A stretch of 64,000 bases of DNA, taken from assembly GCA_000991405.1 (NCBI GenBank), contig LBRL01000001.1:222172-286171 (forward strand), given 5' to 3'. Below the pieces are notes generated by a model. It saw only the letters and a list, made by a program, of their open reading frames with translations. It was not told the origin of the DNA and searched no databases. This document shows positions 1 through 64,000 of the stretch, piece after piece. The DNA comes from Candidatus Nomurabacteria bacterium GW2011_GWD2_36_14. Lineage in GTDB: Bacteria > Patescibacteriota > Minisyncoccia > Phycocordibacterales > UBA9973. A program made the translations under genes and the position numbers. How positions within the stretch are numbered: position 1 is the stretch's first letter; each line of letters opens with the position of its first letter.

Positions 1-429
1 AAGCTCCAAGACTTCTTCGTGAACACGATCGGGATTGGCAGCTGGCTTGTCTATCTTGTTGATAACAACTATAGGTTTCAGACCTAATTCAAGTGACTTC
101 TTAAGTACAAATCGTGTCTGAGGCATAGGACCTTCTTGAGCATCAACAAGTAAAAGGACTGAGTCAATAGCACGCAAAACTCGCTCTACTTCGGATCCGA
201 AGTCAGCGTGGCCTGGGGTATCTACGATGTTTATCTTGGTACCTTTATAGTTTACGGAAGTATTCTTGGAATAAATAGTAATACCACGTTCAAGCTCAAG
301 AGCGTTGGAGTCCATAGTAACACCTTCTTCTACCATCCCGCACTGCTTCATAAGCTGGTCTGTAAGAGTTGTCTTGCCGTGGTCGACGTGAGCTATTATG
401 GCTATATTTCTGATTTCTGTTGTTTTCAT
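1..429 (-). CDS. typA: GTP-binding protein TypA/BipA, N-terminal part; the gene runs off the window start
   Basis: Manual minus-strand translation from ATG (complement of 427-429): [22 protein letters not shown]...VDTPGHADF...NKIDKP. This matches BipA G1/G3/G4 GTPase motifs. Confidence 0.85.
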
Positions 430-520
430 ACTAATTGTTCGTTTTTTTTGAAAAATAAAATCGCCTCTTGGCGAATGTATTTATATAGTATCATACTTTT
501 TTAAATTTGTAAAATAAAAA

Positions 521-551
521 GCTCTGTAAGAAGATTACAGAGCTTTTGACT
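521..551 (-). terminator. Intrinsic terminator hairpin after rseP
   Basis: Palindrome aaaagctctgtaa-gaagat-tacagagctttt with flanking A/T runs. Confidence 0.5.
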
Positions 552-557
552 AAAAAT

Positions 558-1649
558 TTATATTAATTTCACTATATCATGATAGGTTATGAAGACCATT
601 AGAAGCATCAGAATTCCAAAACCAACCATATTCACCACATTTGCAATTTCGGGTTTGATACGAGAACCCTTAATCTTCTCAATCAGCAAGAAGAGTAGAC
701 GCCCTCCATCTAAAGCTGGAAATGGTAGGAAGTTTATAACTGCCAAGTTTATAGATATAAGGGCTGTAAATGAAAGTAAATATACAAATCCAAACTTTGC
801 GGCATCGCCTACCACTCCGACTATACCTATAGGACCAGTCACAGCAGACATATCACCAGTACCAGCTAATGCACCTACTATAAGCTTATAGAAGCCAACC
901 GCTGTACCAATAGTCCAGTCAATTGTGAGCTTCAGACCTTCCCATACTGCTTTATGAATAGGAAGCTTGAGTGTGCCGATTATGTCCATGGCAATTCCTA
1001 TAGACGGAATACCTTCTTTATTATTTATTGGTGTAACAACAAGACTCTTACTTTCAGAACCTCTCATGTATTCAACTGTTACAGACTCATTGCCGTGTTT
1101 TTTTATAAAATATTTTACACTTTCTGCAGATGGAGTTTCTGTTCTATCTGTTTCAGTTTTTAGAACAAGTAACTTATCTCTAGTTTCAAGTCCTGCAATT
1201 TCTGCTGGGCTACCTTTTACTACACTTGTAACAGTAAGATACTGATTGTTTACAGTTACTCCCTGTGGCGCCATAGCTACAGACGAAGGCAGACCGGACA
1301 TATAGCCGATAGAAAGTAGAAACCATGCCACAAGGAAGTTCATAACAACTCCCGCTATTAAAACTCCTGCTTGGATATATCGAGGTTTACTTGTAAAGCT
1401 TCTTTTCTTATCTTCTTCGCTCACACTTTCGTCTACGCCATTTTCTCCGAAAATTTTCACATATCCTCCAAATGGTAATGCATTGAAATTGTAAGTTGTC
1501 TCCCCTACTTTCTTACCAAAAATTTTAGGAGGGAAGCCAAAAGAGAATTCATCTACCCTTATCCCCGATTTCTTGGCCACAATAAAATGCCCAAATTCAT
1601 GAGAGACAACCAGCACTAATAAAATAACAACAAAAATTATAATTGACAT
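558..1649 (-). CDS. rseP: RIP zinc metalloprotease RseP (site-2 protease, PDZ-containing)
   Basis: ORF with HEFGH (HExxH) in the first TM helix, a PDZ-like central region and a C-terminal LDGG motif. Start chosen at the internal Met (MSIIIFVV...). Confidence 0.85.
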   Translation of the reverse strand: MSIIIFVVILLVLVVSHEFGHFIVAKKSGIRVDEFSFGFPPKIFGKKVGETTYNFNALPFGGYVKIFGENGVDESVSEEDKKRSFTSKPRYIQAGVLIAGVVMNFLVAWFLLSIGYMSGLPSSVAMAPQGVTVNNQYLTVTSVVKGSPAEIAGLETRDKLLVLKTETDRTETPSAESVKYFIKKHGNESVTVEYMRGSESKSLVVTPINNKEGIPSIGIAMDIIGTLKLPIHKAVWEGLKLTIDWTIGTAVGFYKLIVGALAGTGDMSAVTGPIGIVGVVGDAAKFGFVYLLSFTALISINLAVINFLPFPALDGGRLLFLLIEKIKGSRIKPEIANVVNMVGFGILMLLMVFITYHDIVKLI

Positions 1650-1692
1650 GTGTGTATCATAGCATAAATTGATATTTAGATAAAACAAAACC

Positions 1693-1719
1693 AGCCCTAA
1701 GCATTGCTTAGGGCTGGAA
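1693..1719 (-). terminator. Terminator hairpin after the 1721-2512 gene
   Basis: ccagccctaagcattgcttagggctgg is a perfect stem. Confidence 0.5.
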
Positions 1720-1720
1720 A

Positions 1721-2512
1721 TTAAATTCTATTTTGTAAATTTTGTTCAGTATTTTTTATTATATAACCTTGCTTGGTTAAATTCTGATTATTATAATCAA
1801 CAATTTTCTTAATATAGTCAGCTGGATATCTTTCATACATTCCAATTACAAGTTCTTTTATCCATTCATGGTGTTTATTGTCATGACTATCAAAATTAAG
1901 GTTTTTTGATTTGTCACCAAATAATGTCTCGTTGAGTAGCATTGGGGGACAAAAAGTTTTTTCACTACCTTCATTTTTACCTAGTGGATGATTCTTTAAT
2001 TCATTATTATTAATAAAATCAAGATTATGGTCCCAATTAAATGTACTTTCTAAAATATCTTGAATTTTCTTTAAAACAGGGTTATCATAACAGGTTTTAT
2101 AATTATCTTCTCCACCATCTTTTATGAGCCATTTTTTACCAACTCCCCAAAAGGGATACCATATTCCTGCTTCCTTTTTCCCACCAGTCCCCTCACTACT
2201 TCTATAAAATGGAATATTTGATCCACCTACTTTGGTAAAAACAATTGGTCTATCATTGTTTACATACGACCAAGATTTATCTTTTATTGTTGAGATTAGA
2301 CCAATATCTCTCGCTTTTTGTAATTTTTCTTCAAATGGAACTTGATTTAATTCATCTATAATTATTTCAGATGGAACTCCTAAAAATCTAAAGAAATCCC
2401 CATCGTCTAGCCCCACAAAAGGCTCTTCGTGATTATTGTATAAATTATGAAGAAATTCTAATCTTTTTTCTGGAGAAAACTTAGGTGATTCTGGTTTACT
2501 TATTTTTTCCAT
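1721..2512 (-). CDS. Hypothetical cytoplasmic protein (263 aa)
   Basis: Long ORF with coding-like composition and no recognisable motif. Confidence 0.5.
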   Translation of the reverse strand: MEKISKPESPKFSPEKRLEFLHNLYNNHEEPFVGLDDGDFFRFLGVPSEIIIDELNQVPFEEKLQKARDIGLISTIKDKSWSYVNNDRPIVFTKVGGSNIPFYRSSEGTGGKKEAGIWYPFWGVGKKWLIKDGGEDNYKTCYDNPVLKKIQDILESTFNWDHNLDFINNNELKNHPLGKNEGSEKTFCPPMLLNETLFGDKSKNLNFDSHDNKHHEWIKELVIGMYERYPADYIKKIVDYNNQNLTKQGYIIKNTEQNLQNRI

Positions 2513-2565
2513 ATTTTTATTATATAAATATATGATTATTAAAACAACCTCCTATAATAACAACA

Positions 2566-2590
2566 ATCCAGTCATAAGCGTGGCTTATGA
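2566..2590 (-). terminator. Terminator hairpin after frr
   Basis: agtcataagcgtggcttatgact. Confidence 0.45.
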
Positions 2591-2608
2591 CTGTGTTGTA
2601 AGATATTT

Positions 2609-3142
2609 TTAATTCATAACTTCCACTTCTTTCTTGGCAAAGATGGATTCGAGATTTTGGTTGGATTCGTCGACACATTTTTGGATGTCGTCTTTGGCAC
2701 GTTTTTGATCGTCCTCTGGGAGGTCTCCTGTCTTCTCTATCTCGGCTTGTCTTTCCTGACGGACACTTATGCGAGCTTCTTCAAGCTTTTCTTTCAAGAT
2801 TTTTACAAGCTTGGTACGGTTCTCAGTTGTAAGCATTGGGAATATTGCTCGCACTCCATCACTATCGGATACTACAGAGAGGCCAAGATTAGCGGCACTG
2901 ATAGCACTCTCAATACCCTTTATCTGACTCTTGTCCCAAGGAGCAATACGTAAAGTCTTCGGATCTTCGATGGAGATACTGGCCACATTCTTGATAGGCA
3001 TGAACGAACCATAACTTTCTACGTTGATATTATCGAGAATCATAGGAGTTGCTCTTCCTGAGTGCACTCCCCCGTATTCTTTCGAAAGCCATTCTTCTAT
3101 CTTCTTTAACTCTATTTTAAAATTTGTTGTATTGTATGCCAT
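2609..3142 (-). CDS. frr: Ribosome recycling factor
   Basis: 177 aa. The conserved RRF core GVHSGRATP...NLGL... is present. Confidence 0.9.
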   Translation of the reverse strand: MAYNTTNFKIELKKIEEWLSKEYGGVHSGRATPMILDNINVESYGSFMPIKNVASISIEDPKTLRIAPWDKSQIKGIESAISAANLGLSVVSDSDGVRAIFPMLTTENRTKLVKILKEKLEEARISVRQERQAEIEKTGDLPEDDQKRAKDDIQKCVDESNQNLESIFAKKEVEVMN

Positions 3143-3258
3143 CCCGTTAGAAGCAGGTCGCGGTCGTTATTTTTATTAAAACAACATACCTGCTATTTAT
3201 TTAATTATAATTAATCAAAATCCCATTTTTACAGAAACCGTGACCGCGGCTTCTAACG
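3143..3258. repeat. GC-rich long-range inverted repeat (about 19 bp arms with a bulge, about 74 nt loop) between frr and holB
   Basis: cccgttagaagcaggtcgcggtc ... gaccgcggcttctaacggg. Confidence 0.5.
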
Positions 3259-3261
3259 GGA

Positions 3262-3960
3262 TTATACCACAAGTGCTATATGTTCTAAAATCATTTTCAC
3301 ACTTGCTCCCGGAACAGAAAGAAAATCTCGACAATTTTTTAATTCATTTAAGATAAATTTAAGATTTTCATTATCTACATCACCTTTCCATTTCTTATAA
3401 ATAATTCTTTCAAGTCCATTGATGAGTGATGTGGCCTCATGTCGCAAGCCTCCACTGTTTTCATTGTCTTTAAACTCTTTAATTATTTCTGCTACTTTTT
3501 CTATGCGTGTACTCTGTGTAGAATTTATAAACAGAAAGGCAATCTTATCATCTTCACTATTATTATCACCTCCATTAATCCTAACTAAGTGCGTCCTTGA
3601 TAATATGGTATCTAGAAGTAGAGAGGCATCAGGTACAATGATGAAAAAATGTGAACTAGGAGTCGGCTCCTCGATTATTTTAAGTAAACTTTGCTCCGCT
3701 TCACGATTGATAAACTTGGCTCCAATTATGCAAATCTTTTTCCTTCCATCGGTGGGCTTGTTCTGATACCATTCCTTTATATCGTGACTATCTTGTATGG
3801 CAAACGAGTCAAAGATAGAAAGCATGACATCCGGACTGTTTCTATTCACTTCTCCTCTTTCTTCTAGAAAGACACGCAACAAATACGCTATGTCATCTAT
3901 GTTACTTTCTATCACATAGCTATGATATAAATCCTTCGGAAATAAATTATTGAAATCCAT
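3262..3960 (-). CDS. holB: DNA polymerase III delta-prime-like clamp-loader subunit
   Basis: KICIIGAKFINREAEQSLLKIIEEPTPSSHFFII...LLDTILSRTH (sensor/SRC-like). Start moved to MDFNN so it does not overlap the upstream gene. Confidence 0.6.
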   Translation of the reverse strand: MDFNNLFPKDLYHSYVIESNIDDIAYLLRVFLEERGEVNRNSPDVMLSIFDSFAIQDSHDIKEWYQNKPTDGRKKICIIGAKFINREAEQSLLKIIEEPTPSSHFFIIVPDASLLLDTILSRTHLVRINGGDNNSEDDKIAFLFINSTQSTRIEKVAEIIKEFKDNENSGGLRHEATSLINGLERIIYKKWKGDVDNENLKFILNELKNCRDFLSVPGASVKMILEHIALVV

Positions 3961-3964
3961 ACAC

Positions 3965-4831
3965 TTATTGTACCTCAAATGGGAAGAATTCCGAAAGCTC
4001 TCCTGAATAATAGAATTCGTATGAAAGCCCACCAAAGGTATAGTCGCGGTTATTGATGGTAATAGTGGAGCCTCCAACTTCGGGATTTTCCTTTGGTATA
4101 GATCTTTTAAAACCTATATTAAATAGTGTAGCCAGCACTTCAGGTCTATCATTTATAGAAAACTCAGAATTTTCCCATTGTTGCATTATTTCTTTTAAGT
4201 ATATTGCTGTGTATAAATACGAATAGTAGTGATTGTGGCTATCTGTAAACCTTGCGAGCCTTTGTGAATCTATATTATTTGTATCACTATAATCTAGTAA
4301 ATTTACATAATCTTTACCGAGATAAAAAGGGCTATTTACATCTTTTAAGTTTGTCTCTATTTCTTTTGCTGTTTCTATTTTTATACCAGAAATACCATAA
4401 GAGAATTGACTATATGTTCCTAATATCTTTAATGGTTCAAAGAATTTCTTGAAAGACTCTCTATTGGAAGTGAAGAACCTAAGTTGTTCAGGCATTATAC
4501 TTGATACAATAAGCCGACTAGGTACATCTGTTATATCACTTACCTTGAGGATAATTTCTTTATCTTTCAAAACACCTTCTTTGAATGTCGCGAATTCATT
4601 TCCTTTCATCCATTCACTATTTATACTACTATAATAATCAGCAACACGTGACTCTTGATTTTTTATTTTATTAAAATAATTATTTCTAGAATCTATACTT
4701 CCCTTCACATCTGTCAGGTGTAAACGCATGGCAACGAAAACACCAGAGAAAATAATTCCCAGCCCTGCAAAGCAACACAGAAGAAAAATCAATATTATTC
4801 GTAATATCTTATTATTCCTTAAAATTTTCAT
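3965..4831 (-). CDS. Membrane-anchored protein (N-terminal TM, large extracytoplasmic domain), immediately downstream of mreB; possible MreC analog by position only
   Basis: 288 aa with an N-terminal hydrophobic helix. No sequence motif recognised. Confidence 0.4.
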   Translation of the reverse strand: MKILRNNKILRIILIFLLCCFAGLGIIFSGVFVAMRLHLTDVKGSIDSRNNYFNKIKNQESRVADYYSSINSEWMKGNEFATFKEGVLKDKEIILKVSDITDVPSRLIVSSIMPEQLRFFTSNRESFKKFFEPLKILGTYSQFSYGISGIKIETAKEIETNLKDVNSPFYLGKDYVNLLDYSDTNNIDSQRLARFTDSHNHYYSYLYTAIYLKEIMQQWENSEFSINDRPEVLATLFNIGFKRSIPKENPEVGGSTITINNRDYTFGGLSYEFYYSGELSEFFPFEVQ

Positions 4832-4832
4832 A

Positions 4833-5846
4833 TTATCTTTTACTTAAAATGGTTTTCTTATAGGTTTCTAAATGGTTCAATGCTTCACCTGTACCTTTAA
4901 CTACACACAGAAGTGGTTCGTCGGCAACGCGAGCCTTCACTCCAGTTCTCCTATATATAAGGTCTGCTAGATTTCGAAGCTGAGAGGATCCTCCTGTCAT
5001 AATGATACCATCATCTATGATATCTGCTGAAAGTTCTGGTGGTGTTAAGGAGAGAACTTCTTTGATAGAGGAGATCATCATTCTGAGTTCTTTGTCTATG
5101 GCTCGTACTATCTCGTTGGTAGATATCTGTGCGGTACGAGGAAGTCCTTGGATGAAGTCTCTACCTTTTATAGTAATAGTAAGTTCTTCTTCGAGTGGTA
5201 TAGCAGCACCTATCTTTATCTTGATCGCTTCAGCTGTTCGATCTCCAATAGCTAGATTGAAGGTCTTCTTGATATAATCGGCGATTGCTAGGTCTATCTT
5301 GTCGCCTGCACACTTTACAGAAGTCGAAGCGACGATACCTCCTAGGGCAATCACTGCTACGTCGGTCGTACCTCCTCCGATGTCCATGATCATATGACCC
5401 TTTGACTCATGTATAGGAATACCTGCACCAATAGCTGCCAAGATAGGTTCCTTCACTACATAGGCATTGGAAGCTCCAGCCTTCACAGCGGCTTCTACGA
5501 CAGCACGACGCTCAGTAGAGGTAATCCCAGCCGGAACCGAGACCATGACATCGGGCTTAAATAAATTGTATTTACCAAGAGTCTTCGTAATAAAGTAGCG
5601 AAGCATTGCTTCGGTCACTCTATAGTCTGCAATAACTCCATCCTTCATAGGTCTATAGACTATGATACTTTCAGGGGTCTTGCCTATCATTTCCTTGGCT
5701 TCAATACCAATAGCTAGGATTGTATTGTCCTGCTCAGAAACAGCCACAACAGAAGGCTCATTTAAGACAACGCCCTTCCCTGGTAGATACACTAAAGTGT
5801 TTGCTGTGCCTAGATCGATACCTAATTTTTTAGAAAATATAGCCAT
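4833..5846 (-). CDS. mreB: Rod shape-determining protein MreB
   Basis: LGIDLGTANT... is an actin-like ATPase motif. The full-length protein is 337 aa. Confidence 0.92.
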   Translation of the reverse strand: MAIFSKKLGIDLGTANTLVYLPGKGVVLNEPSVVAVSEQDNTILAIGIEAKEMIGKTPESIIVYRPMKDGVIADYRVTEAMLRYFITKTLGKYNLFKPDVMVSVPAGITSTERRAVVEAAVKAGASNAYVVKEPILAAIGAGIPIHESKGHMIMDIGGGTTDVAVIALGGIVASTSVKCAGDKIDLAIADYIKKTFNLAIGDRTAEAIKIKIGAAIPLEEELTITIKGRDFIQGLPRTAQISTNEIVRAIDKELRMMISSIKEVLSLTPPELSADIIDDGIIMTGGSSQLRNLADLIYRRTGVKARVADEPLLCVVKGTGEALNHLETYKKTILSKR

Positions 5847-5942
5847 ATAATGTTTATAACTACTTTACTATATCACAAAATATAGGAAAAAATAAATGGG
5901 GGAGGAAGTATTAAAATTGAGATTTTGTGCTACCATATAAGT

Positions 5943-7937
5943 ATGTATATAGTAACTGTTATTCCAATACAAAAAGGTTTTCAAGGAGAAAATCTAACTT
6001 ACTTCTCTCCTGTCGAAATTCTTCTAGGAAGTATAGTCTCCATCCCTCTCCGATCTAAAACGAGAGACGCTATCGTCATAAATGTAGAGAATGTACGTGA
6101 TTTGAAATTTGATTTGAAAAAAGCAGACTTTCAACTTAAGAAAATAATAAATATCAAAGGTCCTTCCCCTTTTTCTCCAGCCTTCTTCACAGCTTGCGAG
6201 AAAATGAAAGACTACACTGTCAGTAATACAGGCACAATCATCAAATCACTTCTACCCGCTTTATTTCTAGAAAATTTGAAAGATTTGAAACGAGCAAAAA
6301 AAATAGATGAAGAAGCTAAATCCAACAAAGTTGGATCGCCCGACACTAGAGTAGAAGTGTTTAGGGAAAATATCAAACAAGAGAAATTAATTTTCCAAGC
6401 TCTTATTCCTGACCGTATGAGCTGGTATCGAACTCTGATACGAGAAGCTTTCGCAAAGAAGGAGTCAGTGTTCATATGTGTACCAACCCTTTTTGACATA
6501 GAACAATTCACAATCGAACTTACAAAGGGTATTAGCCAGTACGTCTTCTCCTTCCATGGAGACTTGAGCAAGAAGACACTTATAAATACATATAACTCTT
6601 GCATGGAAGAAACTCATCCAATACTTATCATCGGTACTGGCATGTTCCTATCTATTCCTCGAGAAGATATCCGGACAATTATAATCGAACATGAAAATTC
6701 AGATTCATATAAACAATTTTCTCGTCCGTTTCTCGACATCCGCACTTTCGCAGAGATCCTTTCATCTGTAAATAAAGTTAAGTTAATCTTTGGCGATACA
6801 CTTCTTCGTCCTGATACACTCTATAGACACGATGAAGGAATCCTAGGAGAAGTCGCTTCACCTCTCTTCCGTCTTCCACAAGCTGAGAGGCAAATGGTAG
6901 TAGATATGCGAGAGCAAGTCGACGACAAAGGAGTAAAATCTTTCACTGTATTATCCGATACAACAAAGAAAATGATTGCTTATGCTCTAGAGCACCATGA
7001 ATCCGTCCTTCTCTTCACTGTCCGTAAGGGATTGGCGGGAGTTACTGTATGTCATGATTGTGGATATACTCTTCTCTGTCCTACATGTTCTACTCCTGTC
7101 GTACTTTATGGTTCCAAGCAGAGAAATGCTACAAAGATTGTAAACTCCCGTATCTTCATGTGCAATAAATGTGGGTACAAAGATACAACCGAAGTCAGAT
7201 GTGTAAATTGTCAAAGCTGGAATCTTACCCCTCTGGGTATAGGAACAGATAGAGTATATGAAGAAGTGAAAAGTTTGTACCCCAATGCTAAAATAATCCA
7301 AATAGATAAAGAGACTATCACTTCCAACAAGGAAGCTAGAGGGAAAATGGCTGAATTCTATAAAAATCCCGGAAGCATACTCATAGGTACTGAAATGGTC
7401 TTCTCTTATATCAATACCGAAGTCACCCACAGCGCTATAGTCTCACTTGATGGGCTTCTATCTATACCAAGCTTCAATATCACACAAAAGATTCTTCATA
7501 TAATGGAGAAGCTCCACGAGACGACGAAACGCAATCTCATAATTCAAACTCGCATTCCGGAGAATCCAATACTAGAACATATACTAAACGGCAACGTCTT
7601 ACCTCTTTATCGTGAAGACTTAAAAGAAAGGAAACAATTTGGATACCCACCATTCAAAAGACTTATCAAGATAACCTTTGGAGGTTCTGCCAGTGAGACA
7701 GAGAAGGCACGTGCACACATCGATTCATTACTTGGTGGATATGAGCCACAGATATTTAGCGCCTTCATAGGCAAAGTAAAAGGTCAGTACACTACAAACA
7801 CCGTCATTAAAATAGACCCAAATCTCTGGCCACTACCTATAGACGACAAAAGCATATCAAATACTCACCTTAGAGAAAGTCTACGTAGCCTTCCTCCTGC
7901 ATTTTCTATAAATGTAGACCCCGAAGATTTACTGTAG
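5943..7937 (+). CDS. priA: Primosomal protein N' (PriA) homolog with degenerate ATPase motifs
   Basis: The N-terminus is a 3'-DNA-binding-domain-like VTVIPIQKGF...YFSPV. A Cys-rich zinc-binding region follows (CHDCGY..CPTC....CNKCGY...CVNC). Walker A (GSGKT) is absent and DEEH is replaced by IEHEN. Confidence 0.6.
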   Translation: MYIVTVIPIQKGFQGENLTYFSPVEILLGSIVSIPLRSKTRDAIVINVENVRDLKFDLKKADFQLKKIINIKGPSPFSPAFFTACEKMKDYTVSNTGTIIKSLLPALFLENLKDLKRAKKIDEEAKSNKVGSPDTRVEVFRENIKQEKLIFQALIPDRMSWYRTLIREAFAKKESVFICVPTLFDIEQFTIELTKGISQYVFSFHGDLSKKTLINTYNSCMEETHPILIIGTGMFLSIPREDIRTIIIEHENSDSYKQFSRPFLDIRTFAEILSSVNKVKLIFGDTLLRPDTLYRHDEGILGEVASPLFRLPQAERQMVVDMREQVDDKGVKSFTVLSDTTKKMIAYALEHHESVLLFTVRKGLAGVTVCHDCGYTLLCPTCSTPVVLYGSKQRNATKIVNSRIFMCNKCGYKDTTEVRCVNCQSWNLTPLGIGTDRVYEEVKSLYPNAKIIQIDKETITSNKEARGKMAEFYKNPGSILIGTEMVFSYINTEVTHSAIVSLDGLLSIPSFNITQKILHIMEKLHETTKRNLIIQTRIPENPILEHILNGNVLPLYREDLKERKQFGYPPFKRLIKITFGGSASETEKARAHIDSLLGGYEPQIFSAFIGKVKGQYTTNTVIKIDPNLWPLPIDDKSISNTHLRESLRSLPPAFSINVDPEDLL

Positions 7938-7994
7938 ATAACTGAGTGTATGATGTTGCGTAGATGATAAATGTGTGATATATTTACGGCATAT

Positions 7995-8243
7995 ATGATT
8001 ACAGTAATTGAAGTAAAAAAGAATACCAACGAGAGCAATATGAATCTCATTCGCAGATTTAGCCGTAAGGTTTCAGAATCTGGAATTATTCAGAAAGTTA
8101 AAAGCAAGCGTTACAATGAACGTGCTCCATCTAAAGTAAAAGTAAAGATTGCTACCCTTAAGAAAATTAATCGTAGGAAGAATCTTCTAAAGTTACAAAA
8201 GCTTGGAAAGGCTCCATTACCTACAAAGCGGGGACATCGTTAG
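7995..8243 (+). CDS. rpsU: 30S ribosomal protein S21
   Basis: Small basic protein containing IEVKKNE...LIRRFSRKVSESGII...KRYNERAPSKV. Confidence 0.7.
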   Translation: MITVIEVKKNTNESNMNLIRRFSRKVSESGIIQKVKSKRYNERAPSKVKVKIATLKKINRRKNLLKLQKLGKAPLPTKRGHR

Positions 8244-8246
8244 TTT

Positions 8247-8663
8247 ATGCCTAAGGTAGAATCAACAACAATTATAAATTCCACAAAAGGCAAGCTTCCA
8301 CGCTTGCCTTTTGTTTATATCAAGAACGCCATCCTAGGTGAAAGATACGAGCTAGGAGTAAACTTTCTATCTTCACAAAAACAAAAGAAACTAAACCAAA
8401 CATATCGAGGTATTGATAAAACCACAAACATATTATCATTCCCTTTAACTCAAACATCTGGCGACATTACCTTTGATCTAGTAAAAGTTAGGAAGGATGC
8501 TCCTCTCTTTAACATGACATATGGAAAATTCCTTCAATATTTATTCATTCATGGGCTATTGCATTTGAAAGGATTGGATCATGGTGGTATAATGGAGAAG
8601 CAAGAAAAGAAATTTCTAAAGATGTTTTCGGCTAAACATACGGTCGCCCGAAAAATTAAATAA
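8247..8663 (+). CDS. ybeY: rRNA maturation endoribonuclease YbeY
   Basis: HGLLHLKGLDH metal-binding motif. Confidence 0.85.
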   Translation: MPKVESTTIINSTKGKLPRLPFVYIKNAILGERYELGVNFLSSQKQKKLNQTYRGIDKTTNILSFPLTQTSGDITFDLVKVRKDAPLFNMTYGKFLQYLFIHGLLHLKGLDHGGIMEKQEKKFLKMFSAKHTVARKIK

Positions 8664-8686
8664 TTTTTTTAGGGAATAATTTAATA

Positions 8687-9856
8687 ATGATTAAAAATAA
8701 CTTTAACGTTGGTATAGATATAGGTACACATACTATCAAGGTAGTAGTGACCGGCTTCAACAAGGAGACCAACTCCCCTTGTTTACTTGCGACAGGAACT
8801 TCTGATACAGCAGGCATGAGACTAGGATACATTACCAATACCGACCTAGTTGCAGAAAGTCTAAAGAAAGCGGTAAAGCAAGCAGAAGCTACCTTGGGAT
8901 CTAAGATCAAGAAGGCGACGGTATCTATTGGAGGAATAAGTCTAGGTGGAGTCTTCTCTACTGGTTCTGTCATTATATCTCGTGCTGATCAAGAAATAAC
9001 AGAGTTCGACGTATCTAAGGTTCTAGCAACCAGTGAAGAAAATCTAGAAATAATCAATAAGAAAATTATTCACATTATTCCTGTGGCTTACAAACTAGAC
9101 GGCAAAGACATACACGGCAGACCTCTAGGAATGCACGGCATAAAGCTCGAAGTAAAGACTTTGTTCATTACATGCTTAAAGCAAAACATCGATGACCTCA
9201 TAACCGTGCTTGGTCTTGCCAATATAGAAGTGGTAGACGTGATAGCGACACCTGTAGCACTTTCTACAATACTTCTAAACACCAGACAAAAGACAGCAGG
9301 ATGTGCTCTGGTAGATATAGGTGCTGAAAGTGTATCTATATCTGTCTTTGAGAACAACCTACTGGTTTCTCTGCAAGTGTTCTCTATAGGAAGTATGGAT
9401 ATTACAAAGGATATTGCCCTTGGTTTCAAGATAGGACTCGAAGAAGCCGAAAGTGTAAAACTCGGAAGTGTAATCGGAGGAGACTTCCCTAAGAAAAAAG
9501 TAGATGAGATTATAGAAGCAAGACTAGGAGACATATTTGAACTTGTGGAGAATCATTTGAAACGTATCAAGAGAAGCGAACTTCTTCCTGCTGGAGTTGT
9601 AATTACTGGTGGAGGTGCAAATATAGTCCGCATAGAAGAAATTGCCAAGAAGCAACTAAACTTGCCAGCCAAAGTAGGGCCAACTGATACAACTATCAAT
9701 AATAAATTCAAAATTAAAGATTCAACTTGGTATGGAGCATTTGGACTTGCATTAAATTCACCACAAGGGAATAATTCCGCTTCCAATTCTATTGGAGACA
9801 ATGTAAAACAAGTAAAAGGATTTTTCAAATCTATTTTATCTCAGCTTTTGCCATAA
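8687..9856 (+). CDS. ftsA: Cell division protein FtsA
   Basis: Actin-fold N-terminus VGIDIGTHTIKVVV. It is located immediately upstream of ftsZ. Confidence 0.85.
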   Translation: MIKNNFNVGIDIGTHTIKVVVTGFNKETNSPCLLATGTSDTAGMRLGYITNTDLVAESLKKAVKQAEATLGSKIKKATVSIGGISLGGVFSTGSVIISRADQEITEFDVSKVLATSEENLEIINKKIIHIIPVAYKLDGKDIHGRPLGMHGIKLEVKTLFITCLKQNIDDLITVLGLANIEVVDVIATPVALSTILLNTRQKTAGCALVDIGAESVSISVFENNLLVSLQVFSIGSMDITKDIALGFKIGLEEAESVKLGSVIGGDFPKKKVDEIIEARLGDIFELVENHLKRIKRSELLPAGVVITGGGANIVRIEEIAKKQLNLPAKVGPTDTTINNKFKIKDSTWYGAFGLALNSPQGNNSASNSIGDNVKQVKGFFKSILSQLLP

Positions 9857-10004
9857 TATAATCTATAATTATGAAACGAAATGGATATTGTGTCAAATAT
9901 TCCCTTTTTATATATTTCTGGTATCATGTATGAAGTAATTTATTATTAACGATACGACAACCTTGATCGTCACTTGTGACGCGACTTGGTTGCTACTATA
10001 TATT

Positions 10005-11192
10005 ATGCCTAAAATAAACCCAGACATAGAATCATTTGCGAGAATTAAAGTTATCGGTATTGGCGGATCAGGCAAGAATGCCTTAAACCATATGATAGCT
10101 TCCAAAGTTAAAGGTGTGGAATTCATAGTAATGAACACCGACGTGCAGGATCTACACAACTCTTTAGCCGAAAAGAAGGTTCATCTTGGTAAAAACTTAA
10201 CAAAAGGCCTAGGAGCTGGAATGAATCCAGATGTAGGTAAAAGAGCTGCTGAAGAAACAAAAGCAGAAATTCAAGATGTTATAAAGGGTGCTGACATGGT
10301 CTTCATAGCTTGTGGTATGGGAGGAGGTACCGGTACAGGTGCTGCCCCTATCGTTGCTCAAGCAGCCAAAGAACAAGGAATACTGACTGTCGCTGTGGTT
10401 ACCAAGCCATTCTCTTTCGAAGGAAATCAACGTATGAAGTTGGCTGAAGTAGGTCTATCTGAACTTGAAGGTGAAGTAGATGCTATTCTTGTGATTCCAA
10501 ATGATAGACTTATCGTTATCTCTGGAAAAGATGTGGGATTCAGACAAGCTTTCGCACTTTGTGATGAAGTACTCAAGCAAGCAGTTGAAGGTATCTCAGA
10601 ACTTATTACTACTCCGGGTATGATCAACGTGGACTTCGCCGACATCAAGGCTGTCATGTCTGATGCAGGATCAGCTCTCATGGGAGTTGGTATCGCCGCT
10701 GGAGAAGGACGTGCTGAGAAAGCTGCCCTTCAAGCTATCAACTCTCCTCTTCTTGATCTTTCAATTTCTGGGGCTAAGGGAGTTCTCTTTGCTATTTCAG
10801 GTGGAGATGATCTAACTATCCATGAAATCCAAGAAGCAGCCAAGGTTATAACAGAATCTATCGACAAGGAAGCAAAAGTTATCTTTGGAACTATCAGCGA
10901 TGAAAAGCTTAAGAAGGGCGAAATGAAAGTTACTGTTATCGCTACTGGATTCCCTACTGATATGCCAAAGCGTTCACTATTCCAAATCCACCAAAAGGCT
11001 ACTGAAGCTACATTGAACTCTTCCAGTAAAGAAGAAGTTATCCAAGCTGTGAATAAAGAAGTGGCCAAAGATTCTTCATCAGATTATTTTAAAAAGTCAG
11101 ACAAAACTGAAAAAGTAGAAGACGATCTATTTATCGATGATACAGAAGATTGGAGTACAGTACCTGCATTTTTGAGAAGAAATAAGAAATAA
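10005..11192 (+). CDS. ftsZ: Cell division GTPase FtsZ
   Basis: GIGGSGKNA...GGGTGTGAAP tubulin signature. Start set at MPKINP. Confidence 0.95.
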   Translation: MPKINPDIESFARIKVIGIGGSGKNALNHMIASKVKGVEFIVMNTDVQDLHNSLAEKKVHLGKNLTKGLGAGMNPDVGKRAAEETKAEIQDVIKGADMVFIACGMGGGTGTGAAPIVAQAAKEQGILTVAVVTKPFSFEGNQRMKLAEVGLSELEGEVDAILVIPNDRLIVISGKDVGFRQAFALCDEVLKQAVEGISELITTPGMINVDFADIKAVMSDAGSALMGVGIAAGEGRAEKAALQAINSPLLDLSISGAKGVLFAISGGDDLTIHEIQEAAKVITESIDKEAKVIFGTISDEKLKKGEMKVTVIATGFPTDMPKRSLFQIHQKATEATLNSSSKEEVIQAVNKEVAKDSSSDYFKKSDKTEKVEDDLFIDDTEDWSTVPAFLRRNKK

Positions 11193-11195
11193 TTT

Positions 11196-11222
11196 AAAAA
11201 ATCCCCATTTGGGGATTTTTTA
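11196..11222 (+). terminator. Intrinsic terminator after ftsZ
   Basis: aaaaaatccccatttggggatttttt. Confidence 0.7.
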
Positions 11223-11242
11223 AATTATGTTAAACTAGCAAC

Positions 11243-12169
11243 ATGTACGATTTAATTATATTAGGTGGAGGACCAGCAGGCGGAGGAGCCTCAGTGTACT
11301 CTGCTCGCAAACAACTTAAAACTGCCATTATTACAAACGAATGGGGTGGCCAGTCAATAGTATCTGAACTTATATACAACTGGATAGGAACACCAGAGAT
11401 CTCAGGAGCCGACCTGGCCTCAAATCTAAAGAAGCATACTCTTTACTATAAGGGACCTTATTTAGATATTATAGAAGGCGAGAAAATAGTGTCAGTTACT
11501 AAAGATAATAATATATTTACTATCAAATCTGAATCAGGTAAAGAATACACAACTAAAGCTGTCCTTGTAACAACAGGAAGCGGAAGACGTAAATTGGAGG
11601 CAGAAAATGCCGACAAGTACGAACACAAAGGTATAACCTACTGTGCTTCTTGTGATGGACCTATGTTTGATGGACAAGATGTGTTAGTAATAGGTGGAGG
11701 TAATGCAGCATTTGAATCAGCCGCTCAACTTCTGGCGTATTGCAAGAGTGTAACTCTAATTCACAGACGGGATGTTTTCAGAGCAGATGAAATAACGGTT
11801 AAAAAGCTTTTAGAAAATCCTAAATTTAAAGCTATAACAAATGCAGAAATAATTAGAGTCGATGGAGGACAGTTTGTGGAATCTCTAACATATAAGGATA
11901 AATTGTCAGGAGAAGAGCATACACTACAATCCAATGGTATCTTTGTAGAGATAGGCCAGACTCCAAATGTAGATTTTGTGAAAGATATAGTTAAGACAGA
12001 CGAAAGTGGGAAGATCATAGTTGACCCTATGTCCCAAGCCTCATCCCTAGAAGGTATCTGGGCTGCTGGCGACTGTACCAACGGACGCTATCACCAGAAC
12101 AACATCGCTGTCGGTGACGCAGTTAAAGCCCTCGAAGATATCTATATTTGGATACAGAAGAATAAGTAA
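11243..12169 (+). CDS. trxB: Thioredoxin-disulfide reductase
   Basis: GGGPAG FAD motif, CASCDG redox-active disulfide and an AAGDC C-terminal motif. Confidence 0.85.
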   Translation: MYDLIILGGGPAGGGASVYSARKQLKTAIITNEWGGQSIVSELIYNWIGTPEISGADLASNLKKHTLYYKGPYLDIIEGEKIVSVTKDNNIFTIKSESGKEYTTKAVLVTTGSGRRKLEAENADKYEHKGITYCASCDGPMFDGQDVLVIGGGNAAFESAAQLLAYCKSVTLIHRRDVFRADEITVKKLLENPKFKAITNAEIIRVDGGQFVESLTYKDKLSGEEHTLQSNGIFVEIGQTPNVDFVKDIVKTDESGKIIVDPMSQASSLEGIWAAGDCTNGRYHQNNIAVGDAVKALEDIYIWIQKNK

Positions 12170-12210
12170 ATGAATTTAAAAAGCTCCATAAAAAAATTCT
12201 CGGACTCACC

Positions 12211-12285
12211 ACACAATAAAATTCTGCTGAATTTTTTGCTCGCACTCGGCTCGACAGCCTGCGTGAGGGTTCGCTCGAGAACATT
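12211..12285 (+). repeat. GC-rich intergenic repeat family, copy 1 (orientation A)
   Basis: ...aattctgctgaattttttgctcgcactcggctcgacagcctgcgtgagg... Similar sequence occurs at 13146, 29132 (reverse complement) and 60933 (reverse complement). Confidence 0.7.
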
Positions 12286-12334
12286 TTTATTCCGCTTTTT
12301 AAATTACCCCATAGGCCTTGCCTGTGGGGTAATT

Positions 12335-13096
12335 TTATATATTTTCTTTTACGAGAATTTCTTCAAGAATTTCTAATTCTTGTTTAGAATTTGGTTGGAA
12401 ACCTTCCATTATGTTTGGCATCACAATAGCCTCTACCCTCTTCCCATCTTTTTGAGCTAATTCAACTAAATCGGTAAGGTAATATTCAGTTTGAGTATTT
12501 TCATTTTTTAATTTATTTATATTTTCCCAAAGCCAGCTAGCATCAAATGCATAGAAGGAGGGATTGACTTCTTTTATTTGCCTCTCCTCATTTGTAGCAT
12601 CTTTGTATTCAACAATTTTAAGAACTTGGCCATTTTTATCTCGAATTATTCTACCGAAATTATTAAGCCCAGCTCGCCAATCTTTAAAATCTGGTAAAAT
12701 TATAGTTCCAATAGCTACGACGGCCTTCTTCTCTTTTACAGTCTGAACTAAACTTTCTATTGTTTCTTTAGAAACTAAAGGCTGGTCAGAATATAAAACT
12801 ACAACTATTTTATGATCTGAATGAACCTTCTCTTTAGCCGACAAGACGGCATGACCAGTTCCAAGTTGCTCAGTTTGGTGTGCATAAATACGTTTATCGC
12901 CAAAAACTTCAAATATTCTTTCCTTCTTATACCCAACTACAATAACCGGATCAATAGGAAGATCAATTAATGATAATGTATCGAGTATCCTTTCTAAGAA
13001 TGATTTACCTTGGAGCATTGAGAGGGCTTTGGGATCATCGGACTCCATTCTCTTGCCCATCCCTGCTGCTAAAATAATGATTTGTGTATTTTGCAT
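12335..13096 (-). CDS. Sugar-phosphate nucleotidyltransferase (GlmU N-terminal-domain-like, no acetyltransferase domain)
   Basis: IILAAGMGKRM ... LGTGHAV are nucleotidyltransferase motifs. Confidence 0.65.
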   Translation of the reverse strand: MQNTQIIILAAGMGKRMESDDPKALSMLQGKSFLERILDTLSLIDLPIDPVIVVGYKKERIFEVFGDKRIYAHQTEQLGTGHAVLSAKEKVHSDHKIVVVLYSDQPLVSKETIESLVQTVKEKKAVVAIGTIILPDFKDWRAGLNNFGRIIRDKNGQVLKIVEYKDATNEERQIKEVNPSFYAFDASWLWENINKLKNENTQTEYYLTDLVELAQKDGKRVEAIVMPNIMEGFQPNSKQELEILEEILVKENI

Positions 13097-13145
13097 ATTT
13101 AAATGTGGTCACTTATAATTTTCTGGTGAAAATTTATGCGACCCC

Positions 13146-13173
13146 GCCTCGGCTCGACAGCCTCCGGCTCGCA
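13146..13173 (+). repeat. GC-rich intergenic repeat family, partial/rearranged copy 2, abutting a hairpin and tRNA-Val
   Basis: cctcggctcgacagcctccggctcgcac, followed by the hairpin cgcacaaagtat-tccc-atactttgtgcg. Confidence 0.55.
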
Positions 13174-13193
13174 CAAAGTATTCCCATACTTTG

Positions 13194-13266
13194 TGCGCGA
13201 TAGAGGATTCGAACCTCTGACATCGTCAACGTCAATGACGCGCTCTACCAACTGAGCTAACCGCGC
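13194..13266 (-). tRNA. tRNA-Val (anticodon GAC)
   Basis: Manual cloverleaf fold of the reverse complement: acceptor GCGCGGT/ATCGCGC, anticodon loop TTGACGT, T-arm AGAGGTTCGAATCCTCT. Confidence 0.85.
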
Positions 13267-13282
13267 AAAATTAAAACCTGAA

Positions 13283-13369
13283 GGATTGCTTGCGGAGGGT
13301 ACAGGATTTGAACCTGTGATCCAATTTCTCGGATTCCGCTTTTCGAAAGCGGTGCTTTCAACCTCTCAG
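13283..13369 (-). tRNA. tRNA-Ser (anticodon CGA) with long variable arm
   Basis: Acceptor GGAGGGT/ACCCTCC, anticodon loop TTCGAAA, long variable stem-loop, T-arm ACAGGTTCAAATCCTGT. Confidence 0.8.
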
Positions 13370-13432
13370 CCAACCCTCCAAATGAACTTTTCTGATTATA
13401 CAGAAAAACCCTCTTATTATCAAGATAATAAA

Positions 13433-14941
13433 TTAATCTATTAAACTCTCCCCTGTCATCTCTTTTGGTTTTTCTATTCCGTACAATTCTAGGATTGTTG
13501 GGGTTATATTGGCAAGTGTTCCTTCACCTTTTAACTTTTTAGCTTCATCCGTCAAGATAAACGGCACAAGATCACTAGTATGCGAAGTATGTCGCAAACC
13601 AGTGATAGGATCAATGTTCACTTCAGCATTTCCATGATCTGCAGTCACTAAAGCAATACCACCTTTCAACTTTAAAGCTTCTAAAATTCTTCCCAATTCT
13701 TTATCAACTTCTTCAACAGCAATTATAATGGCCTCTACCTCGGAGGTATGACCTACCATGTCCGCATTGGCAAAATTCACAAATATGAAATCTGTACCCT
13801 TTTCTATTTGTTCTATTGCCTTATCTGCAACTCCTTCTGCTGACATTTTCGGAGCTAGATCATAAGTCAGAACACCTTGAGGACTCGGTACTAGAATTTG
13901 CTCTTCTCCTTTATAAGGAACTTCTTCTCCACAGTTTAAGAAATAAGTTGCATGAGCAAATTTCTCAGTCTCGGCAATGTGGGCTTGGGTCATACCATTT
14001 TCACTAATTGTTTTACCCAAGGTTTCATTTATCTTTGTTGCTGGAAATGCAACCAAACATTTATACTCCTTTTTGTATTCTGTCATTGTTACAAGGCACA
14101 CATTTTCACTTTTATATTTTTCCATTATTCTCTCAGTAATCATTCTCATACGATCAGCCCTAAAGTTAAATAGGAAGAAGCCATCGTTCTTGTTTACAGA
14201 GTAACTTCCCCCTTCTTTATTCACACAAACGAAAGGCTCTAAATGCTCATCCATTTTACCTTCTTTGTATAAATTCTCCACATACAAATGTGGCTCAATA
14301 TTACATTCTGTTCCCTTGCCATCAAATATAACTTCCTCGGCCTTAGCCATTCTTTCCCATCTTTGATCCCGATCCATAGCATAAAGACGTCCAGATACAG
14401 AAGCTATCTCTCCTACTCCAAGCTTCTCAATAAATTCTTCTAGCTCTTTTATATAGCTAGATCCAGATTGAGGTGGAGTATCTCGTCCATCTGTTATGAC
14501 ATGAATGGCAATCTTTTTTATTCCAGCATTTTTAGCAATTTCTAGGAATCCAAATAAATGCGACATGTGGCTATGTACACCACCTGTAGATAATAGTCCC
14601 GCAATATGGAGAGTAGAGTCATGCTTCTTCACATGAGCAAAGAGTTCAACAAAAGCAGAATTATCCTTAAATTCACCAGATGAAATCAATTTGTTAATTC
14701 TAACTATATCCTGATATAGAATCCTACCAGCTCCAATCGTCATATGCCCCAGCTCACTATTACCCATTTGTCCGTCAGGTAGCCCAAACTTAAGGCCTGA
14801 GGCCTCTAAAAGAGTATGCGGATACTGAGCCCAAATACTGTCAAAATTCGGCTTGTGAGCTGTTGCAATGGCATTATCTTTCGTCTCCTTTCTGTATCCC
14901 CAGCCATCTAGTACAATTAAAGCAATTTGTTTTTTTATCAT
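13433..14941 (-). CDS. gpmI: 2,3-bisphosphoglycerate-independent phosphoglycerate mutase
   Basis: 502 aa. N-terminus LIVLDGWG and the metalloenzyme core. The start codon abuts tRNA-Glu. Confidence 0.9.
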   Translation of the reverse strand: MIKKQIALIVLDGWGYRKETKDNAIATAHKPNFDSIWAQYPHTLLEASGLKFGLPDGQMGNSELGHMTIGAGRILYQDIVRINKLISSGEFKDNSAFVELFAHVKKHDSTLHIAGLLSTGGVHSHMSHLFGFLEIAKNAGIKKIAIHVITDGRDTPPQSGSSYIKELEEFIEKLGVGEIASVSGRLYAMDRDQRWERMAKAEEVIFDGKGTECNIEPHLYVENLYKEGKMDEHLEPFVCVNKEGGSYSVNKNDGFFLFNFRADRMRMITERIMEKYKSENVCLVTMTEYKKEYKCLVAFPATKINETLGKTISENGMTQAHIAETEKFAHATYFLNCGEEVPYKGEEQILVPSPQGVLTYDLAPKMSAEGVADKAIEQIEKGTDFIFVNFANADMVGHTSEVEAIIIAVEEVDKELGRILEALKLKGGIALVTADHGNAEVNIDPITGLRHTSHTSDLVPFILTDEAKKLKGEGTLANITPTILELYGIEKPKEMTGESLID

Positions 14942-15015
14942 GGTGACCCTACCGGGAATCGAACCCGGATTACCGGCTTGAAAAGCCGATGTCCTAACCG
15001 TTAGACGATAAGGCC
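14941..15015 (-). tRNA. tRNA-Glu (anticodon UUC), CCA encoded
   Basis: Acceptor GGCCTTA/TAGGGTC with G-U pairs, D-arm GTCTAACGGTTAGGAC, anticodon loop TTTTCAA, T-arm CCGGGTTCGATTCCCGG. Confidence 0.8.
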
Positions 15016-15114
15016 AAAATAACGAAAATAGTATAGCATTTTATTAAAAATAAAACAAAAAGGAGGCTCTGCTAATTAAAGTAGACCTCCTTAGTTCATG
15101 ATTTCTTTATAAAA

Positions 15115-15501
15115 TTATTCTTTTGGTTTATAAAAGAAATCTTTTTTGATTTGAGTAACAACACACTTAGATGGGCCGAGTAGCTCTTCACCATGATAAT
15201 AATTCCCTATCCAAATACCCTCCTCTTCATTCTTAGTAAAAATATAATCAAGTTTTTCACCATAATGTTCTTTTGAAAAACTTAATTCATTATCACCAAT
15301 TTTGAAATTTGTAAGTGGAACGAATTTGTTGGTAACACAACCCCCTTGTTGTTCTTCATCAATAATTACCAAACCACTAAACATAGAGCAACTGACAATC
15401 TCTTTTGAAATGCCCGCAAGATCAACATGGAGTGATTTCCCCAAACTCCACAGATTGCTTCCACTAAGGTTAACACCTTGAATAAGATAAATTCTTTCCA
15501 T
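15115..15501 (-). CDS. Hypothetical protein (128 aa)
   Basis: ORF only. Confidence 0.4.
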   Translation of the reverse strand: MERIYLIQGVNLSGSNLWSLGKSLHVDLAGISKEIVSCSMFSGLVIIDEEQQGGCVTNKFVPLTNFKIGDNELSFSKEHYGEKLDYIFTKNEEEGIWIGNYYHGEELLGPSKCVVTQIKKDFFYKPKE

Positions 15502-15721
15502 CGCTTTAATATTAATTAATTATTAGAAAATAGTTATTAAGTTCTCTTAATTCCCATAAAGAAACTAAGAGAACCTAATAACGAGGTAGATATTAACAAT
15601 AATCAACAATTAAGAAATAAAAGAATTTTAATCTAGTATTTCTAATATATAATCACATTTTTGACAATATGTCAATATTATCAAGGGTACATTCAACATT
15701 GAAATATAACAATCTCTTGAA

Positions 15722-15745
15722 ATCCCCTTATATACCCCATCTTAT
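15722..15745. repeat. Intergenic punctuation repeat R3 (partial)
   Basis: aaatccccttatataccccatc. Confidence 0.5.
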
Positions 15746-16851
15746 TTATTTTCATCTTTTTTTGCTCCAAAAGATGGGAATCTATGTACATCGTAATCCT
15801 TTCTTATTTTTCGTAAATGCAATTTAATTGCCTTATTATAAGTGAAACTTTTATCAAGAAGCAATTTTGCACCTTTAACAATTTCTGGAATTTTCTTTTC
15901 TATAAGATCATCTGCAACACAAGCCACTCTTTTACCCTCTCTCAAGAGCCTGTCACATTCTTTGGTTCTATCATCAAGAGAGGGATATGAATTACATTTA
16001 GGAAGAACAGAATAAAATGGCACATCATTTAGGAAATACAATGGCCAACGACATGTAGCAATTTCTAACCATGGCGCATCAACAAGAAAAGCAAGAAATG
16101 CAAAACCAGTATGCGGTGAAAGAAAGATATCGCATTTTTTTATCAATGCTATCTGATTCCATAGACCAATATTGTATGCAGACTCTGCATTTTTAAGATG
16201 CTTGATTAAATAGTTTACATCATCCAAAGTAAAATCTTTTGTAAAAGTTCTATGATGATCACTTTTGGTAATACCCATAAAGTAAATTTTAAGATTTGGT
16301 ATTGCTTGTTCTAATGCCAAACAGATTTTAAGCCACATTTCAATAGAAGGACTTTGTCTTAATCCTTTAGCGCCACCAAGCATGATCGCAATTGTAGGAC
16401 CACGATGTTTAAATTTCTTTGCAAATGTTTTTGCTTTTGTCGGAATAGAAAGAGTAATTTTTGGATTGTGTACAACAGGTAGAATACTGCTATTCCTAGC
16501 AACAAATATTTTTTGTAACACTTCTTGAGTTTTTACTAATTCTACTCGGTCGTTTCCTTTTATTAGTCGACCCGCTCGATTATCACTACTAATATAATCC
16601 CAATTTTTCGGAATCTTTTGGAGACATTTTGCCTTTTCGCCGTCCTTGAAAACTTCCTCAGTTGAAATGGAATATGTTTTCTTAATCCATGAGCATGCGT
16701 CGGCAAGTTCTGTCGGAGTATTAGCATTGAGCAATAAATACACATCAAGATTTTTGTTTGCAAGCGAATAACCCTTGGCAAGTTTTAATGCTTCAACTGC
16801 GTGCCCGACTGGAGGATAATATACCCAGTTAAGTAGTAGTTTTTTCTTCAT
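15742..16851 (-). CDS. Glycosyltransferase family 9-like (heptosyltransferase fold)
   Basis: An N-terminal GT-B Rossmann region (LLNWVYYPPVGHAVEAL) and C-terminal SPHTGFAFLAFLVDAPWLEI resemble GT9 signature regions. Confidence 0.5.
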   Translation of the reverse strand: MKKKLLLNWVYYPPVGHAVEALKLAKGYSLANKNLDVYLLLNANTPTELADACSWIKKTYSISTEEVFKDGEKAKCLQKIPKNWDYISSDNRAGRLIKGNDRVELVKTQEVLQKIFVARNSSILPVVHNPKITLSIPTKAKTFAKKFKHRGPTIAIMLGGAKGLRQSPSIEMWLKICLALEQAIPNLKIYFMGITKSDHHRTFTKDFTLDDVNYLIKHLKNAESAYNIGLWNQIALIKKCDIFLSPHTGFAFLAFLVDAPWLEIATCRWPLYFLNDVPFYSVLPKCNSYPSLDDRTKECDRLLREGKRVACVADDLIEKKIPEIVKGAKLLLDKSFTYNKAIKLHLRKIRKDYDVHRFPSFGAKKDENK

Positions 16852-16886
16852 AAGATAATTATACCAAAACCTGAGTTAAATGTCTT

Positions 16887-16930
16887 AAATCCCCTTATCC
16901 TCCCCACAATCCGATTCCAATTTTATGACC
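16887..16930. repeat. Intergenic punctuation repeat R1 (44 bp)
   Basis: aaatccccttatcctccccacaatccgattccaattttatgacc. Confidence 0.7.
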
Positions 16931-16973
16931 TAAAGATATATTTAAATTTTGGAACATTTGCTATAATAAACTT

Positions 16974-17438
16974 ATGAATAAAAAATTTATTGTAGCAATG
17001 ATTAAAGTTGTTACTCTTTGTATTATTATATTTGCAGTCAGTGCTTTCTTTATATCTGATGCAAAGATTATTGGATGGGCAGTATTAGCATTAGGATTAT
17101 TCTGTCTAGTTTCTCTAGAATTTTTCAAAATTCCGATAAAAAATGTATGGCCTGATATAGTCTTTGGTTTAATTGATAATGGTATCTTAGCTATTTTAGC
17201 TGTTATTGGTGGTTCTATTGCAGGTGTAGCTGGAGCGATTATTGGAGGAGTTGTTGGTAACGCTATTACAGATGGAATTGCTGGAGTATTTGAAGGAGAT
17301 ATGGCAGAACGATTAAGAGAGAGTAATATATCTGAGTCAAGAACAATGCTTGGCTCGTCTGTAGGTAAAATGGCTGGATGTCTTTTGGGGGCTGGGGTAG
17401 TGCTAATAATAGCAAATTTAATTAACCCAACTTTGTAG
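16974..17438 (+). CDS. Membrane protein with glycine-zipper segment
   Basis: TM helices plus GGSIAGVAGAIIGGVVGNAITDGIAG. Confidence 0.5.
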   Translation: MNKKFIVAMIKVVTLCIIIFAVSAFFISDAKIIGWAVLALGLFCLVSLEFFKIPIKNVWPDIVFGLIDNGILAILAVIGGSIAGVAGAIIGGVVGNAITDGIAGVFEGDMAERLRESNISESRTMLGSSVGKMAGCLLGAGVVLIIANLINPTL

Positions 17439-17456
17439 TATTTATATTAAATTTCC

Positions 17457-17500
17457 AAAATCCCCTTATATTCCCCACAATTCGATTCCAATTTTAAGCC
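17457..17500. repeat. Intergenic punctuation repeat R2 (44 bp, about 90% identical to R1)
   Basis: aaaatccccttatattccccacaattcgattccaattttaagcc. Confidence 0.7.
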
Positions 17501-17566
17501 TTATCCCCAACACAAAAGCACCCTCGAATTTAAAGGCGCTTTTGTTATGTATAATTTCAATATAAA

Positions 17567-17899
17567 CTATTGGGGCTTGTTTGGATTGATCTTATCTATT
17601 GTATACTGGCCATTGTTTATATGTATTCTACTTTCTCCTAAAGTATTTAGGATTAAATTTAGAATTCCAAACACTGCAACCATTATAAACATTCCAAAAA
17701 TTCCCCAGAACATGTGCTTCTTGCTCGTCTTCTTGATCTCCTCATTGTCAGGAGATATCAAATACTGAAAGAGTCCGTACATGAAGTAAATTACAGCTAA
17801 AGCAAATAGGAACATTATAAGCGGACCTATAATAACCCTATTGATGCTATTCATAAGCGTAGTGACACTTGCCTCTGCAATTGGAAAGATTGAAATCAT
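17567..17899 (-). CDS. VirB2/TrbC-like pilin-type small membrane protein, paralog 1
   Basis: Two hydrophobic helices separated by a short charged loop (LISPDNEEIKKTSKK). Paralogous to the four downstream genes. Confidence 0.55.
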   Translation of the reverse strand: MISIFPIAEASVTTLMNSINRVIIGPLIMFLFALAVIYFMYGLFQYLISPDNEEIKKTSKKHMFWGIFGMFIMVAVFGILNLILNTLGESRIHINNGQYTIDKINPNKPQ

Positions 17900-17908
17900 A
17901 ATAATGTA

Positions 17909-18277
17909 TTAACAGTTTCTTCCCATGTTGTTTGCTGTTGTAGGGACACATGGAGCAACTCCAGTCATAGTCTGACTATCAACACCAAATGTTCTCTGTA
18001 CCAAACCTATAATTCCCCAGAAAGCTACGATAACGAAAAGACCGATAAGACCATTGATAATCTTTGCACGGCCATTCTTCTTAGCTTCTTCGTCTGAAGA
18101 ACTTATGAAAGTAATAACTCCCCAGATAAAGTACACAACAGCAAGAGTAACCAATGCTGGTACTATATAGTTCAACCATCCTATAACTTGCATAAGAATA
18201 GTATCAACTGTTGAAACTTGAGCGGAAGCTAATAATGGAGCAAAACCTGCGAAACCTAATGCGATGAATTTTTTCAT
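17909..18277 (-). CDS. VirB2/TrbC-like pilin-type protein, paralog 2 (Sec signal peptide)
   Basis: Signal peptide MKKFIALGFAGFAPLLASAQ followed by a helix - SSSDEEAKKNGRAK loop - helix. Confidence 0.55.
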   Translation of the reverse strand: MKKFIALGFAGFAPLLASAQVSTVDTILMQVIGWLNYIVPALVTLAVVYFIWGVITFISSSDEEAKKNGRAKIINGLIGLFVIVAFWGIIGLVQRTFGVDSQTMTGVAPCVPTTANNMGRNC

Positions 18278-18427
18278 ATGATTTAACGAAATCATGTCGC
18301 GCAACCGTCCTTTTAGCGCGACGCTTATTATTCTAATAATTTTACTAAATCCTACCGACTGTAGGAACTTAAAACGTACTTACAATACTATGTATATTAT
18401 ACCAAATAAGGCACAAAATATACAATA

Positions 18428-18748
18428 TTAATTACCAGGACCTGCCTTAATATCTGAAAAATTAGTCTTACTTCCTGCTGGCAAAAATGTATTTGAGAAA
18501 ATACTAACTAACGGCCAAATACTAACCATGACAAATAATGCTATGATCCCCCAAAGCATGAAGGTCTTCCCTTCCTTCTTCTTCTCTTCATTGTCTGGAT
18601 TCAAAAAGAATTTAAGAATTCCATAAATGAAAGCAACAATCGATAGGGCTATCAGTAAGGGAATAACAAAATCAAGCAAAGTACAAGTAAAAAAGTTTAT
18701 AAGACTTGTTAAACTAGTTATTCCTTGATCACATACAACTTTATCCAT
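18428..18748 (-). CDS. VirB2/TrbC-like pilin-type protein, paralog 3
   Basis: Helix - NPDNEEKKKEGK loop - helix. Confidence 0.55.
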   Translation of the reverse strand: MDKVVCDQGITSLTSLINFFTCTLLDFVIPLLIALSIVAFIYGILKFFLNPDNEEKKKEGKTFMLWGIIALFVMVSIWPLVSIFSNTFLPAGSKTNFSDIKAGPGN

Positions 18749-18757
18749 ATTTATATA

Positions 18758-19192
18758 TTATGTTGTGCTTTTAATATCTTCGACCGTTTTACCAATGGCA
18801 TTTGCTATGACAAACGCCCCCAATAATAATGCTCCACCAATCACTGTATACAACAAAGTTTTATGAGCAACTGTCAGTTCTTCAGAGTTACCTTGGGCTT
18901 TGACGTATAGGAATCCTGCATAAATGATAGCCAAGACAAGAAGTGGCACACCGACTATAAGGACAAGGTTTATAAACCATTCTATGAATTGGGGGAGATT
19001 ATCGATGCCTTGGATGGGGTTAGTAATACCGTCAATCTGCACTCCACAAGGCTTCTGATCCTTTCCTCCACAGTTTGGATCTGCGCTAACAAACATGAAC
19101 GGCATCACTAAAGCAAAGGCAATAATAAATACAAAACTATACTTTGATATTACTGAAATGATGCTATACTTTTTTCCTATTATTTTTTTCAT
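18758..19192 (-). CDS. VirB2/TrbC-like pilin-type protein, paralog 4 (signal peptide, Cys pair)
   Basis: Signal peptide, CGGKDQKPC, then a helix - AQGNSEELT loop - helix. Confidence 0.55.
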   Translation of the reverse strand: MKKIIGKKYSIISVISKYSFVFIIAFALVMPFMFVSADPNCGGKDQKPCGVQIDGITNPIQGIDNLPQFIEWFINLVLIVGVPLLVLAIIYAGFLYVKAQGNSEELTVAHKTLLYTVIGGALLLGAFVIANAIGKTVEDIKSTT

Positions 19193-19231
19193 TTAATTTA
19201 TTTAAAAAATTTATTTCGACAATATTAATAA

Positions 19232-20236
19232 TTACTTTTGATTCATAGGGGTCAGGAAGGTGTTGATAGTGGAATCGAGCTTGACGTTACTTACTATCGT
19301 ACTAATTATAAGCCATGCTGACAATGCTATAACATACCCAACAACAGCATTGAGGAGAATATGCTTCACCTTCTCTACTTGTCCAGACTTACCTCCTGCA
19401 GTTAAATACAAGTACCCAGTGTACATAAGTATGAGAGCCATGAGTGGAGTTGCTATAACAAACAAGAGAAACTTGATAGCGTTGTTTATAAGCTTCATAA
19501 AGAAGGTAAAGTCACAAGGAACTTTGTATTGACCTGTCACTTTATCTATATCTCCCGTGTTACACTTCGGAACTATGCCATTACTCTTCATATCTGTAAT
19601 GACAGGGTCTTCGGGAGTATTTGAAGGAGTGGGGGGGACTATTTTACTTAATTCAAAAACATTGAGAGCATTTTTCAAACTTCTCGTTGCATTATCTATA
19701 TCTGACTGTATATAATTTATATCAGCAGGTGCTCCAGCAACGTGTTTGGCATCTTTAATAGCATCACTTAATCTGGCTTTTGATCCTTGAGCATATTCCC
19801 CAGCAGAATACCCTTCGACAGCCTTATCATAAGCATTGTTGGCTTCTGATATCATGCCATTTAGTGCACTGAAATTTAGTGGTACCTTAGGTGTACTAAA
19901 TCCAATTTCGTATGATAGGTTATCGATCTTAACTTTGGCCTTATAGTTAACCCCAGCATCAAGCCCTGAGAAGGAAGCTTCTCCTCCACCCTTCTCATCG
20001 GTAATCAAATCAGCAGTAAGTTGCTTGTGATCTGTGGTATATCCTTTATCTGGAATTATATTAACTTTTGTAACTGTACTTGGAGGAATACCAGAAACTT
20101 TTATAGTAACAGAATTGGAGGTTAGATCTGAATAAGTCATTACTACTCCAGCACTATCCACTATATGAGAAAATGAAATAGCAGACAAAAGTACAAATAT
20201 AAATGCAAATATAAATCCTAGGAATTTTTTATTCAT
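19232..20236 (-). CDS. Secreted protein with a C-terminal VirB2/TrbC-like pilin domain fused to an N-terminal extracellular domain
   Basis: Signal peptide, a roughly 220-aa extracellular region, a Cys pair (KCNTGD...VPCDF), then a helix - AGGKSGQVEK loop - helix. Confidence 0.5.
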   Translation of the reverse strand: MNKKFLGFIFAFIFVLLSAISFSHIVDSAGVVMTYSDLTSNSVTIKVSGIPPSTVTKVNIIPDKGYTTDHKQLTADLITDEKGGGEASFSGLDAGVNYKAKVKIDNLSYEIGFSTPKVPLNFSALNGMISEANNAYDKAVEGYSAGEYAQGSKARLSDAIKDAKHVAGAPADINYIQSDIDNATRSLKNALNVFELSKIVPPTPSNTPEDPVITDMKSNGIVPKCNTGDIDKVTGQYKVPCDFTFFMKLINNAIKFLLFVIATPLMALILMYTGYLYLTAGGKSGQVEKVKHILLNAVVGYVIALSAWLIISTIVSNVKLDSTINTFLTPMNQK

Positions 20237-21539
20237 AAATATTCTTTAAAATAAGATCAAGCTGATTGTAAGCCTTACTTATAGAAGACGAGACCGAAAG
20301 CTTATTTGATAATGAATTCTCTATTAATTCTTTGAATATAGAATCCGTCTGATCCTTATTTGGATCTAGCCATGAGCGAGAAATGATTGCTGAGTCGAAA
20401 AACGTAGACAAATATGGATCTGCTGGCTTGTCTTTCAGTAGAGATCTCGAAGCTGTAGGTAGAGAGGTTCTAATACTTAATTCTTTCAGAAAGGCTGGGT
20501 CGGTCATCATAGCAGATACACTTTGTGCTGTGGCAACATTGGCAGACTTCTTACTTACAAATACAGAGTGAATATTGCCATAAGTACGCCTGATATTCAT
20601 ACCTTTTGTCTGAGGTACCTCTGCCACATTGAAGCTTAAGTTGGGATTTACTGATTCTATATTGAACAATTCACTTCCATAACCAATATAGAAGGCAAGT
20701 TTACCAGAAGTAAACATATCGAGAGAATTTGGCATTGAACGGTTCCATGAATAAGAAACATTTGATGGGTTTGAAAATTCTAAAAAGAAGTTCACTATTT
20801 GCTCCATAGGGTTCGAGCCATCACTTGCAGTGTCCTTGATAGTTGAGCGATAACCTTTATCTACAGGAACGGCAATAGGGTTGTTGCTCTGCAAGAGCAA
20901 CATAGACAGAATGTCTTTGGTATGGTTTACATTATCATACTGACCAAGGGCAATCATACTTTGAGAGATAGTGCCGTCTTTATTCTTCTTGATAAGCTTG
21001 GAGCTTAGATCAAATAATTCATCCCAAGTGGCAGGCGGGTAGACGATGTTTTCATTGGAAAGCATGTCTTTGTTGTAATATAAAACTAGTGGATCCACTA
21101 GTAGAGGGTACCCTAGGACCCCATTCTGTGTTAGATAAATACTGGCACCATCTATAAATGTATTATCGAAAGCTTTCTTGGGATAACTAGTGAAAGGAAT
21201 AGTGGAAGTGAAATTCACATTTCGAAGAACCATGTCTGAAGGAAGTATGAATAAATCTGGACCCTGATCCTTCGCAAAGGCTTCTATAAGGTTCTGCTCA
21301 TAATTTTCACTTTTCTGTTCAACATATGAGACCGAGAGTTCTGGATTGGATCCATTTATGCTTTTGAATAATTCTCCAACTTCTCTATCTGGAAGTATTC
21401 CCCAAATAATTACTTTTCCTGAAATGCCATTGACGCCGCTTGAGCCACCACCGATCTTGAGAATGCCAGAAAATATAAGAACTCCAAAAACAAAGAAGGC
21501 TAGAAATATGGCAACTAAAATTGTTTGAAAATTATTCAT
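20229..21539 (-). CDS. Membrane-anchored extracellular solute-binding protein (SBP_bac_1-like), orphan
   Basis: N-terminal TM helix. VIIWGILPDREVGELFKSINGSNPELSVSYVEQ...PDLFIL matches an ABC sugar-SBP N-lobe. Confidence 0.55.
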   Translation of the reverse strand: MNNFQTILVAIFLAFFVFGVLIFSGILKIGGGSSGVNGISGKVIIWGILPDREVGELFKSINGSNPELSVSYVEQKSENYEQNLIEAFAKDQGPDLFILPSDMVLRNVNFTSTIPFTSYPKKAFDNTFIDGASIYLTQNGVLGYPLLVDPLVLYYNKDMLSNENIVYPPATWDELFDLSSKLIKKNKDGTISQSMIALGQYDNVNHTKDILSMLLLQSNNPIAVPVDKGYRSTIKDTASDGSNPMEQIVNFFLEFSNPSNVSYSWNRSMPNSLDMFTSGKLAFYIGYGSELFNIESVNPNLSFNVAEVPQTKGMNIRRTYGNIHSVFVSKKSANVATAQSVSAMMTDPAFLKELSIRTSLPTASRSLLKDKPADPYLSTFFDSAIISRSWLDPNKDQTDSIFKELIENSLSNKLSVSSSISKAYNQLDLILKNIYE

Positions 21540-21540
21540 A

Positions 21541-22083
21541 TTATTCTCGTATGAAAATTATACCATAATGATGTTCATTTGTAGTAATTTTCTCGACAAA
21601 TTTGAAACCTCTTTTGGTAAATAAGTCAGTCGCTACATTTGGAAGTACTACATGCTCTTCGCTTGGACCCATACCACTAAATGAAGAGGCCCAATCTATA
21701 AATAAAACCTTGCCACCATTTTTCAGTATTCTACTTGCTTCATCTATCAGGCCTATTTTGTCCTCCGCTTGAAATAAAACATTGGCAACAATAACCGCAT
21801 CCATAGAGTGATCGGCAATCTTGGTACCATGAAGCTTCTCAATGTTACCCCAAATACATTCTACATTAGAAACTTTCCATTCTTTAATCTCGCTTTCAAG
21901 CTTCTTCACTAAACCTTTCTGGACTTCTACTGCGTAGACGTGCCCTGTATGACCAACGTGCCGACTTGAAGCCAAAGAATACGCTCCCGTACCTGCTCCA
22001 AAGTCTGCAACACGCATACCTTCCATTAATCCTAATTGAGCGACATTTTTTTCTGGATTTGAAAACATATATTTATTATACAC
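21541..22083 (-). CDS. Class I SAM-dependent methyltransferase
   Basis: VADFGAGTGAYS motif I and NGGKVLFIDW. Confidence 0.7.
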   Translation of the reverse strand: MYNKYMFSNPEKNVAQLGLMEGMRVADFGAGTGAYSLASSRHVGHTGHVYAVEVQKGLVKKLESEIKEWKVSNVECIWGNIEKLHGTKIADHSMDAVIVANVLFQAEDKIGLIDEASRILKNGGKVLFIDWASSFSGMGPSEEHVVLPNVATDLFTKRGFKFVEKITTNEHHYGIIFIRE

Positions 22084-22204
22084 CAGATAGATAATTTTTA
22101 AAACAAATATTTATCCGCCTAAATTTTTTATTTAATAATATTTATATACTAATTTATGTGTTTGTAAAAATTTGGGCGGATTTATTAAATTATTTTATAT
22201 ATTC

Positions 22205-24664
22205 TTACAAACAAGCAATAGATGCGATGGAGTCCCCTGCGTGAAGCTTCATGATGGTCACTCCTTGAGTCTGACGTCCAGAAGTAGGAATAGACTTCAA
22301 GTCGACACGTATAACTTGACCCTTCTGTGAGACTGCTATAATTTCATTCTCTTCTCCTACTATCTTAGCGACGATAAGCTTGCCCGTCTTGGGAGTAACT
22401 TTCGCAGTTTTAATTCCTGATCCTCCACGATTCTGAGTTTTGTATTCTTTGATGTTTGTCTTCTTACCTAAACCATTGGCAGACAAAGTAAGTAGAGCCA
22501 AGGCTGTCTCTCCCTTTGGAATTCTGTCTACTCCTATTACGAAGTCCCCTTTACCAAGCTTCATGGCACGAACACCACCGGCACTTCTGCCCATCTCACG
22601 TACATCACTTTCTTTAAATCGGATGGATTGACCCAAGGTCGTTGCAAGCATAACGTCGTCCCCTTTAGTAATAGCCAAGACCGCCTCAAGTTCGTCTTCC
22701 TTGTCTAGCTTGATAGCTATCAAGCCACTTCGGCGTACATCCTTGAAGCTCTCAGCTCCTACTTTCTTAGTAACACCCATCTTGGTAACCATCATCAAGT
22801 GTTCTACTGTCTTCTTGGTTTCTTTGTCTATCGGCAGTATGGAAGTCACCTTCTCGTCACCTTCAAGGGCCATGAAGTTCATAATAGACTTGCCTTTGGT
22901 AGCACGCTTGCCTTCTGGTATGTCGTACATCTTTATCTGGTAAGCCTTACCTCTATTTGTAAAGAATAGTAAGTCCGAGTGGGTATTGGCAGATACGAAC
23001 ATTGTCACGAAGTCTTCTTCCTTCGTTTCAATATCGACGACTCCTACTCCACCACGTTTCTGAATCTTGTACTCTCCTGGGTCGGTGCGCTTCACATAGC
23101 CACCTTTCGTATAAACCAAGACAGACTCTTTCTCAGGAATCAGGTCTTCTTCGTTGATAGCCTTGACTCCACCCTTTATAATGCGAGTACGTCTATCATC
23201 TGCATACTTTTCCTTTATGTCCGCTAGTTCTTCTCCAATGACTTTCAACATTTTCTTTGGACTTGCTAGTAATGCTTCAAGCTCTTTGATAAGCTCTTGC
23301 TTCTCTTTCAATTCTAATTCAATATTCTTCCTTTCAAGTCCAGCAAGCTTCTGAAGTTTCATTTCGAGAATGGCTGTTGCCTGCAAGTCAGAGAATTTGA
23401 ATTCTTTCATTAGGTTGATCTTGGCTGTCGCTGTATCTTTCGATCCACGGATTACAGTAATAACTCGATCAATATGATCAAGAGCCTTCTTGAGTCCTAG
23501 AAGTATATGTTCGCGGTCTTTAGCTTTCTTCAGATCAAATTCTGTACGACGACGAACTATCACAACTCTGTGATCTATGAATTCAGAAAGCAAACTCTTG
23601 AGTGAGAGAGTCTGTGGAGTGCCGTCGACAAGTGCCACAATGTTAAAGTTGAATGATTGCTCTAGTTGTGTATGCTTGTAAATGTAATTTAAAACTTTCT
23701 CTGGTATCACTCCAGACTTCAGATCAATAGCGATACGGATATCCTTTGTCGATTCATCACGAAGACCCTTGATACCTTCAAGCTTCTTCTCTTGTATCAG
23801 TGCTGCGATTGATTCAATCAGATTTGATTTATTTACACGGTAAGGAATAGAAGTAATAATAATCTGAAATGTTCCAGACTTTTGCTCTACTATCTCAGCT
23901 TCACCACGAGTAACTACTCCGCCACGTCCAGTAGAATAAGCATGTAGCAAGTCAGCCTGTCCATAAGCAATACCTCCCATAGGGAAGTCAGGACCTTTGA
24001 TGAATTGCATGAGGTCTTCTGTTGTGGCGTCTTTGTTGTCTATCAAGTGAAGAGTCGCATCCACCACTTCTCCTAAGTTGTGTGGAGGTATGTTGGTAGC
24101 CATACCAACTGCAATACCAAGTGTGCCATTTAGAAGTAAGCTAGGAACAGCTGTAGGGAGGACAGCTGGCTCCTTGCGAGTCTGGTCGTAGTTCGGATGA
24201 AAGTCTACTGTTTCTTTTTCTAAATCTAAAAGAAGAAGAGATGAGAGCTTGGACATCTTGGCTTCTGTATAACGCATAGCAGCTGCTCCGTCACCATCAA
24301 TAGAGCCAAAGTTACCTTGTCCATGAATTAGAGGATATCTATAAGAAAAGTCTTGAGCCATACCTACCATCGAATCATAGACAGCTACATCGCCATGAGG
24401 ATGATACTTTCCGAGCACATCTCCGACTACCGCCGCAGACTTACGAAAGCGTGCCGACGAAGTGAGCCCCATTTCATTCATAGCATAGAGGATTCTTCGG
24501 TGAACTGGCTTAAGCCCATCACGGACATCAGGTAAAGCACGATCAGTAATAACTGACATGGCATAGTCAATGAAAGACTCTTTCATTTCTTTACTTATGT
24601 CTACAGAGATTACATTCACGTGTTCTTTTTTTATTTCTTCTTTTTCTACTTTTTCTTTGGGCAT
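22205..24664 (-). CDS. gyrA: DNA gyrase subunit A
   Basis: [21 protein letters not shown]; 819 aa with C-terminal beta-pinwheel repeats. Confidence 0.95.
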
Positions 24665-24665
24665 A

Positions 24666-24995
24666 TTAGTTAGTATATTCTACTGGTATTAAATCTATTT
24701 GCTTTTGATTCTCTTCTACTACTGGCTCTTCCTTCTTAACTTCAGTAGCTTTCGGAGTGTTACCTACACTTGCTCCTATATTCTGGAAAGTGCTGGAAAG
24801 TGTATTAGAGAAAAGTTTAAATGGCTTAATGTCTTCATTGGCTTGAACTGCAACTTCTGGATTACCGAATCTAACACCTAAGCCATAAACCCAGATAAGA
24901 CCCACAATGGACATAGATACAATCATAGCCCCTGCAAATATTTGCTTGCGTTTACCTTCATCTTTTGCTTGTAATTTTTTTATATATTGTCGCAT
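24666..24995 (-). CDS. Hypothetical membrane protein
   Basis: ORF with one TM helix. Confidence 0.4.
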
Positions 24996-25007
24996 GTAAA
25001 TTTAAAA

Positions 25008-25634
25008 TTATGATGATAATACTACAATCTCACCTTCGCGACCGACGACGTCTTTCGCTTTAAGAGTGAGTTTATCTATGGCCTCTACTTTATCTTGACC
25101 TCCTTCTTTGAGGAATGCTTTCAGTGTCTTATCGTCGTAATCCATAGGTATGATAATCTTGGGCTCTAAAGAAACAGCAAGCTTGTAAGCTTCACTTGGA
25201 TCAAGTAAATCATGGTTGCCGATAGGAACAAACAATATATCAGGGCTACCTATATCTCCGCGAATTTCTGCGGAAATTTTGTTGTGAGACATACAGCCAA
25301 GGAAGCAAATTGATATATTGTCTATAGTAAAAGAATAAATAGTATTGATATATTTTTTCTCTTCTAGTGTTGATTCTGTCATTATTCCTTTTATAAAAAT
25401 GTCCTTGATCTCATAGTCTCCGGGACCCTTAACTGCAAATGGTACCGTCTCTCCATGTGAGACCATATCAAAGCCATTGTAGTCTGGATGGTTGGTAGTA
25501 GAAAGTGCAATATCTGAGCCAAAGCGTGAGCCCTTGGCATCTCCCTTAGAATCTTTGCTGATAGGATTAACCGCCACAACCAAGTCCCCTTGCTGAATTT
25601 TGAAAAACTGTTTACCGAAGTATGTGATAATCAT
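25008..25634 (-). CDS. MBL-fold metal-dependent hydrolase (UPF0173-like)
   Basis: The N-terminal ITYFGKQFF pattern and overall size resemble the beta-lactamase-fold hydrolase family. Confidence 0.5.
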   Translation of the reverse strand: MIITYFGKQFFKIQQGDLVVAVNPISKDSKGDAKGSRFGSDIALSTTNHPDYNGFDMVSHGETVPFAVKGPGDYEIKDIFIKGIMTESTLEEKKYINTIYSFTIDNISICFLGCMSHNKISAEIRGDIGSPDILFVPIGNHDLLDPSEAYKLAVSLEPKIIIPMDYDDKTLKAFLKEGGQDKVEAIDKLTLKAKDVVGREGEIVVLSS

Positions 25635-25720
25635 ATGTGTATTATATCAAATATAAATAAAAAAGAAAGACAAAAAACAGTCCAAAACGTAATATAAACA
25701 CCATATCCCCTCAAAATCCT

Positions 25721-25746
25721 CAGATAGGGGCTCAACCCCTATCTGG
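25721..25746. repeat. REP-like GC hairpin, copy A; the transposase stop codon lies in its loop
   Basis: cagataggggctcaacccctatctgg. Confidence 0.8.
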
Positions 25747-26436
25747 CAAACTCTCTATAACAACATTCAAATTTTCATCTTCAAGAAGAGATTTCTTTCC
25801 TCTTTCTTCTCTCACTATAGAAACTATTTCATCACAATGTTTTTTAAACTTATTTATTCCTCTAAAGATTTCTAAAATTCTTTTCCCTTCTTTTTTAGAT
25901 ATTATATTGAACTTATTATTTTCATACTCAAAATCTCCCGAGAAAACTAAATCACTTTTGTTTTCTGGAATATTATGAATTAAATAATTTTTATTTACAT
26001 AGCCTATCAATTTATTAAAATAATTATCATTAGCTATCAATTGAGATTTAAATCTACCTTGAAATAAAACTCCAGATCTAGTGTTTTTAATATTAAAATA
26101 TGAAGTATAACCACCAGATAACTTATGCATAAATTTAGAAATACCATTATCTGAAACTTGTTTTAAAATCAAATGAAAATGGTTGGGATTTAAACAATAC
26201 CCTACTACTTCCACTAGTGATTCCCCAGATAGGGGCTCAACCCCTATCTGGGGATTTGATTTTAATTTTCGCAAATTTGCTAGACTATTTATTTTATCTT
26301 CTCGATTAAATTCTTTTATGCTTTCGATAAAGCGATAAATATCATTTTTATCAGTAAAAATATCTCGTTTATCTACCCCGCGATTATAAATATGATACAT
26401 CTCTCCTGTTATTAGAGGTTGTCTTCTTATACTCAT
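25732..26436 (-). CDS. IS200/IS605-type HUH Y1 transposase (RAYT-like)
   Basis: MYHIYNRGVDKRDIF, HFHLIL (HUH), GVLFQGRFKS. Contains an in-frame REP hairpin insertion. Confidence 0.75.
   Translation of the reverse strand: MSIRRQPLITGEMYHIYNRGVDKRDIFTDKNDIYRFIESIKEFNREDKINSLANLRKLKSNPQIGVEPLSGESLVEVVGYCLNPNHFHLILKQVSDNGISKFMHKLSGGYTSYFNIKNTRSGVLFQGRFKSQLIANDNYFNKLIGYVNKNYLIHNIPENKSDLVFSGDFEYENNKFNIISKKEGKRILEIFRGINKFKKHCDEIVSIVREERGKKSLLEDENLNVVIESLPDRG
26223..26253. repeat. REP-like GC hairpin, copy B, inside the transposase ORF in frame (encodes PQIGVEPLSGE)
   Basis: ccccagataggggctcaacccctatctgggg. Confidence 0.8.
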
Positions 26437-26463
26437 ATTTTTACTATACTATATTTATAATCT

Positions 26464-26491
26464 TCCAGATAGGGGTTGAGCCCCTATCTAG
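26464..26491. repeat. REP-like GC hairpin, copy C (inverted orientation)
   Basis: ccagataggggttgagcccctatctagg. Confidence 0.8.
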
Positions 26492-26508
26492 GAGAATTAG
26501 ATAACTAT

Positions 26509-27138
26509 TTATTCAACTTTTGAGTATCTGTTTTCTATATAATTATTAAAATCAGGATTATATTTTTTTATCATTTCCATAATTTTTTCTTTATCTTCCT
26601 TGCTTTTATTTTTCAATAATAAAATTAATGTATTCTTCATAACATAATCTAGACTTCTGTCTGTATATCCCAATATTAAATCGAGTGCTTTTTCTTCGTT
26701 TTCTTCGTTACCTTCGAGTATATACAAGCTTGCCACTAAGTCTGGACGACTATCAGGAAGATTCAAGGCAAATACCAGCGCTTGTTCTATCTCCTTTTTG
26801 TTTTGATTTTTTTTATTATCTTCAATAACATCTTCTATAAAATTAGTATGGCTAAAATAAGTTTCTCCTTTTAATCCTTTTCTGGCCATCCACATCATAA
26901 ATGGATCATCCTTTATATTTTTCTTTTTTTCAGGCGTTATTGCATTTTCAGGTATCGGCTCACCAGATGATATTTTGTTTATATCATTAATTAATTCTGG
27001 TGGAGTAGTTTGTGGAGGAATTTCAGGCTTATTAATTTTAAATTCAGGGCCTTTCATACACATATTATATCTTTTATATATAAGTAAAGCAAAATATAAA
27101 CAGTGTATTCTGTCAAATTCCTTGATTAATATGCACAT
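26509..27138 (-). CDS. Hypothetical protein (start uncertain; internal Met candidates)
   Basis: ORF only. Confidence 0.4.
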   Translation of the reverse strand: MCILIKEFDRIHCLYFALLIYKRYNMCMKGPEFKINKPEIPPQTTPPELINDINKISSGEPIPENAITPEKKKNIKDDPFMMWMARKGLKGETYFSHTNFIEDVIEDNKKNQNKKEIEQALVFALNLPDSRPDLVASLYILEGNEENEEKALDLILGYTDRSLDYVMKNTLILLLKNKSKEDKEKIMEMIKKYNPDFNNYIENRYSKVE

Positions 27139-27256
27139 ATATAGTATAGTAGTTAAATTATCAGCCAGATTGGAATATAACCCTTATTACTAAAGGATAT
27201 TTAGTAAAAGAAATCCAAGCTGTGCCGCAATAGTGCGGTTTTTTTAGTACAAAAAT

Positions 27257-28390
27257 ATGAAAAAAGACGAAAATGATGTAGTTTCAAACATCGCAGAACA
27301 TGCAAAAATTGAACTCTCAAGTATTGGTAAAATGCTTGATAAAGCAGAAATTCCACCACAAGTGGATGCTCTAGTAGAAGGCCCTGTAATATCTATACAG
27401 AAGTCTTCAGTCTATATCGACCTAGCCCCTTTTGGGACAGGTATAATATATGGACGTGAATTTATAAATGCAAAAGATATTATCAAAAAGATAAATATTG
27501 GAGATGTTGTGAAGGCTAAAGTTGTCGATACGGACAATGAAGATGGTTACATCGAACTTTCTTTGAAGGAGGCCAAGCAAGCTCTTATATGGAGTGAAGC
27601 CGACAAAGCTATCAAGTCCAAAGTTGCTCTTGAACTTACAGTCAAGGAAGCAAACAAGGGAGGACTTATACTCGACTGGCAAGGTATCGCAGGATTCCTT
27701 CCAGCTTCTCAGCTTAAGAGTGAGCACTACCCTCGCGTAGAAGATTCCGATAAAGATAAAATTTTGAAAGCTTTGAAAATGCTCGTGGGTAAGCGTATCA
27801 GTGTAGTCATGATCTCAGCTCTTCCAAAAGAAGGCAAGCTTATCTTCTCTGAGAAAGACAACAATCCAGAAGAAAGAAAAGAAATTATTGGTAAGTATGG
27901 AGTAAACGACGAGATAGAGTGTACCGTCGCTGGAATTGTAGACTTCGGAGTCTTCCTAAAGGTAGAAGAAGGTCTAGAAGGTCTAGTGCACATATCTGAG
28001 ATTGACTGGGGCCTAGTAGAAGATCCACGTTCAATGTTCAAAGTTGGAGACAAGATAAGAGCTAAAATCATAGATATCAAAGATGGTAAAATATCTCTAT
28101 CTATCAAGGCTCTTAAGGAAAATCCATGGAATGAATTTGAAGGAACACTTAAGAAGGGAGACATCGTTTCTGGAGTCGTTATCAAGTTCAACAAGCATGG
28201 CGCTCTAGTATCTATCAAGCAAGGAGTGGCTGGACTTGTCCACAATTCAAGCTTTGGCTCTGAAGAGAAGCTCAAGAAGACTCTTGAACTAGGCAAGACT
28301 TACAACTTCCAAGTAACACTATTCGAACCAAAAGATCAGAGAATGACTTTAGTGCACCTAGATAGCGAAAAGAAAGTGGAAGAAAAGTAA
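27257..28390 (+). CDS. rpsA: 30S ribosomal protein S1 (short, four S1 domains)
   Basis: Repeated S1 OB-fold modules (GDVVKAKV..., GDKIRAKI..., GDIVSGVV...). Confidence 0.85.
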   Translation: MKKDENDVVSNIAEHAKIELSSIGKMLDKAEIPPQVDALVEGPVISIQKSSVYIDLAPFGTGIIYGREFINAKDIIKKINIGDVVKAKVVDTDNEDGYIELSLKEAKQALIWSEADKAIKSKVALELTVKEANKGGLILDWQGIAGFLPASQLKSEHYPRVEDSDKDKILKALKMLVGKRISVVMISALPKEGKLIFSEKDNNPEERKEIIGKYGVNDEIECTVAGIVDFGVFLKVEEGLEGLVHISEIDWGLVEDPRSMFKVGDKIRAKIIDIKDGKISLSIKALKENPWNEFEGTLKKGDIVSGVVIKFNKHGALVSIKQGVAGLVHNSSFGSEEKLKKTLELGKTYNFQVTLFEPKDQRMTLVHLDSEKKVEEK

Positions 28391-28406
28391 TTAAAAATTA
28401 TGAATT

Positions 28407-28437
28407 AAAAATGCGTTGGCTTTGCCAACGCATTTTT
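28407..28437. terminator. Bidirectional terminator between rpsA and pth
   Basis: aaaaatgcgttggctttgccaacgcattttt. Confidence 0.75.
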
Positions 28438-28470
28438 AATTTCTGTATTTAAATTATTAATTATTAATTC

Positions 28471-29058
28471 CTAATTATATAATGTCATCGCTTTATCTTT
28501 CCCTTCGGCAGAAATCATTACGATGATTTCTGCGACTTTTTTGGATAAATTTTTTATAGTTTTCAATTCGTCTTCTTTGAAAGATCCGAGAAGGAATTTA
28601 ATAACGGCTTCCTCTCCTTTTGGTTTTCGTAATTTACCCGCAGAAGTCACCACAGAAACACCAATACGAATGCGAACGAATTCTTTTGACTTTACTCTCT
28701 TGATCACAGATTCAAGCCCATTGTGCCCACCAGAGCTTCTATCGTAAGATATTTTCAAGCTCCCTAGAGGTAAGTCTATATCGTCATAAACAACTACTAA
28801 ATTCTTTAGCTTCTTTTTATCATCAATGATTCCACAAACTGCATTACCCGAATTGTTCATGAAGGTATTGGGCAAAAGAAATTCTACCTTCTCCTCATCA
28901 AGTTCCCCTTTGGAGCGAAGTGATTTTAATTTCATGTCATCCTTCCAATCTGGAAAGTTATTTGCTTTTGCAATTTTCTCTAGAATAATTCTCCCCGTAT
29001 TGTGACGAGTATTCTCATATTCTTTCCCTGGATTTCCGAGCCCTACTATTAGTACCAT
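28471..29058 (-). CDS. pth: Peptidyl-tRNA hydrolase
   Basis: LIVGLGNPG...YENTRHN. Confidence 0.9.
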   Translation of the reverse strand: MVLIVGLGNPGKEYENTRHNTGRIILEKIAKANNFPDWKDDMKLKSLRSKGELDEEKVEFLLPNTFMNNSGNAVCGIIDDKKKLKNLVVVYDDIDLPLGSLKISYDRSSGGHNGLESVIKRVKSKEFVRIRIGVSVVTSAGKLRKPKGEEAVIKFLLGSFKEDELKTIKNLSKKVAEIIVMISAEGKDKAMTLYN

Positions 29059-29131
29059 GTTTTTATATTACCATAATATAAGTTGTTCGTGAAATAAATT
29101 ACTTTTAAGATAAAATTACGAAAACAAAATA

Positions 29132-29205
29132 GTTCTTGAAAAATGCCTCACGCAGGTCGACGGACCGAGTGCGAGCAAAAAATTCAGCAGAATTTTATTG
29201 CGTGG
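29132..29205 (-). repeat. GC-rich intergenic repeat family, copy 3 (orientation B)
   Basis: agttcttgaaaaatgcctcacgcaggtcgacggaccgagtgcgagcaaaaaattcagcagaattttattgcgtgg. Confidence 0.7.
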
Positions 29206-29310
29206 ATTTTGAAAGAAGCTATTTTGTTGAAGTAATTTTATTCGTAATACTACCACACCACACAAAAACATATTCCGTCAAGATAGTTTGTGTGGTAAAA
29301 TGACAGACAT

Positions 29311-29901
29311 ATGGATAATAAAACAAACGATGGTGTTCCCGTTAATTCAAAATTTAAGAAATTTATAGCTGATGGTTGGGATCTTATCAAGTTCGCAGTT
29401 ATGGCGTTAGTCATAGTTATCCCTATCCGTCTTTGGATAGCTCAACCTTTCGTAGTCTCAGGCGAGTCTATGCACCCTACTTTCGAAGACGGCCAATACT
29501 TGATAGTCGATGAACTATCATATATCACTGGAAATGCAGAAAGAGGAGACGTTGTAATATTTCGTTACCCAAATGACACCAAAAGATTTTTCATAAAAAG
29601 AGTAATAGGACTCCCTAATGAAAAGATAATTGTTAAGGATGATAGTGTCACAATTATAAACAAAGAGCATCCCGATGGATTGAAACTTACAGAACCTTAC
29701 CTCAACGAAAAGATATTCGGACCAACAGGTGAATACACCACGAAAGACAATGAGTACTTCGTCATGGGCGACAATAGAAACAGAAGCTCAGATTCTAGAT
29801 TCTGGGGAGTACTACCACAGAAGCTAATGATAGGACGTGCTTACCTCCGACTTCTACCACTCAAAGAGATGTCATACTTACCAGGAGAATATAAACAATA
29901 A
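29311..29901 (+). CDS. lepB: Signal peptidase I
   Basis: GESMHPT (catalytic Ser box) and GDNRNRSSDSRFWG. Confidence 0.9.
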   Translation: MDNKTNDGVPVNSKFKKFIADGWDLIKFAVMALVIVIPIRLWIAQPFVVSGESMHPTFEDGQYLIVDELSYITGNAERGDVVIFRYPNDTKRFFIKRVIGLPNEKIIVKDDSVTIINKEHPDGLKLTEPYLNEKIFGPTGEYTTKDNEYFVMGDNRNRSSDSRFWGVLPQKLMIGRAYLRLLPLKEMSYLPGEYKQ

Positions 29902-29906
29902 TACAT

Positions 29907-31205
29907 ATGAGCCAAAATACAAATAAAAAGAACAAAGATCCCTTCCAGTCAATAAAAGGAATGCGAGATATTGCCGATGAGCAGTACTATCACTTTCAAG
30001 GCTTCTTTGAGAAAGCTCAAGAAATAGCTGTCTACTACGGATTCAAGCCTATAGAAACTCCTATAGTAGAGCAGGAAGGTGTCTTCACTTCCTCTATCGG
30101 AGAAGGCACGGATATTATCGACAAAGAAATGTATACTCTCAAGACTAAGGGTGGGGATCACCTAGCTCTACGTCCTGAACACACTGCAGGTCTTATGCGT
30201 AGCTATATAGAGCACGGAATGCAATCTCTTCCTCAACCTCTCCTTTTCTATACATATGGACCAAGCTTCAGACATGATAATCCTCAGAAGGGTCGCTATC
30301 GTCAATTCTACCAATTTGACATGGATGCACTTGGAAGCGAAAAGAGTATTCTCGACGCCCTAGTAATAAAGACTACATGGACAATCCTCGAAGAAGCCGG
30401 AGCCAAGAACTTGTCTGTCGATATCAATTCCATTGGCGACAAAGAATGCCGAGCAGGCTATATCAAGGAACTTGTATCTTATTACAAGAAGAATCTCAGT
30501 TCCCTTCCAGCTATTGATCGTGAGAGACTGAAAACCAACCCACTTCGCATCCTTGATTCTAAAGAAGAGAAGACTATCGAGCTCAACCAGAATGCTCCCG
30601 ACACTCTCTCTCATCTTTGCCCTGCATGTAAAAAGCACTTCAAAGAAGTTCTAGAATACTTGGAGAAAATGGAAATCCCATACAATATCAACAAGTGTCT
30701 AGTTCGTGGGCTTTCGTACTACACAAGGACAGTTGTGGAAATAATGATAGAAGATGAAGAAACTGGTAAGATGATTACTATTGCAGGTGGAGGACGCTAC
30801 GACTACCTAGGCAAACAGCTAGGCTCCAAGAAAGATGTCCCTGCTGTTGGCATAGCCATAGGAGTTGACCGAGTAGTAGAAGCTCCTTGGTTTTCAAAAC
30901 TTTGCCCACGTATTATAAAAAAGCCAAAGATATACTTCATTCAACTTGGATTTGATGCAAAACTTAAATCTTTAAATGTTATTGAAATACTACGCAAAGG
31001 GAAAGTGCCCATAGCTCAGTCAATTTCTAAAGACAACTTAGGTGCACAGCTAGCAGTAGCCGAGAAGCTTGGTATGCATTATGCTATTATCTTCGGACAG
31101 AAAGAAGCTATGGAGAATTCTGTAATCTTCCGAGATATGAGCAACAGATCTCAAGACACTGTGAAGCTTCCAAATCTACTTGAATATATAAAAAATCTTA
31201 AATAA
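29907..31205 (+). CDS. hisS: Histidine--tRNA ligase
   Basis: Class II aaRS motifs; GMRDI, FRHDNPQKGRYRQFYQ, GGGRYD. Confidence 0.9.
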   Translation: MSQNTNKKNKDPFQSIKGMRDIADEQYYHFQGFFEKAQEIAVYYGFKPIETPIVEQEGVFTSSIGEGTDIIDKEMYTLKTKGGDHLALRPEHTAGLMRSYIEHGMQSLPQPLLFYTYGPSFRHDNPQKGRYRQFYQFDMDALGSEKSILDALVIKTTWTILEEAGAKNLSVDINSIGDKECRAGYIKELVSYYKKNLSSLPAIDRERLKTNPLRILDSKEEKTIELNQNAPDTLSHLCPACKKHFKEVLEYLEKMEIPYNINKCLVRGLSYYTRTVVEIMIEDEETGKMITIAGGGRYDYLGKQLGSKKDVPAVGIAIGVDRVVEAPWFSKLCPRIIKKPKIYFIQLGFDAKLKSLNVIEILRKGKVPIAQSISKDNLGAQLAVAEKLGMHYAIIFGQKEAMENSVIFRDMSNRSQDTVKLPNLLEYIKNLK

Positions 31206-31211
31206 AATTAT

Positions 31212-31769
31212 ATGGTTGAAATCATTCAAAGTGAAAATCCGGTTTTGCGTAAAATTGCAAAGGAGGTGCCTGTTGCAAATATAACAAAGCCCAAAATACA
31301 AAAGATTCTAAATGATATGAAAGTAGCTCTGAATTCTCAGAATGATGGCGTGGCTATTGCTGCTCCACAGATCGGAGTCTCACTTCGAATCTTTGTCGTT
31401 TCAGGAAGAATCTTTGACGAAGATTTCATTCGAGGTAAGGGCTCAACAGAAAAGAATTTATATAAAAAGCCTCGCGAGAAAGATCTCGTCTTCATTAATC
31501 CAGTATTATCAAAAATCTCCAAGGATAGGAAGCTAATGTCTGAAGGATGTCTGTCTGTACGACCTATCTATGGCAAGGTTCGCCGTGCTACCCGCGCTAC
31601 AGTCGAAGCTTATGATGAGAATGGTAAGAAGTTCACTAAGAGTGGCAGTGGCCTCCTAGCACATATATTCCAGCATGAGACAGACCACTTGGATGGAATC
31701 TTGTTTACCGACAAAGCCAAAGACATGTATGAATCTTTCGACTTAGAAGAACCTAAGGAGAAACAATAA
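31212..31769 (+). CDS. def: Peptide deformylase
   Basis: EGCLS and QHETDHLDG motifs. Confidence 0.9.
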   Translation: MVEIIQSENPVLRKIAKEVPVANITKPKIQKILNDMKVALNSQNDGVAIAAPQIGVSLRIFVVSGRIFDEDFIRGKGSTEKNLYKKPREKDLVFINPVLSKISKDRKLMSEGCLSVRPIYGKVRRATRATVEAYDENGKKFTKSGSGLLAHIFQHETDHLDGILFTDKAKDMYESFDLEEPKEKQ

Positions 31770-31774
31770 TCTAA

Positions 31775-32629
31775 ATGACAACTAAAAATCTAAAATTTGT
31801 ATTCTTTGGTACGCCGATGGTTGCAAGTAAAACGCTTGAGATTATGAAAGAGAAAGGATACTTGCCGTCGCTTATCGTCACCTCTCCTCCTGCCCCATCT
31901 GGACGCGGGCTTCTAATGCACGAAACTCCTGTCGCTCTGTGGGCAAAGGAGAATGGCATAGAGTGTCTTACTCCAGAAAAAATTGATGATGAATTTACTT
32001 TGAAACTTTCAACTTTGAACTTTCAACTTTTTGTGGTTGTTGCTTATGGGAAGATACTACCAGAGACTCTGATAAAAGCCCCTCGTCTTGGTACTATCAA
32101 TATTCACTATTCCCTACTTCCAAAGTACAGAGGCGCTTCCCCTCTAGAAGCAACACTTCTAAATGGAGATGAAGTGACTGGTATTAGTATCCAGCAAATG
32201 GAATACAAGCTAGATAGTGGCAAGATAATAATACAAGAAGAATTAGAAATTGGAATAAACGACACCAAGGAAGAACTCCGCGAAGAGCTCATAAACCTTG
32301 GAGCAAATTGCTTATGCGATATTCTACCAGAGATAGAGTCAGAAAATATTGTCCCCAAACTACAAGATGAATCACAAGTAACCTTCTGTAAGAAAATTAA
32401 GAAAGAAGACGGCGAAATAGATATAAATGGTAACCCAAGAGAGAATTGGAACAAGTATAGGGCTTTCTACGGATGGCCGGGGGTATTCTTCTTTGCTGAA
32501 AGGCATGGAAAGAAGTTGAGAATTAAAATAAAATGGGCATCTTATCAGAACAACTCGTTTGTCATCAAACGAGTTGTTCCTGAAGGAAAGAAGGAAATGA
32601 GCTACGAAGAATTCCTAAAGTGGAATTAA
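31775..32629 (+). CDS. fmt: Methionyl-tRNA formyltransferase
   Basis: FFGTP N-terminus, NIHYSLLPKYRGASP. Confidence 0.9.
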   Translation: MTTKNLKFVFFGTPMVASKTLEIMKEKGYLPSLIVTSPPAPSGRGLLMHETPVALWAKENGIECLTPEKIDDEFTLKLSTLNFQLFVVVAYGKILPETLIKAPRLGTINIHYSLLPKYRGASPLEATLLNGDEVTGISIQQMEYKLDSGKIIIQEELEIGINDTKEELREELINLGANCLCDILPEIESENIVPKLQDESQVTFCKKIKKEDGEIDINGNPRENWNKYRAFYGWPGVFFFAERHGKKLRIKIKWASYQNNSFVIKRVVPEGKKEMSYEEFLKWN

Positions 32630-33012
32630 TATTTTGAAGTGAAAGGATTTCTTCTTGAAACTCCTTTGATCATTTTCTTGACACTGATAGCACCTCTTTT
32701 GTACAGAGTCTCCTTTTTGTTCTTATTACTTTTAATCTTTCTTACGAGTTCATCTTTCGCATCATCAATAGACTTATACAAGTCACTCTTCTCGGAAGTA
32801 GTGAAGAACTTCTCCCCATCTATCGTCACATCAAATTCTGCCTTAAAATAATTCCCCTGCTTGTGATGATTCGTGGTTTTACCAACTTCTACATAAACAA
32901 TCATTTCCTCTCCACTTGGAGCAAACTTACTGATTGAGTCTATCTTCTTATTCACGTAGTCAGTAACAGTAGTAGTTAGCTCTATATTCGTTCCCTTTAT
33001 ATTTGTAGTCAT
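32626..33012 (-). CDS. hpf: Ribosome hibernation promoting factor (RaiA/HPF family)
   Basis: NIELTTTVTDYVNKKI...YVEV...KAEFDV pattern. Confidence 0.8.
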   Translation of the reverse strand: MTTNIKGTNIELTTTVTDYVNKKIDSISKFAPSGEEMIVYVEVGKTTNHHKQGNYFKAEFDVTIDGEKFFTTSEKSDLYKSIDDAKDELVRKIKSNKNKKETLYKRGAISVKKMIKGVSRRNPFTSKY

Positions 33013-33063
33013 ATGATATAAATTAGATTATTGATAATACTTATATTATACACTATAAAGGTA

Positions 33064-33291
33064 TTAATCAGGAATATTGATACTAAGTATTTTACTAGGG
33101 CTTTGGTGCCCACTTATAATACGTACAGACTTCACATTTATCGCATAGATAGAAGCTATTATCTCGCGTACACGGGTATTGGCCAAGTTCCTTTCGGCTG
33201 GAACTTTCACAGATATGCTATAAGCATTATCGGACTTCTGGGTTACAATTTCCTTTTTTGCACTAGCTACAACTTTTACTTTGATATACAT
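33064..33291 (-). CDS. DUF167/YggU-family protein
   Basis: KVKVVASAKKE...SISVKVPAERNLAN...INVKSVRIISGHQSPSKIL. Confidence 0.65.
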   Translation of the reverse strand: MYIKVKVVASAKKEIVTQKSDNAYSISVKVPAERNLANTRVREIIASIYAINVKSVRIISGHQSPSKILSINIPD

Positions 33292-33294
33292 ATT

Positions 33295-34791
33295 TTATCC
33301 AAAAACTAGAATCCCAATTAATCCTATAATTGAGAGATAGATGAGGCAAGGAACGATGACTCCCTTTAGCACCTTTGTCTCAGAATTCTTCAGACCTGTG
33401 ACAGCTTCTGCCGTTAGGATATCTGCCAAGGCTATCATGTTGCCAGCTGCTGCTCCGACAACTCCCAGAGACAGAATAGCACTAGAATATAAATTCAACT
33501 TGAGAGATGCGACGTGGAATAGATTGCCAAACATAATGTTCGACACTGTTACACTTCCTGTCATGAAAGCTCCAAAAGCTCCGACAAACGGAGTAAAGAA
33601 TGGAAGCCAAGTTGTCGAAAAGGAATTGGTAATAAGAGTAATAGCCGAATATATTCCCGAGCTATTGTTCCCTCCATTTATCATAAGCTGAACCATGGCC
33701 AGCATAGAGAATACAACCAAGAATGGGTTGAGTGCCCCACTAAAACCTTTCTTCACTGAACTATAAATTATATTCCACTTTTCTTTCCATATTAGAATCA
33801 CCAATAATCCCGAAATGATAAAAATAAATCCCGGATTAAACACATTGAAAGTATGATTAAAGCCCAGAGATAAAGGTACGCCTATCTTGCCCAACGTAAT
33901 CTTCCCCAGTATCAACAAGACGATGAAAATAATATATGGCAAGAATGCTTTAAATGCTGACACGGATGACTCACTGACTCGGTCTTCTATTAAGGACAAC
34001 TTTTCTTTGGGGACAAGAAAACCTACCTTGATAGAAATTATTATTATGGATAAGCCAACGATCGAACCTATAATAGATGGGAATTCTTGACCCAAGGAAA
34101 CAGCCAAGAGAGAAGGTATGACGAAGGCTAGTCCTGACCAGACAGCAAATGGTAATGCATCCCAAAATTCTTTCTTTCTATTTACTCTTCCAGATGTTAT
34201 AACCCAGAGCATAAAGACTGGGACTATGAATCCGACAGTGTTGAGTAATGCGGAGATGAGGGGTACACCTGCTACATTTAAACCCACGAAGCCCATCTTG
34301 ATAGGAGTGCCCGCTGCTCCGAAAACTCCCGGTATACTATTGCCCAATAGACCTACAACCAAAGCTCTAACAGGTGACAATCCTAACCCTATCAGTATCG
34401 GCACAGCGATAGCAGCCGGAGTTCCAAACCCTGCCGTCCCCTCTATAAAGCACTCCAAGAACCAAGCAATGATTATGATCTGAATTCTATAATCTTCTGA
34501 TATGACTCCTAGGTAGTGTGATATATTCTTGATAATCTTTAAATCTTTTAAAGTTTCCAGAAAGAAAATCGCTCCAAATATTATAATGAAGATATCAATA
34601 GCCACGAAGAATCCCTTCCCATAAGATATATAAAGGAATGATGGAAATATCTTCCAATACACGACAGAGAGGATGGTATATATAGCCAATGTTGATACTG
34701 ATGCAACGAGAACAGACGTCTTCTTCACAAGTAGCAGAAATATGAAAACAATGAATGGAAAGATGGCAAAGATTAGTGGTAAGTGGCTCAT
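33295..34791 (-). CDS. Multi-pass transporter, L-lactate permease (LctP) family-like
   Basis: About 13 predicted TM helices; the N-terminal region resembles LctP. Confidence 0.5.
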   Translation of the reverse strand: MSHLPLIFAIFPFIVFIFLLLVKKTSVLVASVSTLAIYTILSVVYWKIFPSFLYISYGKGFFVAIDIFIIIFGAIFFLETLKDLKIIKNISHYLGVISEDYRIQIIIIAWFLECFIEGTAGFGTPAAIAVPILIGLGLSPVRALVVGLLGNSIPGVFGAAGTPIKMGFVGLNVAGVPLISALLNTVGFIVPVFMLWVITSGRVNRKKEFWDALPFAVWSGLAFVIPSLLAVSLGQEFPSIIGSIVGLSIIIISIKVGFLVPKEKLSLIEDRVSESSVSAFKAFLPYIIFIVLLILGKITLGKIGVPLSLGFNHTFNVFNPGFIFIISGLLVILIWKEKWNIIYSSVKKGFSGALNPFLVVFSMLAMVQLMINGGNNSSGIYSAITLITNSFSTTWLPFFTPFVGAFGAFMTGSVTVSNIMFGNLFHVASLKLNLYSSAILSLGVVGAAAGNMIALADILTAEAVTGLKNSETKVLKGVIVPCLIYLSIIGLIGILVFG

Positions 34792-34793
34792 AA

Positions 34794-35168
34794 TTATATC
34801 TCTTCTATGTCTTCTTTTATTTCTTTTAAATCTCTCTTTATTTCACCTAATGAGACTTCTTCTTTCTTAATTTCTGATTCGGTCTTCTCGTCAATCCTCT
34901 TCTCTCTCTTAATTCCTGAAATGATAATACTGTCTCCTACGAAAAAGGAAACGAAAAGTCCAGCGGACATAGAAATGAAAACTCCCAAGAATAGCGAGAC
35001 GAATCCAGACATTTGCATACTGTCTGCGATCATCCAAACTCCCCTCCAGATAAGTACCACTCCTATACTTCCGATAAATGCGTACAAGACTGGCCAATGA
35101 CTAAGTCTGTGTCGTATCATTGTCTTAATATGGTGCATGTAAGCAATCAACTTTTTTATTATTTTCAT
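34794..35168 (-). CDS. Hypothetical membrane protein with C-terminal coiled-coil/charged tail
   Basis: ORF with 2 TM helices. Confidence 0.4.
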   Translation of the reverse strand: MKIIKKLIAYMHHIKTMIRHRLSHWPVLYAFIGSIGVVLIWRGVWMIADSMQMSGFVSLFLGVFISMSAGLFVSFFVGDSIIISGIKREKRIDEKTESEIKKEEVSLGEIKRDLKEIKEDIEEI

Positions 35169-35205
35169 ATATTACTAATAATAACATAAATAATTTTAAA
35201 TACTA

Positions 35206-35244
35206 AAACAAAAGCGCCACCCGAAGGGTGGCGCTTTTGTTTTA
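35206..35244. terminator. Bidirectional intrinsic terminator
   Basis: aaaacaaaagcgccacccgaagggtggcgcttttgtttt. Confidence 0.8.
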
Positions 35245-35253
35245 GTAATGCTA

Positions 35254-35466
35254 TTAAACGCGTTCTACGTTTACTGCACTTGTTTTCTTCTCGCCGTTTC
35301 TTTCGTTCTCTTCTATTGTAAATGTGACAGTGTCACCTTCACGAAGATCTTCGAATGAAACACCGACAACTTTATCCTTGTGGAAAAAGACGTCACTGGA
35401 TTGACCTTCTACTGTAATGAATCCAAATGGCTTATCGGTAACGATTTTCTTGATAGTTCCTTTCAT
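35254..35466 (-). CDS. Cold-shock domain protein
   Basis: KPFGFI RNP-1-like motif and ...DVFFH. 70 aa. Confidence 0.8.
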   Translation of the reverse strand: MKGTIKKIVTDKPFGFITVEGQSSDVFFHKDKVVGVSFEDLREGDTVTFTIEENERNGEKKTSAVNVERV

Positions 35467-35589
35467 GTTATATGAGTTTGATTAAATGAATAATGTACAA
35501 AATAGAAATTACTAAATCGACTTATTTCAGATAATAGCTTTTGTGTCCTAATAGTAACACTAATCCATATATCAATCAATGGAGACTAC

Positions 35590-35726
35590 TTAGCTCTCTT
35601 GTGAACTGACTTCTTCTTGTCTTTCTTGCTTGCAAGCATTGCACTCTTGACTGCTAGACGTTTAGCTGTCTTGTGAGACCTTGGTGATTTCTTGTGTGGA
35701 CTAAGTCCTGTTTCTCTTTTTGCCAT
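35590..35726 (-). CDS. Small basic protein (45 aa) not in the ORF track; possibly ribosome-associated
   Basis: Manual translation MAKRETGLSPHKKSPRSHKTAKRLAVKSAMLASKKDKKKSVHKRAK. Very Lys/Arg-rich. Confidence 0.4.
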
Positions 35727-35830
35727 ATATATTGTTTATTACTAATAAGTACCCCTATTATACTTCAAATTACGAATTTTTGCTATACGTATTTTATTGC
35801 TATTGCTGTAACTACATTTACTGATACAAT

Positions 35831-36220
35831 ATGAGTATGAGAAAAATTTCATTTAAATCAAAAAATATAAAAATTATTGTTTTAATCTTGCTATGCTTTG
35901 CTTCCTTTGTAGTCTTTGTGTCTACCTTCAATCAATTATATAGAGAGGGTGACCTAAAAGTTGATTATGATTTCAAAACCAAGCAAAAGCACTTCCCTCG
36001 GACTATAGACATAAAGACGGTCAGCGCATGGATGACCTTCGACTATATAAATGTAATTTTCAAAATAGACCCAAACTACTTGAAGGAAACTCTTTCTATC
36101 AATGATCCTCGGTATCCCAATATCCGTATAGGTCATTATGTAAAACGTAATCAACTAAACGAAGCAACATTCTTTAGTGGATTAGAACAAGCCATTAGTA
36201 ATTATAATAACAATAAGTAA
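35831..36220 (+). CDS. Hypothetical N-terminally anchored membrane protein
   Basis: ORF with an N-terminal TM helix. Confidence 0.4.
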   Translation: MSMRKISFKSKNIKIIVLILLCFASFVVFVSTFNQLYREGDLKVDYDFKTKQKHFPRTIDIKTVSAWMTFDYINVIFKIDPNYLKETLSINDPRYPNIRIGHYVKRNQLNEATFFSGLEQAISNYNNNK

Positions 36221-36221
36221 T

Positions 36222-36827
36222 ATGGACTTCTTAGTTCAGGCTATAATACCCTACGTATTGCTCTATAAATATAGTGCTTTGTTTGTTATTACATTCCTAG
36301 CTTCTCTGATCGTACCTATACCCGCAGGGACACTATTGGTCGCTTCTTCTGCCTTCGCCAGCCAAGGATACTTCAACATGACAACCCTTATAATCACAGT
36401 TATCATTGCAAACATTATAGGCGACAATTTGTCGTACTGGCTAGCCAGACTTTATGGCAGAGTAATACTTTCGAAAGTAGCATTCTTCCGAAAGATACTA
36501 GCTTCCAAGAATTTCATTCTAGTAGAGAGAAGTATCGACCGGCACACTGGCCCATTTATCATAATTAGTCGCTTTGAAGTTATTTCAAATCTCACTGCCA
36601 ATATTATTTGTGGTATGAGTAAAGTTTCTTATAAAAAGTTCGTAACCTATGAGATTATAGGAACCTTTGCCAATGTGTCCTTCTATGCCACGCTTGGATA
36701 CTTCTTTGGTGATAGTTGGCAGGCGGTGAACAAGCTAATCGGCGACTTCAGTATTATCTTCTTCCTTCTAATTATTCTAGGAGTATCACTTTTCTGGAAA
36801 AAGATAACGGTAAGATTGAGTCGTTAA
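36222..36827 (+). CDS. DedA/VTT-family membrane protein
   Basis: LLVASSAFASQG...IIGDNLSYWLARLYGR. Confidence 0.7.
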   Translation: MDFLVQAIIPYVLLYKYSALFVITFLASLIVPIPAGTLLVASSAFASQGYFNMTTLIITVIIANIIGDNLSYWLARLYGRVILSKVAFFRKILASKNFILVERSIDRHTGPFIIISRFEVISNLTANIICGMSKVSYKKFVTYEIIGTFANVSFYATLGYFFGDSWQAVNKLIGDFSIIFFLLIILGVSLFWKKITVRLSR

Positions 36828-36842
36828 ATAAATCAAACACAA

Positions 36843-37802
36843 TTACTCCCACTCAAATCCCCTTCCAAAGTGTCCCCAAGTGCAAGTATCGCGAAATTTG
36901 ACTTGGTCTAATTTCAAGTACTCATGTATACCTCTTGGAGTGAGATCGTAGCCAGATATTTCCGACTCTTGCCCATCTATGACAGCTACCGCCATGACGG
37001 GCTCTTCTTGCCCTATAGCATAAGCGAGCTTTGTATAGACTTCTTTAGCATTATTCTTCTTCAGTAGTTCTACTGCTATCTTGCGAGCCATATAAGCTCC
37101 AGAGCGGTCAACCTTCGTATCATCCTTCCCCGAGAAGGAGCCTCCGCCTATCGTTATTTCTGGACCATAATTATCTACTATTAGCTTTCTTCCCGAGAGG
37201 CCTGTGTCTGCGTCAAATCCTCCCAAGGTCCATTCGCCTGCTGGATTTATAAGATATTTATCAGACTCAATAATACTTTTTACAAGTTCTAGTAATTTAT
37301 CGTTTTTTGTATTTTGAAAGCTAGCGACAACTGTAGTGACCACTCCATCCTTCACTGTTACTTGCGTCTTGCCATCATACGGATAAACTTCAAATATCTT
37401 TTGGCACAAATTCCGAGCAAGGTGGTACTCAAGTGGTAGGTATGAGTCCGTCTCACCTGTAGCATATCCTTTCATAATTCCCTGATCGCCAGCTCCACCA
37501 GTGTCTACACCTTGGGCTATTTGCGGACTTTGTAAAACAATATTTGAAATAATTTTAAAATCTTTACCAACTATATCTTTCACAACTTGCTCTATGTCTG
37601 GGTTTGCTTTTGAAGTTACCTCACCATTTATAGTTACAAGTCCATGCCCACCCATTACTTCTATTGCACAACGACTACTCTTGTCGCCATCTAGATATGC
37701 GTCTAATATACTGTCTGCAATAAAATCACATATTTTATCTGGATGCATTGGACTCACAAACTCTGCTGTCTTTATACTCATGCTTGATTCTTGGCCGAAC
37801 AT
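36843..37802 (-). CDS. metK: S-adenosylmethionine synthetase
   Basis: HPDKICDFIADSILDA..., GGGSFSGKDDTKVDRSGAYMAR. Confidence 0.85.
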   Translation of the reverse strand: MFGQESSMSIKTAEFVSPMHPDKICDFIADSILDAYLDGDKSSRCAIEVMGGHGLVTINGEVTSKANPDIEQVVKDIVGKDFKIISNIVLQSPQIAQGVDTGGAGDQGIMKGYATGETDSYLPLEYHLARNLCQKIFEVYPYDGKTQVTVKDGVVTTVVASFQNTKNDKLLELVKSIIESDKYLINPAGEWTLGGFDADTGLSGRKLIVDNYGPEITIGGGSFSGKDDTKVDRSGAYMARKIAVELLKKNNAKEVYTKLAYAIGQEEPVMAVAVIDGQESEISGYDLTPRGIHEYLKLDQVKFRDTCTWGHFGRGFEWE

Positions 37803-37869
37803 TTTTAATAAAATGTTTTAGGCTTAAATTAAAAAATTCTCTATTAAGAGAAAAGATATAGATGACTAG

Positions 37870-37992
37870 TCTTATCTTTCCACCGCGCCTTGCCGTAGCT
37901 TTATGCGTAGGCAGGTTTGTTGGCTGGATTTAGCACCTTGCTTTAGTAGGTTGCTGATGGGTCATTGAGCCAGTTGCTCTCGCCATACTCCT
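37870..37992 (-). promoter_or_regulatory. SAM-I (S-box) riboswitch in the metK leader
   Basis: Reverse complement reads UUAUCAGGAG..GGCGAGAGCAACUGGCUCAAUGACCCAUCAGCAACC...AAGGUGCUAAAUCCAGCC...GGAAAGAUAAGA. P1 pairs UUAUC/GAUAAG. Downstream there is a UUCUCU-UAAU-AGAGAA-U6 terminator-like hairpin. Confidence 0.8.
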
Positions 37993-38108
37993 GATAATTA
38001 ACTATTTAGTTGTAGATAGATTATAGCATAATATTAAAAATTATCTATTTCAGGGTCATTTTACTTTTCTCCCCTTTTTTGTTAATATACGGAAGTGAGT
38101 TTAAACAT

Positions 38109-38183
38109 TCCGTGGTAGCTCAGCGGTAGAGCGATCGCCTGTTAAGCGATTGGTCGTAGGTTCGATCCCTACCCACGGAGCCA
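38109..38183 (+). tRNA. tRNA-Asn (anticodon GUU), CCA encoded
   Basis: Acceptor TCCGTGG/CCACGGA, D-arm GCTCAGCGGTAGAGC, anticodon loop CTGTTAA, T-arm GTAGGTTCGATCCCTAC. Confidence 0.9.
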
Positions 38184-39737
38184 GACAGGACAAAGGGACT
38201 CAAAAGAGTCCTTTTGTCGTTTATTAGTAACTGTTTTATTTAGTTCGAAAATCTTTTGAGCATCTATTTTTTCTTGAACTCTCTTAGATAGGACCTCAAC
38301 AGGTTTCTTTAGTAACGGTATGACTTTTTCGTCTTTTAACATCAAGTTCGAAAAAATATGAGATAAAAGTAATCTTCGTTCTTCAGGACTTCTTTTTTCA
38401 TATATTTCTCTTGCTCTAAAAGCAAGATCTAATATATTTAACCAAATTTCAAAATATTTTGTTTCTACATTTTTTATTCTTGATATTTGTTCTTGTATCT
38501 CTGATTGTTCTTGATTTATTTCTTTTTGTTTTTTCTCCCAACCTTCAGTACTAATTTTTTGATCAAGTCTATCATTGTAGAGTATATCTAGTCGACTCTG
38601 TAGTTGAATATAACGAGCATTAAGAGTGTTTAGAGTGTTCTCTTTGTATTCTATCTCTTGAGCATGATTTGTTTTAATTTTGGCTTTTATAGCCTCAGCT
38701 TCTTTTTCTGTAATATTCTCAAAAAACTTGAAAACTCCGAAAAGCTGTTCCTCAATTTTCTTCTCTGGAGTATATGGTTTTTGAGTGCAGTCTTTATAAT
38801 GGTTACAATGATAATACACAATTCCTTTCTTTATCTCCGCTGTAATAGTACAGTTACATTCTCCACATTTCATCATCTTTCTAAATTGGAAACTATGTTT
38901 GCTGTAGGTAGGAGCTAGATGACCCCTTCTCACACTCTGGGCTTTATCAAATAGTTCTTTTGTGATTATAGGCTCATGCTTTCCTCCTGAGTGAAGTATA
39001 CTATTCCATCTCATAGCTCCGTAATAGAATGGTTCATTTAGAAGGTCTTCTATTCTATTTTTGGCTGGTTTATTACCTGCACGAGTTCTAAATCCTTCAG
39101 TATAAAGTTTTTGCCTCAATGCTTCCATCGAATAGTTACCACTGGCATACATTTCGAAAGCCTTTTTAATAAATGGAGCTACTTCTTCATCAATTACATG
39201 AATTTTGTGCCCTTTATCTCCAATTGTTTTGTACCCAATAGGAGGCTTAGTTGGAAGCCACCCCTGAGCTAATTTTTCCACTTGACCTTTCTTAACTTCC
39301 TCAGAAAGATTAGATATAAACTTTTTAGCTAACACAATTTCAATATCCCAACGAAACTTTTCATCAGATTTGGCATTCTTATGAAGAATAAGATTTTGTT
39401 TTACGAAGTGTATCTTTCTTTCTAAATCTTCATCTATCCAGTCATTAGCAAATACAGCTTCTTTTAAGTTACGAGTTAAACGATCCACCTTTTCAACTAT
39501 TAGATTCTTAATGTCATTTTTCTCTATAAATGACATCATTTCTGCGAATACTTTTCTCTGTTTTGCTCCACTAGCACTCTCGGCCACAGCAAATACTTTT
39601 ACATTTGTAATTCCTTTTCTATTGGCATATTCAGAGAGTAATTTCTCCTGTGAAGGAAGAGAATAACCTGTTTCTTCTTGTTCTTTTGAAGAAACTCGGC
39701 AATATAGCACAGAATTATTTATATTAGAGGTTTTCAT
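38169..39737 (-). CDS. Large serine recombinase (integrase); the last 5 codons overlap the tRNA-Asn 3' end
   Basis: N-terminal catalytic YCRVSSKEQ; C-terminal Cys-rich zinc-ribbon and coiled-coil typical of large serine recombinases. Confidence 0.8.
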   Translation of the reverse strand: MKTSNINNSVLYCRVSSKEQEETGYSLPSQEKLLSEYANRKGITNVKVFAVAESASGAKQRKVFAEMMSFIEKNDIKNLIVEKVDRLTRNLKEAVFANDWIDEDLERKIHFVKQNLILHKNAKSDEKFRWDIEIVLAKKFISNLSEEVKKGQVEKLAQGWLPTKPPIGYKTIGDKGHKIHVIDEEVAPFIKKAFEMYASGNYSMEALRQKLYTEGFRTRAGNKPAKNRIEDLLNEPFYYGAMRWNSILHSGGKHEPIITKELFDKAQSVRRGHLAPTYSKHSFQFRKMMKCGECNCTITAEIKKGIVYYHCNHYKDCTQKPYTPEKKIEEQLFGVFKFFENITEKEAEAIKAKIKTNHAQEIEYKENTLNTLNARYIQLQSRLDILYNDRLDQKISTEGWEKKQKEINQEQSEIQEQISRIKNVETKYFEIWLNILDLAFRAREIYEKRSPEERRLLLSHIFSNLMLKDEKVIPLLKKPVEVLSKRVQEKIDAQKIFELNKTVTNKRQKDSFESLCPVWLRG

Positions 39738-39825
39738 AATTGTATTTTAACTTATTTTTATAATTTATTATAATCTTTTTATTTAGTCTTATTAGTATGA
39801 CCTTAAGTCATGTATAAATTTACTG

Positions 39826-40188
39826 TTAGTCATATGGACCCTGTGACTTTAAGTCACTTGGTTTAGTAGCCCAATCCTTTGAATGCGTAAGATAGTACTG
39901 ATTACTGACCCATTGTCCTCTACTTTTTGTTTTGGTTATTTTTATAAATCCATATTTTTCTAAGATAGGGAGATGTCTAATAACTGTTCTTGGGTTTATG
40001 TGCAATTCTTCTGATATTAGTACCTCTGATGGGAATGCAATTCTAGTCTTGCTGTTTGAGTGTCTTTTTAGGCAAAGATAGATAGAAGTCCCTATGGGTC
40101 CTATAAGTTTTGCATATTGGTCTATAAATACATTACCCATCTTAAACCAACCTCCATTTTTTGTTTTTATATATTTCAGCTCATTCAT
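39826..40188 (-). CDS. Winged-HTH protein resembling the RepA_N / replisome-organizer N-terminal domain
   Basis: FIDQYAKLIGPIGTSIYLCLKRHSN...ISEELHINPRTVIRHLPILEKYGFIKI. Confidence 0.5.
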   Translation of the reverse strand: MNELKYIKTKNGGWFKMGNVFIDQYAKLIGPIGTSIYLCLKRHSNSKTRIAFPSEVLISEELHINPRTVIRHLPILEKYGFIKITKTKSRGQWVSNQYYLTHSKDWATKPSDLKSQGPYD

Positions 40189-40195
40189 AAATTTA

Positions 40196-40468
40196 TTAAA
40201 TATTAGAATCTAGAGTTGATTCCCTAGGAGCTGACACTAGGGAATCAACTTTAAGTTCCAATTTTTCTTTTTGTTTATCTTCATAATCAAACTTTGCAAG
40301 CAAGTCAAAAAAAGATGAAAGTTCATTCAACTCTTGAATATTTAATTCTTCTTCTGTTGAGCTATCTAATCTCATTGTTAAAATACTGACGACATATTTT
40401 TTCAATCGTCTTAGATAAGGTAAAATTCTTTTTCTGAGATAACTCAGAAAGTTTCTCGTGTAGATCAA
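40196..40468 (-). CDS. Hypothetical protein (90 aa)
   Basis: ORF only. Confidence 0.35.
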   Translation of the reverse strand: MIYTRNFLSYLRKRILPYLRRLKKYVVSILTMRLDSSTEEELNIQELNELSSFFDLLAKFDYEDKQKEKLELKVDSLVSAPRESTLDSNI

Positions 40469-40647
40469 CCACTATACGAATTTGCTTCGTAATTCTTCTT
40501 CTTTTTGCGTGACAAATTATCTTTACCATTTAATAATTATCTCATCACTTATTACTGGTGGTAACTTTCTTTTACCTTCACTCTATATTCACGCAATGTA
40601 AAAAAATAACCCTATTTAATAAGGTTATTTTTACTTGTGGATAAGTA

Positions 40648-41313
40648 CTACTTAATAATTGAGATGGAAAAAATGTATTTATTAAAACAATAGCCAGAAC
40701 CAGCAGGAATAATTAAATTATTTTCTTGCTCAAATTTATCTTCAAAAGATTTGTTTATATTTTTAATAGCAGTAGAAACACTTCGTTCTTCTGAATATCC
40801 AGCTTCTTCTGTTAGTTTAGACATCGTTTTTGGTGATCCTTTTGACAACAATTTTAATATTTCTAGTTTTTTATCACTAACTTTTATTGAATTTTTTGAG
40901 TCTTCCTTAAGAAAAATCAGACCTCGTAAGTCTATACAAACTTTTTGTTTATTATCTTTTTTTGTATACTTTTGTAAAGTAATTGGATTATCTTCTATTT
41001 GATTTTTAAGTAATTCAATTTTTTCTTTTGCTATGCTGGGGGCAATTCTTCTAATTAGTAAATCATCACCTATATTCTCTTCAGAAAAATATTGCTGTTT
41101 ATCTATTAGGATCAGTTTTTCAAGTACTTTCGATAAATTATTTAAGTCTTGCATAGTAACACCATAAGCATTCAATGAATAAAGGGGTATTCTAGTATTA
41201 GAAGAAAAACCAGGAAAACCTTTTTGGTAATTTTCAATAAGGTTTACAACTTGTAACATTTTATCACAGTCTTCTTTTGTTAGTTTAGGTGTATTGATAA
41301 TATATTCTTCCAT
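40648..41313 (-). CDS. DNA-binding protein with C-terminal OmpR/PhoB-type winged helix, no receiver domain
   Basis: VSDKKLEILKLLSKGSPKTMSKLTEEAGYSEERSVSTAIKNINKSF. Confidence 0.45.
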   Translation of the reverse strand: MEEYIINTPKLTKEDCDKMLQVVNLIENYQKGFPGFSSNTRIPLYSLNAYGVTMQDLNNLSKVLEKLILIDKQQYFSEENIGDDLLIRRIAPSIAKEKIELLKNQIEDNPITLQKYTKKDNKQKVCIDLRGLIFLKEDSKNSIKVSDKKLEILKLLSKGSPKTMSKLTEEAGYSEERSVSTAIKNINKSFEDKFEQENNLIIPAGSGYCFNKYIFSISIIK

Positions 41314-41861
41314 ATTAAAGATAATCTCATTTTTTTAGGTTTTTGTCGACAATTTTTTATTTAATTGAGTCAAAGAAATGCGACCTTTTGCGACCCATTA
41401 TATTTATCGATATTTTATAAGACTCTTTAATCTAATAATTTCTTATTGGAATTAAATATACTTCCACAAAATATCTTGTAAATAAATGACATTCTGATCA
41501 TACCCATACTAAAATACCGAGTTTTGCCTAGTCCTAAAATGCCACCTTTTGCCACCCACTCTTCCCGCCTTTTCCCACCCCTTTTCACCTCTAATACATC
41601 AGACTTTTTCAGACTTTTTATAAAAGAATCTATTTATTGTATTTGTCGACAAAAAGAGCTATTATAAAAATACAACGCCTAAACCAGAAATGGCATGGCT
41701 ACATAGGAAACCCACGCAAATAGTAATGGCCTCACAGTCATCACCATTTGCGTGGGTCCATATTCGAAAGAGTATGGGGTGTTCTCGAAAGAGGATATCA
41801 GATGGTCTGTGGGGCCTTTACTGTCTTCATAACCATATTATAAATTAAAAACCCACGCAAA
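41314..41861. promoter_or_regulatory. AT-rich noncoding region with palindromes and direct repeats (candidate operator/iteron-origin region of the element)
   Basis: TTGTCGACAA palindrome twice (about 41341 and 41643). AAACCCACGCAAA twice, forming a 12-bp inverted repeat at 41710-41762. A CCACC(T)TTT pyrimidine-repeat tract. Confidence 0.5.
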
Positions 41862-42848
41862 ATGAAAAAAATACAAATAATTTGTTTAATTGTTTTTTGT
41901 TTTCTTTCTTTTAGTATCGCCCGTGCAGAAACTTTGATTATAAAATCAGTGGATAAAAGAATAGAAGATATTGAAAAATCTCGAGAGAAACTTCAAAAAG
42001 ATATTGAAAATAATTATAAACAAGTTCAAGCTGAATTAAAAAGTTTAAGTGCAAGAATAGACACTAATATAAAAAGTGAATTTTATTGTGTATTACCAAC
42101 TCAAACTTGCACGGAATCTATCTATCAAGGTATTAGAGGAACTGCCATATCGAGTGGTCTTATTCCAGATGCTGGTCAACTTGCTCAATGCAGAGCTAAG
42201 ATTGATGAATATAATACAAAATTACAGGAATATAATAAATGTTTTCAAGATTGGCAAAATAAAAAGATTGGAGATTCGGCTCAAAAAGAATACGATTATC
42301 AATTGCAAGTATATGAATTAAAATCACAATTAGCCTGTATGGATAAAGAAGGACACTATTCGTCTTTCAATAAAATAACTAAACAATGTGAGTGTGTAGA
42401 AGGTTCAACATTCGTCAACGGAAAATGCATAAATCGTATAGATAATCTACTTATGTGCGTAAAAACTTTTGGTCCATTATCTCATTATGATTACGACAAA
42501 GCTGGTTGTGTATGTGATGAGGGTAGTAAATTAGATCTCGAAAAAGATCTATGTGTTGCTGAAACAGAAAAAGTAGTACCTCCCCCAGTAAAAGAAAAAT
42601 CTCCCTATAAGAATAAATTTCAGGAAATTTTACAACAAAAGGAAACTGAACAACCCTTAAAACCCTCTCAAGGGCTTAAAGAAAGTCCCAAGAGCATAAT
42701 TACTGTTGTAGAGGAGAAAGTACCTTCACAGGCTGAAATTACCCCAAATACTTCGCATGATATACAACCTCCAGCTATTACAGGTCCATCAAATGTAACA
42801 TTCTGGCAAAAAATTAAAAAAAACTTCTTGAAAATTAAGTTTTGGTAA
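41862..42848 (+). CDS. Secreted Cys-rich protein with N-terminal coiled-coil (signal peptide)
   Basis: Signal peptide MKKIQIICLIVFCFLSFSIARA and multiple C..C pairs. Confidence 0.5.
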   Translation: MKKIQIICLIVFCFLSFSIARAETLIIKSVDKRIEDIEKSREKLQKDIENNYKQVQAELKSLSARIDTNIKSEFYCVLPTQTCTESIYQGIRGTAISSGLIPDAGQLAQCRAKIDEYNTKLQEYNKCFQDWQNKKIGDSAQKEYDYQLQVYELKSQLACMDKEGHYSSFNKITKQCECVEGSTFVNGKCINRIDNLLMCVKTFGPLSHYDYDKAGCVCDEGSKLDLEKDLCVAETEKVVPPPVKEKSPYKNKFQEILQQKETEQPLKPSQGLKESPKSIITVVEEKVPSQAEITPNTSHDIQPPAITGPSNVTFWQKIKKNFLKIKFW

Positions 42849-42858
42849 AAATACTTTT

Positions 42859-43122
42859 ATGAAAATTAACCTATTATTTTGGATATTTATACTAATAGCT
42901 TTCATTGGAACATTTTTATATTATCTAGGAGAAACAAGGAAGAATAATATCGGTGAGGTCATTAAGTTTTCTGGAGGAATTATTACATTTGGTATTCTAA
43001 TATCCTCATTCTTTTTATTAGAATGGAAGGCGTCATTCTTGCTTATTATTGGCGAATTCACAATAATCAGTTTTTTATCAACTTTACTTGTTGAATCTAT
43101 GACAAAGAGACGTATAAATTAA
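42859..43122 (+). CDS. Small membrane protein (3 TM)
   Basis: ORF with hydrophobic helices. Confidence 0.4.
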   Translation: MKINLLFWIFILIAFIGTFLYYLGETRKNNIGEVIKFSGGIITFGILISSFFLLEWKASFLLIIGEFTIISFLSTLLVESMTKRRIN

Positions 43123-43127
43123 ATATT

Positions 43128-43541
43128 ATGGAAAAATTAAAGGGGCTGATAATTAGTGTATTACAAGAAGAACAAACTAATCATATGAATAAACAAAAAA
43201 GAATCAAGGAGTTGGTATTGGCTATCGTTTTAACAATTTTACCAATTTTTATATTTATAATAATGCCTGCATTAGAAGATAAATACTTTGACTTGTTTTC
43301 TGGGCGTTTGATGTACCTAAGTCAAGATTATTATTTTTCTTTTTCCCCACTTTTTATCTTTGATTTGCCTTACTTTTTTACCCCAATAATATCAGCTTTG
43401 GCAGTATGGTTTTGTCTTAAAATTAGAAAAAGTATAGAAAATAGAAGTTCATTTTTTAACTACCTTAATCTCGTCTTAATTGTTTTGAATAGTGTTTTTT
43501 CCTTATATTCCTTATGGTTTTTATTGTTATTTTATAAATAA
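43128..43541 (+). CDS. Membrane protein (4 TM)
   Basis: ORF with hydrophobic helices. Confidence 0.4.
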   Translation: MEKLKGLIISVLQEEQTNHMNKQKRIKELVLAIVLTILPIFIFIIMPALEDKYFDLFSGRLMYLSQDYYFSFSPLFIFDLPYFFTPIISALAVWFCLKIRKSIENRSSFFNYLNLVLIVLNSVFSLYSLWFLLLFYK

Positions 43542-43597
43542 AAATCTAAAATCGTAGTATTATTTGATAATTTATTATTTTCGTATACAATATACAT

Positions 43598-44572
43598 ATG
43601 GCAAAAGAAGAAAAGCAGATTATCGAGAATAATTCAAAAAATGGTGTAAATGAAAAGATACCAAATAATGAAGATTCTGCTCAAAATAAGAAAGTCGAAG
43701 AAGAAATATCTCCTCTTAAAAAATTATTAAAGAAGAGTGATGTTTTGCTTATGTTATACCCAAAAGACATAAATGGAAATTTTTCAGCCAGCATTGATCC
43801 TGAAGATGAAATTTCTATTTATAAACTTTTGAAGGAAAAGAAGGAGAAGAAAAAAGAACTTTTAATTTTATTAGATACAAGTGGTGGTAATGTATATTCG
43901 GCGGTTAAAATAATGGATACATTAAGAACCCAATATAATCAAATAAATATTGCAATACCGCAGGAAGCTAAAAGTTCTGGAACTATGATGTGTTGTGGTG
44001 CTAATAATTTAATAATGAGTTCTATCTCTGAACTTGGACCATTAGATAAGCCAATGATTCATCCTAATGATGAGACAGCAAGAATCTCTGCTTTAGATAT
44101 TATTAAATCTATCGATGGCATGTTGGATACTGCACAACAAAGAGAAAAAGATTTTGCCAAAGAGGTAAATAATGATTTTGGAATACCTATTAAACAAAGT
44201 TTGCAATTAGCAAGTGAATCAATCTCTAAACTAATATCACCTATGTTGTGTAGAGAAGATGTAAAAATCTATAATCAAGCCCAAAGATTACTTGTTATAG
44301 CCCAGAAATACGCCACTGAACTATTAGACGCACATATGTTAAAATATATTGATCGTAAAAAACTTAAAGAGAGAATTATTGATATGACTACTAGGCAGTT
44401 GATATGGGCATATCCTGACCATAGTTTTGCTATTAGACGAGATGAATTGAGAGAATGGTTTTTTATTGTAAAAAATTCTGAAGATGTTGATTATTGGGAC
44501 GAACTTTGGGATAAATTTTATCAAAATATAGGTTATAAAAATAGTAAATTGATTAAATTTTTAGATAATTAA
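43598..44572 (+). CDS. ClpP/crotonase-fold serine peptidase, SDH (serine dehydrogenase proteinase)/S49-like
   Basis: ILLDTSGGNVYSAVKIMDTLR...IPQEAKSSGTMMCCGANNLIMSSISELGPLDKP matches the lhTpGG...A.SaGT.ia.aAdei.M....lGpiDP pattern. Confidence 0.55.
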   Translation: MAKEEKQIIENNSKNGVNEKIPNNEDSAQNKKVEEEISPLKKLLKKSDVLLMLYPKDINGNFSASIDPEDEISIYKLLKEKKEKKKELLILLDTSGGNVYSAVKIMDTLRTQYNQINIAIPQEAKSSGTMMCCGANNLIMSSISELGPLDKPMIHPNDETARISALDIIKSIDGMLDTAQQREKDFAKEVNNDFGIPIKQSLQLASESISKLISPMLCREDVKIYNQAQRLLVIAQKYATELLDAHMLKYIDRKKLKERIIDMTTRQLIWAYPDHSFAIRRDELREWFFIVKNSEDVDYWDELWDKFYQNIGYKNSKLIKFLDN

Positions 44573-44583
44573 GATATAATTTT

Positions 44584-44790
44584 ATGAACATTGCAATATT
44601 AACAAAATTTAATATGGATGAAAAAGATACACTACCCTTAGATAGCGGTAATAACGATGAATTTCCTATGAGTGTTAGCGAAAAATTAGTAAGAAATGAA
44701 GTGAGAAAATTGACTGAAAATTCTAAAGAAATAAAAAAACTAAAGGAACAAATTGAGAAAAAGAATAACAAAAATAAGAGTGATTTATAA
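44584..44790 (+). CDS. Small hypothetical protein
   Basis: ORF only. Confidence 0.3.
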   Translation: MNIAILTKFNMDEKDTLPLDSGNNDEFPMSVSEKLVRNEVRKLTENSKEIKKLKEQIEKKNNKNKSDL

Positions 44791-44847
44791 TATTCTAATT
44801 TAATAGGTCGATAAGTTTAATATATTTAAGTAATTTTAATAAAAAAT

Positions 44848-45045
44848 ATGTCAGGTAAAAATAGGATAATTATAAAAAAATCAACAAATAAACAAAAATA
44901 TGTTGTATTAAAATCAGCTAATAATAAGACTATAGCAAATACGGAAACATATAAAAGTAATCAGAGTGTAGATAAAGCAGTTAAAGCTCTAAAAAAGATT
45001 GTTAAAAATGCTATCATTGTAGATCAGACTAAAAAAGAGAAGTAG
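44848..45045 (+). CDS. YegP/DUF1508-family protein
   Basis: IIIKKSTNKQKYVVLKSANNKTIANTETYKSNQSVDKAVKALKK. Confidence 0.6.
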   Translation: MSGKNRIIIKKSTNKQKYVVLKSANNKTIANTETYKSNQSVDKAVKALKKIVKNAIIVDQTKKEK

Positions 45046-45149
45046 AATTATTAAACTAATAGTGATCTTATTTCAGCTAATGCGATATTTGGGAAAGGAT
45101 ATTCTTTGGCCCAATCAATAGTTATAAAATCGTCCGTTAGGGCGAGCCA

Positions 45150-45554
45150 ATGAAAGAGGCAGTTATAAGTTTGATAAGTGTCATAGTGGGAGCCATTATA
45201 GGTCTAATGGGTACTTTTTTATCTTCATACTTTCAGAATAAGATTTGGAAGAAAGAAAAACAGATTGAACATTTAAAAGCTAAAAAAGAAAATCTAGAAA
45301 ATAAATACGAGAAATATATCAAAGAGTTATATCTTTCTATGGAAAAGAATGGCAATTTTGATGCTGAACTGTTTCTAGAGGGTCTATACTCTTTCCCGAA
45401 AAATGTCAAAGACTCAATTTATAAACTAACTAAATTAAAAACAGGTAAAGAAAATCTGGAGGAACTTAAGCAAGCTAATTGGTGTATAATCGAAGAAATG
45501 AAAAAATCATTAGTTGAAATTGATATCGAAATAAAAAAGAAAATTGATGATTAA
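45150..45554 (+). CDS. Membrane-anchored coiled-coil protein
   Basis: N-terminal TM helix followed by a coiled-coil. Confidence 0.4.
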   Translation: MKEAVISLISVIVGAIIGLMGTFLSSYFQNKIWKKEKQIEHLKAKKENLENKYEKYIKELYLSMEKNGNFDAELFLEGLYSFPKNVKDSIYKLTKLKTGKENLEELKQANWCIIEEMKKSLVEIDIEIKKKIDD

Positions 45555-45677
45555 CTTGTGCAAATCATAATCCGAGAATCTTCGCATGTTAGGAGTAGCA
45601 AGGATGGTCCTTGCTACTCTGTTACTATTCTTCTTTATACCTAAATGATTTTTTATATTATGTTATAATATACTCAT

Positions 45678-45875
45678 ATGAAATATTTTAAAAAAGCACT
45701 GTTTATTTGTTTTATAGTCTCACTTATTTTCTCTTTGTTTTGGACAATCGGAAAGTTTTTTAATTCTGATATGCCTATGCTTGATAGACAAACTTATTCT
45801 ATAATGTCTGGATTAAAATACCTTACAGCCATTGCTTTATATATAGCTTGGAGAGTTACACCAGACCATAAGTAA
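45678..45875 (+). CDS. Small 2-TM membrane protein
   Basis: ORF with hydrophobic helices. Confidence 0.35.
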   Translation: MKYFKKALFICFIVSLIFSLFWTIGKFFNSDMPMLDRQTYSIMSGLKYLTAIALYIAWRVTPDHK

Positions 45876-45980
45876 GTATTAGTTAGTTGTTGTGAATTAT
45901 CAAGGATGGTCTTTGATAGTTTCAGCAAGCAAATGAATTTTAAAAAATAAAACTCGACAAAGTCTGAAACAATGCCGAGT

Positions 45981-46367
45981 TTATTTTGCAAAAATTTTTT
46001 TTGTAATTAGATAACTCACGATCGACAATATGACAGTGATAAATATTTGTGCAATTAAATATTTTAAGTTTATATATTCAACTAGTAAATATAAAAATAT
46101 ACTATTTGCACAAAGCAGTACTCCTGACATAATAAAATACCGGAGAATCTGTTTGGGAATTTCTTTTTTGTCTTTATTATCAAAAGTCCAATACTTCTGA
46201 AACAAAAAACTGGATGTATAAGATAAGATAGAACCAATTGCCGCAGATATCGGATACCAAATTTCAACGAACTCAGTTAAACAATAAAGCGTTAGATAAT
46301 ATAATCCTACACATATAATTCCACTTATACCAAATTTTGCAATCTTTGGGATTTTTTTAGTTTTCAA
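45981..46367 (-). CDS. GtrA-family membrane protein
   Basis: 4 TM helices. FQKYWTF resembles the GtrA FxxNRxWTF motif. Confidence 0.55.
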   Translation of the reverse strand: MKTKKIPKIAKFGISGIICVGLYYLTLYCLTEFVEIWYPISAAIGSILSYTSSFLFQKYWTFDNKDKKEIPKQILRYFIMSGVLLCANSIFLYLLVEYINLKYLIAQIFITVILSIVSYLITKKIFAK

Positions 46368-46525
46368 TATAGCCTCCTTTTTTCTTCATACTAATTGATA
46401 ATTCCCCAAAAAGCAATTTTTAATCGCGTTTCTCTTTTAAAAAGTTCCAACTTCATTCTAAATTTGAAACCTCAATTTTAACCCTATAATTCAAAACCCC
46501 TACCCTTTTATCAAATTCTAACCTA

Positions 46526-46936
46526 TTGACTTTACAAGTTGAAAAATGTAATGTGAAAGAAAAATTGTCTAACTCTAAAATAAAATATGTTATGAAAAGT
46601 ATTCTTGTAATTACCATTCTAGACAGAAATGAAGATCTAATTGAGCAATTCATGGCCGTAGGCATAGAAACACACATCTCAGTATTTTTCTATAGACCGG
46701 AGAATGAAAGAAATCTATTAGATCGTATTAAAAAAAGTCGTCCAGCTATGATAATAATGGACGGCAGGATACATCCATTAACACTGGAAAATATCTACGA
46801 CAGTATTTTCAATACTCTTGGTGTATATGACATGGATTCTAATATCTATGCCATTAAAAAAGAAGTTCATCTACCAGGAGTAATTAATACAAAAATAGAA
46901 AATTTTGTAAAAATATGGGAAGAGTCGCGAAAGTGA
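46526..46936 (+). CDS. Hypothetical protein
   Basis: ORF, followed by a hairpin that shares GAGTAGCAAGGA with the hairpin at 45590. Confidence 0.35.
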   Translation: MTLQVEKCNVKEKLSNSKIKYVMKSILVITILDRNEDLIEQFMAVGIETHISVFFYRPENERNLLDRIKKSRPAMIIMDGRIHPLTLENIYDSIFNTLGVYDMDSNIYAIKKEVHLPGVINTKIENFVKIWEESRK

Positions 46937-47087
46937 CTCTTTTTGTTTTTATCTTACCTAAAGAGTAGCAAGGACGATTCTCGTTACTCTTTCTTTCCAC
47001 CCTAGTATCTATATTTTTCAAAAGGTATACACTTAAGACAAATCTACACAAATTCTAAATTTAATTTAACCTACTAAATTTATTATT

Positions 47088-47321
47088 ATGAAAAATGTAA
47101 CAATTTGTCTCTCTTGTGCAGATGTGTGCAAGAATGGAGTTTTTGTTAAAAGCGAAAAAGAAATAGCTAAATTATGGTTGCTGACATTTCGTAAACCTAA
47201 AGCAGATATAGATATAGTTATCTATGTTTGCCCAGAATGTTACAGATCCTTTCCAAGGGAATATTTGGAAGCGATAAAAATGAAATATTATGAGAAACAG
47301 CTAGAACAAACTTCAGGATGA
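47088..47321 (+). CDS. Small zinc-ribbon protein
   Basis: CLSC...CPEC Cys pairs. Confidence 0.4.
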   Translation: MKNVTICLSCADVCKNGVFVKSEKEIAKLWLLTFRKPKADIDIVIYVCPECYRSFPREYLEAIKMKYYEKQLEQTSG

Positions 47322-47801
47322 AGTTTGTTCTTTCATTTAATTTAACCAATTTACTTGGGTAAATTTAAAGGGCAACTTTTGTTGCCCTAGGGGTTTATAC
47401 TTTTTTTAATAATTTTAATGAAATTTTTTCAATTAATTCAATTCTTGGACTAGGATCAAGTTGTGAGACATTAAAGCCTTCGGGTAAATCACCAGAATAA
47501 ATTTCCTGATAAAATTTAAGAATTTTTTGAGAAACAATAGGATACATTCTAATAATTTCATCGGAGAATTTTTCAATTCCTAAATTGGTGACAATAGGTT
47601 TTCTGTCATTTTCTGTATAAGCAAAATATGTCTTTTCCCCATTTAAACCCTTACTAAAAATAATGATTCCTTCACTAGTTTCAGTTGTTCCTATAAATTT
47701 AGTTTTTTAAAAAGTGAATATTTGGTTTAATTATAATCTTTTATTTTATAACTAGCAATACAAGAGTTTACGACTCCTCTTTTGATTGCTATACTAATAC
47801 T

Positions 47802-48011
47802 ATGCAAAAAACAGCTACAAAAATCTTCATTTATTCATCAATCGTTTTCGGAATTATCGGAATACTGGTTGTTGTGACTGGTTCTGGACCAGATGCTCCA
47901 GATTCAAATATTAGTAAAATATTGATTAGACTTCTATTTGCAACGGTATTTGTCATCTTGCCTTCATTCGCATTAAGTATTGCTAGCAAATACTTGAACG
48001 ATAAATCTTAA
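47802..48011 (+). CDS. Small 2-TM membrane protein
   Basis: ORF only. Confidence 0.35.
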   Translation: MQKTATKIFIYSSIVFGIIGILVVVTGSGPDAPDSNISKILIRLLFATVFVILPSFALSIASKYLNDKS

Positions 48012-48094
48012 GCTTCGTGTTTGTTTCCAAAAAGGTTTCTACTTAATCCAAAATCGGAATAAGTGAATTCTACTTTTTTTGCTATAATACAATA

Positions 48095-48541
48095 ATGAAA
48101 CATATTAACTTAAAAGGTTCTTGGATTATTAAGGCGCCTATTGATCAAGTTTTCAAAATAGTTACGGACTTTGAAAATATACCAAAGAATTTCCCAACTG
48201 TTGCAGAGTCATTGGTTATTACCAAGAAAGATGGCAATAAATTGGAAATTGATGCCCAAGTAAAGTCTTTCGGCACAGTGTTCCCCGTCAAAATGAAAAC
48301 AGAAATTATTCCTGAGAAAGGGTATGTTTCTGATAATGAGAATTCGAAATTGGGTATATCTGGTCATGAAGAATTTATGATGGAAGAGACAGAAGAAGGC
48401 ACGAGGATTAATTATACCTATGGAGTTGATATTCACAATAGATGGCTAAGAATAATAGCCAGACCACTTCTAAGTTGGTACTCAATGAAATTCTGGGAAA
48501 AGGCTTTTATTGATAGATTAAAAAAGATTTGTGAAAACTAG
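48095..48541 (+). CDS. SRPBCC (Bet v1/START-like, polyketide-cyclase-type) domain protein
   Basis: The IKAPIDQVFKIVTDFENIPKNFP pattern and its size. Confidence 0.5.
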   Translation: MKHINLKGSWIIKAPIDQVFKIVTDFENIPKNFPTVAESLVITKKDGNKLEIDAQVKSFGTVFPVKMKTEIIPEKGYVSDNENSKLGISGHEEFMMEETEEGTRINYTYGVDIHNRWLRIIARPLLSWYSMKFWEKAFIDRLKKICEN

Positions 48542-48581
48542 CAGGCTTAGTATAAGCTTGAACCTGTGATACAATTATATT

Positions 48582-49430
48582 ATGAAAAAAATACTAACTT
48601 ATATATCTATATTTATCGTTATTATAATCGTGATTTTCGTCTTTATTTCAAGGAATAAAAGGTTAAACATAGTTATACAAAATCCTCCAGCAAGAGAAGC
48701 TATTGCCATGTGCTATCAATATTCAAAAGAGACTTCGCGTGGTTTCTATGATCAGGCTTGGCTGAAAATGAGTATTTTGGGAGATAAGGTAACCGGTGAA
48801 TACCGAAACCTTCCAGCCGAGAAAGATAGCAAGGTTGGAAAATTTGCAGGGAATGTTGGACCAATGGATCCTAAGATTAGCGGACGTATTGCAGATGTTT
48901 GGTGGGATTCTTTGGCTGAAGGTATGAATGTAAGGGAACAATTAAATATTGAATTTGGTGAAGGATCTGCTGTCGCTTTGTTTGGTGAGATGATAGATAG
49001 AGGAGATGGAGTATATGTATATAAAGATGTAACTAAGCTTACTTCTGGATTCCAGATGTCACAAACAGATTGCAGTGCACTAGATGACAAAATTATTGTT
49101 GAAAAATATATTCGTGACAATGTTAAAACCATTGTGCCAGAAAAGCCTGTTTTAGGCGGTTCATGGTATATAACTTCTGTAAACATAAATCCTTCTACAA
49201 AAACTGGAAAGATGACATATGAAGATGGTCATATACAGGGCAATAAAAGTTTTAGTTATATTAGAAACAATAATGAAGTCAAAATTAACTTAATGGAGAG
49301 TATACCACCAGAATCTAAAGCTCCAGTAATTAAAGGACCAGTTGCCTGTACTATGGATGCCAAACAATGCCCCGATGGTTCTTATGTAGGACGCACTGGC
49401 CCCAATTGTGAATTCGTCTGCCCACGATAA
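48582..49430 (+). CDS. N-terminally anchored secreted protein with C-terminal Cys cluster
   Basis: ORF with an N-terminal TM helix; C-terminal CTMDAKQCPDGS...CEFVC. Confidence 0.4.
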   Translation: MKKILTYISIFIVIIIVIFVFISRNKRLNIVIQNPPAREAIAMCYQYSKETSRGFYDQAWLKMSILGDKVTGEYRNLPAEKDSKVGKFAGNVGPMDPKISGRIADVWWDSLAEGMNVREQLNIEFGEGSAVALFGEMIDRGDGVYVYKDVTKLTSGFQMSQTDCSALDDKIIVEKYIRDNVKTIVPEKPVLGGSWYITSVNINPSTKTGKMTYEDGHIQGNKSFSYIRNNNEVKINLMESIPPESKAPVIKGPVACTMDAKQCPDGSYVGRTGPNCEFVCPR

Positions 49431-49491
49431 TATGTATTTAAATAATAAAAAGCACCTCGCGAGAGGTGCTTTTTATATATTCAGATTAGTA

Positions 49492-50256
49492 TTAGTGTGC
49501 TACTGCCCCATGAGGATCCTTACTGAAAGTTTTACTGACCATACGAGCAATAATGATTATTGCTAAGATTAGAAGGATGAACAAGAACCACTGAAAGACT
49601 GAACTTGGCATAAAGCTTCCTGAACCTTTAACTGACAATGCTGTAACTCCGTTGGTATCATAAACTACAGGCTGTGTGTTGTATGCTCCATAAGCATTGG
49701 CTAGCATTACACCTTGACTCTTACTATTGGCATCATAGTTCACAAACTGACCTGTGTTGCCTTGTACTCCAGTATTCTTGCCATATGAGGAAGTAACCGC
49801 ACTTGCTCCAAGGACAGAAGCTCCTTGAGTATTACCGACATTGGATCCAGAATTTACATATTGAACTTGCTGTTGAGGTGAAGCAACATACTGAGTAGTA
49901 GTTGTACTAGGTGCTGTTACGTACTTTACAGTAGGAACTTCTACATACTTAACAGTTGGGACTTCTACGTACTTGATTTGAGTCTGAGGCTGTGCTTGTA
50001 CGTAAGTATAAGGTTGCTGTATGGCATAGTTATTTTGCTGTTGTGGTACTGTATATGAGTATTGCTGTTCTGTGTAATTATAATATTGATTAGAACCACC
50101 AACTCCAGTATAACCACGATTATATGTAGGATAAGAATATCCAACATTGTATCCCATAGGGATAGTCTCAAAGTCAGCAGATGCAAAATTGACTCCAAGG
50201 ACAATAAAAGCAAAAGCTCCGAGTGCTATTAAATTTTTTAATGTTTTATTTTTCAT
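49492..50256 (-). CDS. Secreted low-complexity Q/Y/T/V-rich protein with C-terminal TM anchor
   Basis: Signal peptide, repeats (YVEVPTVKYVEVPTVKYV) and a C-terminal hydrophobic anchor. Confidence 0.45.
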   Translation of the reverse strand: MKNKTLKNLIALGAFAFIVLGVNFASADFETIPMGYNVGYSYPTYNRGYTGVGGSNQYYNYTEQQYSYTVPQQQNNYAIQQPYTYVQAQPQTQIKYVEVPTVKYVEVPTVKYVTAPSTTTTQYVASPQQQVQYVNSGSNVGNTQGASVLGASAVTSSYGKNTGVQGNTGQFVNYDANSKSQGVMLANAYGAYNTQPVVYDTNGVTALSVKGSGSFMPSSVFQWFLFILLILAIIIIARMVSKTFSKDPHGAVAH

Positions 50257-50453
50257 ATGAGTATTATATCATATAAGTATGCCTTTTGTCAATACCCCTT
50301 CACCTTTAATATACGTTGATAAATATAGGTATTTTGCTATCATATATTTACTGAATATTAAAATTTAGAGAAATTTAGCTATTTTGCCCCTTACAGGGCT
50401 GCAATTTATACAAACGGTTTACCTCTTAATAAATCGGGAGTATAATCAAAAAC

Positions 50454-53045
50454 ATGACAAAAACTAGAAAAATTAGCAAGAAATCAGTACGTTTAGAGCC
50501 ACATATATACCCTACTCATTACCATCTACATCTTCATCCAGATCTTTTATCATTTACATTTTCTGGAAATGAAATAATAAAAATAAATACCGATAAAGAC
50601 ATAAAAAACATAACTCTTCATAGTAAAGACTTGGACATAGAGACAGTAAGTATTAAGAGTAATAAAAAAGAACAGTTTGCTTATAAAATTACTTATGATA
50701 CTAAAAAGGAAACAGCCACATTCTACTTCAAAAATGTAATACCAAAAGGCAAAGGAGAACTATCTATTGTTTTCTCTGGAATCATTAGCGACTCTCTGCG
50801 AGGATTTTATAAAAGTAGATACGTAGTCGATGGAGTAGAGAAGCACATAGCAACGACACAATTTGAAACTACAGACGCACGTCGAGCCTTCCCCTGCTTT
50901 GACGAACCTGCGCACAAGGCGGTGTTCGAAGTATCACTTGTAATACCTGAAAGTCATACTGCCATATCGAACACATTACCTATAAATATTGCTCCACATA
51001 GTACAGGCTACAAAATAGTATCATTTGCTCCCTCGCCTATTATGTCCACATACTTGCTTGCATTTATTATTGGCGAATTTGAATTTATAGAAAGTAAAAC
51101 AAAAGAAGGTGTCCAAGTCCGTGTATTCACTACTAAAGGCAAGATACACCAAGCTCGTTTCGCACTAGAAGTAGCTATAAAGTCTCTGGAATTCTTCAAT
51201 AAATATTTTGACATACCGTATCCACTACCCATACTAGACCTTATCGCTATCCCCGACTTCGAATCTGCTGCAATGGAGAACTGGGGAGCAATTACTTTCC
51301 GAGAGACTGCACTTCTGGTAAGTGACGAAAACACGTCTCTTGTAAATAGACAGTGGGTTGCTACGGCTATTTCTCACGAAATCGCTCACCAATGGTTTGG
51401 GAACTTAGTCACAATGCACTGGTGGACAGACCTTTGGCTCAATGAAGGATTCGCAGCTTATATGGAAAAGTTTTGTGTTGATCACCTTTTCCCACAGTGG
51501 AATACATGGCCAATATTCTTCTCAGGTGGTAGATATAAAAATGCAGTTGAAATAGATTCACTAGAGAACTCACACCCAATAGAAGTTGATGTAAACCATC
51601 CAGATGAAATTAATGAGACTTTCGATATGGTTTCTTATGAGAAGGGTTGCACCTTGATACGAATGCTTTCAATGTACTTGGGTGAAGATAAATTTAGAGA
51701 TGGGCTTAGATATTATCTTAAAAAGCATAGTTACAAAAATACACAAACTATAAATTTATGGGAGGCTTTTGAGAAAGTAAGCAAGAAACCTGTAAAGAAA
51801 ATGATGAGCTCTTGGACAAAGCAAGCCGGCTTCCCTCTTGTCTCTATTTCGAGCCACAAATCGGACTTATGGCTAACCCAAGAAAGATTTTTCTCTAGTA
51901 GAGTCACTAGAAGAAAATTTGAGAGAGTAGAAAAGAGTTCCAAGTGGCAGATTCCTCTTTCTTGTGAATTAATAAATAAAGATAAAGTAACAGAAGAAAA
52001 ACTTCTAATAAATAAAACAAAAACAAAAATCAAAGGCAACGCTTTCGGCCTAATAAATCTAAATGAATCTTCCTTTCTAAAAGTTAATTATGACCATAAA
52101 ACACTTGAATACTTGAAGACAAAAATTAAAGAAAAGAAAATTGCCCCTATAGATAGATTAGGAATTATCAAAAATTTATTCTCACTAGCAGAAGGAGGGT
52201 ATATAAAAGCGAGTGAAGTTCTAGAATTTTCTCAAAATTATAAAGATGAGACAGAGTACATGATATGGCTAGAAATAGCTAGTGGGGTAAGAAAAATATA
52301 TAACGTATTGATAGAAAAAGGAGAAGAAACTTTAAAATATAAAAAGTATGCATTGTCACTATTCTCACCACTTGCGGATAAATTTGGGTTTGAAAAAATG
52401 GAAAATGAAAGTCACGGGAATACATTGCTTCGAAGTTTGGCAATATCTCAAGCGGGATTTTATGGAGATAAATATATTATCAAAGAAGCAAAGAAAGTAT
52501 TCGACAATAGAAATATAAAGCCGATAGATCCAGACCTAAAGACGGCAATCTATGGTGTAGTTATATCTAATGGAGGTTTAAAAGAGTGGAAAACCTTTGA
52601 ATATTTATATACGAACACAGACAGTGCGGAGGAGCGGGACACTATAGGTAGATCACTAGGGTCTTTCAATAATTATAAAGTGGTAGAGAAAGCCCTGCGG
52701 TTCTCAATGTCAAAACATGTTCGAAGCCAAGATACCCCATTTATATTAGCGTCAATTTGGAGAAATAAAGAGGGGCAAGATTTAGCTTGGAATTTTGTCA
52801 AAGACAACTGGGAAGTTATACTTAAAAGATACGGTGGAAGTAATTTCCTAACTAAATTCTTACCATTCTTGGGTTATCATACAAAAAAAGAAGATTTGAT
52901 AGATGCTAAGAAATTCTTTAGTAAAAATGTAGCCCCTGGAGGTGAGAAAACCCTAAAGCAATCCTACGAACAATTAGAGTCCAACATTGCCTGGATTAAA
53001 GACGACAAGAAAGATATTCAAAACTGGCTAGATAAGAATTACTAA
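50454..53045 (+). CDS. pepN: Aminopeptidase N (M1 family)
   Basis: GAMEN motif; HEIAHQWFGNLVT...LWLNEGFA (HExxH+E). Confidence 0.92.
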   Translation: MTKTRKISKKSVRLEPHIYPTHYHLHLHPDLLSFTFSGNEIIKINTDKDIKNITLHSKDLDIETVSIKSNKKEQFAYKITYDTKKETATFYFKNVIPKGKGELSIVFSGIISDSLRGFYKSRYVVDGVEKHIATTQFETTDARRAFPCFDEPAHKAVFEVSLVIPESHTAISNTLPINIAPHSTGYKIVSFAPSPIMSTYLLAFIIGEFEFIESKTKEGVQVRVFTTKGKIHQARFALEVAIKSLEFFNKYFDIPYPLPILDLIAIPDFESAAMENWGAITFRETALLVSDENTSLVNRQWVATAISHEIAHQWFGNLVTMHWWTDLWLNEGFAAYMEKFCVDHLFPQWNTWPIFFSGGRYKNAVEIDSLENSHPIEVDVNHPDEINETFDMVSYEKGCTLIRMLSMYLGEDKFRDGLRYYLKKHSYKNTQTINLWEAFEKVSKKPVKKMMSSWTKQAGFPLVSISSHKSDLWLTQERFFSSRVTRRKFERVEKSSKWQIPLSCELINKDKVTEEKLLINKTKTKIKGNAFGLINLNESSFLKVNYDHKTLEYLKTKIKEKKIAPIDRLGIIKNLFSLAEGGYIKASEVLEFSQNYKDETEYMIWLEIASGVRKIYNVLIEKGEETLKYKKYALSLFSPLADKFGFEKMENESHGNTLLRSLAISQAGFYGDKYIIKEAKKVFDNRNIKPIDPDLKTAIYGVVISNGGLKEWKTFEYLYTNTDSAEERDTIGRSLGSFNNYKVVEKALRFSMSKHVRSQDTPFILASIWRNKEGQDLAWNFVKDNWEVILKRYGGSNFLTKFLPFLGYHTKKEDLIDAKKFFSKNVAPGGEKTLKQSYEQLESNIAWIKDDKKDIQNWLDKNY

Positions 53046-53114
53046 ATATTTTGTAAAAAGTTCACATAAAAACTAAATTACAATTAAGAAACGGCCGTTT
53101 CTTAATTGTAATTT

Positions 53115-53801
53115 TTAATGTATGAAAGTTTTGCGGTGGATGGGGGTAAGGCCTGACTTCTTGATAGCTTCATAGTGGGCTTTAGTACCATAACCTGCGT
53201 GATGCTCGAAGCCATACTCGGGATATTCTTTTGCATATTTGGTCATAACTTTATCACGAGTAACCTTCGCCACAATGGATGCGAGTGAAATAACAGGATG
53301 AAGTTCGTCCCCTCTTATAATTGTCTCTTGATTAACGTATTGGGCAGGAGCATGAAGCCCACCATCGAGAAAAATCTGAAACGAAGCAGAATCTTCCAAA
53401 TTTTTATCCGCGTCGGAGCCCTTTAGGGTAAAGCGGGAAAAATTTGGAAGATTCTGTGAAGCGACTTTATAAAGAGACTCATTTAATGCTTTCTGAATGC
53501 ATTTCGCAATTCCAAATTTATCAATATTTTCAGAAGAAACAAAAGATACAGAGTAGTCGCAAAAGCCTTCGGCTTTTTGCTTCTTCAAATATTCAAACCA
53601 CTCTTCCCTTTGCTTTTTACTAAGCTTTTTCGAATCTTTTAATTTCGATAATTTTTTTTCTGCATAGGTCTGACCTATGCAAGTTTCAATAAACTTTTCA
53701 TCTTTTATAAGAAATGCACAGACAGCCACCGGCCCTGCCAAGGGACCTCTACCAACCTCATCTATACCGATTATGTATTTTATGGTGTCTTTATTTGCCA
53801 T
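53115..53801 (-). CDS. rnhB: Ribonuclease HII
   Basis: IGIDEVGRGPLAGPVAV. Confidence 0.9.
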   Translation of the reverse strand: MANKDTIKYIIGIDEVGRGPLAGPVAVCAFLIKDEKFIETCIGQTYAEKKLSKLKDSKKLSKKQREEWFEYLKKQKAEGFCDYSVSFVSSENIDKFGIAKCIQKALNESLYKVASQNLPNFSRFTLKGSDADKNLEDSASFQIFLDGGLHAPAQYVNQETIIRGDELHPVISLASIVAKVTRDKVMTKYAKEYPEYGFEHHAGYGTKAHYEAIKKSGLTPIHRKTFIH

Positions 53802-53837
53802 ATAGAACAATAATACCTTATTTGCTATACTAAGGAA

Positions 53838-56800
53838 ATGGAAAAAGCGGAATTGAATTCACGATTTATACATCTTCATACCCACTCACATTACTCCCTA
53901 CTAGACGGACTTTCTAAGATTCCCGACATGATTAAAACAGCCAAGAAGAACGGTATGAACGCTCTAGCTATCACAGACCATGGCAACCTGTATGGAGCCA
54001 TAGAACTCTATAAAGAGGCTCATAAGGCTGGTATAAAGCCAATAATAGGTGTTGAGGCATATATAGCGGAGAGAGGACGAGCCGACAAGGAACCCGGAGT
54101 AGACAACAAGAGATACCACCTAACTCTCCTTGCTCGTAATCTGCAAGGATACAAAAACCTGATGCGACTTGTATCCATAGCCAATATGGAAGGCTACTAC
54201 TATAAACCTCGCATGGACAAAGAAATCTTGCGTTTGTATAGCGAAGGCATCATATGTCTTTCGGGTTGTATGGGCAGTCAGCTCTCTCAAGCAATCCTCG
54301 CTGGTAACGATGAAAAAGCTGAAAATTTAATAAAAGAACACCAAGAAATTTTCGGTAAGGAATATTATTTCTTAGAAGTACACTCTCACCCACACGTTGA
54401 AAATGACAAGAAGCTAAGAGATGGAATTGTGGCCTTAGGGAAAAAGTTTGGTATTCCTGTCGTCGCTGGACAAGACTCTCACTACCTGTGTGAAGATGAC
54501 CACGATGCTCACCATACTCTCCTAGCAGTGAACACTGGAGTGATGGACGGCAAGGAAGGCACAGGGCTCGAATTCTCTGCCGACGACTTTTCCCTTATTG
54601 ACGAGAAGACAGCTTTAAAATATTTCAAGGATATCCCCGAAGCAGTATCGAACACCAAGATAGTAGCCGACTTGTGCGAAAGCTACGACATAGGACTAGG
54701 CAAAGCTTACTTCCCTGATTTCCCTATTCCAGATGGCCTTACTGCCGATGAAGTACTTCGAGAGCTTGCATACAAAGGGTTTGAAAGTAGAAAGCTCGAG
54801 AAAACGCCCACCTATATAGATAGATTGGAATACGAACTTAAAATAATTAAACAGAAGGGCTACCCTGCCTACTTCTTGGTTGTTTCTGACTTGCTTCAAT
54901 TCTCAAGAGACAACGACATTTATACGAACATCAGAGGATCCGTCGCTGGTTCCCTCACAACTTATCTAACAGGTATTACCAAGGTTGATCCTATAGCCTA
55001 CAAGTTACCATTCGAAAGATTCCTAAACCCAGAGCGTCCATCACTCCCCGATATAGATATGGACTTTGCTGATAATCGCCGCGACGAAGTCATAGCCTAT
55101 GCAAAAAGAAAATACGGAGAAGACAAGGTCGCACAGATAGGTACATTTGGTACGATGATGGCGAAGGGTTCTGTGCGTGACGTGGCTCGCGCCCTAGGCT
55201 ATCCATACAATATTGGAGATAGAATCTCAAGTATGATTCCTCTCGGTTCACAGGGTATGCCGATGACTATAGATCATGCAATGAAGATAGTTCCTGAACT
55301 TAAGAAAGCTTACAAAGAAGAACCCGATACGAAAAAGATTATAGACTTGGCGAAGAAAATGGAAGGATGCGTGCGACACATTTCCGTTCATGCGGCAGGC
55401 GTCGTCATGGCACCTCGACCACTTTATGAATTCACCCCTATACAGTACGACCCTAAGGGTGGGCACATTATTACTCAGTACGATATGTACAGTATAGAAG
55501 ATGCAGGGCTTCCTAAATTCGACTTCCTAGGAATCCGAAATTTGGCCATCTTGGCTGAAGCTGTAAGATTAGTTAAAATAATTCATAAAATTGATATCAA
55601 GATAGATGAGATTGATATAAATGATAAGAAGACTTTTGAAATTCTTTCCCGAGGAGAAACTATGGGGCTTTTCCAATTGAACGGCTCGGGAATGACAAGG
55701 TATTTGAAGGAACTACGACCAACTACCATACACGATATCAATGCAATGGTGGCCTTATATCGTCCTGGTCCGATGGAAATGATACCTGAGTATATTAAAC
55801 GTAAACATAATCCAAAATTAATAACATTCATAGACCCCAGACTTAAGGATATCCTAAGTATGTCTTATGGAATCATTACTTATCAGGACGATGTCTTGAT
55901 GACAGCTATTGGCTTGGCTGGGTATTCTTGGCTGGAAGCTGATAAGCTTCGTAAGGCCATGGGAAAGAAGATTCCAGAAGTTATGCAAGCAGAAAAAGAA
56001 AAGTTACTAGCTGGCTTTATAAAAAATGGCTTGAATGAAAAAAAGGCCCAAGAAATTTGGACCCTCATTGAACCATTCGCTGCCTATGGATTCGGAAAGG
56101 CACACGCCGCAAGTTATGGACTCGTAGCATACCAGACTGCCTATATGAAAGCCAACTACCCCGTAGAGTACATGACAGCAATCATGACTTCTGAATCGGG
56201 AGATATCGAAAAGGTAGCAGAAATAATCCATGAATGTGAAAAGATGAATATCAAAGTTCTCCCTCCAAATATAAATGAAAGTTACGGAGGCTTCACAGTT
56301 ATAAAAGGAAGTAATCATGCTACAGATAGAACTATCCGCTTTGGATTCTATAATATTAAAAACTTAGGAGTAGATATAGCTGACTCAATCATTGAAGAAC
56401 GCAAAAAGAATGGCAAGTTCAAATCCTTGGCTGACTTCTTTGAAAGAATCAATCACAAAAACTTGAACAAAAAGTCAGTAGAGGCCTTGGCCAAGTGTGG
56501 AGCTATGGACGACCTTGTCGTACACCGCAACATGATTATGGGTAACTTAGAGAAGCTTCTAGCCTTCAACAAAGAATCCCGTGGGTCTGGCTCTCAGGAA
56601 TCTCTCTTTGGCTCGATAGGTGGCATAGAGGTGAAGCTATCTCTCGATGACCAGCTCGAAGCAACACTTATGGAGAAGCTAACATGGGAGAAAGACTTGC
56701 TGGGTCTATATATTTCAGGACATCCACTAGATAATTACAAAGATAAAATTGAGAAATTTGGAACTCTTATAAAGAAAGTCCAAGAAGAACTGAAGGTCAA

Positions 56801-57044
56801 TACACCTGTAACGATAGCCTCTATCATAGATGATATTCGAATAGTCACAACCAAGAAGAACGACCGCATGGCCTTTATAAAGATTTCAGATTACACAGGA
56901 AGTATAGATGCTGTCGTATTCTCTAAGCTCTATGAGACCAATAAGGATATCTTGATCAAAGATACTATCATTGCCCTCCAAGGGAAAGTAACCGAAAGAA
57001 ATGGTGAGAAGAGTATTATGATTGAGAACTTCAAGAAGATTTAG
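53838..57044 (+). CDS. dnaE: DNA polymerase III alpha subunit
   Basis: PHP domain HLHTHSHYSLLDG; polymerase core; OB domain at the C-terminus. 1068 aa. Confidence 0.95.
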   Translation: MEKAELNSRFIHLHTHSHYSLLDGLSKIPDMIKTAKKNGMNALAITDHGNLYGAIELYKEAHKAGIKPIIGVEAYIAERGRADKEPGVDNKRYHLTLLARNLQGYKNLMRLVSIANMEGYYYKPRMDKEILRLYSEGIICLSGCMGSQLSQAILAGNDEKAENLIKEHQEIFGKEYYFLEVHSHPHVENDKKLRDGIVALGKKFGIPVVAGQDSHYLCEDDHDAHHTLLAVNTGVMDGKEGTGLEFSADDFSLIDEKTALKYFKDIPEAVSNTKIVADLCESYDIGLGKAYFPDFPIPDGLTADEVLRELAYKGFESRKLEKTPTYIDRLEYELKIIKQKGYPAYFLVVSDLLQFSRDNDIYTNIRGSVAGSLTTYLTGITKVDPIAYKLPFERFLNPERPSLPDIDMDFADNRRDEVIAYAKRKYGEDKVAQIGTFGTMMAKGSVRDVARALGYPYNIGDRISSMIPLGSQGMPMTIDHAMKIVPELKKAYKEEPDTKKIIDLAKKMEGCVRHISVHAAGVVMAPRPLYEFTPIQYDPKGGHIITQYDMYSIEDAGLPKFDFLGIRNLAILAEAVRLVKIIHKIDIKIDEIDINDKKTFEILSRGETMGLFQLNGSGMTRYLKELRPTTIHDINAMVALYRPGPMEMIPEYIKRKHNPKLITFIDPRLKDILSMSYGIITYQDDVLMTAIGLAGYSWLEADKLRKAMGKKIPEVMQAEKEKLLAGFIKNGLNEKKAQEIWTLIEPFAAYGFGKAHAASYGLVAYQTAYMKANYPVEYMTAIMTSESGDIEKVAEIIHECEKMNIKVLPPNINESYGGFTVIKGSNHATDRTIRFGFYNIKNLGVDIADSIIEERKKNGKFKSLADFFERINHKNLNKKSVEALAKCGAMDDLVVHRNMIMGNLEKLLAFNKESRGSGSQESLFGSIGGIEVKLSLDDQLEATLMEKLTWEKDLLGLYISGHPLDNYKDKIEKFGTLIKKVQEELKVNTPVTIASIIDDIRIVTTKKNDRMAFIKISDYTGSIDAVVFSKLYETNKDILIKDTIIALQGKVTERNGEKSIMIENFKKI

Positions 57045-57108
57045 GGTTAGGTTCTAAAAAATACAAAAGGCTCCGACGTACGTCGGAGCCTTTTGTATTT
57101 TTGTTAAA

Positions 57109-57687
57109 TTATTTTATAGGGTCACTAGCATCTATCATTTTCATTATTCTTTCTACCTCTTTAGGATAGTTAGGGATAACTGAGTTGTATTTGCGCAGAA
57201 TCTGAAGAGTTGTCTTATTTGTATAATGATGAGCTGTACCTTCACTGTTACCACCTAGACTTGCTGAGACCTTTTCGATTGATTCATCGATAGACTTGAA
57301 GCCTATCTTACATGAACCCCAACCAAATGGATTATTCTGTGCTTTTGGATTCTTGCACATATTTCTCCCAAATGTAGTCTCACGTCCAGCGATAGCGATG
57401 AGTAAACGCCAGTCGATATTATTCTTGTCTGCTTCCTCCACGAATTTGGCCCCATATCCGGCTAGCACTGATCCGCGTGAAGTAAGAAATGTATCTATAG
57501 CATCAGCTTTCTTTTTGAAGTCAGCCTTTTCTTGCGTTGTTATCGCAGAATCAGTAACTTCAACCTTATTTGCGATACTTGGGGTCGTGTCTGTAATGCC
57601 CTGTATTCCTGAGAGTGGCATAGCCACGGCTAACATAGGAATGGCAACAATCGACTGCAAGTAACGTATAATTTTTTGTTTGCTCAT
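57109..57687 (-). CDS. Secreted hypothetical protein, possibly a cell-wall hydrolase-like domain
   Basis: Signal peptide. The NIDWRLLIAIAGRETTFG region has weak similarity to glucosaminidase/transglycosylase folds. Confidence 0.35.
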   Translation of the reverse strand: MSKQKIIRYLQSIVAIPMLAVAMPLSGIQGITDTTPSIANKVEVTDSAITTQEKADFKKKADAIDTFLTSRGSVLAGYGAKFVEEADKNNIDWRLLIAIAGRETTFGRNMCKNPKAQNNPFGWGSCKIGFKSIDESIEKVSASLGGNSEGTAHHYTNKTTLQILRKYNSVIPNYPKEVERIMKMIDASDPIK

Positions 57688-57878
57688 AGTTAACGACGTT
57701 CATGCCGTCAGACGCCCCTAAGGGTTCTACTTTGAATCTATCTTTTTACAAAGATTAGGTCTAAAGTAAAAAGCTCCTTATATATAATCGATAATGACGA
57801 TATACTTGGAACTACCCATATAGTAGCACAAAGGTTTATAAAAGTCAATAGTTATACCATAATTTTTACTACCGTCAA

Positions 57879-58045
57879 ATACAAAATATCCTTATTTTAT
57901 AAGGATATTTTGTATACTATGCATTGACAACCTTGTATTTACTGTGTCAAAATAAGCCCTAAATACAAGGATTTCTTGCTATTTTTGACAACAATCCCCT
58001 TCTGTATCATAAAAACCTTGATTTATAAGGATATTTGCTATTTAT
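57879..58045. promoter_or_regulatory. Cluster of palindromes and direct repeats downstream of secA, upstream of the 57687 gene
   Basis: Perfect 16-bp inverted repeat tacaaaatatccttat-ttt-ataaggatattttgta. The related half-sites acaaggatttcttgctattttt and ataaggatatttgctattt. The stem ccttgtattt/aaatacaagg. Confidence 0.5.
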
Positions 58046-60509
58046 CTTTTCCGTGACAGACTTTGTACTTCTTGCCAGAGCCACAAGGGCAGGGGTCGTT
58101 GCGACCGATTTTAGGAGAGTCTCTTCTTTCTGGAGTATTTCCTTCGTCACTAGAACTTAAGACTAAGGCTGGTCTTTCTTCTATGACTTGCTCATCAGAC
58201 CTTTCAGTATCTACATTCATAGTAGAAATAAGAGAGGAAACTTGCTCTTTGAAGACTATCTCCATCTCTTTGAAGAGTCGCAGGCCCTCCTTCTTGTATT
58301 CTATAAGTGGCTCTCTCTGACCATAAGCACGCAAATTCACCGAAGAGCGAGTATACTCCATGGTCTCTAGGTGTTCTACCCAAAGGTTGTCGGTAATGTA
58401 AAGGATTATCCTTCGAACTGTCTCCATGAATACAGCCTCCCCTACCTTCTCTTGCTTCTCTTTGATAGTCTCCAGTAGCTTCGGATAGTCCACAACTAGC
58501 TCATCTAGGAATTCCTGAATCTTTTTATAATCCCCTTCGAGCATTGCACGACGTCTGCCGTAGATAACATTTCTCTGGTGATTCATGACGTTGTCGTATT
58601 CAAGAGTATGCTTACGTGAGTCGAAGTGAAAGCCTTCTATCTTGGCTTGAGCACTTTCGATGGCATTCGATATGAATCTATTCTCCACAGGCTGATCCTC
58701 TGGTATGCCAAGCTTGCCCATCATACTCTTCAGTCTGTCTGATCCGAAGATGCGCATAAGATCATCTTCAAGTGAGACATAGAATTGTGTGACTCCCGGA
58801 TCCCCCTGACGGCCTGAACGCCCTCGTAGCTGGTTGTCGATACGGCGAGCTTCGTGACGCTCGGTACCTAAGACGAACAATCCCCCCAAGGATTTCACTT
58901 CTTCATAAGCCTCTTGGCTAAATGGTACTCCACCAAGCTTGATATCAACTCCACGCCCAGCCATATTGGTAGCTACAGTCACTGCCCCTAGCTTGCCCGC
59001 ATTGGCAATAATCTCGCCTTCTCTTTCATGATTCTTGGCATTCAAAATTGTATGTGGAACTCCGGCTTGTGTCAGATATGCAGAGAGGAGTTCGTTCTTC
59101 TCTATAGAAACTGTTCCAATTAAAACTGGCTGACCCTTCGCATGCAAATCTTTAACTTTTTGTGCTACTGCCAAGAGCTTACTCTTCTCTGTCTGATAGA
59201 TGAGATCGTTCAAGTCTTTTCTATTAATCTCTCTATGGGTAGGTACGACGATGACATTGAGACCATAAACTTTGAAAAATTCTTCTCTGGAAGTTTCGGC
59301 TGTTCCTGTCATACCTGAAAGCTTTTTATAAAAACGGAAATAATTCTGAAATGTGATAGATGCTACCGCTCTAGTCTCCTTCTCAATTTTCACACCTTCT
59401 TTAGCTTCTATGGCTTGGTGGAGTCCTTCGCTCCAGCGACGGCCTGGTTGCATACGGCCAGTAAATGCATCGACAATGATCACTTCACCATCTTTGACGA
59501 CATAGTCTTTGTTGTTCTCATATAGAGCTCGGGCTTTCACTGCGGTTTCTAAGTGGTGCACGTATTTGATACCCTTCTCGGTATATATGTCCTTCATGCC
59601 GAGCAAGTCTTCTGCCTTTGTAATACCTGCGTCAGTGAGTGAAATAGCCCGAAGCTTCTCATCGACGGTATAATCCTCTTCTAATTTAAGGTTCTTGGCT
59701 ATATCGGCAAAGGTATAATACAAGTCTTCAGAATCCTCGGCAGAAGAAGATATGATAAGTGGGGTTCTAGATTCATCGATAAGGATAGAGTCTACTTCGT
59801 CGACAATAGCAAAGTGATGTCCTCTTTGGACGATGTCTCCAATACTGTTGGCTAAGTTGTCTCGAAGGAAGTCGAAACCAAATTCATTGTTCGTACCGTA
59901 AGTAATGTCACAAGCATAAGCCTCGCGACGAGAGCAAGGACGAAGGAACTCATACTGAACCTTAAATGAACTCAACTCTCCCTCGTTCTCACTCACTTCA
60001 TCCTTATGTGTTGGATCATACATGTAAGATTTATTCTCAGAATTTACCACAGCAACACTGACGCCAAGAGTAGCGAAGACCGGTCCCATCCAAACTGCAT
60101 CACGACGAGAAAGATAATCGTTGACTGTAACAATGTGAACTCCGAGACCTGTAATTGAATTTAAATACGCAGGAAGGGTTGCCATGTTGGTCTTACCTTC
60201 ACCTGTCCTCATTTCTGCTATGTCGCCATTGTTGAGTGCAATACCTCCGATCATCTGAACATCATACGGACGAATATTGAAAGTGCGGACAGATGCCTCA
60301 CGAACAAGTGCGAAGGCTTCTGGTAATATGTCCTCTAGGGTATCACCCTTGGATAGTCTGTCTTTAAATTCCTGTGTTTTAGACACAAAAGAAGAATCTG
60401 TCAATTCTTTCATTGCAGGTTCTAATTCGTTGATTTTATTGACTATAGACTTCCACTTCTTTACTTGTCTGTCATTTTCGTTTCCTAATATTGATTCAAA
60501 TATACTCAT
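58038..60509 (-). CDS. secA: Preprotein translocase ATPase SecA
   Basis: DEAD motor motifs and a C-terminal zinc finger [15 protein letters not shown]. 823 aa. Confidence 0.95.
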
Positions 60510-60533
60510 ATATTTTGTATTTTAGCACAAAAA

Positions 60534-60560
60534 GAAAATCCCCGATAGAGAGGGGATTTT
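60534..60560 (-). terminator. Hairpin between the small K-rich ORF and secA
   Basis: aaaatccccgatagagaggggatttt. Confidence 0.5.
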
Positions 60561-60583
60561 CTTAAAACCAATTGGGGGTAGAA

Positions 60584-60679
60584 TTACTTCTTTCCCTTCT
60601 TTGCTTTTTTAGCTACTTTTTTAACTGCCTTTTTAGCTACTTTTTTAACTGCTTTCTTAGCCTTCTTTTTTGCTGCCAT
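60584..60679 (-). CDS. Lys/Ala-rich 31-aa peptide with an internal 24-bp tandem duplication
   Basis: Manual translation MAAKKKAKKAVKKVAKKAVKKVAKKAKKGKK. Confidence 0.4.
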   Translation of the reverse strand: MAAKKKAKKAVKKVAKKAVKKVAKKAKKGKK

Positions 60680-60829
60680 ATATTTAAAAAATTTATTATT
60701 TTTAAAAGATGTGTGACTTCACGACCTTACAAAATTTTATAAAATAATTTTTGTAAAAAAAATTAATCACACTCACACATATATTATCTAACATAAAAGA
60801 AATAACCGCAATACTTTTTCGATAAAATG

Positions 60830-60838
60830 TGTGGATAA
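60830..60838 (-). promoter_or_regulatory. Consensus DnaA box (TTATCCACA) within an extremely AT-rich ~200-bp tract
   Basis: tgtggataa on the plus strand. Confidence 0.35.
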
Positions 60839-60932
60839 CTTTTTTTCTTTTTTTAAAAAAATTTATTTTTAAATTTAATTAATTAAAAAAATATAATAAA
60901 AAATTAATTAGCCCGTATAGATTTTTTATAAT

Positions 60933-61004
60933 AGTTCTTAAGAAATGCCTTGCGCAGGCTGTCGAGCTGAGCAGAGCAAATTTTCAACAGAAAATTATGT
61001 GTGC
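60933..61004 (-). repeat. GC-rich intergenic repeat family, copy 4 (orientation B)
   Basis: agttcttaagaaatgccttgcgcaggctgtcgagctgagcagagcaaattttcaacagaaaattatgtgtgc. Confidence 0.65.
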
Positions 61005-61098
61005 ATTTCGAGAGAAGCTATTAAAAAAATCTAGAACTCTAATATATAGATAGATATGAAAAACACCATGCTTTGGACAAGGTGTTTTTCATATATTT

Positions 61099-61412
61099 GG
61101 TTTGTATCTATAAGCCGGGTTCTGTTCCCTATTGCTAGAGTAATAGATATTTATCTAGGATGTAAATTACTCCACACCTCAAGCGATTCAAATTCTGGCA
61201 TAAAGCCAGAAAGTACGATCTTGCACACGCGTAAGTATTTTGCCGTTTCACCCGAACACTAATTTTCATTAATGTTCGATTCGTCTCTGTTCGCAACTCT
61301 ACCCTTACGGGCGACGGGCGTTACCCGCTACGTTTAATCAAGCAAAAGCTTGAATATGTGCCCGGACTTTCCTCACCCTAATAAATTAAGGCGCATCTAT
61401 CCAATACAAACC
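61099..61412 (-). ncRNA. rnpB: RNase P RNA (compact, about 314 nt)
   Basis: P4 strands GAGGAAAGUCCGGGCAC (reverse complement of 61358-61378) and ACAGAACCCGGCUUA (reverse complement of 61111-61125). P1 pairs GGUUUGUAU/AUACAAACC. A TTGTCA-17-TACAAT promoter lies upstream on the minus strand. Confidence 0.8.
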
Positions 61413-61477
61413 TGATTATATTGTATCAGATGTTATAGGGCTTGACAATACCAATTTATTTTGCTATACTGTCCTTA

Positions 61478-61572
61478 GTGAGATTAAGTTCCAACGTTCA
61501 GTACAAATTTATTTTACTGTAACAATTGCATAGCAAAACCCCATCGAGCAATCGGTGGGGTTTTGTATTTTG
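61478..61572 (+). ncRNA. Candidate small RNA, divergent from rnpB
   Basis: Near-consensus promoter TTGACA-17bp-TATACT (61442-61470). A strong terminator ACCCCAUCGAGCAAUCGGUGGGGU plus a U-run follows (61535-61572). No ORF. Confidence 0.35.
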
Positions 61573-61679
61573 TACCAAAATGTTATGATATAGAGGTGGC
61601 AGTCGTTGTGTGTTTAAGTCAGCGGCTGCACTCACATATGCAATTGTGTTGGAGGTTAGCACCCGCTGACTTTAGCACA

Positions 61680-61727
61680 TAACAGAAAATCATCTCAAGA
61701 CTTGAGATGATTTTCTGTTATGTATTA
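61680..61727 (-). terminator. Long perfect hairpin, the terminator of the 61728-62975 gene
   Basis: acataacagaaaatcatctcaag-ac-ttgagatgattttctgttatgt. Confidence 0.65.
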
Positions 61728-62975
61728 TTACTTCTTCGTAGATTTCTTTTCAGTAATTTCTGGCTTTGGATCTATGCTTAAGTCACTTTCAGGTTTTGAA
61801 TTTCCAAAAAGTGCCGACATTAATTCTTTTCCTTCAATGCTTCCTTCCGGAACTTCTACAACAGCAGGCTGGTCTAAACTAGAGTAGAGCATTGTCATTG
61901 ATATCTTGAGAGCTTCAATATCTTTACTTTCTTTATCTACGATATCTCCACTCACTACTAGCTTGTGAGGAATATGGTCGAATATTCCAATCCAGATTTC
62001 TCCGTGAAAATTATTTAAAGATTCTATAATTTTGGCATAGTCGGAATCTGTTACCAAGGATAATTCTTTGCCATTTTCTGTATTCCTTAGATAGATAAGC
62101 ACCTCTTTCAAGTATGAAGCCACTCCTTCTTTGTCTAAGTCAAAGTTAAAATGATAAGACAAAGATCCATCCACTATTGCTGGTAAATGTTTTTTTGTCA
62201 TCTTGATAAGGCTAGCTCTACTCGTAATATCGTAGATCTTTTGCTTCTGTTCTGGGGTTAAATTATTCACTATTTTTGAGCCAAATCCAGAGGAAGATAT
62301 TAGTGGATTGTTGCTTATGTCACCTAGGCTAGACTTTCGAGGGAAAACGATCCACTGATTCTCAAGTGGCTTTAATGAGATACTTCCTAGATTGGGAGCT
62401 TTGAGTAACTTCACGTAGAGTGAGCCATTAACAATGCGAGAATCCATGGAAGCTTCCTCGCCATCCAATTTCAAAACGAAAGAAGTATCTGACTTTAAAT
62501 TATTCTTATCTATAAGATCAAATGAACCTTTCATGGCCAAATCAATAACTTTAAACCCTTGGTCTGTATTAGTCTCCACTCCTACATGTGATGATTCAGC
62601 AACAATATGCATATCAATAGTAGAAGCTTTAGAATTCCTTGAGGTGTCTAATGATTCTCCAAGTAATTTCGAAGGGAATATAAAATAGCCAGATCCATAC
62701 GCAAGAGCTACGCCACTTATGATAAATATTAAGATAATGATTGGCAATAGAAGGCTAGAAACCTTCTTCTTGGACTGAAGAAATATAACCTTGGGTGTTT
62801 TGTTTATTACTGGTGCAACTGTAGCTACATTTGGCTTGTTCTCAATAATATTGAAAACATCTATTATATCTCCCGCACTCCAACCTTCTGCTTCTAGCTT
62901 AGTAGCAATAGTCTTCCTATCTAGCCCAGAGGCAAGCTCATTTTTCACAAATTGTATAAGTTCTGGTGTTGTCAT
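61728..62975 (-). CDS. Hypothetical single-pass membrane protein with large extracytoplasmic domain (415 aa)
   Basis: ORF with a TM helix at about aa 75-95. Confidence 0.45.
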   Translation of the reverse strand: MTTPELIQFVKNELASGLDRKTIATKLEAEGWSAGDIIDVFNIIENKPNVATVAPVINKTPKVIFLQSKKKVSSLLLPIIILIFIISGVALAYGSGYFIFPSKLLGESLDTSRNSKASTIDMHIVAESSHVGVETNTDQGFKVIDLAMKGSFDLIDKNNLKSDTSFVLKLDGEEASMDSRIVNGSLYVKLLKAPNLGSISLKPLENQWIVFPRKSSLGDISNNPLISSSGFGSKIVNNLTPEQKQKIYDITSRASLIKMTKKHLPAIVDGSLSYHFNFDLDKEGVASYLKEVLIYLRNTENGKELSLVTDSDYAKIIESLNNFHGEIWIGIFDHIPHKLVVSGDIVDKESKDIEALKISMTMLYSSLDQPAVVEVPEGSIEGKELMSALFGNSKPESDLSIDPKPEITEKKSTKK

Positions 62976-63024
62976 AAAATTAATTTAATATAATAAATAT
63001 ACTATCTATTATAACATTAAAACA

Positions 63025-63060
63025 AAAAACATCTCAATAGCTTGAGATGTTTTTTGTTTT
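63025..63060. terminator. Bidirectional terminator-like hairpin in the 16S trailer, upstream of the 62975 gene
   Basis: aaaacatctcaatagcttgagatgtttttt. It shares CATCTCAAnnnTTGAGATG with the hairpin at 61700. Confidence 0.55.
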
Positions 63061-63299
63061 GTATTTATATAGTTTGTACCCCCACACCCATATTTTTATA
63101 ACTGTTTACAGCGAAGATTTTAATCTTCAATAAAAATATAAGTGTGGGGGTGTATCAATAATCCATTTAAGTAAAGCACTCTTTCTTTTGTTCCGTCCTA
63201 CAGGTCTTTCCCTTGTTGTCAGATTTCTTTTAGGACTTAAAATCAATGTCCATTGTGTAGTCAATTGAGCTACACAATATCGACTCAATAAGATCGTCT

Positions 63300-64000
63300 C
63301 ACTTCATAAATGAAGGTAAGAGATCGATTTCAAATTGAATTATTCCACGAACAGCTTCCGCTACCCGTGCCTTGTTACGACTTATTCCCTGTCACCGAGC
63401 TTACTGTAGGCCCTCCTTCTGGAGAGATTTCGAGTATTCCCGGCTCCCTTGAATTGACGGGCGGTGAGTACAAGACTTGAGAACGTATTCACCGCGGTAT
63501 GTCTGACCCGCGATTACTAGTAATTCCAACTTCATGGGGTCGAGTTGCAGCCCCCAATCCGAACTGGCGCAATTTTTATAGGATTCGCTCAGGGTTACCC
63601 CGTCGCTGCCCGTTGTAATTGCGATTGTATTATGTGTGTAGCCCAAGGTATCAAGGGACATGCTGACCTGGCGTCATCCTCCCCTTCCTCCCCGACCGAA
63701 ACGTACAAATAGTTATAAAGTTTTATAAAGTGTAAAGTTATAAAGTGAATGCAAAATGCATTTTACTTTATGAACTTTATGAACTTTTAACTTTCAACTT
63801 TTATCCGCTTGGGTCGGGGCAGTCTCGTGTGACACTTATAACACACGACGAGGGTTGCGTTCGTTACCCCACTTAAGGGAACAATTCAAACCACGAACTG
63901 ACGACGGCCATGCATCACCTGTCAACTAGTCTTGCGAGGGCCCTGGTTTCTCAGGGCTTTCACGTTGATTTCTAACCTTGGTAAGGTTCTTCGTTTATCG
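63300..64000 (-). rRNA. rrs: 16S rRNA gene, 3' two-fifths (continues past window end); 3' end approximate
   Basis: Reverse complement contains AAGUCGUAACAAGG, UGUACACACCGCCCGUCA and GGAGGAAGG...GAUGACGUCA (universal 1390-1500 and 1175-1200 regions). An AT-rich insertion of about 110 nt lies at 63715-63830. Confidence 0.9.

Follow-up and report, generated by a model that had tools for sequence, protein, structure and literature searches.

In the 64,000-nucleotide window analysed here, part of an ultra-small Candidatus Nomurabacteria genome (Patescibacteria/CPR), five consecutive minus-strand genes (positions 17567-20236) encode divergent two-helix proteins whose sequences support their membership in the Pfam family PF18895 (T4SS_pilin). 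The locus belongs to a kind of gene array that is already known, since tandem arrays of 2-11 VirB2-like pilin genes were published for Patescibacteria in 2023-2025. The reading that we favour, with about as much doubt as confidence, is that it represents the Paceibacteria version of such an array, in which five distinct subunits would make up one heteromeric envelope structure. New for the locus are the ordered set of five, a variable Ig-like ectodomain, the probable co-transcription with a solute-binding protein (SBP) and a predicted internal promoter. Patescibacteria, which attach to host cells, account for much of the bacterial diversity that has not been cultivated, and in the one genetically tractable member the T4SS and the pilin array are essential. 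No new kind of system is added by the locus, but it sharpens the question of what this structure looks like and what it moves. A fixed set of five subunits across a Paceibacteria clade favours a heteromeric assembly over antigenic variants as the answer. The features of the locus are:

17567-17899, minus strand: P1, 110 amino acids, last gene of the array, PF18895 hairpin protein with the loop SPDNEEIKKTSKK
17909-18304, minus strand: P2, longest open reading frame (ORF) 131 amino acids, PF18895 module with the loop SSSDEEAKKNGR
18334-18425, minus strand: conserved predicted promoter inside the array, with a 5'-UTR element, between P3 and P2 and ahead of P2 and P1
18428-18748, minus strand: P3, 106 amino acids, PF18895 module without signal peptide, loop NPDNEEKKKEGK
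18758-19192, minus strand: P4, 144 amino acids, signal peptide followed by the PF18895 module, loop AQGNSEELT
19232-20236, minus strand: P5, 334 amino acids, first gene of the array, ectodomain followed by the PF18895 hairpin
20229-21539, minus strand: gene of a family-1 SBP, 436 amino acids (SBP_bac_8 and SBP_bac_1, E 3e-20)
21541-22083, minus strand: gene of a small class I SAM-dependent methyltransferase, 175-180 amino acids, 1 nt upstream of the SBP gene

The five ORFs lie back to back and are transcribed in the order P5-P4-P3-P2-P1; the intergenic gaps, counted from P1 upstream, are 9, 123, 9 and 39 nt. Hydropathy analysis of all five proteins revealed two hydrophobic segments of about 25 residues with a charged loop of 13-14 residues between them, which bears out the common helix-loop-helix module described in a first-pass annotation of this DNA, and the loop strings quoted there were all present in the proteins. 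An amphipathic lead-in, a hydrophobic helix, a short charged loop and a second hydrophobic helix constitute the PF18895 architecture, which all five proteins display. Helical hairpins were obtained in the AF2 models of P1 (H12-48/H53-87) and P5 (H243-279/H284-317). Residues P50, D51, N52, E53, E54, and K60 of the loop motif hardly vary, which exceeds the needs of a passive membrane anchor. Paralogs within the array share 17-42% identity. A profile built from the five picked up their own ORFs and no others across the window (E 3e-44 to 4e-34); this search is circular, being built from its own targets, and shows the absence of a sixth copy in the window. Homologue searches with P5, the five-paralog profile and the SBP revealed no paralog outside the array in the same genome. 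Signal-peptide-like N-termini were recognised by inspection in P2, P4, and P5, in agreement with the three Sec signal peptides assigned earlier, and were absent from P1 and P3. A Cys pair ahead of helix 1, previously attributed to two proteins, was found in three (P3 C6/C22, P4 C41/C49, and P5 C225/C241).

P1 ends in a short conserved C-terminal tail, and P1-type homologues share 60-92% identity with it over more than 50 protein clusters. The probable start of P2 is the ATG at 18277, so that the protein is called as 122 amino acids; its signal peptide, by inspection, is MKKFIALGFAGFAPLLASA, its Cys pair sits C-terminally and not before helix 1, and it is 100% identical to US04_C0001G0245 from Ca. 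Nomurabacteria GW2011_GWD2_36_14. The Cys pair of P3 is conserved, and P3 orthologues at the equivalent array position are 48-74% identical. That of P4 was missing in all three orthologues whose sequences were inspected (L002, L004, and L006); P4 is also the sole paralog with a noticeable TrbC/VirB2 (PF04956) score. P5 consists, from N- to C-terminus, of a signal peptide, an FN3-like beta-sandwich (residues ~32-114), a FIVAR-like three-helix bundle (~123-196), a low-confidence linker, the Cys pair, and the PF18895 hairpin (243-317). An extracellular domain of about 220 amino acids fused to the module, as annotated before, was thereby confirmed and modelled as sandwich plus bundle (AF2, mean pLDDT 76). 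The best Foldseek matches of P5 in the PDB were FN3 domains (E 6e-5) and the FIVAR-containing chain 2ozn_B. In 30 P5 homologues the Cys pair is invariant, the C-terminal module nearly invariant and the N-terminal part hypervariable.

The likeness of the five proteins is no accident: PF18895 was the best Pfam match of each of them (E 8e-11 to 2e-5). Against its gathering cut-off of 26.6 bits, P2 (42.2 bits), P3 (35.1) and P5 (31.1) lie above, P1 (26.6) is exactly equal and P4 (25.1) falls just below. For P1-P3 and P5, PF18895 ranked first with a margin of 3-8 orders of magnitude; for P4 it was only narrowly ahead of the related TrbC family (E 1.9e-5 vs. 7.4e-5). The TrbC family PF04956 (cut-off 27.9 bits) was reached by none of the proteins: P4 scored highest with 23.3 bits (E 7e-5), P5 scored 10.8 bits and P1-P3 had no match at E ≤ 1; weak TrbC/VirB2 matches were seen for P4 and some P5-type orthologues. 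The earlier designation as VirB2/TrbC-type pilins is thus partly supported: the proteins belong to the T4SS_pilin family, and their PF04956 scores stay below the cut-off. Alignment by hhalign with seven genuine VirB2/TrbC sequences from MPF-T plasmids gave E 0.073 for the P4-type and E 0.14 for the P1-type profile, by a method that is insensitive for short hydrophobic hairpin proteins, since even the P1-type and P4-type paralogs were aligned with a mere 33% probability. The NCBIfam family NF045849 was matched by P1 (32.2 bits), P3 (31.5), P2 (29.9) and P4 (17.3) and not by P5, no array protein reaching its equivalog cut-off of 40 bits; the sub-threshold matches of P1-P3 (E 6e-8 to 3e-7, near the full profile length) suggest homology, not membership. 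A PDB sequence search with two profiles found no pilin, the matches being GPCR helices at E > 0.07, and fold searches were non-discriminating, with over 1,300 helical hairpins matching equally well. Neither the fold nor the profile comparisons with genuine VirB2 reached significance, so that pilus formation by the five proteins is inferred. The proteins are not type IV prepilins: a regular-expression search for the motif G[FMLIVY][ST][LF][ILVP]E was negative for all five, as anticipated by the first reading of the locus, and the only pilin-type profile matches of the type IV kind were to ComGF (E 0.07-0.11).

VirB2-like pilins of Patescibacteria have been defined by PF18895 and PF04956, and an array as at least two such genes in tandem or one non-pilin gene apart (Quinonero-Coronel et al. 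2025, PMC12102498); the five adjacent genes satisfy this definition. In that study 383 Patescibacteria assemblies contained 441 arrays with 2-11 pilin genes each, whose paralogs average about 25% identity. Southlakia epibionticum possesses a series of predicted pilin genes inside a T4SS cluster, which is essential (PMC10633639) and in Ca. Southlakia epibionticum ML1 comprises six pilins according to a review (PMC12857230), and a "Sec-secreted array" is described for Nanosynbacter lyticus TM7x (PMC10633639, PMC12102498, PMC12857230). None of these papers shows a visualised pilus of PF18895 proteins, a point against the filament reading. The present locus shares with the published arrays the PF18895 family, tandem divergent paralogs (here 17-42%), a monoderm CPR host, the absence of a relaxase context and, for a genome of its species, a reported VirB4. 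It differs from them in the lack of any T4SS gene in 81 kb, in its position behind gyrA, a methyltransferase and an orphan SBP, and in its host, a member of the Paceibacteria, whereas arrays were reported to be most abundant in Microgenomatia and Saccharimonadia. The fixed ordered five-orthologue set, the predicted internal promoter and the mobile ectodomain found here are not described in these papers.

Like the VirB2/TrbC/TraA pilins (PF04956; T-pilus, F-pilus), the array proteins are small, often carry a signal peptide, are compatible with an N-out/C-out topology and have an amphipathic N-terminal segment and two hydrophobic helices with a short charged loop between them. Membrane-embedded VirB2/TraA of F and T pilins keep the inter-helix loop in the cytoplasm; the first-pass annotation, which counted a loop predicted to be cytoplasmic against a pilin, was therefore wrong on this point. 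Unlike these pilins, the array proteins show no significant sequence or profile similarity to them (PF04956 below cut-off; hhalign E 0.07), are not encoded beside virB3/virB4, belong to a monoderm instead of a diderm T4SS host, and comprise five obligate paralogs, one with a 220-aa ectodomain, in place of one major pilin. The Mycoplasma ICE family Mbov_0395/MMCAP2_0565 (NF045849), whose host is a wall-less monoderm with an MPF-FATA-type T4SS, has a similar 80-residue two-helix module; it is a single gene in a mobile element, in contrast to the chromosomal five-gene array here, whose P1-P3 score 30-32 bits against the required 40. Archaeal CedA1/TedC-type pilins (Aeropyrum pernix pilus, PDB 8dfu) differ, with 12% identity, and the match to 8dfu is not diagnostic because it ranked 57th among the more than 1,300 equally good hairpin matches.

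The order P5-P4-P3-P2-P1 recurs, type for type, in all 23 related loci with a whole array. Positional orthologues are 40-75% identical between loci, compared with 17-42% between paralogs, and GyrA identity is 85-94% in the 22 of the 23 complete loci that have GyrA on the contig. At the level of sequence, such positional orthology is the signature of five non-redundant subunits. The appended ectodomain alone is variable: it consists of FN3 and a three-helix bundle here, differs in domain content between species and accompanies P5-type protein lengths of 109-702 amino acids. Large extra domains in other loci are found either in front of the P5-type module, at its N-terminal end, or behind the P1-type module, at its C-terminal end, which suggests that both subunit termini are outside. 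Natural fusions of P2-like and P3-like modules (P0053, P0054) and single polypeptides with 2-17 tandem modules, 17 modules amounting to about 34 TM helices, point to a side-by-side assembly. It is hard to see how chains with as many as 17 fused modules would be extracted one subunit at a time to build a filament, an observation that tells against a pilus. A fusion peak at five modules, which would mirror the five-gene array, was not seen: among the best 140 representatives, from a score-ranked and hence biased list, 67 proteins have two modules, 25 three, 19 four, 7 five and 9 six (range 1-14 by our own count, up to 17 stretches in the search table).

A Pfam scan of 37 window ORFs gave no match to a T4SS family, which agrees with the reported absence of VirB4, VirB6, and VirD4 from the window; all large ORFs of the window are housekeeping genes. 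Hydrophobic segments were looked for in 18 window ORFs, among them all those that lacked a Pfam match, and the only polytopic one encodes 154 amino acids (16974-17438). T4SS genes were also absent from the 10 kb past either window end, so that the 81 kb around the array (scaffold 412.7-493.9 kb; array at ~465 kb) contain no T4SS component. The neighbours are housekeeping genes (gyrA, ftsZ, ftsA, mreB, secA, dnaE), with SBP, methyltransferase and gyrA on one flank, unrelated genes on the other and no adjoining virB3 or virB4; this setting, too, speaks against a pilus. Proteins identical to Ca. Nomurabacteria entries place the genome in the Patescibacteria. Table S1 of PMC12102498 counts the assembly GCA_000991405.1 (GW2011_GWD2_36_14, with the identical P2) among those with VirB4, an indirect hint that this genome may have it. 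Linkage of pilin genes to virB4 is not obligatory, as it was found in only 1,135 of 1,948 assemblies (PMC12102498).

That the proteins belong to an unrelated two-TM family mimicking pilins (holins, bacteriocin-immunity proteins or VirB3/PrgI-like subunits) is very improbable: a two-helix hairpin is a trivial fold and a few weak matches to such families occurred (E 0.005-0.1), but PF18895 leads for all five, if narrowly for P4, no PHROG family, holins included, matched any of them at E ≤ 0.01, and the Pfam scan of the five found no VirB3 family at E ≤ 1. Signal peptides and extracellular FN3/TIG domains are, moreover, ill-suited to holins, and the holin-like origin considered in the first-pass annotation found no phage or holin match. 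The same annotation had suggested antigenic or functional diversification behind the copy number, with the copies acting as interchangeable major pilins that vary antigenicity or host range, as proposed for Bartonella/Anaplasma VirB2 paralogs and also in PMC12102498. We consider this unlikely, and for the pilin modules it is already largely refuted. The high divergence of the paralogs, near the average for such arrays (PMC12102498), and the strongly variable length and domains of the P5 ectodomain would fit it; however, antigenic variation is a poor explanation for five copies when all 23 complete loci agree in how many genes they have, of which types and in what order, and when each paralog is much closer to its positional orthologue than to its array neighbours. 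P1-type proteins are conserved over more than 50 clusters, the pilin modules evolve no faster than the adjoining SBP and methyltransferase, and the array is free of recent duplicates, pseudogene cassettes, and repeats usable for recombination. Variable behaviour is confined to the appended ectodomain.

A more serious alternative, which we regard as possible though doubtful, is a static hetero-oligomeric membrane assembly independent of a T4SS, such as a ring, raft or anchor platform, for which "pilin" would be a misnomer and which could work with the co-transcribed SBP. It would account for an array unlinked to T4SS genes over 81 kb among housekeeping genes, for the translational coupling to an orphan SBP, whose gene lies ahead of the first pilin gene in each of the 25 related loci with contig sequence upstream of it, for multi-module chains that resemble fused proteolipid rings more than extractable pilins, and for the lack of significant fold and profile links to VirB2. 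The SBP linkage, however, is inseparable from the general gyrA-methyltransferase-SBP synteny of the clade, and in Saccharibacteria an array of like kind forms part of a T4SS cluster, array and cluster both being essential (PMC10633639). The frequent proximity of pilin genes to virB4 (1,135/1,948 assemblies, PMC12102498) and the sub-threshold but specific matches to TrbC and to the Mycoplasma ICE conjugal-transfer family also argue against T4SS independence.

In the reading that we favour, a heteromeric pilin array, five non-interchangeable two-helix subunits would each span the cytoplasmic membrane such that N- and C-terminus face outwards and the conserved charged loop (PDNEE..KK type) faces inwards. 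Sec signal peptides would bring in P2, P4, and P5, whereas P1 and P3 would insert directly as hairpins. Side by side, the subunits would form one envelope structure, for which a short pilus or stalk is the likeliest form, built by a monoderm-type T4SS (VirB4) encoded elsewhere in these genomes, typically near dnaA. The FN3 and helical-bundle ectodomain of P5 would project from this structure as a host-binding adhesin, P2 and P1, with their own conserved strong predicted promoter, are probably the abundant subunits, and the translationally coupled, membrane-anchored SBP of the shared operon may act at the host-contact site. Stoichiometry, abundant subunits and adhesin identity can thus be predicted in concrete terms for studies of the structure and proteome of CPR surface filaments. 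A further idea, to which we attach little probability, is that a heteromeric T4SS-type filament of obligate stoichiometric paralogs, with a swappable FN3/TIG adhesin and the SBP, serves contact-dependent uptake of host-derived molecules; within it, each paralog might make up one strand of a five-start helix, which would match the five-fold symmetry of known conjugative pili. If true, this would be a nutritional use of T4SS pilins, as opposed to DNA or effector delivery, supplying host-derived molecules which the bacterium cannot make.

The SBP is anchored in the membrane by one N-terminal TM helix, and the stop of its gene overlaps the P5 start by 8 nt (ATGAATAA). The Pfam scan revealed no ABC permease or ATPase partner for it in the window; one distant SBP-preceded locus holds a single pilin gene. 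The methyltransferase (Methyltransf_31/11/25, E 1e-13 to 3e-14) has a conserved position in related loci and a promoter-like site by its gene (22102-22075), and is probably the first gene of a transcription unit shared with the SBP and the array. Gaps within the array are 9-39 nt, except for the conserved 123-nt P3-P2 gap, which contains the predicted promoter (-35 TTGTAT, 18425-18420; extended -10 TGGTATAAT, 18404-18396), a 6-bp hairpin (TCCTAC-AGTCG-GTAGGA, 18366-18350) and the invariant motif AAATTATTA (18342-18334). Rfam contains no family for this conserved 5'-UTR hairpin. When the gap was aligned for 15 loci, TATAAT was identical throughout and both the hairpin and the motif proved conserved; pairing in the hairpin was 81%, compared with 31-52% in slid controls, with compensatory changes at five of the six pairs.

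The first-pass annotation had described a tandem array of five pilin-like genes sharing a C-terminal helix-loop-helix module. This feature is real: five consecutive ORFs (P1-P5) occupy positions 17567-20236 of the minus strand and are transcribed from P5 to P1, preceded by genes for a solute-binding protein (SBP) and a methyltransferase.

17567-17899, minus strand: P1, ORF of 110 aa
17909-18304, minus strand: P2, 122 aa when read from its likely ATG start at 18277
18428-18748, minus strand: P3, ORF of 106 aa
18758-19192, minus strand: P4, ORF of 144 aa
19232-20236, minus strand: P5, ORF of 334 aa
20229-21539, minus strand: SBP gene, directly preceding the first pilin gene
21541-22083, minus strand: gene for a small class I methyltransferase, upstream of the SBP gene

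In the C-terminal module common to P1-P5, a short amphipathic stretch leads into a hydrophobic helix of ~25 residues, which a charged loop of 13-14 residues joins to another hydrophobic helix. Signal-peptide-like N-termini were found on three proteins, as had been noted (P2, P4 and P5; none on P1 and P3), and the type IV prepilin motif is indeed absent from each of the five. The cysteine pair before helix 1, previously attributed to two proteins, is present in three (P3, P4 and P5), and that of P5 is invariant among 30 homologues. P1, P2 and P3 constitute one subgroup with loops of the PDNEE/SDEE-KK type and 36-38% pairwise identity; P4 and P5 constitute another with a common YxG(F/Y)LY...G motif and 32% identity. 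Identity across the subgroups is 17-42% in short local alignments. The loop residues P50, D51, N52, E53, E54 and K60 (P1 numbering) are invariant or nearly so.

The earlier assignment to VirB2/TrbC-like pilins named the right family: PF18895 (T4SS_pilin) is the top Pfam match for all five proteins (42.2, 35.1, 31.1, 26.6 and 25.1 bits; cut-off 26.6 bits). Of the two profiles proposed for checking it, PF04956 (TrbC/VirB2) did not follow suit, with P4 scoring 23.3 bits, under the cut-off of 27.9 bits. Judged by sequence, P1-P5 are members of PF18895, and membership of TrbC/VirB2 proper was not shown. Comparison by hhalign with seven genuine VirB2/TrbC proteins from MPF-T plasmids gave E-values of 0.07-0.14; the method is weak for such hairpins, as even two paralog types from the array itself were matched with a probability of only 33%. 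PDB sequence searches returned no pilin, and the Foldseek fold comparison gave no match below E = 1. An unrelated family of proteins with two transmembrane helices, such as holins, is a most unlikely home for P1-P5, none of which matched a phage or holin family. The family is very large: with the profile of P1-P5, 56,543 cluster representatives (clustered at 50% identity) matched at E <= 1e-3. Moreover, P1-P3 showed sub-threshold, near full-length similarity to NCBIfam NF045849 (E 6e-8 to 3e-7), which describes a pilin-like protein for conjugal transfer encoded by integrative conjugative elements of Mycoplasma. Gram-positive T4SSs have been described as being without VirB2-like genes (PMC12102498, PMC12857230); the NF045849 matches suggest that PF18895-like proteins also occur in monoderm conjugative elements of the MPF-FATA type.

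VirB2-like pilin arrays of Patescibacteria have already been published; the array is a real feature, and its kind is therefore known. In Southlakia epibionticum a series of predicted pilin genes within the T4SS cluster is essential (PMC10633639), and the number of pilins in this cluster was given as six in a 2025 review, which stresses that among monoderm T4SSs pilin genes are known from the Patescibacteria arrays alone (PMC12857230). When 3,035 genomes were surveyed with these very profiles, PF18895 and PF04956, 383 assemblies proved to contain 441 arrays, each of 2-11 genes, with a mean within-array identity of 25% (PMC12102498). A few locus-specific details were not found in these accounts (PMC10633639, PMC12102498, PMC12857230).

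Look-ups of three homologues, together with a scan in which each GTDB species was represented by one genome, yielded 28 related loci. Exactly five PF18895 genes were present in all 23 loci with a whole array, each time in the type order P5-P4-P3-P2-P1 by best-hit classification. In 25 of the 25 loci whose contig extends beyond the first pilin gene, the SBP gene was its immediate upstream neighbour, and further upstream, where the contig was long enough, the methyltransferase gene (24 loci) and gyrA (23 loci) followed. Each protein was 40-75% identical to the window paralog in the same position, the neighbours reaching 85-94% (GyrA, where present), 48-72% (SBP) and 58-79% (methyltransferase); P1-type proteins from more than 50 clusters were 60-92% identical to P1. 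Fixed number and order together with these positional identities indicate that the five paralogs are old and individually conserved, and their rate of evolution is no higher than that of the adjacent genes. This argues against the earlier proposal that the multiplicity reflects antigenic or functional (host-range) diversification; antigenic variation is an improbable explanation of the copies and is disfavoured for the pilin modules. The part of the array that varies among relatives is an appended extracellular domain. In P5 of the window, this ectodomain was modelled (AF2, pLDDT 76) as an FN3-like sandwich and a three-helix bundle, with FN3 domains (E 6e-5) and a FIVAR-containing chain as the best Foldseek matches. 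P5 orthologues range from 109 to 702 aa and carry FN3 or IPT/TIG repeats, and in another sub-clade the P5-type protein is short and a C-terminal extension lengthens the P1-type protein to 281-774 aa. Such extensions, N-terminal on one module or C-terminal on another, are consistent with a topology in which both termini lie outside and the loop lies inside.

Where the SBP gene meets P5, its stop codon and the P5 start share an overlap of 8 nt (ATGAATAA). The SBP is a membrane-anchored orphan of family 1 with one N-terminal transmembrane helix, and the window encodes neither an ABC permease nor an ATPase as its partner. In a distant relative (L035, GyrA 68% identical), the SBP gene is followed by one P5-type pilin gene and the other four are not adjacent. 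The only long gap of the array, 123 nt between P3 and P2, contains a conserved set of elements.

18334-18425, minus strand: conserved set of predicted sigma-70-type promoter, hairpin and motif ahead of the fourth pilin gene, at the same position in loci L008-L032
18425-18420, minus strand: -35 element TTGTAT, 18 nt from the -10 element
18404-18396, minus strand: extended -10 element TGGTATAAT, TATAAT invariant in 15 loci
18366-18350, minus strand: covarying 6-bp hairpin
18342-18334, minus strand: invariant motif AAATTATTA, last element of the gap

The hairpin positions were 81% paired vs 31-52% in slid controls, with compensatory changes at five of the six pairs, and no Rfam family matched. 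The hairpin and motif may serve to stabilise the 5' UTR or to bind a regulator. We infer that the genes form two transcription units, one being methyltransferase-SBP-P5-P4-P3 and the other P2-P1, of which the second is probably the more strongly expressed. A further promoter-like site on the minus strand (within 22066-22102; TTTAAA and TATAAT 16 nt apart, 10/12 matches) ends at 22075, 7 nt ahead of the ATG at 22068 that was called as the start of the 175-aa methyltransferase, so that the operon mRNA could have no leader, or hardly any.

As the first-pass annotation had observed, VirB4, VirB6 and VirD4 are absent from the window, and none is encoded within 10 kb of either end (81 kb in all). 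The window lies at ~421.7-485.7 kb of an 800,830-bp scaffold, and the array neighbourhood includes gyrA, ftsZ, ftsA, mreB, secA, dnaE, hisS and lepB. In Paceibacteria, virB4 is usually close to dnaA. Proteins annotated in Candidatus Nomurabacteria include exact copies of P5, P1 and P4, and P2 is identical to a protein of GW2011_GWD2_36_14, whose assembly GCA_000991405.1 is VirB4-positive in Table S1 of PMC12102498, as are almost all sibling Nomurabacteria assemblies of ~36% GC. Evidence for a T4SS ATPase in the genome of the array is indirect, this listing of GCA_000991405.1 being its one source.

Many family members carry more than one module. In P0053 and P0054 (~200 aa each), a P2-like module is naturally fused to a P3-like one, and among the best-scoring family members (P0292-P0431, e.g., P0302, P0298, P0300 and P0321) 2-17 modules follow each other in a single chain, ~85-100 residues apart. 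The longest chain (1,775 aa) had 17 matched stretches in the search table and 14 modules on recount. Almost all of the 25 chains richest in modules have a hydrophobic N-terminus that resembles a signal peptide. Covalent concatenation of "pilins" is surprising for subunits presumed to be extracted singly into a filament. Fusions, tandem-module chains and the near-invariant loop motif are sequence evidence for side-by-side assembly of modules.

We give about even chances to the reading that the array is the Paceibacteria form of the Patescibacteria VirB2-like pilin array, in which five non-redundant hairpin subunits would assemble into one heteromeric envelope structure, probably built by a chromosomal monoderm-type T4SS encoded elsewhere. 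P5 would be its adhesin-bearing subunit, P2 and P1 would be the abundant subunits, and the SBP, being co-transcribed, would share their site of action. The main rival, a membrane complex independent of any T4SS, is possible if rather doubtful; it is favoured by the array being unlinked to T4SS genes, by its coupling to the SBP and by the multi-module single chains.

Two further features of the window were recorded. Region 38109-48500, ~10 kb long, has the look of a mobile element that has integrated or of what is left of a prophage, and no att-type repeat of the tRNA-Asn end was found for it. The stretch after the recombinase gene has a GC content of 28-30% vs ~36%.

38109-38183, plus strand: tRNA-Asn, its 3' end overlapped by the recombinase gene
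38169-39737, minus strand: large serine recombinase gene
39826-40188: DnaD-like or replication-initiator-like ORF within the low-GC stretch
43598-44572: ClpP/SDH-type protease-like ORF (PHROG 21683, E 5e-29), likewise in the low-GC stretch
16974-17438, plus strand: 154-aa ORF convergent with the array end, with 4-5 hydrophobic segments and a glycine-zipper region

The last of these ORFs matched TMEM65 weakly (E 4e-4), and an ORF of equal length, 154 aa, was likewise called downstream of the array in the related locus L002.

Follow-up and report, generated by a model that had tools for sequence, protein, structure and literature searches.

A RAYT-like gene with REP-like hairpins at three fixed places, one in frame and one across its stop codon, in Patescibacteria

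The window, by which we mean the whole 64-kb stretch of DNA analysed, contains a single copy of a Y1/HUH transposase-like gene, and three copies of one GC hairpin lie in and next to it. One copy is upstream of the gene, one is inside the reading frame and one spans the stop codon. The features, in window coordinates, are:

25732–26436, minus strand: Y1/HUH (RAYT-like) gene encoding 234 aa, from ORF translation, Pfam, alignments and predicted fold
26465–26491, no strand: upstream (UP) hairpin with a perfect 9-bp stem at 26467–26489 and a loop inverted relative to the other two copies
26222–26254, no strand: internal (IN) hairpin with a 14-bp perfect stem, in frame as residues 61–71, NPQIGVEPLSG
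25721–25746, no strand: 3'-end (END) hairpin, the left arm encoding the C-terminal PDRG and the loop containing the stop codon
26443–26448, minus strand: -10-like box TATAGT, 6 nt before the ATG, from the clade alignment (TATAAT in relatives)

The hairpin, CAGATAGGGG-loop-CCCCTATCTG, is 25 nt long, and a pattern search found it at exactly three sites in the 64 kb (25721–25746, 26226–26251 and 26465–26490, the last with one mismatch and an inverted loop); none of 100 shuffled sequences matched the pattern. Folded as single-stranded DNA, the UP, IN and END copies reach -10.3, -17.1 and -10.4 kcal/mol, respectively (z-scores -4.6 to -6.8), and the internal copy, at 14 bp, has the longest stem of the three. 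The stop codon, TGA at 25732–25734, lies within the loop of the END hairpin, and the protein ends in LPDRG. A second in-frame TGA at 25720–25722 would act as a back-up stop if the END loop were inverted, and relatives that end in PDSGKAAI terminate at exactly that position. These observations bear out a sequence-only reading of the locus, which had described one copy with the stop codon in its loop, a second translated in frame as PQIGVEPLSGE and a third, inverted copy upstream, around a Y1 ORF with MYHIYNRG, HFHLIL and GxLFQGRF motifs. No other repeated hairpin family was found in the 64-kb window (GC 36%), and Rfam at a permissive threshold returned no family at the hairpins. A CRISPR array was rejected because the hairpin has just three copies, spaced 240 and 505 bp apart, and an assembly artefact was rejected because the identical architecture recurs in dozens of independent assemblies.

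Translation of the ORF gives a protein with MYHIYNRG, NPNHFHLIL and GVLFQGRF motifs, which passes the Pfam family Y1_Tnp (PF01797) with 29.1 bits against a cut-off of 23, over profile positions 38–120 only, and stays below the cut-off of NCBIfam REP_Tyr_transpos (NF047646), with 32.2 bits against 80. The HUH motif is H86-F87-H88 and the putative catalytic tyrosine is Y146, within GYVNKNY, with a conserved N150. Among 27 CPR relatives H86 is nearly invariant and H88, Y146 and N150 are invariant, and all four residues are invariant in the alignment with non-CPR relatives. Throughout the CPR family Y151 replaces the proline of Y---NP, giving YVNKNY, where non-CPR relatives have YIELNP. The annotated relatives are non-CPR Y1 transposases of only about 19–25% identity; they carry Y1_Tnp together with a YIELNP or YIHQNP motif, and a Bac_DnaA_C tail is present in one of them (subclass 2.1 type). 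A profile search of PDB sequences with the family alignment found nothing relevant, and PHROGs gave no match for the Y1 protein or the neighbouring ORF.

An AlphaFold2 model built from a shallow 28-sequence alignment (mean pLDDT 56) was used for the order of secondary-structure elements and the fold family only. In this low-confidence model a strand (13–18) is followed by a helix (30–45), a disordered loop (46–74) and two strands (75–82 and 87–93), the second of which bears the HUH motif, and Y146 lies in a helix at 137–150; this is the expected order. In a Foldseek search against the PDB the top 26 matches were all Y1 transposases (2a6m, 4er8, 2xo6 and others; probability 0.93–1.0), with E-values of 2e-3 to 4e-2 for a model of this confidence. 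The best fold matches were IS608 TnpA, E. coli TnpAREP (4er8) and ISDra2. Relative to non-CPR Y1 transposases the protein has a 26-aa insertion (residues 46–71), so the lengthened linker proposed from the sequence alone is present. This loop, which holds the hairpin-encoded insert, lies between alphaA and beta2 before the HUH motif and is predicted to be disordered. In one CPR member that has no hairpin (L074), exactly seven residues, QIGVEPL, are missing.

The same layout is found across the gene family. The Y1 protein has more than 2,700 relatives, the named ones being Paceibacteria and Nomurabacteria. The internal peptide segment is present in 27 of 27 close homologs (67–87% identity), with Q63, I64, L69 and S70 invariant, and the hairpin-encoded C-terminal PD(R/S)(G/A) is common to nearly all of them. 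Variants with QIAARPLSG in the internal segment also have the C-terminus PDSGKAAI, and at the DNA level both peptides come from a single hairpin, CAGATAGCGGC-AAG-GCCGCTATCTG, translated in two different frames. In a relative at 67% identity all three places are taken by CAGATAGTGG-TTAA-CCACTATCTG. We collected 80 loci from species-representative genomes, all of them Patescibacteria (Nomurabacteria, Paceibacterota, Moranbacteria, Staskawiczbacteria and Zambryskibacteria) and 41–83% identical to the window protein, and a hairpin finder placed hairpins at the identical three places in most of them; the full set of related Patescibacteria loci numbers 82 (41–86% identity). The hairpin sequences are unrelated between lineages (CACCCAGCGCC..., TCGGGTGTTGGACACCCGA, TTCCGGACGTTGGACGTCCGGAA, ACTTGGAAGCAAGGCTTCCAAGT, AATGGACACCCGGTGTCCATT); copies within one locus usually match and the sequence differs between loci. 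All three copies matched in 39 of 71 loci, which is an undercount because the automatic reference picked unrelated terminators in five of them (L014, L029, L031, L039 and L041). Two hairpin types occur within one locus in four cases (L008, L016, L024 and L080), and the internal stem reaches 16–20 bp in several relatives.

A fixed-window test, independent of any prior hairpin finding, scored perfect stems of at least 8 bp in 81–82 loci. Such stems were present in 58% of UP, 52% of IN and 65% of END windows, compared with 0–11% for four control windows in the ORF. For covariation, 38 internal hairpins were aligned by their centres: 93.8% of cells were paired (63% when shuffled), double-change cells numbered 121 (35 when shuffled) and the covariation score was 0.80, compared with 0.22 for shuffled alignments and 0.03–0.11 for slid controls. 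Since these 38 had been chosen for having a stem, it is the fixed-window test that provides independent support. From lineage to lineage the peptide that the internal copy encodes is completely different, while the flanking protein columns remain aligned; judged from these alignments, the constraint therefore acts on the nucleic acid. The presence of the copies is correlated, with all three found in 30 of 83 loci and none in 18, where about 16 and about 6 would be expected if they were independent. In four loci (L017, L018, L021 and L022) the internal copy has decayed and the flanking ones are kept. The 18 family members with no hairpin at any position encode an intact-looking protein, and hence the Y1 protein may serve some function for which the hairpins are not needed.

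The repeat has a conserved foot and a variable core. With positions counted from the centre of the hairpin, G occupies position 6 in 59 of 65 loci, a purine (A or G) position 7 in 61 and a pyrimidine (T or C) position 8 in 59. The foot consensus is NYRG, located inside the stem and on both arms, with ATAG in 21 loci (the window included) and GTAG in 7. Of the GTAG tetranucleotide typical of REP targets, which had been named as a point to check, the window thus has a variant only, ATAG at the foot of the stem. Variation is found in the inner 4–5 bp, where it is accompanied by compensatory changes, and in the triloop. The orientation of the loop flips both from one copy to another and from one close relative to the next: in 16 of 30 loci UP is inverted with respect to IN and END, and in 22 of 30 the flanking copies are mutually inverted, as in REPtrons.

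The repeat is also found at a distance from the gene. In a metagenome scan, CAGATAGNGGNNNNNCCNCTATCTG matched at least 115 stretches, and 80 loci among the matches listed were analysed. Among these, 69 hold solitary copies without the gene and 11 have the gene, a ratio of about 6 to 1. Of 71 solitary copies among the matches listed, 69 have complementary bases at the free N pair, which indicates that the solitary copies are real hairpins. Again among the matches listed, the solitary copies lie on AT-rich contigs (most at GC 0.27–0.44) and are mostly intergenic, often with extended stems and A-run or T-run flanks; about five are in frame in unrelated ORFs, as QIE.KPLS or PDRGLASIW. Nine samples among these matches contain a gene locus as well as solitary copies. 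Four of them (Ga0172367, Ga0265292, Ga0172379 and JACCEC01) have a solitary copy identical to a gene-linked one, in a fifth the difference is one base, and the other four have no match. The flanks of the 80 genomic loci (about 1.1 Mb) contain only about 8 copies at a distance of more than 1 kb from the gene. Together with the metagenome figures this points to a handful of copies per genome, in keeping with the window, whose other 63 kb hold no dispersed copy, and it places the copy number far below that of classical REPs. The expectation that the hairpin would be found elsewhere thus holds for related genomes, where it is a dispersed REP-like repeat, but not for the rest of the window. A scan of viral contigs gave no matches for the hairpin, and hence no sign of a phage origin.

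The gene has kept its place in the clade of the window. All nine relatives at 76% identity or above share the locus, in which the S1 gene is divergent from the Y1 gene, followed by Lactamase_B_3, a small ORF and gyrA. Identities across these nine syntenic relatives are 87–92% for GyrA, 86–95% for S1 and 76–85% for Y1, so that the Y1 gene appears to have diverged about as much as its neighbours. On these comparisons we regard the Y1 gene as domesticated in the window's clade. In one more distant genome (L068) S1 adjoins Lactamase_B_3 with no Y1 gene, and no REP footprint and no hairpin were found at that empty junction. More distant family members have other gene neighbourhoods. Several genomes hold two or three divergent paralogs (30–60% identity), and in both genomes where both paralogs had clear hairpins (n = 2) each paralog had its own hairpin type.

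The upstream copy is positioned relative to a probable promoter. In the clade alignment a conserved TATAAT box ends 6–7 nt ahead of the ATG. In the window the UP hairpin occupies the -35 position, its right arm ending 16 nt upstream of the -10-like box; in most aligned relatives the corresponding distance to the TATAAT box is 15–17 nt. The spacing from box to ATG suggests that the mRNA is leaderless or near-leaderless, and the location of UP at -35 makes autoregulation through the promoter-proximal hairpin possible. A sigma-70 scan gave sites no more numerous than in shuffled sequence. Its sole terminator-like call was the internal hairpin read antisense, which we regard as a by-product of adjacent lysine-rich codons. 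On its other side, the UP copy adjoins the stop codon of the ORF at 26509–27138.

Among the closest described arrangements is the REPtron/RAYT (TnpAREP) system of E. coli and Pseudomonas, reportedly belonging to TnpAY1 subclasses 2.2 and 2.5 (Nunvar 2010; Ton-Hoang 2012; Messing 2012; PDB 4er8). As there, a single-copy, vertically inherited Y1/HUH gene is flanked by cognate palindromes, mostly inverted; paralogs differ in repeat type and the foot resembles GT[AG]G. The dispersal of the palindrome typical of that system is seen here in relatives of the window. The proposal of a REPtron-like unit, in which a RAYT-like Y1/HUH gene has its own hairpins on both sides, is therefore supported. However, identity in the fold match is about 16%, the protein is below the NCBIfam cut-off and its motif is Y---NY. 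The CPR repeats also differ in being perfect 'double-foot' palindromes whose foot is part of the stem, in their very low copy number, and in overlapping the coding sequence twice at fixed distances from the gene.

Repeats within RAYT genes are already known. In TnpAY1 subclass 2.4 (Bertels group 4), in-frame REP insertions occur inside tnpAREP (Quentin, Siguier, Chandler and Fichant 2018, PMC6006769), and the description of the in-frame copy in the window as unusual is not supported. Subclass 2.4 resembles the CPR family in having REP copies in the RAYT gene that leave the reading frame unbroken, 'double foot' REPs, the HuH motif NH[IFV]H and an inserted segment modelled there as a peripheral extension (PMC6006769), comparable to the predicted disordered loop of the CPR family. 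In contrast to subclass 2.4, the CPR insert is at one fixed site (residues 61–71) before the HuH motif (86–88), and a further copy spans the stop codon. The motifs are WQ and YIxNNP there and FQ and YVNKNY here, and the hosts there are Cyanobacteria and Bacteroidetes, here CPR bacteria (PMC6006769). By motifs and size the closest group is subclass 2.1/TIRYT (Bertels group 1), which shares the YH(I/V)xxRG N-terminus, NH[YF]H, FQ, a length of about 230–240 aa and a C-terminal tail, and to which the best annotated relatives of the window protein conform. Yet the 26-aa loop is absent from subclass 2.1, Pfam gives no HTH or DnaA_C match for the C-terminal region of the window protein, and no REPs have been reported for this subclass (PMC6006769). 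REPs inside the coding regions of unrelated genes have been described by Di Nocera et al. 2013 (PMC3733652). The text of Quentin et al. (PMC6006769) makes no mention of candidate phyla or Parcubacteria, and a full-text search of a paper library found no description of RAYT/REP systems in CPR bacteria (Patescibacteria). What is new compared with the known cases is the host group, the fixed intragenic site, the REP-embedded stop codon, the Y---NY motif and the very low copy number.

We consider it probable that the locus is the core unit (REPtron) of a CPR-specific RAYT/REP-type system, in which the intragenic REP is ancestral and sits in a family-specific disordered loop. The gene product would be a single-tyrosine HUH endonuclease of the IS200/RAYT superfamily, and its cognate REP-like element would be a perfect palindrome with an NYRG 'double foot', a variable 4–5 bp GC core and a triloop. 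This element would occupy fixed sites next to the promoter (-35), across the stop codon and, in frame, in the loop that joins helix A to strand 2, with a few further copies scattered genome-wide, mostly between genes. E. coli TnpAREP and IS608 TnpA bind a hairpin in single-stranded DNA and cut and rejoin it at the foot. By analogy, the Y1 protein would bind the hairpin extruded in single-stranded DNA and cut and rejoin at the foot, an activity that would spread and renew the hairpin copies; the prediction of hairpin binding and cleavage draws on homology at about 20–25% identity to annotated relatives. Gene-linked copies would be overwritten by the variant current in that genome, so that copies would usually match within a genome and differ between genomes. 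The three positions may persist because they are the sole places in or next to the gene that tolerate a palindrome of 25–33 nt. The promoter-proximal copy may let the protein repress its own transcription, and the Y1 gene itself would now be immobile in the window's clade.

A different origin had been proposed for the in-frame copy, namely that an active RAYT lately dropped a REP into its own gene. The internal copy is indeed perfect and undecayed, and the in-frame solitary copies in other genes of related genomes imply that new insertions occur. Still, we judge this history to be very improbable. The segment, with its four invariant residues, is present in every one of the 27 close homologs, the same three sites are occupied down to about 41% identity with the internal hairpin at the same loop position, and the linker is of similar length throughout the family. 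A shared linker in homologs of related genomes had been named beforehand as the outcome that would speak against the proposal. Because close homologs share the segment and distant ones share the hairpin position, recent self-insertion is refuted; as far as these comparisons go, the three-site layout is not a recent accident but common to the gene family across Patescibacteria. It is also quite unlikely that the 770-bp unit is an autonomous IS200-like insertion sequence that has UP and END as its ends and moves by single-strand 'peel and paste'. Such an element would account for the tight wrapping of the ORF by hairpins at both ends, the different neighbourhoods in distant lineages, the two or three paralogs of several genomes and the S1–Lactamase_B_3 junction that lacks the gene. 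The locus also resembles IS200/IS608 TnpA (subclass 1.1) in the HUH/Y1 fold, in being a short unit bounded by hairpins and, as inferred for the window, in single-strand DNA chemistry. Against it, the window has a single copy with no near-identical paralogs (30–60% identity only), the gene is syntenic in nine species-level relatives with divergence comparable to that of its housekeeping neighbours, and solitary hairpin loci outnumber gene loci by about 6:1 among the matches listed. The ends of the unit are not a distinct LE and RE but perfect palindromes identical to each other, and its tyrosine motif is Y---N, as in class 2, where IS200 has Y---Q (PMC6006769). The multiple near-identical copies, distinct imperfect ends, Y---Q and length of about 150 aa of IS200/IS608 are all missing from the window gene.

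Two further explanations concern the role of the hairpins, and we regard both as unlikely. The hairpins could be RNA or transcription signals (terminators, mRNA stabilisers or attenuators) unrelated to the activity of the protein, and many solitary copies, with A-run and T-run flanks, do look like bidirectional intrinsic terminators; END is at the 3' end of the gene and UP adjoins the stop codon of the ORF at 26509–27138. However, a sense-direction U-tract is missing from the internal copy, UP appears to be upstream of the transcription start, and no Rfam family matches. A terminator role would also leave unexplained the matching copies around the Y1 gene, the paralog-specific types and the free flipping of loop orientation. 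Alternatively, the copies could be kept by selection as a self-recognition circuit, since the protein must bind its own gene for autoregulation at the promoter, for pausing at the internal and terminal copies, or for the preservation of master copies whose loss would destroy the gene. This would fit the fixed positions across the family, the location of UP exactly at -35 of a conserved -10 box, the correlated presence or absence of the three copies and the strength of the internal stem, which is the longest in the window (14 bp, -17.1 kcal/mol) and reaches 16–20 bp in several relatives. It fits less well with the four loci in which only the internal copy has decayed (L017, L018, L021 and L022) and with the 18 members without any hairpin, and a model of tolerance only accounts for the positions equally well. 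A wider version of the RAYT/REP interpretation, which we hold to be doubtful, is that of a minimal RAYT-REP replicator in reduced CPR genomes, whose protein would bind its own three hairpins, set its own expression and keep undeletable master copies that renew the dispersed ones.

RAYT/REP systems are, to our knowledge, the best-studied example of a domesticated transposase that coexists with a repeat population of its own. With the present family, RAYT/REP systems would be extended to Patescibacteria, in a compact and readable version with a handful of repeats, three of them locked in position and two inside coding sequence. Hundreds of lineages would allow hairpin and protein to be compared side by side, and the co-evolution of enzyme and target would become tractable because protein residues can be related to the variable stem core, indicating which residues track it. 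The family may also show, as a natural experiment, whether selection maintains intragenic REPs or they are simply tolerated.

Between the S1 gene and the UP hairpin, the copy of the GC palindrome that precedes the start of the Y1 transposase gene, the window carries an additional reading frame, and a further hairpin lies on the other side of S1:

26509-27138, minus strand: 209-aa ORF, flanked by S1 and the UP hairpin
28403-28441: 18-bp hairpin with A/T-run flanks, directly past the S1 gene

The ORF has no Pfam or PHROG match, and its stop codon lies 18 nt from the UP hairpin. Because a counterpart is missing in all nine syntenic relatives, whose S1 and Y1 genes are separated by just ~170-500 bp, this ORF is an insertion specific to the window. 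The hairpin past S1 is most likely an ordinary terminator, one of ~20 unique terminator-like hairpins of this kind across the window; an Rfam SpF25 sRNA match overlapping it is sub-threshold (29.7 bits versus 48). The IN hairpin, the copy read in frame inside the Y1 gene, also obtains a terminator-like score on the plus strand (26222-26264), antisense to the gene, where it is followed by TTTGATTTTA, and this score is probably a by-product of neighbouring lysine-rich codons.

Solitary copies, found in metagenome loci of related bacteria with no Y1 gene nearby, are also read in frame within unrelated ORFs (L116, L165, L093, L160 and L087, among the matches listed). One of these ORFs encodes a membrane-type protein of 419 aa; elsewhere the copy falls in a low-complexity linker or in the linker of an HMA-like protein. 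Just two frames of the palindrome are free of stop codons, and the copies are translated in these, as QIE.KPLS or PDRGLASIW. Many of the solitary copies listed are centred in much longer perfect palindromes:

L126 10068, L106 4816, L095 9098, L141 5001 and others: solitary copies in long palindromes

With A-runs 5' and T-runs 3', as in caaacaaaaaaatact[hairpin]agtatttttttgtttg, these palindromes look like bidirectional intrinsic terminators with the repeat as core.

Some distant relatives carry REPIN-like pairs, that is, inverted dimers of the locus-specific hairpin:

L043 9830-9869 and 10655-10700; L048 9892-9935; L052 10677-10717; L012 10484-10543: inverted dimers flanking the gene
L079 10177-10222: inverted dimer inside the gene

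In several genomes another, divergent Y1 paralog, 30-42% identical to the window protein, lies less than 10 kb from the first:

L019 6364-6798, minus strand: second Y1 paralog
L077 19548-20189: second Y1 paralog
L082 7216-7683, minus strand: second Y1 paralog
L068 17490-18017, minus strand: second Y1 paralog
L099 7507-7935: second Y1 paralog

At four loci (L008, L016, L024 and L080), the stem core of one hairpin, its variable inner 4-5 bp, is unlike that of the other two, and the foot, the conserved NYRG motif within the stem, is unchanged. These loci may be snapshots of ongoing hairpin replacement.

Follow-up and report, generated by a model that had tools for sequence, protein, structure and literature searches.

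A gene for a large serine recombinase (LSR) converges on a gene for tRNA-Asn and overlaps it by 15 nt in the window, the 64,000-nucleotide stretch of Candidatus Nomurabacteria bacterium GW2011_GWD2_36_14 analysed here (Table 1). The final W-L-R-G-stop codons of the LSR are the antisense of the tRNA acceptor stem, residues 1-520 being contributed by an inserted element and R-G-stop by the tRNA antisense, and a 13-bp terminator-like hairpin (38189-38218) lies inside the LSR codons. An earlier note on this DNA had described the overlap, the hairpin and a large serine recombinase with a YCRVSSKEQ motif, and each description proved correct: the domains are found, the serine of RVSS (S16) is invariant in 61 homologues, and the protein, which has more than 2000 homologues, matches a PHROG integrase family (1.9e-70).

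Table 1. Features of the tRNA-Asn locus, in positions of the window
Feature	Position	Strand	Basis or remark
tRNA-Asn(GTT)	38109-38183	+	ARAGORN; Rfam tRNA 71.5 bits; chromosomal target, B arm of attL
LSR, integrated isoform, 522 aa	38169-39737	-	Resolvase 3.9e-18, Recombinase 1.6e-15, Zn_ribbon_recom 1.8e-6 (Pfam)
attL common core GAGC (GCTC on LSR strand)	38178-38181		comparison of elements and tRNAs
P' arm of attachment site	38182-38218		includes hairpin and LSR codons ...DSFESLCPVW
120-aa winged-helix protein (HTH_36 / DnaD_N-like)	39826-40188	-	HTH_36 29.9 bits, above cut-off
Small conserved ORF, 69-90 aa, motif FFDLLAKFDYEDKQKEK	40196-40468	-	backbone gene
221-aa protein, weak C-terminal winged-helix signal	40648-41313	-	Trans_reg_C E 0.008, HTH_5 E 0.007, both below cut-off
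Divergent control region between LSR-side and cargo genes	41314-41861		short direct and inverted repeats
LOOT RNA motif (Rfam RF03000)	41676-41799	+	60.8 bits; gathering score 46.4
Cargo: 328-aa cysteine-rich protein	41862-42848	+	N-terminal signal/TM segment
Cargo: 87-aa small membrane protein	42859-43122	+	translation
Cargo: 137-aa small membrane protein	43128-43541	+	translation
Cargo: 324-aa ClpP/SDH-type serine-protease-like protein	43598-44572	+	PF01972 1.9e-6 (below cut-off), CLP_protease 23.2 bits
Cargo: 68-aa ORF	44584-44790	+	
Cargo: 65-aa DUF1508 protein	44848-45045	+	DUF1508 3.2e-8
Displaced LSR 3' end, 30 codons + stop, ALTDDFITIDWAKEYPFPNIALAEIRSLLV*	45051-45147	-	P arm of attR, right end of element
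attR core GAGC	45144-45147		
AT-rich lineage-specific flank outside att sites	45148-47770		134-aa ORF, 65-aa TM ORF, GtrA, 136-aa ORF, 77-aa Zn-ribbon-like ORF
69-aa gene	47802-48011		orthologues in relatives
SRPBCC gene	48095-48541		orthologues in relatives
282-aa gene	48582-49430		orthologues in relatives
254-aa gene	49492-50256		orthologues in relatives

The 120-aa protein beside the LSR is indeed a winged-helix protein, as had been proposed, but the RepA_N family to which it was likened is not matched; the matches to DnaD_N and to PHROG replication-initiator families are weak. Its homologues adjoin the LSR in four related loci, and we regard it as a candidate replication initiator or regulator within a conserved backbone. 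The small ORF with the FFDLLAKFDYEDKQKEK motif is kept beside the LSR in five related loci and is without a family match in Pfam or PHROG. No known directionality factor was recognised in the element, and we speculate that this ORF could be one. The 221-aa protein, once labelled an OmpR-type regulator, owes that label to a sub-threshold Trans_reg_C match; among the fetched loci its sole match is a contig of the same organism (100% identity), with no homologue in any other element, and it is specific to the element in the window. The 550-bp spacer that follows does contain repeats (AAATGCGACCTTTTGCGACCCA twice, AAACCCACGCAAA three times, and TTTTTGTCGACAA palindromes), in keeping with an earlier description as an iteron/palindrome region, but its main feature is the LOOT RNA, which lies 63 nt ahead of the first gene of the cargo. 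This RNA is present in 16 of the roughly 26 related elements examined and gives one match in 132 kb of LSR-free relatives; the orphan LOOT RNA is a recurrent backbone component of the element family. That backbone consists of the LSR, the small conserved ORF, often the HTH_36 protein, and a control region with the LOOT RNA upstream of a cargo operon.

Everything besides the backbone is freely exchanged cargo, wholly different between otherwise near-identical backbones. The 328-aa protein has no match in Pfam, PHROG or PADLOC and no homologue in other elements, and the two small membrane proteins match no family in Pfam or PADLOC. The 324-aa protein matches phrog_21683, a family of unknown function (5.5e-29). 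Its weak match to a head-maturation protease (E 9e-5), the match of the DUF1508 protein to a PHROG family of unknown function, the PHROG integrase match of the LSR itself, and the presence in IMG/VR of viral contigs of 20-50 kb that encode more remote LSR relatives (≤44% identity), some of which also end in tRNAs, would suit a prophage of small size or a phage satellite relying on a serine integrase for lysogeny. We consider this very unlikely, since the 7 kb hold no capsid, terminase, portal or tail gene, IMG/VR has no member of the close LSR family (at least 57% identity), and the cargo of sister elements consists of restriction-modification, helicase/ATPase, Schlafen-like or reverse transcriptase genes. 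Searches of Pfam and PHROG found no conjugation or structural genes in the element.

The right end of the element is marked by the LSR gene itself. Each element contains a single copy of a motif of about 100 nt, at a distance of 6.6-9.2 kb from the LSR and in a fixed relative orientation (nhmmer; the window, L062, L063 and L064/L065), and conservation of the motif stops abruptly at GCGAGC. Joining the LSR ORF to the segment at 45.1 kb at GAGC restores an uninterrupted frame with a conserved tail of 29-33 aa, as it does in all four elements. The full-length homologues P0090 and P0095 end in the same tail, and a tblastn search with P0090 splits cleanly between 39710-38178 and 45146-45054, the second segment being matched by residues 516-546 (74% identity, E 1e-9); the reconstructed 550-aa LSR of the window was absent from the protein collection. 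Codons of the tail differ mostly synonymously (10 synonymous versus 3 replacement changes between L063 and L062), an excess that points to selection at the protein level, and the peptide carries a DDF-x-T-I-D-W motif. The location of attP inside the integrase ORF, a key feature of the locus, does not figure in the earlier note.

Because attP lies within the ORF, integration changes the C terminus of the LSR: the last 30 residues are replaced by four coded on the opposite strand of the tRNA. In an AlphaFold model the canonical LSR domains all lie ahead of residue ~490; a disordered linker comes next, and then a helical tail of low confidence. Since the catalytic domain, recombinase domain, zinc ribbon and coiled coil are all predicted to precede the break, the integrated 522-aa isoform has probably remained enzymatically competent, with only a C-terminal peptide missing. 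The exchange of tails may regulate the activity or the direction of recombination.

Bounded in this way, the element measures 6,966 bp (38182-45147) and is inserted at the end of the tRNA-Asn gene. Its GC content is 0.297, and 7-kb windows elsewhere in the stretch have a mean of 0.376 and a minimum of 0.35, so that the compositional break anticipated earlier is present. The AT-rich stretch runs on for 2.6 kb past attR (45148-47770, GC 0.286), its genes having no homologues in about 200 related loci, those near pepN in relatives included. These observations lend something to the earlier proposal of a single 12-kb island that begins at the tRNA, reaches 50.3 kb and counts every AT-rich gene for a secreted or membrane protein among its cargo. 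That proposal nevertheless strikes us as most improbable. The LSR tail with its core occupies 45051-45147, and no further LSR fragment, tail or att remnant was found to the right of it (tblastn with P0090); the attR half-site expected near 50.3 kb is instead the displaced LSR 3' end, and the window contains no displaced tRNA fragment repeat anywhere. From 47771 on, GC is back to 0.356. The 69-aa, SRPBCC and 282-aa genes are 62-82% identical in amino acid sequence to their orthologues, and the 254-aa gene, 39-54% identical over its full length, stands directly upstream of pepN in relatives; judged by these relatives, the genes from 47.8 to 50.3 kb are conserved chromosomal core genes, which already contradicts the island for that interval. 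Of the supposed 9 kb of AT-rich cargo, only about 3.2 kb lies inside the att sites.

The AT-rich flank itself may be a variable hotspot or an old relic. One tentative possibility is a composite locus, in which the 7-kb active element stands next to decayed earlier insertions (45.15-47.77 kb) into the same tRNA; if so, the downstream flank of tRNA-Asn would be an accretion hotspot. The low GC and orphan genes of the flank are consistent with this idea, as is a 28-nt palindrome found three times (at 45593, 45895 and 46963). In two relatives, 3.4-4 kb of unrelated DNA separate the tRNA-Asn 3' end from the 69-aa gene, and the interval differs again in two others. However, the flank is devoid of integrase and tail fragments, of LOOT RNA and of backbone genes, and tandem accretion would need extra steps, since an occupied attL is not a normal serine-integrase substrate. 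A composite origin is compatible with the 7-kb element and would add to it.

Related elements occur in free and integrated forms. One near relative, whose LSR gene is 88.8% identical in nucleotides to that of the window, is found in both configurations: L203 is the attP form, with a 556-aa LSR, and L207 the attL form, with a 522-aa LSR followed by tRNA-Asn. The two are 100.000% identical over 5,437 nt and diverge exactly after the GGAGC core; L203 and L204 are not demonstrably circular. A more distant relative, L148, has a full-length LSR and no tRNA, and its two ends overlap exactly over 30 nt. The overlap indicates that the 6.95-kb molecule is circular, and on the question of plasmid or phage it tends to favour a small episome. 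Of 60 JGI metagenomic loci whose 3' end is readable, 41 have the LSR stop inside a convergent tRNA; ARAGORN identifies 20 of these tRNAs as tRNA-Asn, six more loci have a group I intron right after the LSR stop and presumably represent intron-containing tRNA-Asn, and the remaining targets are Gln, Ser, Arg, Val, Ile, His and Asp. For the exact element of the window, no empty site or excised circle appeared, and integration was the state seen in every one of the 24 long contigs examined for the LSR and for each flanking gene. A scan of the JGI metagenomes for its attP and attB junctions returned nothing, and since attL and attR were also absent, the strain of the window is not in that collection.

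These forms also bear on the notion of the LSR as a domesticated enzyme and not part of a mobile element, an invertase or resolvase acting to rearrange the neighbourhood of tRNA-Asn, with the 45.1-kb motif as its second recombination site. The segment that holds tRNA-Asn and the 69-aa gene does vary in orientation (plus in the window and two relatives, minus in four others). Yet the two cores are directly oriented rather than inverted, the LSR has the full integrase-type C-terminal domains, near-identical backbones carry wholly different cargo, and the same element exists both free and integrated, with a circular relative besides; we find the notion scarcely credible. The segment from 38182 to 45147 is very probably an integrative element that exchanges at tRNA-Asn through an attP carried inside the 3' end of its own LSR gene. 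The architecture of such a tRNA-Asn/LSR element, the core of the original suggestion, is well supported, and we infer that the window's own copy is mobile at present. The family is common in CPR bacteria (Paceibacteria/Nomurabacteria), and the host here is a tiny-genome member of CPR/Nomurabacteria.

We suggest that the LSR would pair attP with the extreme 3' end of tRNA-Asn, with the core GAGC at the discriminator, and that strands would be exchanged within this core, probably at the GA dinucleotide. The tRNA-Asn sequence is identical in six relatives up to ...CCCACGGAGC, conservation between elements and tRNAs changes after GGAGC on the tRNA side, and the dyad centre at the core falls on GA, the symmetry being modest (7-10 of 20 positions). 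Since only 4-5 nt are common to both partners, the position of the crossover rests on comparison, not experiment; the junctions expected are ...AAAATCGTCCGTTAGGGCGAGCCAGACAGGACAAAGGG... for attP and ...CCCTACCCACGGAGCCAATGAAAGAGGCAG... for attB. The tRNA gene is still intact after insertion because only its last bases and trailer would be replaced, and by matching element sequence, which would also supply a terminator hairpin; the peptide (R)QKDSFESLCP(A)LL, encoded on this side, recurs in many LSR homologues. The LSR gene would be split in the same event, codons 1-520 staying at attL to end in R-G-stop from the tRNA antisense and the last 30 codons being carried 7 kb away to attR.

In its order of Resolvase, Recombinase, zinc ribbon and long coiled coil the enzyme resembles those of phiC31, Bxb1, A118, TP901-1 and CcrAB, and it shares with phiC31-type LSRs the catalytic serine motif, a very short common core, an imperfectly symmetric attP and an integrase gene at the edge of the element. 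Those enzymes insert into protein-coding or intergenic sites, whereas the LSR of the window targets a tRNA 3' end and has its attP inside the integrase ORF. An attP inside a coding sequence is reportedly the basis of mycobacteriophage integration-dependent immunity (work attributed to Broussard and colleagues, 2013), in which integrated and free C termini are said to differ and to form a genetic switch; there the split gene is said to be a repressor and the removed tail a degradation tag, whereas here the split gene is the integrase. Myxophage Mx8, with its IntP/IntX, is another of the closest known systems (1996 work, as cited in PMC4383910). The Int of this phage belongs to the tyrosine recombinases, has arm sites and a long identity block, and is unrelated in sequence and mechanism to the window LSR. 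Its attachment target is reportedly a tRNA gene, and its C-terminal change is reportedly much larger than that of the window LSR. The archaeal SSV-type "suicidal" integrases (SSV1, pTN3, pT26-2) likewise have an att site in the integrase gene, a tRNA target and a partitioned gene, which makes for a compact "all-in-one" integration module; these integrases have been called exclusive to archaea (PMC8371274). They belong to the tyrosine recombinases (PF16795), and their N and C halves are inactive once split; the bacterial serine recombinase of the window, in contrast, loses only a 30-aa appendix past its canonical domains. Islander/TIGER-type islands similarly abut an intact tRNA gene, with the integrase beside it and exchangeable cargo, but the element described here has a serine integrase and, with 4-5 nt in common, no displaced tRNA fragment; such elements escape the tDNA-fragment signature used by Islander (PMC4383910). 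The architecture had been called typical, yet tRNA targeting is the hallmark of tyrosine integrases. There are hardly any reports of serine integrases that use tRNA genes: such use is described as unknown for the family (PMC4383910), or as one that [quoted passage not shown] (PMC7192596), and the element in the window uses the 3' end of tRNA-Asn.

The element ends at 45147, well short of the 50.3 kb at which the earlier note had closed it, and its right end is marked by the displaced 3′ end of the large serine recombinase (LSR) gene and by a GAGC core. Sixty related loci were fetched via pepN, the pepN-linked relatives being Paceibacteria/Nomurabacteria MAGs, and these share a conserved chromosomal block in which a 254-aa gene is followed by pepN, rnhB and dnaE. 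The 69-aa, SRPBCC and 282-aa genes that precede this block have orthologues in the relatives at 62-82% amino acid identity; since they are conserved on a par with rnhB or pepN, the interval from 47.8 to 50.3 kb is chromosome rather than island. The compositional break that had suggested a longer element is real (GC is 0.26-0.31 over 38-48 kb, against 0.376 elsewhere in the window), and only its assignment to the element as far as 50.3 kb has to be given up.

The att sites were located by comparison with three close sister elements (L062, L063 and L064/L065), whose LSRs are 82-90% identical to that of the window and likewise terminate within tRNA-Asn. Beyond the LSR, blastn gave a single further common stretch, in L063, and a profile built from it finds one copy per element, always facing the same way with respect to the LSR, whose end lies 6.6-9.2 kb away. 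Conservation of this far-end motif breaks off sharply at ...AAAATCGTCnGnnAnnGCGAGC, and on the tRNA side element-specific sequence starts after ...CCCACGGAGC; the two ends therefore have a GAGC core in common. From four pairs of attL and attR, and one of attP and attL at 100% identity, the core is deduced to be 4-5 nt long (GAGC or GGAGC). Neither probes of 28 and 17 nt, allowing three mismatches, nor a general repeat search found a copy of the tRNA-Asn 3′ end elsewhere in the window, which a common core of only 4 nt explains. Judged by sequence comparison, attP and attB have only this short core in common and attL and attR are hybrids that lack long repeats, as expected of LSR-type recombination. 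The free element would carry the attP junction AAAATCGTCCGTTAGGGCGAGCCAGACAGGACAAAGGGACTC, and an empty tRNA-Asn site would read GATCCCTACCCACGGAGCCAATGAAAGAGGCAGTTATAAG (attB).

By domain order and catalytic motif the window enzyme is a bona fide LSR. Pfam places the resolvase catalytic domain (PF00239, 3.9e-18) at residues 10-159, followed by the Recombinase domain (PF07508, 1.6e-15) and then a zinc ribbon (PF13408, 1.8e-6); the serine of the RVSS motif is present on alignment, and R14-V15-S16, the nucleophilic serine motif, is invariant in 61 sequences. An identical recombinase stands in NCBI under 'Candidatus Nomurabacteria bacterium GW2011_GWE2_36_115'. The Phage_integrase domain of tyrosine recombinases is absent from every ORF of 38-50 kb. 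As the earlier note had it, the gene terminates 15 nt inside tRNA-Asn(GTT), which both ARAGORN and Rfam identify: on the opposite strand the LSR closes with the codons TGG CTC CGT GGG TAG (W L R G stop), which correspond to the tRNA acceptor end read in reverse complement, and a terminator-like hairpin of 13 pairs lies within the LSR codons, again as had been proposed.

When the LSR ORF is joined at the core to the far-end sequence, the frame stays open and runs into a conserved tail in all four elements. The same tail also closes P0090 (548 aa) and P0095 (543 aa), which are longer homologues from the database, and tblastn splits P0090 on the window into two matches and no more: residues 4-516 align with 39710-38178, and 516-546 with 45146-45054 (74% identity, E 1e-9). 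The differences between tails are mainly synonymous (L063 and L062 differ at 10 synonymous and 3 replacement codons). We also considered the motif at 45.05-45.15 kb as a structural RNA, and rejected this candidate; it folds no better than its shuffles, consistent with coding conservation. Given the synonymous bias and the missing RNA fold signal, the segment is coding and under selection at the protein level, which in turn implies that an intact LSR gene is regularly reconstituted. The attachment site lies within the LSR ORF and the gene is partitioned on integration, as in SSV-type integrases, and integration turns a 550-aa LSR into the 522-aa form.

AlphaFold models P0090 (mean pLDDT 74) with a catalytic domain and helix E, then the recombinase domain, then the zinc ribbon with its long coiled coil; residues 272-307 form beta strands and residues 340-436 paired long helices, closing strands finish by about residue 470, and beyond these come a helix to about 490, a disordered linker (492-510) and short tail helices of low confidence. 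Since all canonical domains precede the break in this model, what integration takes off is an appendage rather than a domain. In each of the five cases reconstructed, attP is partly symmetric about a dyad at the GA of the core; such a centre would fit the 2-bp stagger with which other serine integrases cut, enzymes that need their two sites to match at the central dinucleotide. The P′ arm is at once the tRNA terminator hairpin and the conserved LSR codons ...DSFESLCP.LL, and this double service accounts for the unusual conservation of those codons. Most likely the tail controls the activity or direction of the LSR, by analogy with the Mx8 and SSV-type integrases (PMC4383910, PMC8371274); the structural conclusions are well supported, and the meaning we attach to the isoform switch is hypothetical. 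A contig lacking a tRNA (L149) encodes a full-length 548-aa LSR of the same family with another tail (…AEFHLRTLEQLLSLAR), adjoining a tyrosine integrase and a copper-ATPase/HMA/cupredoxin cluster.

Two observations bear directly on mobility. The two ends of L148, the 6,979-nt contig that carries P0090, are identical over 30 nt, which is k-1 for a k=31 assembly; the contig has an intact LSR gene and no tRNA, and the overlap is the signature of a circular molecule of 6.95 kb. The second comes from the 90% cluster of the window LSR, in which P0122 (522 aa, ending ...CPALLRG) and P0123 (556 aa, ...CPALL followed by PLINKFRTANW...) do not differ before the junction. The contigs that encode them, L207 and L203 respectively, are 100.000% identical across 5,437 nt and diverge precisely at the end of GCTCC (GGAGC in the tRNA orientation); past the junction L207 continues into tRNA-Asn and host genes common to the window, and L203 into tail codons and element DNA. 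They are a single element in its attL and attP configurations. L203 and L204 were also tried as circles; neither terminal overlap nor ORF continuity over the ends was found, and the claim of circularity is confined to L148.

Looking up exact matches to the LSR protein, and likewise to metK and the 134-aa flank gene, gave integrated arrangements throughout in the 24 long contigs inspected each time, with neither an empty tRNA-Asn site nor the window element's own circle among them. The genome itself occurs in ERZ28564079 and about 67 further assemblies. The reconstructed 550-aa LSR is absent from the protein collection, and the P-arm pattern had no match in IMG/VR. A scan of JGI metagenomes with a 46-nt degenerate pattern gave zero matches for all four junction types, from which we conclude that the window strain is absent from that collection.

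The arrangement extends far beyond the window. The LSR has more than 2,000 homologues; among the best 120 the predominant C-terminus is ...LLRG, and many of the others, such as ...LLPRQGSNLRPID or ...RDSNPH, are translated antisense tRNA. In a sample of 60 JGI loci with a readable LSR 3′ end, 35 have the stop within a convergent ARAGORN tRNA or, in two of these 35 (L096 and L099), just past its far end (Asn in 20, Gln in 6, Ser in 4, and Arg, Val, Ile, His and Asp in one each). In six further loci a group I intron directly follows the stop, so that ARAGORN overlooks the target tRNA; we infer that this target is an intron-containing tRNA-Asn, the LSR still ending ...LLRG or ...LLRR in the 3′ exon. 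These loci match the intron-bearing tRNA-Asn genes that have been reported from Patescibacteria (PMC13011429). Further loci have displaced tails upstream on the LSR strand, with element sizes of about 6.5-11.5 kb. A divergent element (L021, from Nomurabacteria GW2011_GWE2_34_25) has an LSR of 24% identity that also finishes ...CPILLRG in tRNA-Asn, and distant relatives (30-34% identity) in IMG/VR contigs of 11-50 kb (L166, L171, L173/L174 and L176) stop inside convergent tRNA-Ala, -Asp, -Gln or -Pro. Targeting of tRNA genes with the int gene across the site may thus extend to real prophages.

The elements have in common the LSR and a small ORF, to which an HTH_36 protein is often added. The small ORF, beside the LSR, is a candidate recombination directionality factor; we know of no sequence signature common to such factors. 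The 120-aa protein that the earlier note had called RepA_N-like does contain a winged helix, HTH_36 scoring above its cut-off and DnaD_N below (22.6 bits against 27); RepA_N has no match, PHROG initiator families match weakly (1e-5 to 1e-7), and the matches behind the OmpR-type label of the 221-aa protein lie below threshold. PHROG and Pfam found no virion genes (capsid, portal, terminase or tail) in the element ORFs, the sole phage-structural resemblance being a weak head-protease-like match (E 9e-5).

Cargo is wholly different between close elements. From the defence-like cargo of L062, L063 and L064, we suggest that the family may be a vehicle of defence genes in CPR bacteria; PADLOC detected no defence system in the window cargo. 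Directly upstream of the reverse transcriptase in L203, L204 and L207, ARAGORN reports a 78-nt 'tRNA-Lys(ttt)', which could be a tRNA-like or retron-type RNA instead of a true tRNA.

The spacer described earlier as a 550-bp iteron region does hold short repeats, and it also holds a LOOT RNA (Rfam RF03000), matched over the full length of the covariance model (1-121) at 60.8 bits against a gathering threshold of 46.4. Of about 26 elements examined, 16 have a LOOT RNA, among them the divergent L021 and the circular L148. Its place is always between attR and the LSR; usually it is antisense to the LSR and precedes the first cargo gene by 40-66 nt. As a control, 132 kb of LSR-free relatives gave one match, near the end of locus L013, which may mark another element. 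To our knowledge, this RNA had been known from metagenomes only, with no function assigned.

Between attR and the conserved chromosome, the interval 45148-47770 is AT-rich, lineage-specific and outside the att sites, and holds no remnant of an integrase, tail, LOOT or backbone gene. The interval downstream of tRNA-Asn varies in all relatives, and this stretch may represent a hotspot of accretion or else relic DNA. Within it a 28-nt palindrome occurs three times (GAGTAGCAAGGATGGTCCTTGCTACTCT and variants); the copies may serve as terminators or belong to a small family of repeats. The segment with tRNA-Asn (and the 69-aa gene where present), next to the 254-aa gene and pepN, has one orientation in the window, L006 and L013 and the opposite one in L007, L009, L021 and L047, which suggests repeated inversions at an integration hotspot. 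A SAM riboswitch lies upstream of metK, between that gene and tRNA-Asn.

Features of the window element, its neighbourhood and related loci (L-numbers)
Locus	Feature	Position (strand)	Remarks
Window	metK	36843-37802
Window	SAM riboswitch RF00162	37869-38000 (-)	48.9 bits
Window	tRNA-Asn(GTT)	38109-38183 (+)
Window	LSR ORF	38169-39737 (-)	522 aa
Window	attL core	38178-38181	GAGC
Window	Element	38182-45147	6,966 bp
Window	Hairpin	38189-38218
Window	Small conserved ORF	40196-40468
Window	LOOT RNA	41676-41799 (+)
Window	Cargo		secreted and membrane proteins, ClpP/SDH-like protease, DUF1508 protein
Window	Far-end motif	45048-45160	profile search
Window	Displaced LSR tail	45051-45147 (-)	joined end ...CPVWL, then ALTDDFITIDWAKEYPFPNIALAEIRSLLV, stop
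Window	attR core	45144-45147	GAGC
Window	28-nt palindromes	45593-45620, 45895-45922, 46963-46990
Window	69-aa, SRPBCC, 282-aa genes	47802-49430
Window	254-aa gene	49492-50256
L063	Joined tail		ALADDFTTIDWAKEYPYPTISLNEIKSLLMLSV, stop
L062	Joined tail		ALADDFRTIDWATEYPYPTISLNEIKSLI, stop
L064	Joined tail		ALADDFRTIDWATEYPYPTISLGEIKALVS, stop
L062	Cargo	4801-6580	DNA methylase, R.HinP1I-type restriction endonuclease
L063	Cargo	1603-5175	PIF1 helicase, DUF87/HerA ATPase
L064	Cargo	5858-6877	Schlafen/AlbA_2
L064	Cargo		NUDIX
L203	Cargo		reverse transcriptase (RVT_1)
L203, L204, L207	'tRNA-Lys(ttt)'	2659-2736, 2666-2743, 762-839	in that order
L021, L062, L063, L148	LOOT RNA	4285-4410, 8417-8544, 6343-6474, 2907-3025	in that order
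L069, L070, L071, L078, L085, L088, L090, L095, L112, L116, L138	LOOT RNA
L013	LOOT RNA	21485-21603	control
L069, L070, L071	Group I intron	11678-11978, 11700-11933, 11720-11960	in that order
L072, L108, L137	Group I intron	3909-4111, 6002-6191, 11702-11937	in that order
L149	LSR contig region	28-8591

For the insertion of large DNA into a genome, serine integrases are the main tools; tRNA genes had been thought to lie outside their natural target range. The present family gives dozens of natural attP/attB pairs aimed at the universally conserved tRNA 3′ end, and because the displaced gene end marks attR, the att sites can be read straight from the genome. A defined 30-aa change of the enzyme on integration makes it testable whether an integrase gene can itself encode directionality. 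For CPR bacteria, it adds a common small element with restriction-modification, helicase/ATPase, Schlafen-like and reverse-transcriptase cargo, and an orphan RNA, LOOT, gains a genomic context. Island finders that rely on tRNA-fragment repeats will overlook such elements.

Serine integrases had not been known to use tRNA genes (PMC4383910), and a further paper counts 14 cases among 297 predictions as requiring proof by experiment (PMC7192596). For an attP within the integrase ORF there are precedents among tyrosine integrases, in Mx8 and SSV (PMC4383910), the SSV-type arrangement having been described as exclusive to archaea (PMC8371274). Both tRNA-gene targeting and an attP inside the integrase ORF are unusual in the window LSR, and literature searches for serine integrases in CPR bacteria or at tRNA genes returned no description of its element family. 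We also consider, as less likely than not, a joint reading of the evidence: a large clade of serine integrases specialised for tRNA 3′ ends, with attP in the 3′ end of their own gene, abundant in CPR bacteria and reaching phage-sized contigs, in which the change from a long isoform in the free state to a short one in the integrated state would be a built-in control of direction or activity and LOOT a regulatory RNA. An Islander-type island has a tyrosine integrase and a displaced tRNA fragment repeat, whereas the window element has neither. As in the 'suicidal' SSV-type integrase, the att site lies inside the integrase ORF and the gene is split on integration; that enzyme, however, is of the tyrosine Phage_integr_3 type and is split between its N-terminal part and its catalytic domain, which leaves both fragments inactive, whereas the window enzyme is a serine recombinase broken after its canonical domains. 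If the joint reading is true, the family would be the serine counterpart of the archaeal 'all-in-one' integration module.

Follow-up and report, generated by a model that had tools for sequence, protein, structure and literature searches.

LOOT is an orphan, ornate RNA that came out of comparative genomics in 2017, when it was among 224 motifs reported (Weinberg et al.; PMC5737381). It is shown in the Rfam 14 paper (PMC7779021) and appears again in the Rfam 15 and CaCoFold papers, where no function is assigned to it. Rfam types LOOT as a gene/sRNA with function unassigned, and its model stops at stem P4. A literature search found no functional work on LOOT, and a leader position, a pseudoknot, and a copy of a stem at a start codon were not described in the papers found (the supplement of the 2017 study was outside this search).

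Regulators of the OmpR/PhoB family bind head to tail to direct repeats at a spacing of 10 to 11 bp. The antisense RNA c4 of phages P1 and P7 has the layout a1/a'/a2, with a second identical copy upstream. In the immI operon, c4 is cotranscribed with its target and encoded just upstream of it, and complementarity to the ribosome-binding region lies in its variable segment (PMC12197685). Translation is blocked at the ribosome-binding site, specificity differs between related elements (P1/P7 heteroimmunity), and the pairing segments of c4 are likely in loops (PMC12197685).

Here, a LOOT locus was analyzed within a 64,000-nucleotide stretch of DNA (the window) and compared with about 220 relatives. 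Together they give this RNA a testable anatomy: it sits between a promoter and a start codon, immediately next to both; it has an additional pseudoknot helix that covaries; a large serine integrase is often placed divergently; and, in a fifth of cases, a mimic of its stem occupies the ribosome-binding position.

The island and the LOOT RNA of its control region

The gene order of the island is tRNA-Asn, large serine integrase, small HTH genes, regulator, a 548-bp spacer, and cargo operon (Table 1). The integrase has 522 amino acids (aa), with Resolvase, Recombinase, and Zn_ribbon_recom domains in a domain search. Between the integrase and the spacer, the leftward genes are those of a 120-aa HTH_36 protein and the 221-aa regulator, with a small ORF between the two. 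The rightward operon, which begins at 41862, encodes a 328-aa protein, two membrane proteins, a ClpP/SDH-like protease, and small ORFs. The sequence from ∼40 to 48 kb is low in G+C (26 to 31%). The tRNA-Asn, integrase, HTH, and regulator genes to the left of the spacer, the cargo operon to its right, and the low G+C content identify the spacer as the control region between the two divergent halves of a small integrated island. The regulator is 100% identical to an NCBI protein of Candidatus Nomurabacteria, which assigns the window to a genome of that group. Direct att repeats were sought, and none of at least 10 bp matched the tRNA end. A search for an empty site by way of the flanking metK gene found none, with the island present in 24/24 metK-carrying contigs examined.

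Table 1. Coordinates and strands of the features of the island and its control region
Feature	Position	Strand	Description
tRNA-Asn	38109-83		Overlapped by 3' end of large serine recombinase gene
120-aa HTH_36 protein gene (earlier "RepA_N-like")	39826-40188		HTH_36 E 4.9e-7; DnaD_N sub-threshold
221-aa regulator gene	40648..41313	-	N-terminal domain plus predicted C-terminal OmpR/PhoB-type winged-helix DNA-binding domain
Regulator promoter-like site	41321..41349	-	-35 TCGACA, 17-nt spacer, TG-extended -10 GATTAT (consensus scan)
Palindrome O1, TTGTCGACAA	41343..41352		Overlaps -35 of the regulator's promoter-like site
Doublet GCGACC-TTTT-GCGACC, GCGACCTTTTGCGACC	41380..41395	+	10-bp period
Phased ∼10-bp unit array	41509..41591	+	Doublet GCCACC-TTTT-GCCACC plus boxes CCCGCC, CCCACC, TTCACC
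Doublet GCCACC-TTTT-GCCACC, GCCACCTTTTGCCACC	41541-56	+	Exact 6-mer+TTTT+6-mer
Tandem doublet TCAGACTTTT x2.1	41599..41619	+	TRF, 100% matches
Palindrome O2, TTGTCGACAA	41643..41652		Between weak -35 TTGTAT (41637-42) and -10-like TATTAT/TATAAA (41660-68) before LOOT
LOOT RNA (Rfam RF03000)	41676..41799	+	cmscan 60.8 bits vs gathering score 46.4; model positions 1-121/121
Segment b, AGTAATGGCCTCACAG	41722..41737	+	Distal 5' side and loop of P2; 5' strand of long-range helix
Segment b', CTGTGGGGCCTTTACT	41807..41822	+	3' pseudoknot strand, beyond the Rfam model
a2, copy of P2 5' arm, AAACCCACGCAAA	41849..41861	+	Abuts ATG at 41862; complementary to P2 3' arm 41746-57
First cargo gene	41862..42848	+	328 aa; hydrophobic, signal-peptide-like N terminus; no family assignment

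The right half of the spacer is a LOOT RNA, full length and above the threshold (E value of 5.7e-09, or 7.1e-11 with the search limited to 41200-42000), and the locus is a further member of this known family. P1 occupies 41677-41699 (GCCUAAACC-AGAAAU-GGCAUGGC) and contains the conserved CCUAAAC ... GCAUGG internal loop. In the long, variable P2, the basal stem pairs 41711-21 with 41746-56, and P3 (41758-77) and P4 (41778-99) are both GAAA capped (GNRA loops). The fold of the LOOT stretch has a z-score of −6.5 relative to shuffled sequences. LOOT would start a few nucleotides after its promoter and form the 5' leader of the cargo mRNA.

An earlier note on this DNA had described a direct repeat with two copies, the first forming a 12-bp inverted repeat with a 28-nt loop and the second lying immediately before the start codon. 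Both copies were recovered (AAACCCACGCAAA at 41708-41720 and 41849-41861, the latter ending directly before the ATG at 41862), together with a third, inverted copy at 41747-41758. The arms of the inverted repeat are perfect over 12 bp (41710-41721/41746-41757) and extendable to 19 nt at 89%; the loop, in contrast to the earlier figure, is 24 nt. AAACCCACGCAAA gave 3 matches versus 0.18 expected, and the 12-mer is found nowhere else in the 64 kb. This inverted repeat is LOOT stem P2, and the inverted repeat and the start-codon copy (here called a2) are parts of a structured RNA, not DNA iterons.

LOOT across relatives, its pseudoknot, and the start-codon copy

Pattern scans for LOOT returned at least 120 metagenome loci and at least 119 genome loci. 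The Rfam model is also matched by L340 and L343, both homologous elements, and by six more loci from these scans. The family set comprised 222 unique LOOT loci with enough flanking sequence, taken from the matches listed and a few viral-contig matches. Among the matches listed, the named hosts are almost all Patescibacteria metagenome-assembled genomes (Saccharibacteria, Parcubacteria, and Microgenomates lineages), and -10-like hexamers are concentrated 6 to 30 nt upstream of the LOOT 5' end (212 loci). Also among the matches listed, the downstream gene is co-oriented with LOOT in 194/210 loci, the upstream gene is divergent from it in 128/188, and, in the 198 loci where a downstream ORF was called, the median distance from the P3 loop to its start is 83 nt. 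The distance from LOOT to the ORF is tight both with and without a2. In some loci (L066 and L087, for example), a terminator and a fresh promoter follow LOOT.

The downstream ORFs fall into 124 clusters among the 198 of the matches listed and include DNA methyltransferases, trypsin-like proteases, and secreted proteins. Of 233 loci, 74 have a homologue of the window integrase, in most cases encoded divergently on the upstream side, with a start 128 to 5800 nt away; where at least 4 kb of upstream sequence was available, 33 of 73 loci had one (both counts among the matches listed). A tRNA gene abuts the 3' end of the integrase gene in L340, L161, and the window, and L327 has a tRNA gene in the locus. 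As read from sequence, this context points to a promoter-proximal 5' leader and favors it over the typing of LOOT as a trans-acting sRNA. As far as was checked, the leader position, the pseudoknot and start-codon copy described below, and the integrase association have not been described for LOOT.

A pseudoknot helix absent from the Rfam model covaries strongly. Segments b and b' form a helix of 15 to 16 bp (41722-37 with 41807-22), whose duplex energy in the window is −24.5 kcal/mol versus −5.2 for the distal P2 stem of the Rfam model. Covariation was tested on a sequence-only MAFFT alignment of 120 LOOTs, with pairs mapped from a typical row (L298); in column-wise counts that take the window as the reference, the window is out of register with most of the aligned sequences. 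The 15 pairs of b:b' were 85.4% paired across the 120 sequences; shuffles gave 71.7%, and slid registers never exceeded 56%. Double changes occurred at 15/15 pairs, and the covariation score was 0.496 versus 0.239, with 0/500 shuffles reaching the observed value. In the same alignment, the Rfam distal P2 stem was much weaker, at 55.6% paired. Duplexes of b and b' from the same locus averaged 13.0 pairs, versus 9.4 for permuted loci, and the b:b' change in L340 is compensatory.

The copy a2 is a recurrent, locus-specific add-on to LOOT. It was scored as a Watson-Crick complement of at least 9 nt of the P2 3' arm lying 25 to 330 nt downstream, with arms swapped between loci as controls. Among the matches listed, a2 was present in 47/222 LOOT loci versus 6/1095 permuted controls (∼79% of loci are without it). 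For 39 of the 47, the end of a2 falls −4 to +7 nt from an ORF's ATG, and in most it lies 0 to 7 nt before the downstream ATG. These 47 loci, again among the matches listed, carry 31 different P2/a2 sequences, and the same P2/a2 type was found with different cargo. From the window to L340, the 5' arm, the 3' arm, and a2 change together at two positions (CCCACGCAAA to CCTACGCGAA). An AAA precedes the 5' arm as well as a2, but the farther flanks of the two are unrelated, so they are maintained elements rather than recent duplications. An additional pair is often formed by a2 with the conserved U of GGUC, a pair that the 5' arm lacks. Counts of G-U versus A-C in the a2 pairing did not favor RNA pairing over sequence identity, in loci preselected on Watson-Crick runs. 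In loci without a2, complementarity of the start region to LOOT was not in excess over that of the controls.

Palindromes, doublets, and the regulator

All of the repeats in the spacer are real and nonrandom, and its right and left halves are two different things. The 10-bp palindrome TTGTCGACAA, noted earlier as occurring twice about 300 bp apart, has its two copies exactly 300 bp apart and no other exact copy in the 64 kb. Allowing one mismatch, there were 8 matches versus 1.74 expected in the 64-kb window, and 0/100 shuffles reached 8. The palindrome has the form TTGT-NN-ACAA, with one copy overlapping each of the divergent promoters, and the pair are probably repressor operators. The -10 of the regulator ends 7 nt before its ATG, so the regulator mRNA is probably leaderless.

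Direct repeats with a 10- to 11-bp period and an A/T-rich spacer lie near the promoters at 41380-95, 41541-56, 41564-89, and 41599-619. Several such ∼10-bp doublets would sit ∼55 to 130 bp upstream of either promoter. Doublets of the 6-mer+TTTT+6-mer form (GCGACCTTTTGCGACC and GCCACCTTTTGCCACC) gave 2 matches versus 0.01 expected. The CCACC(T)TTT tract seen in the first reading of the sequence is present as five CC(A/G)CC boxes (41541-89) at 41541, 41551, 41564, 41574, and 41584, with a spacing of 10 to 13 bp. The GCGACCTTTTGCGACC and GCCACCTTTTGCCACC doublets and the TCAGACTTTT tandem are repeats that the first reading did not contain. A small minus-strand ORF in this region (41427-41588, 53 aa) was rejected as a gene: what it has in common with a called 63-aa gene of L340 is limited to residues encoded by the conserved doublet.

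The C-terminal domain of the regulator is modeled as an OmpR/PhoB-type winged helix. A search of the regulator profile against PDB sequences returned nothing significant, and the regulator family is tiny, with 13 representatives.

In L340, the regulator is 56% identical to that of the window, the first cargo gene (in the same position) is 40% identical, and a membrane protein is 74% identical. The HTH_36 gene is absent from L340, the small HTH genes differ, and the integrase is only distantly related (22% identity). The control sites are retained. The counterpart of O1 in L340 is TTGTCTACAA, at an identical distance from the regulator start codon; that of O2 is TTGTATACAA, with near-identical flanks; and both palindromes keep TTGT-NN-ACAA with a changed center. 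The doublet at 41380-95 corresponds to GCGACCATTTGCGACA, the GCCACCTTTTGCCACCC doublet is identical in the window and L340, and L340 has about ten different doublets of 10-bp units, which are thus conserved and expanded relative to the window. In L343, a different palindrome, TTGGTATAATACCAA, is found at the LOOT promoter in the same place as O2, yet the C-terminal domain of its regulator is 63% identical to that of the window; this difference counts against the overall model favored below.

Because L340 keeps the sites without the HTH_36 gene and with a distant integrase, and because the doublets are not LOOT-wide, the doublets and palindromes travel with the regulator. Among the matches listed, 10-bp doublets were not seen as a general feature of LOOT loci, and palindromes upstream of LOOT showed modest enrichment only (arms of at least 6 in 41/195 versus 14/195 shuffled). 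The doublets are probably head-to-tail binding sites of the 221-aa OmpR/PhoB-type regulator; it is from geometry and neighborhood that we infer which protein binds these DNA sites. For the left half of the spacer, an operator array for the divergent winged-helix regulator, as the earlier note had suggested, is therefore a plausible reading, given the doublet geometry, the palindromes at both promoters, and their conservation alongside the regulator in L340. That suggestion does not hold for the inverted repeat and a2, which belong to the LOOT RNA.

A proposed translation gate and its alternatives

The 16S rRNA of the host has no CCUCC (the anti-Shine-Dalgarno [anti-SD] sequence) at its 3' end. 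In the window, SD-like motifs precede only 3/42 long ORFs, and in 15/58 ORFs the distance from the end of a -10 box to the ATG is exactly 7 nt, a spacing that indicates leaderless mRNAs in this host. In a host without an anti-SD and SD use, initiation probably depends mainly on how accessible the start region is. A leadered gene would need an open, A-rich start region, which a2 would provide or withhold, and a translation gate acting in cis is therefore favored.

In the proposed gate, the P2 3' arm (41746-57) would have two nearly iso-energetic partners, the 5' arm (41711-21) or the exact copy a2 (41850-61), which would occupy the ribosome-binding position of the first cargo gene. Calculated duplex energies are −19.5 kcal/mol for the 5' arm with the 3' arm (a:a') and −19.2 kcal/mol for a2:a'. 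With P2 closed, the start region would be free and translation on; pairing of the 3' arm with a2 would bury the start region together with the AU of the AUG and turn translation off. When the 5' arm was blocked in folding, 41746-57 paired to 41851-63 in the best fold, a helix that takes in the A and U of the AUG; this fold lies only +5.2 kcal/mol above the minimum free energy. Reasoning from the coordinates, b:b' together with full P2 would leave no linker between the two helices, and b:b' together with a':a2 would make a relaxed H-type pseudoknot. That the two RNA pairings alternate, and that something flips them, is what we infer. P2 is a long, stable local hairpin, which counts against the gate; its opening is an assumption of the model. 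Since ∼79% of the loci have neither a2 nor other complementarity, the gate would be an output module and not the core function of LOOT.

The best model overall combines operators, a LOOT leader with a pseudoknot, and a translation gate in cis, and we consider it rather probable. A more ambitious extension is offered tentatively, with the balance leaning against it: rather than a free sRNA, LOOT would be the standard leader of widespread, tRNA-integrating serine-integrase islands of Patescibacteria, and, in organisms largely without SD initiation, the hypervariable P2 with its a2 copy would be an RNA-only, element-specific gate or "immunity code," with the start codon hidden in the pseudoknotted form (b:b' plus a':a2) and freed in the P2 form.

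A -10-like TATAAAT (41838-44) lies upstream of a2 and could be the cargo gene's own promoter, in which case the effect of LOOT would be exerted in trans. LOOT might then act in trans as an antisense "immunity" RNA resembling c4, either freed from the leader or terminated on its own, whose P2 3' arm pairs with the a2 start regions of the same element or of an incoming identical one, with the hypervariable P2/a2 as specificity. The sRNA typing in Rfam agrees with this idea, as does the layout itself, with a (41709-20), a' (41746-57), and a2 (41850-61) over the ribosome-binding position and family-wide recurrence in 47/222 loci among the matches listed. So do the 31 P2/a2 types in 47 loci (one type occurring with different cargo), the loci with a terminator and a fresh promoter after LOOT, and the -10-like box just upstream of a2. 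However, the complementary segment is in a stable stem rather than a loop, so pairing in trans would be slow; the sole target copy in the 64 kb is on the same strand, 90 nt downstream; no match to an Rfam c4 family was found; and a co-oriented ORF nearly always follows LOOT directly, at a constrained distance. Action in trans is thus unlikely, though it is the strongest of the competing explanations.

A ligand- or protein-sensing, riboswitch-like leader was also considered, in which the P1/P3/P4/pseudoknot core would bind a factor and P2/a2 would be one of several expression platforms. The conserved, ornate core with its GNRA loops and pseudoknot, the consistent 5' leader position, and the alternative pairing of the anti-sequestor/sequestor type are what such a leader would show. 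The downstream genes, on the other hand, are very diverse (124 clusters among 198, in the matches listed) and belong to no single pathway, unlike those of metabolite riboswitches; the switching helix is very stable; and the association is with mobile islands, not with a pathway. We therefore regard sensing of this kind as improbable.

The earlier note had also proposed a plasmid-type origin beside an adjacent RepA_N-like gene. For a plasmid- or phage-type replication origin, iterons would be bound by the HTH_36/DnaD_N-like protein and the palindromes would be autoregulatory. Phased direct repeats and palindromes do lie beside small winged-helix protein genes, the 120-aa protein matches PHROG replication-initiator and DnaD-like families (E values of 1e-5 to 1e-7), and the cumulative GC skew turns near 42 kb. 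But the gene in question is two genes away from the spacer, and its product is a single HTH domain with HTH_36 and sub-threshold DnaD_N matches only; with the 221-aa protein being OmpR-type, there is no complete Rep initiator. Further, the units are 10 bp long, paired, and different between pairs rather than near-identical iterons of 17 to 22 bp, and L340 keeps the repeats without the 120-aa gene. The region matches neither plasmids nor phages, the 24 metK-carrying contigs examined showed neither an empty site nor a free form, and the skew turn is local and coincides with the switch in gene orientation at the divergent transcription. An origin at this site is very improbable. One half of the proposed iterons is an RNA stem; the other half resembles operators.

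It is scarcely credible that a DNA-binding protein specific to the element uses the 5' arm, the 3' arm, and a2 as half-sites in DNA: the three copies are nearly exact and the G-U test (on loci preselected on Watson-Crick runs) does not favor RNA, but they lie within an RNA supported by a covariance model whose other helices covary, 31 specificities would need 31 coevolved proteins while the neighboring proteins are unrelated between loci, and a2 often gains the pair with the conserved U of GGUC that is missing in the 5' arm.

For the favored model of operators, leader, and gate in cis, the copy of the P2 stem at the start codon of the next gene suggests how the LOOT class might control translation, and the family-wide features make LOOT function testable by a three-mutation compensatory design. 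The results also flag a family of small integrative islands, with their control regions, in the poorly understood Patescibacteria.

Among known systems, the proposed gate resembles the translational platforms of riboswitches, RNA thermometers, and hok-type fold-back in that one strand pairs with either an upstream partner or the initiation region, and, as in sequestor/anti-sequestor platforms, its two helices are nearly iso-energetic. Unlike in those platforms, the putative anti-sequestor of the window is a perfect stem of 11 to 12 bp inside a larger, ornate RNA, and the sequestered sequence is not an SD, since the host is without an anti-SD.

The candidate sites of the left half are, like those of the OmpR/PhoB family (pho boxes, OmpR F1-F3, the AdeR 10-bp direct repeat, and the ToxR TNAAA-N5-TNAAA), tandem direct repeats, with 6- to 7-bp repeats, an A/T-rich 4-bp spacer, a 10- to 11-bp period, and arrays upstream of promoters, next to a regulator predicted to have the OmpR/PhoB fold. 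Unlike in that family, the regulator has an unrelated N-terminal domain instead of a receiver domain, and the sequences differ from doublet to doublet.

With c4, the locus appears to share the complementarity of one segment to the ribosome-binding region of the following gene and an identical upstream copy in the same transcript. LOOT is not homologous to c4 in sequence or structure, its a' forms the 3' side of a stem, it occurs in unrelated hosts and elements, and action in trans would be a proposal by analogy.

The closest likeness is to LOOT itself, with which the window shares the full-length match, the P1 loop, the long variable P2, the GAAA-capped P3 and P4, and a Patescibacteria host. 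Unlike in the sRNA typing of Rfam, the RNA of the window and of most collected loci appears to be a promoter-proximal 5' leader; unlike in the Rfam model, a further pseudoknot strand of 15 to 16 bp lies 3' of P4 in the window and most collected loci; and, unlike in the Rfam description, about a fifth of the loci carry a copy of the P2 arm at the start codon.

Exchange of leader and cargo modules

In the window, LOOT, the structured RNA (Rfam RF03000) that leads the island's cargo operon, has a second copy of the 5' arm of its P2 stem (a2) at the start codon of the next gene. This copy was followed across the other LOOT loci recovered by pattern scans. An identical P2/a2 sequence, CCGCTACAGTG, was present in at least eight a2-bearing LOOT loci, and the first ORFs in these loci varied from 78 to 352 aa and fell into at least three different protein clusters. 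Conversely, DNA methyltransferases, one cargo family, were paired with at least eight different P2/a2 sequences. The occurrence of one P2/a2 sequence with varied cargo, and of one cargo family with varied P2/a2 sequences, argues that leader and cargo are shuffled as modules. In two loci (L127 and L304), a second P2-arm mimic lies directly after the ATG, just downstream of LOOT, and the start codon is located between two P2-arm copies.

The LOOT P1 module (GCCUAAACC-hairpin-GGCAUGGC) was also found on IMG/VR contigs at the head of other RNAs, which have no LOOT-like appearance (viral loci L012, L024, L069, L073, L006, L019, L034, L042, and L089). In one family of these P1-headed viral RNAs, a tRNA-like 3' end (GGTTCAAGTCCGGGAGGCTCCA) comes after the P1 module. 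P1 may be a reusable structural module.

Island boundary and cargo

Judged from gene arrangement, tRNA genes appear to be the targets of the serine-integrase islands in the window, in L340 (a homologous element with a related regulator), and in L161. A direct repeat of at least 10 bp was sought as a mark of the other island end, and none was found. Among the cargo proteins of the island is a ClpP/SDH-like serine protease, for which function-unknown PHROG families gave the best matches (phrog_21683, E 5.5e-29). The window island contains no capsid, terminase, or Zot-like gene and is thus no obvious prophage.

Locations of features (window positions unless a locus is named)
Feature	Location	Strand	Remark
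tRNA gene	38109-38183		3' end overlaps that of integrase gene
Large serine integrase gene	38169-39737		3' end overlaps that of tRNA gene
Integrase and tRNA genes, L340	7139-8844		3' ends overlap
Integrase and tRNA genes, L161	7901-9487		Integrase 3' end abuts tRNA gene
metK	36843-37802		
SAM riboswitch	37869-38000	minus	Upstream of metK; adjoins island's tRNA boundary
Cargo serine protease	43598-44572		
16S rRNA	63333-64000	minus	3' end lacks CCUCC anti-SD
16S rRNA insertion	63650-63838	minus	119 nt, relative to bacterial model

Translation initiation in the host

Across the window, SD-like motifs were located upstream of just 3 of 42 long ORFs. In 15 of 58 ORFs, the distance from the end of a TATAAT-like box to the ATG was exactly 7 nt. 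Initiation in this Nomurabacteria genome seems, from these sequence features and the lack of a CCUCC anti-SD in the 16S rRNA, to be largely leaderless or SD independent.

Direct-repeat doublets at L161

Within 450 nt upstream of LOOT, L161 carries three 11-bp direct-repeat doublets that differ from one another (types TAAACATAGAA, AATCATACAAT, and ATCTGACAATA). Despite these doublets, no homologue of the island's 221-aa regulator was detectable at L161. Their architecture is similar to that of the doublets in the window spacer, the putative sites of that regulator.
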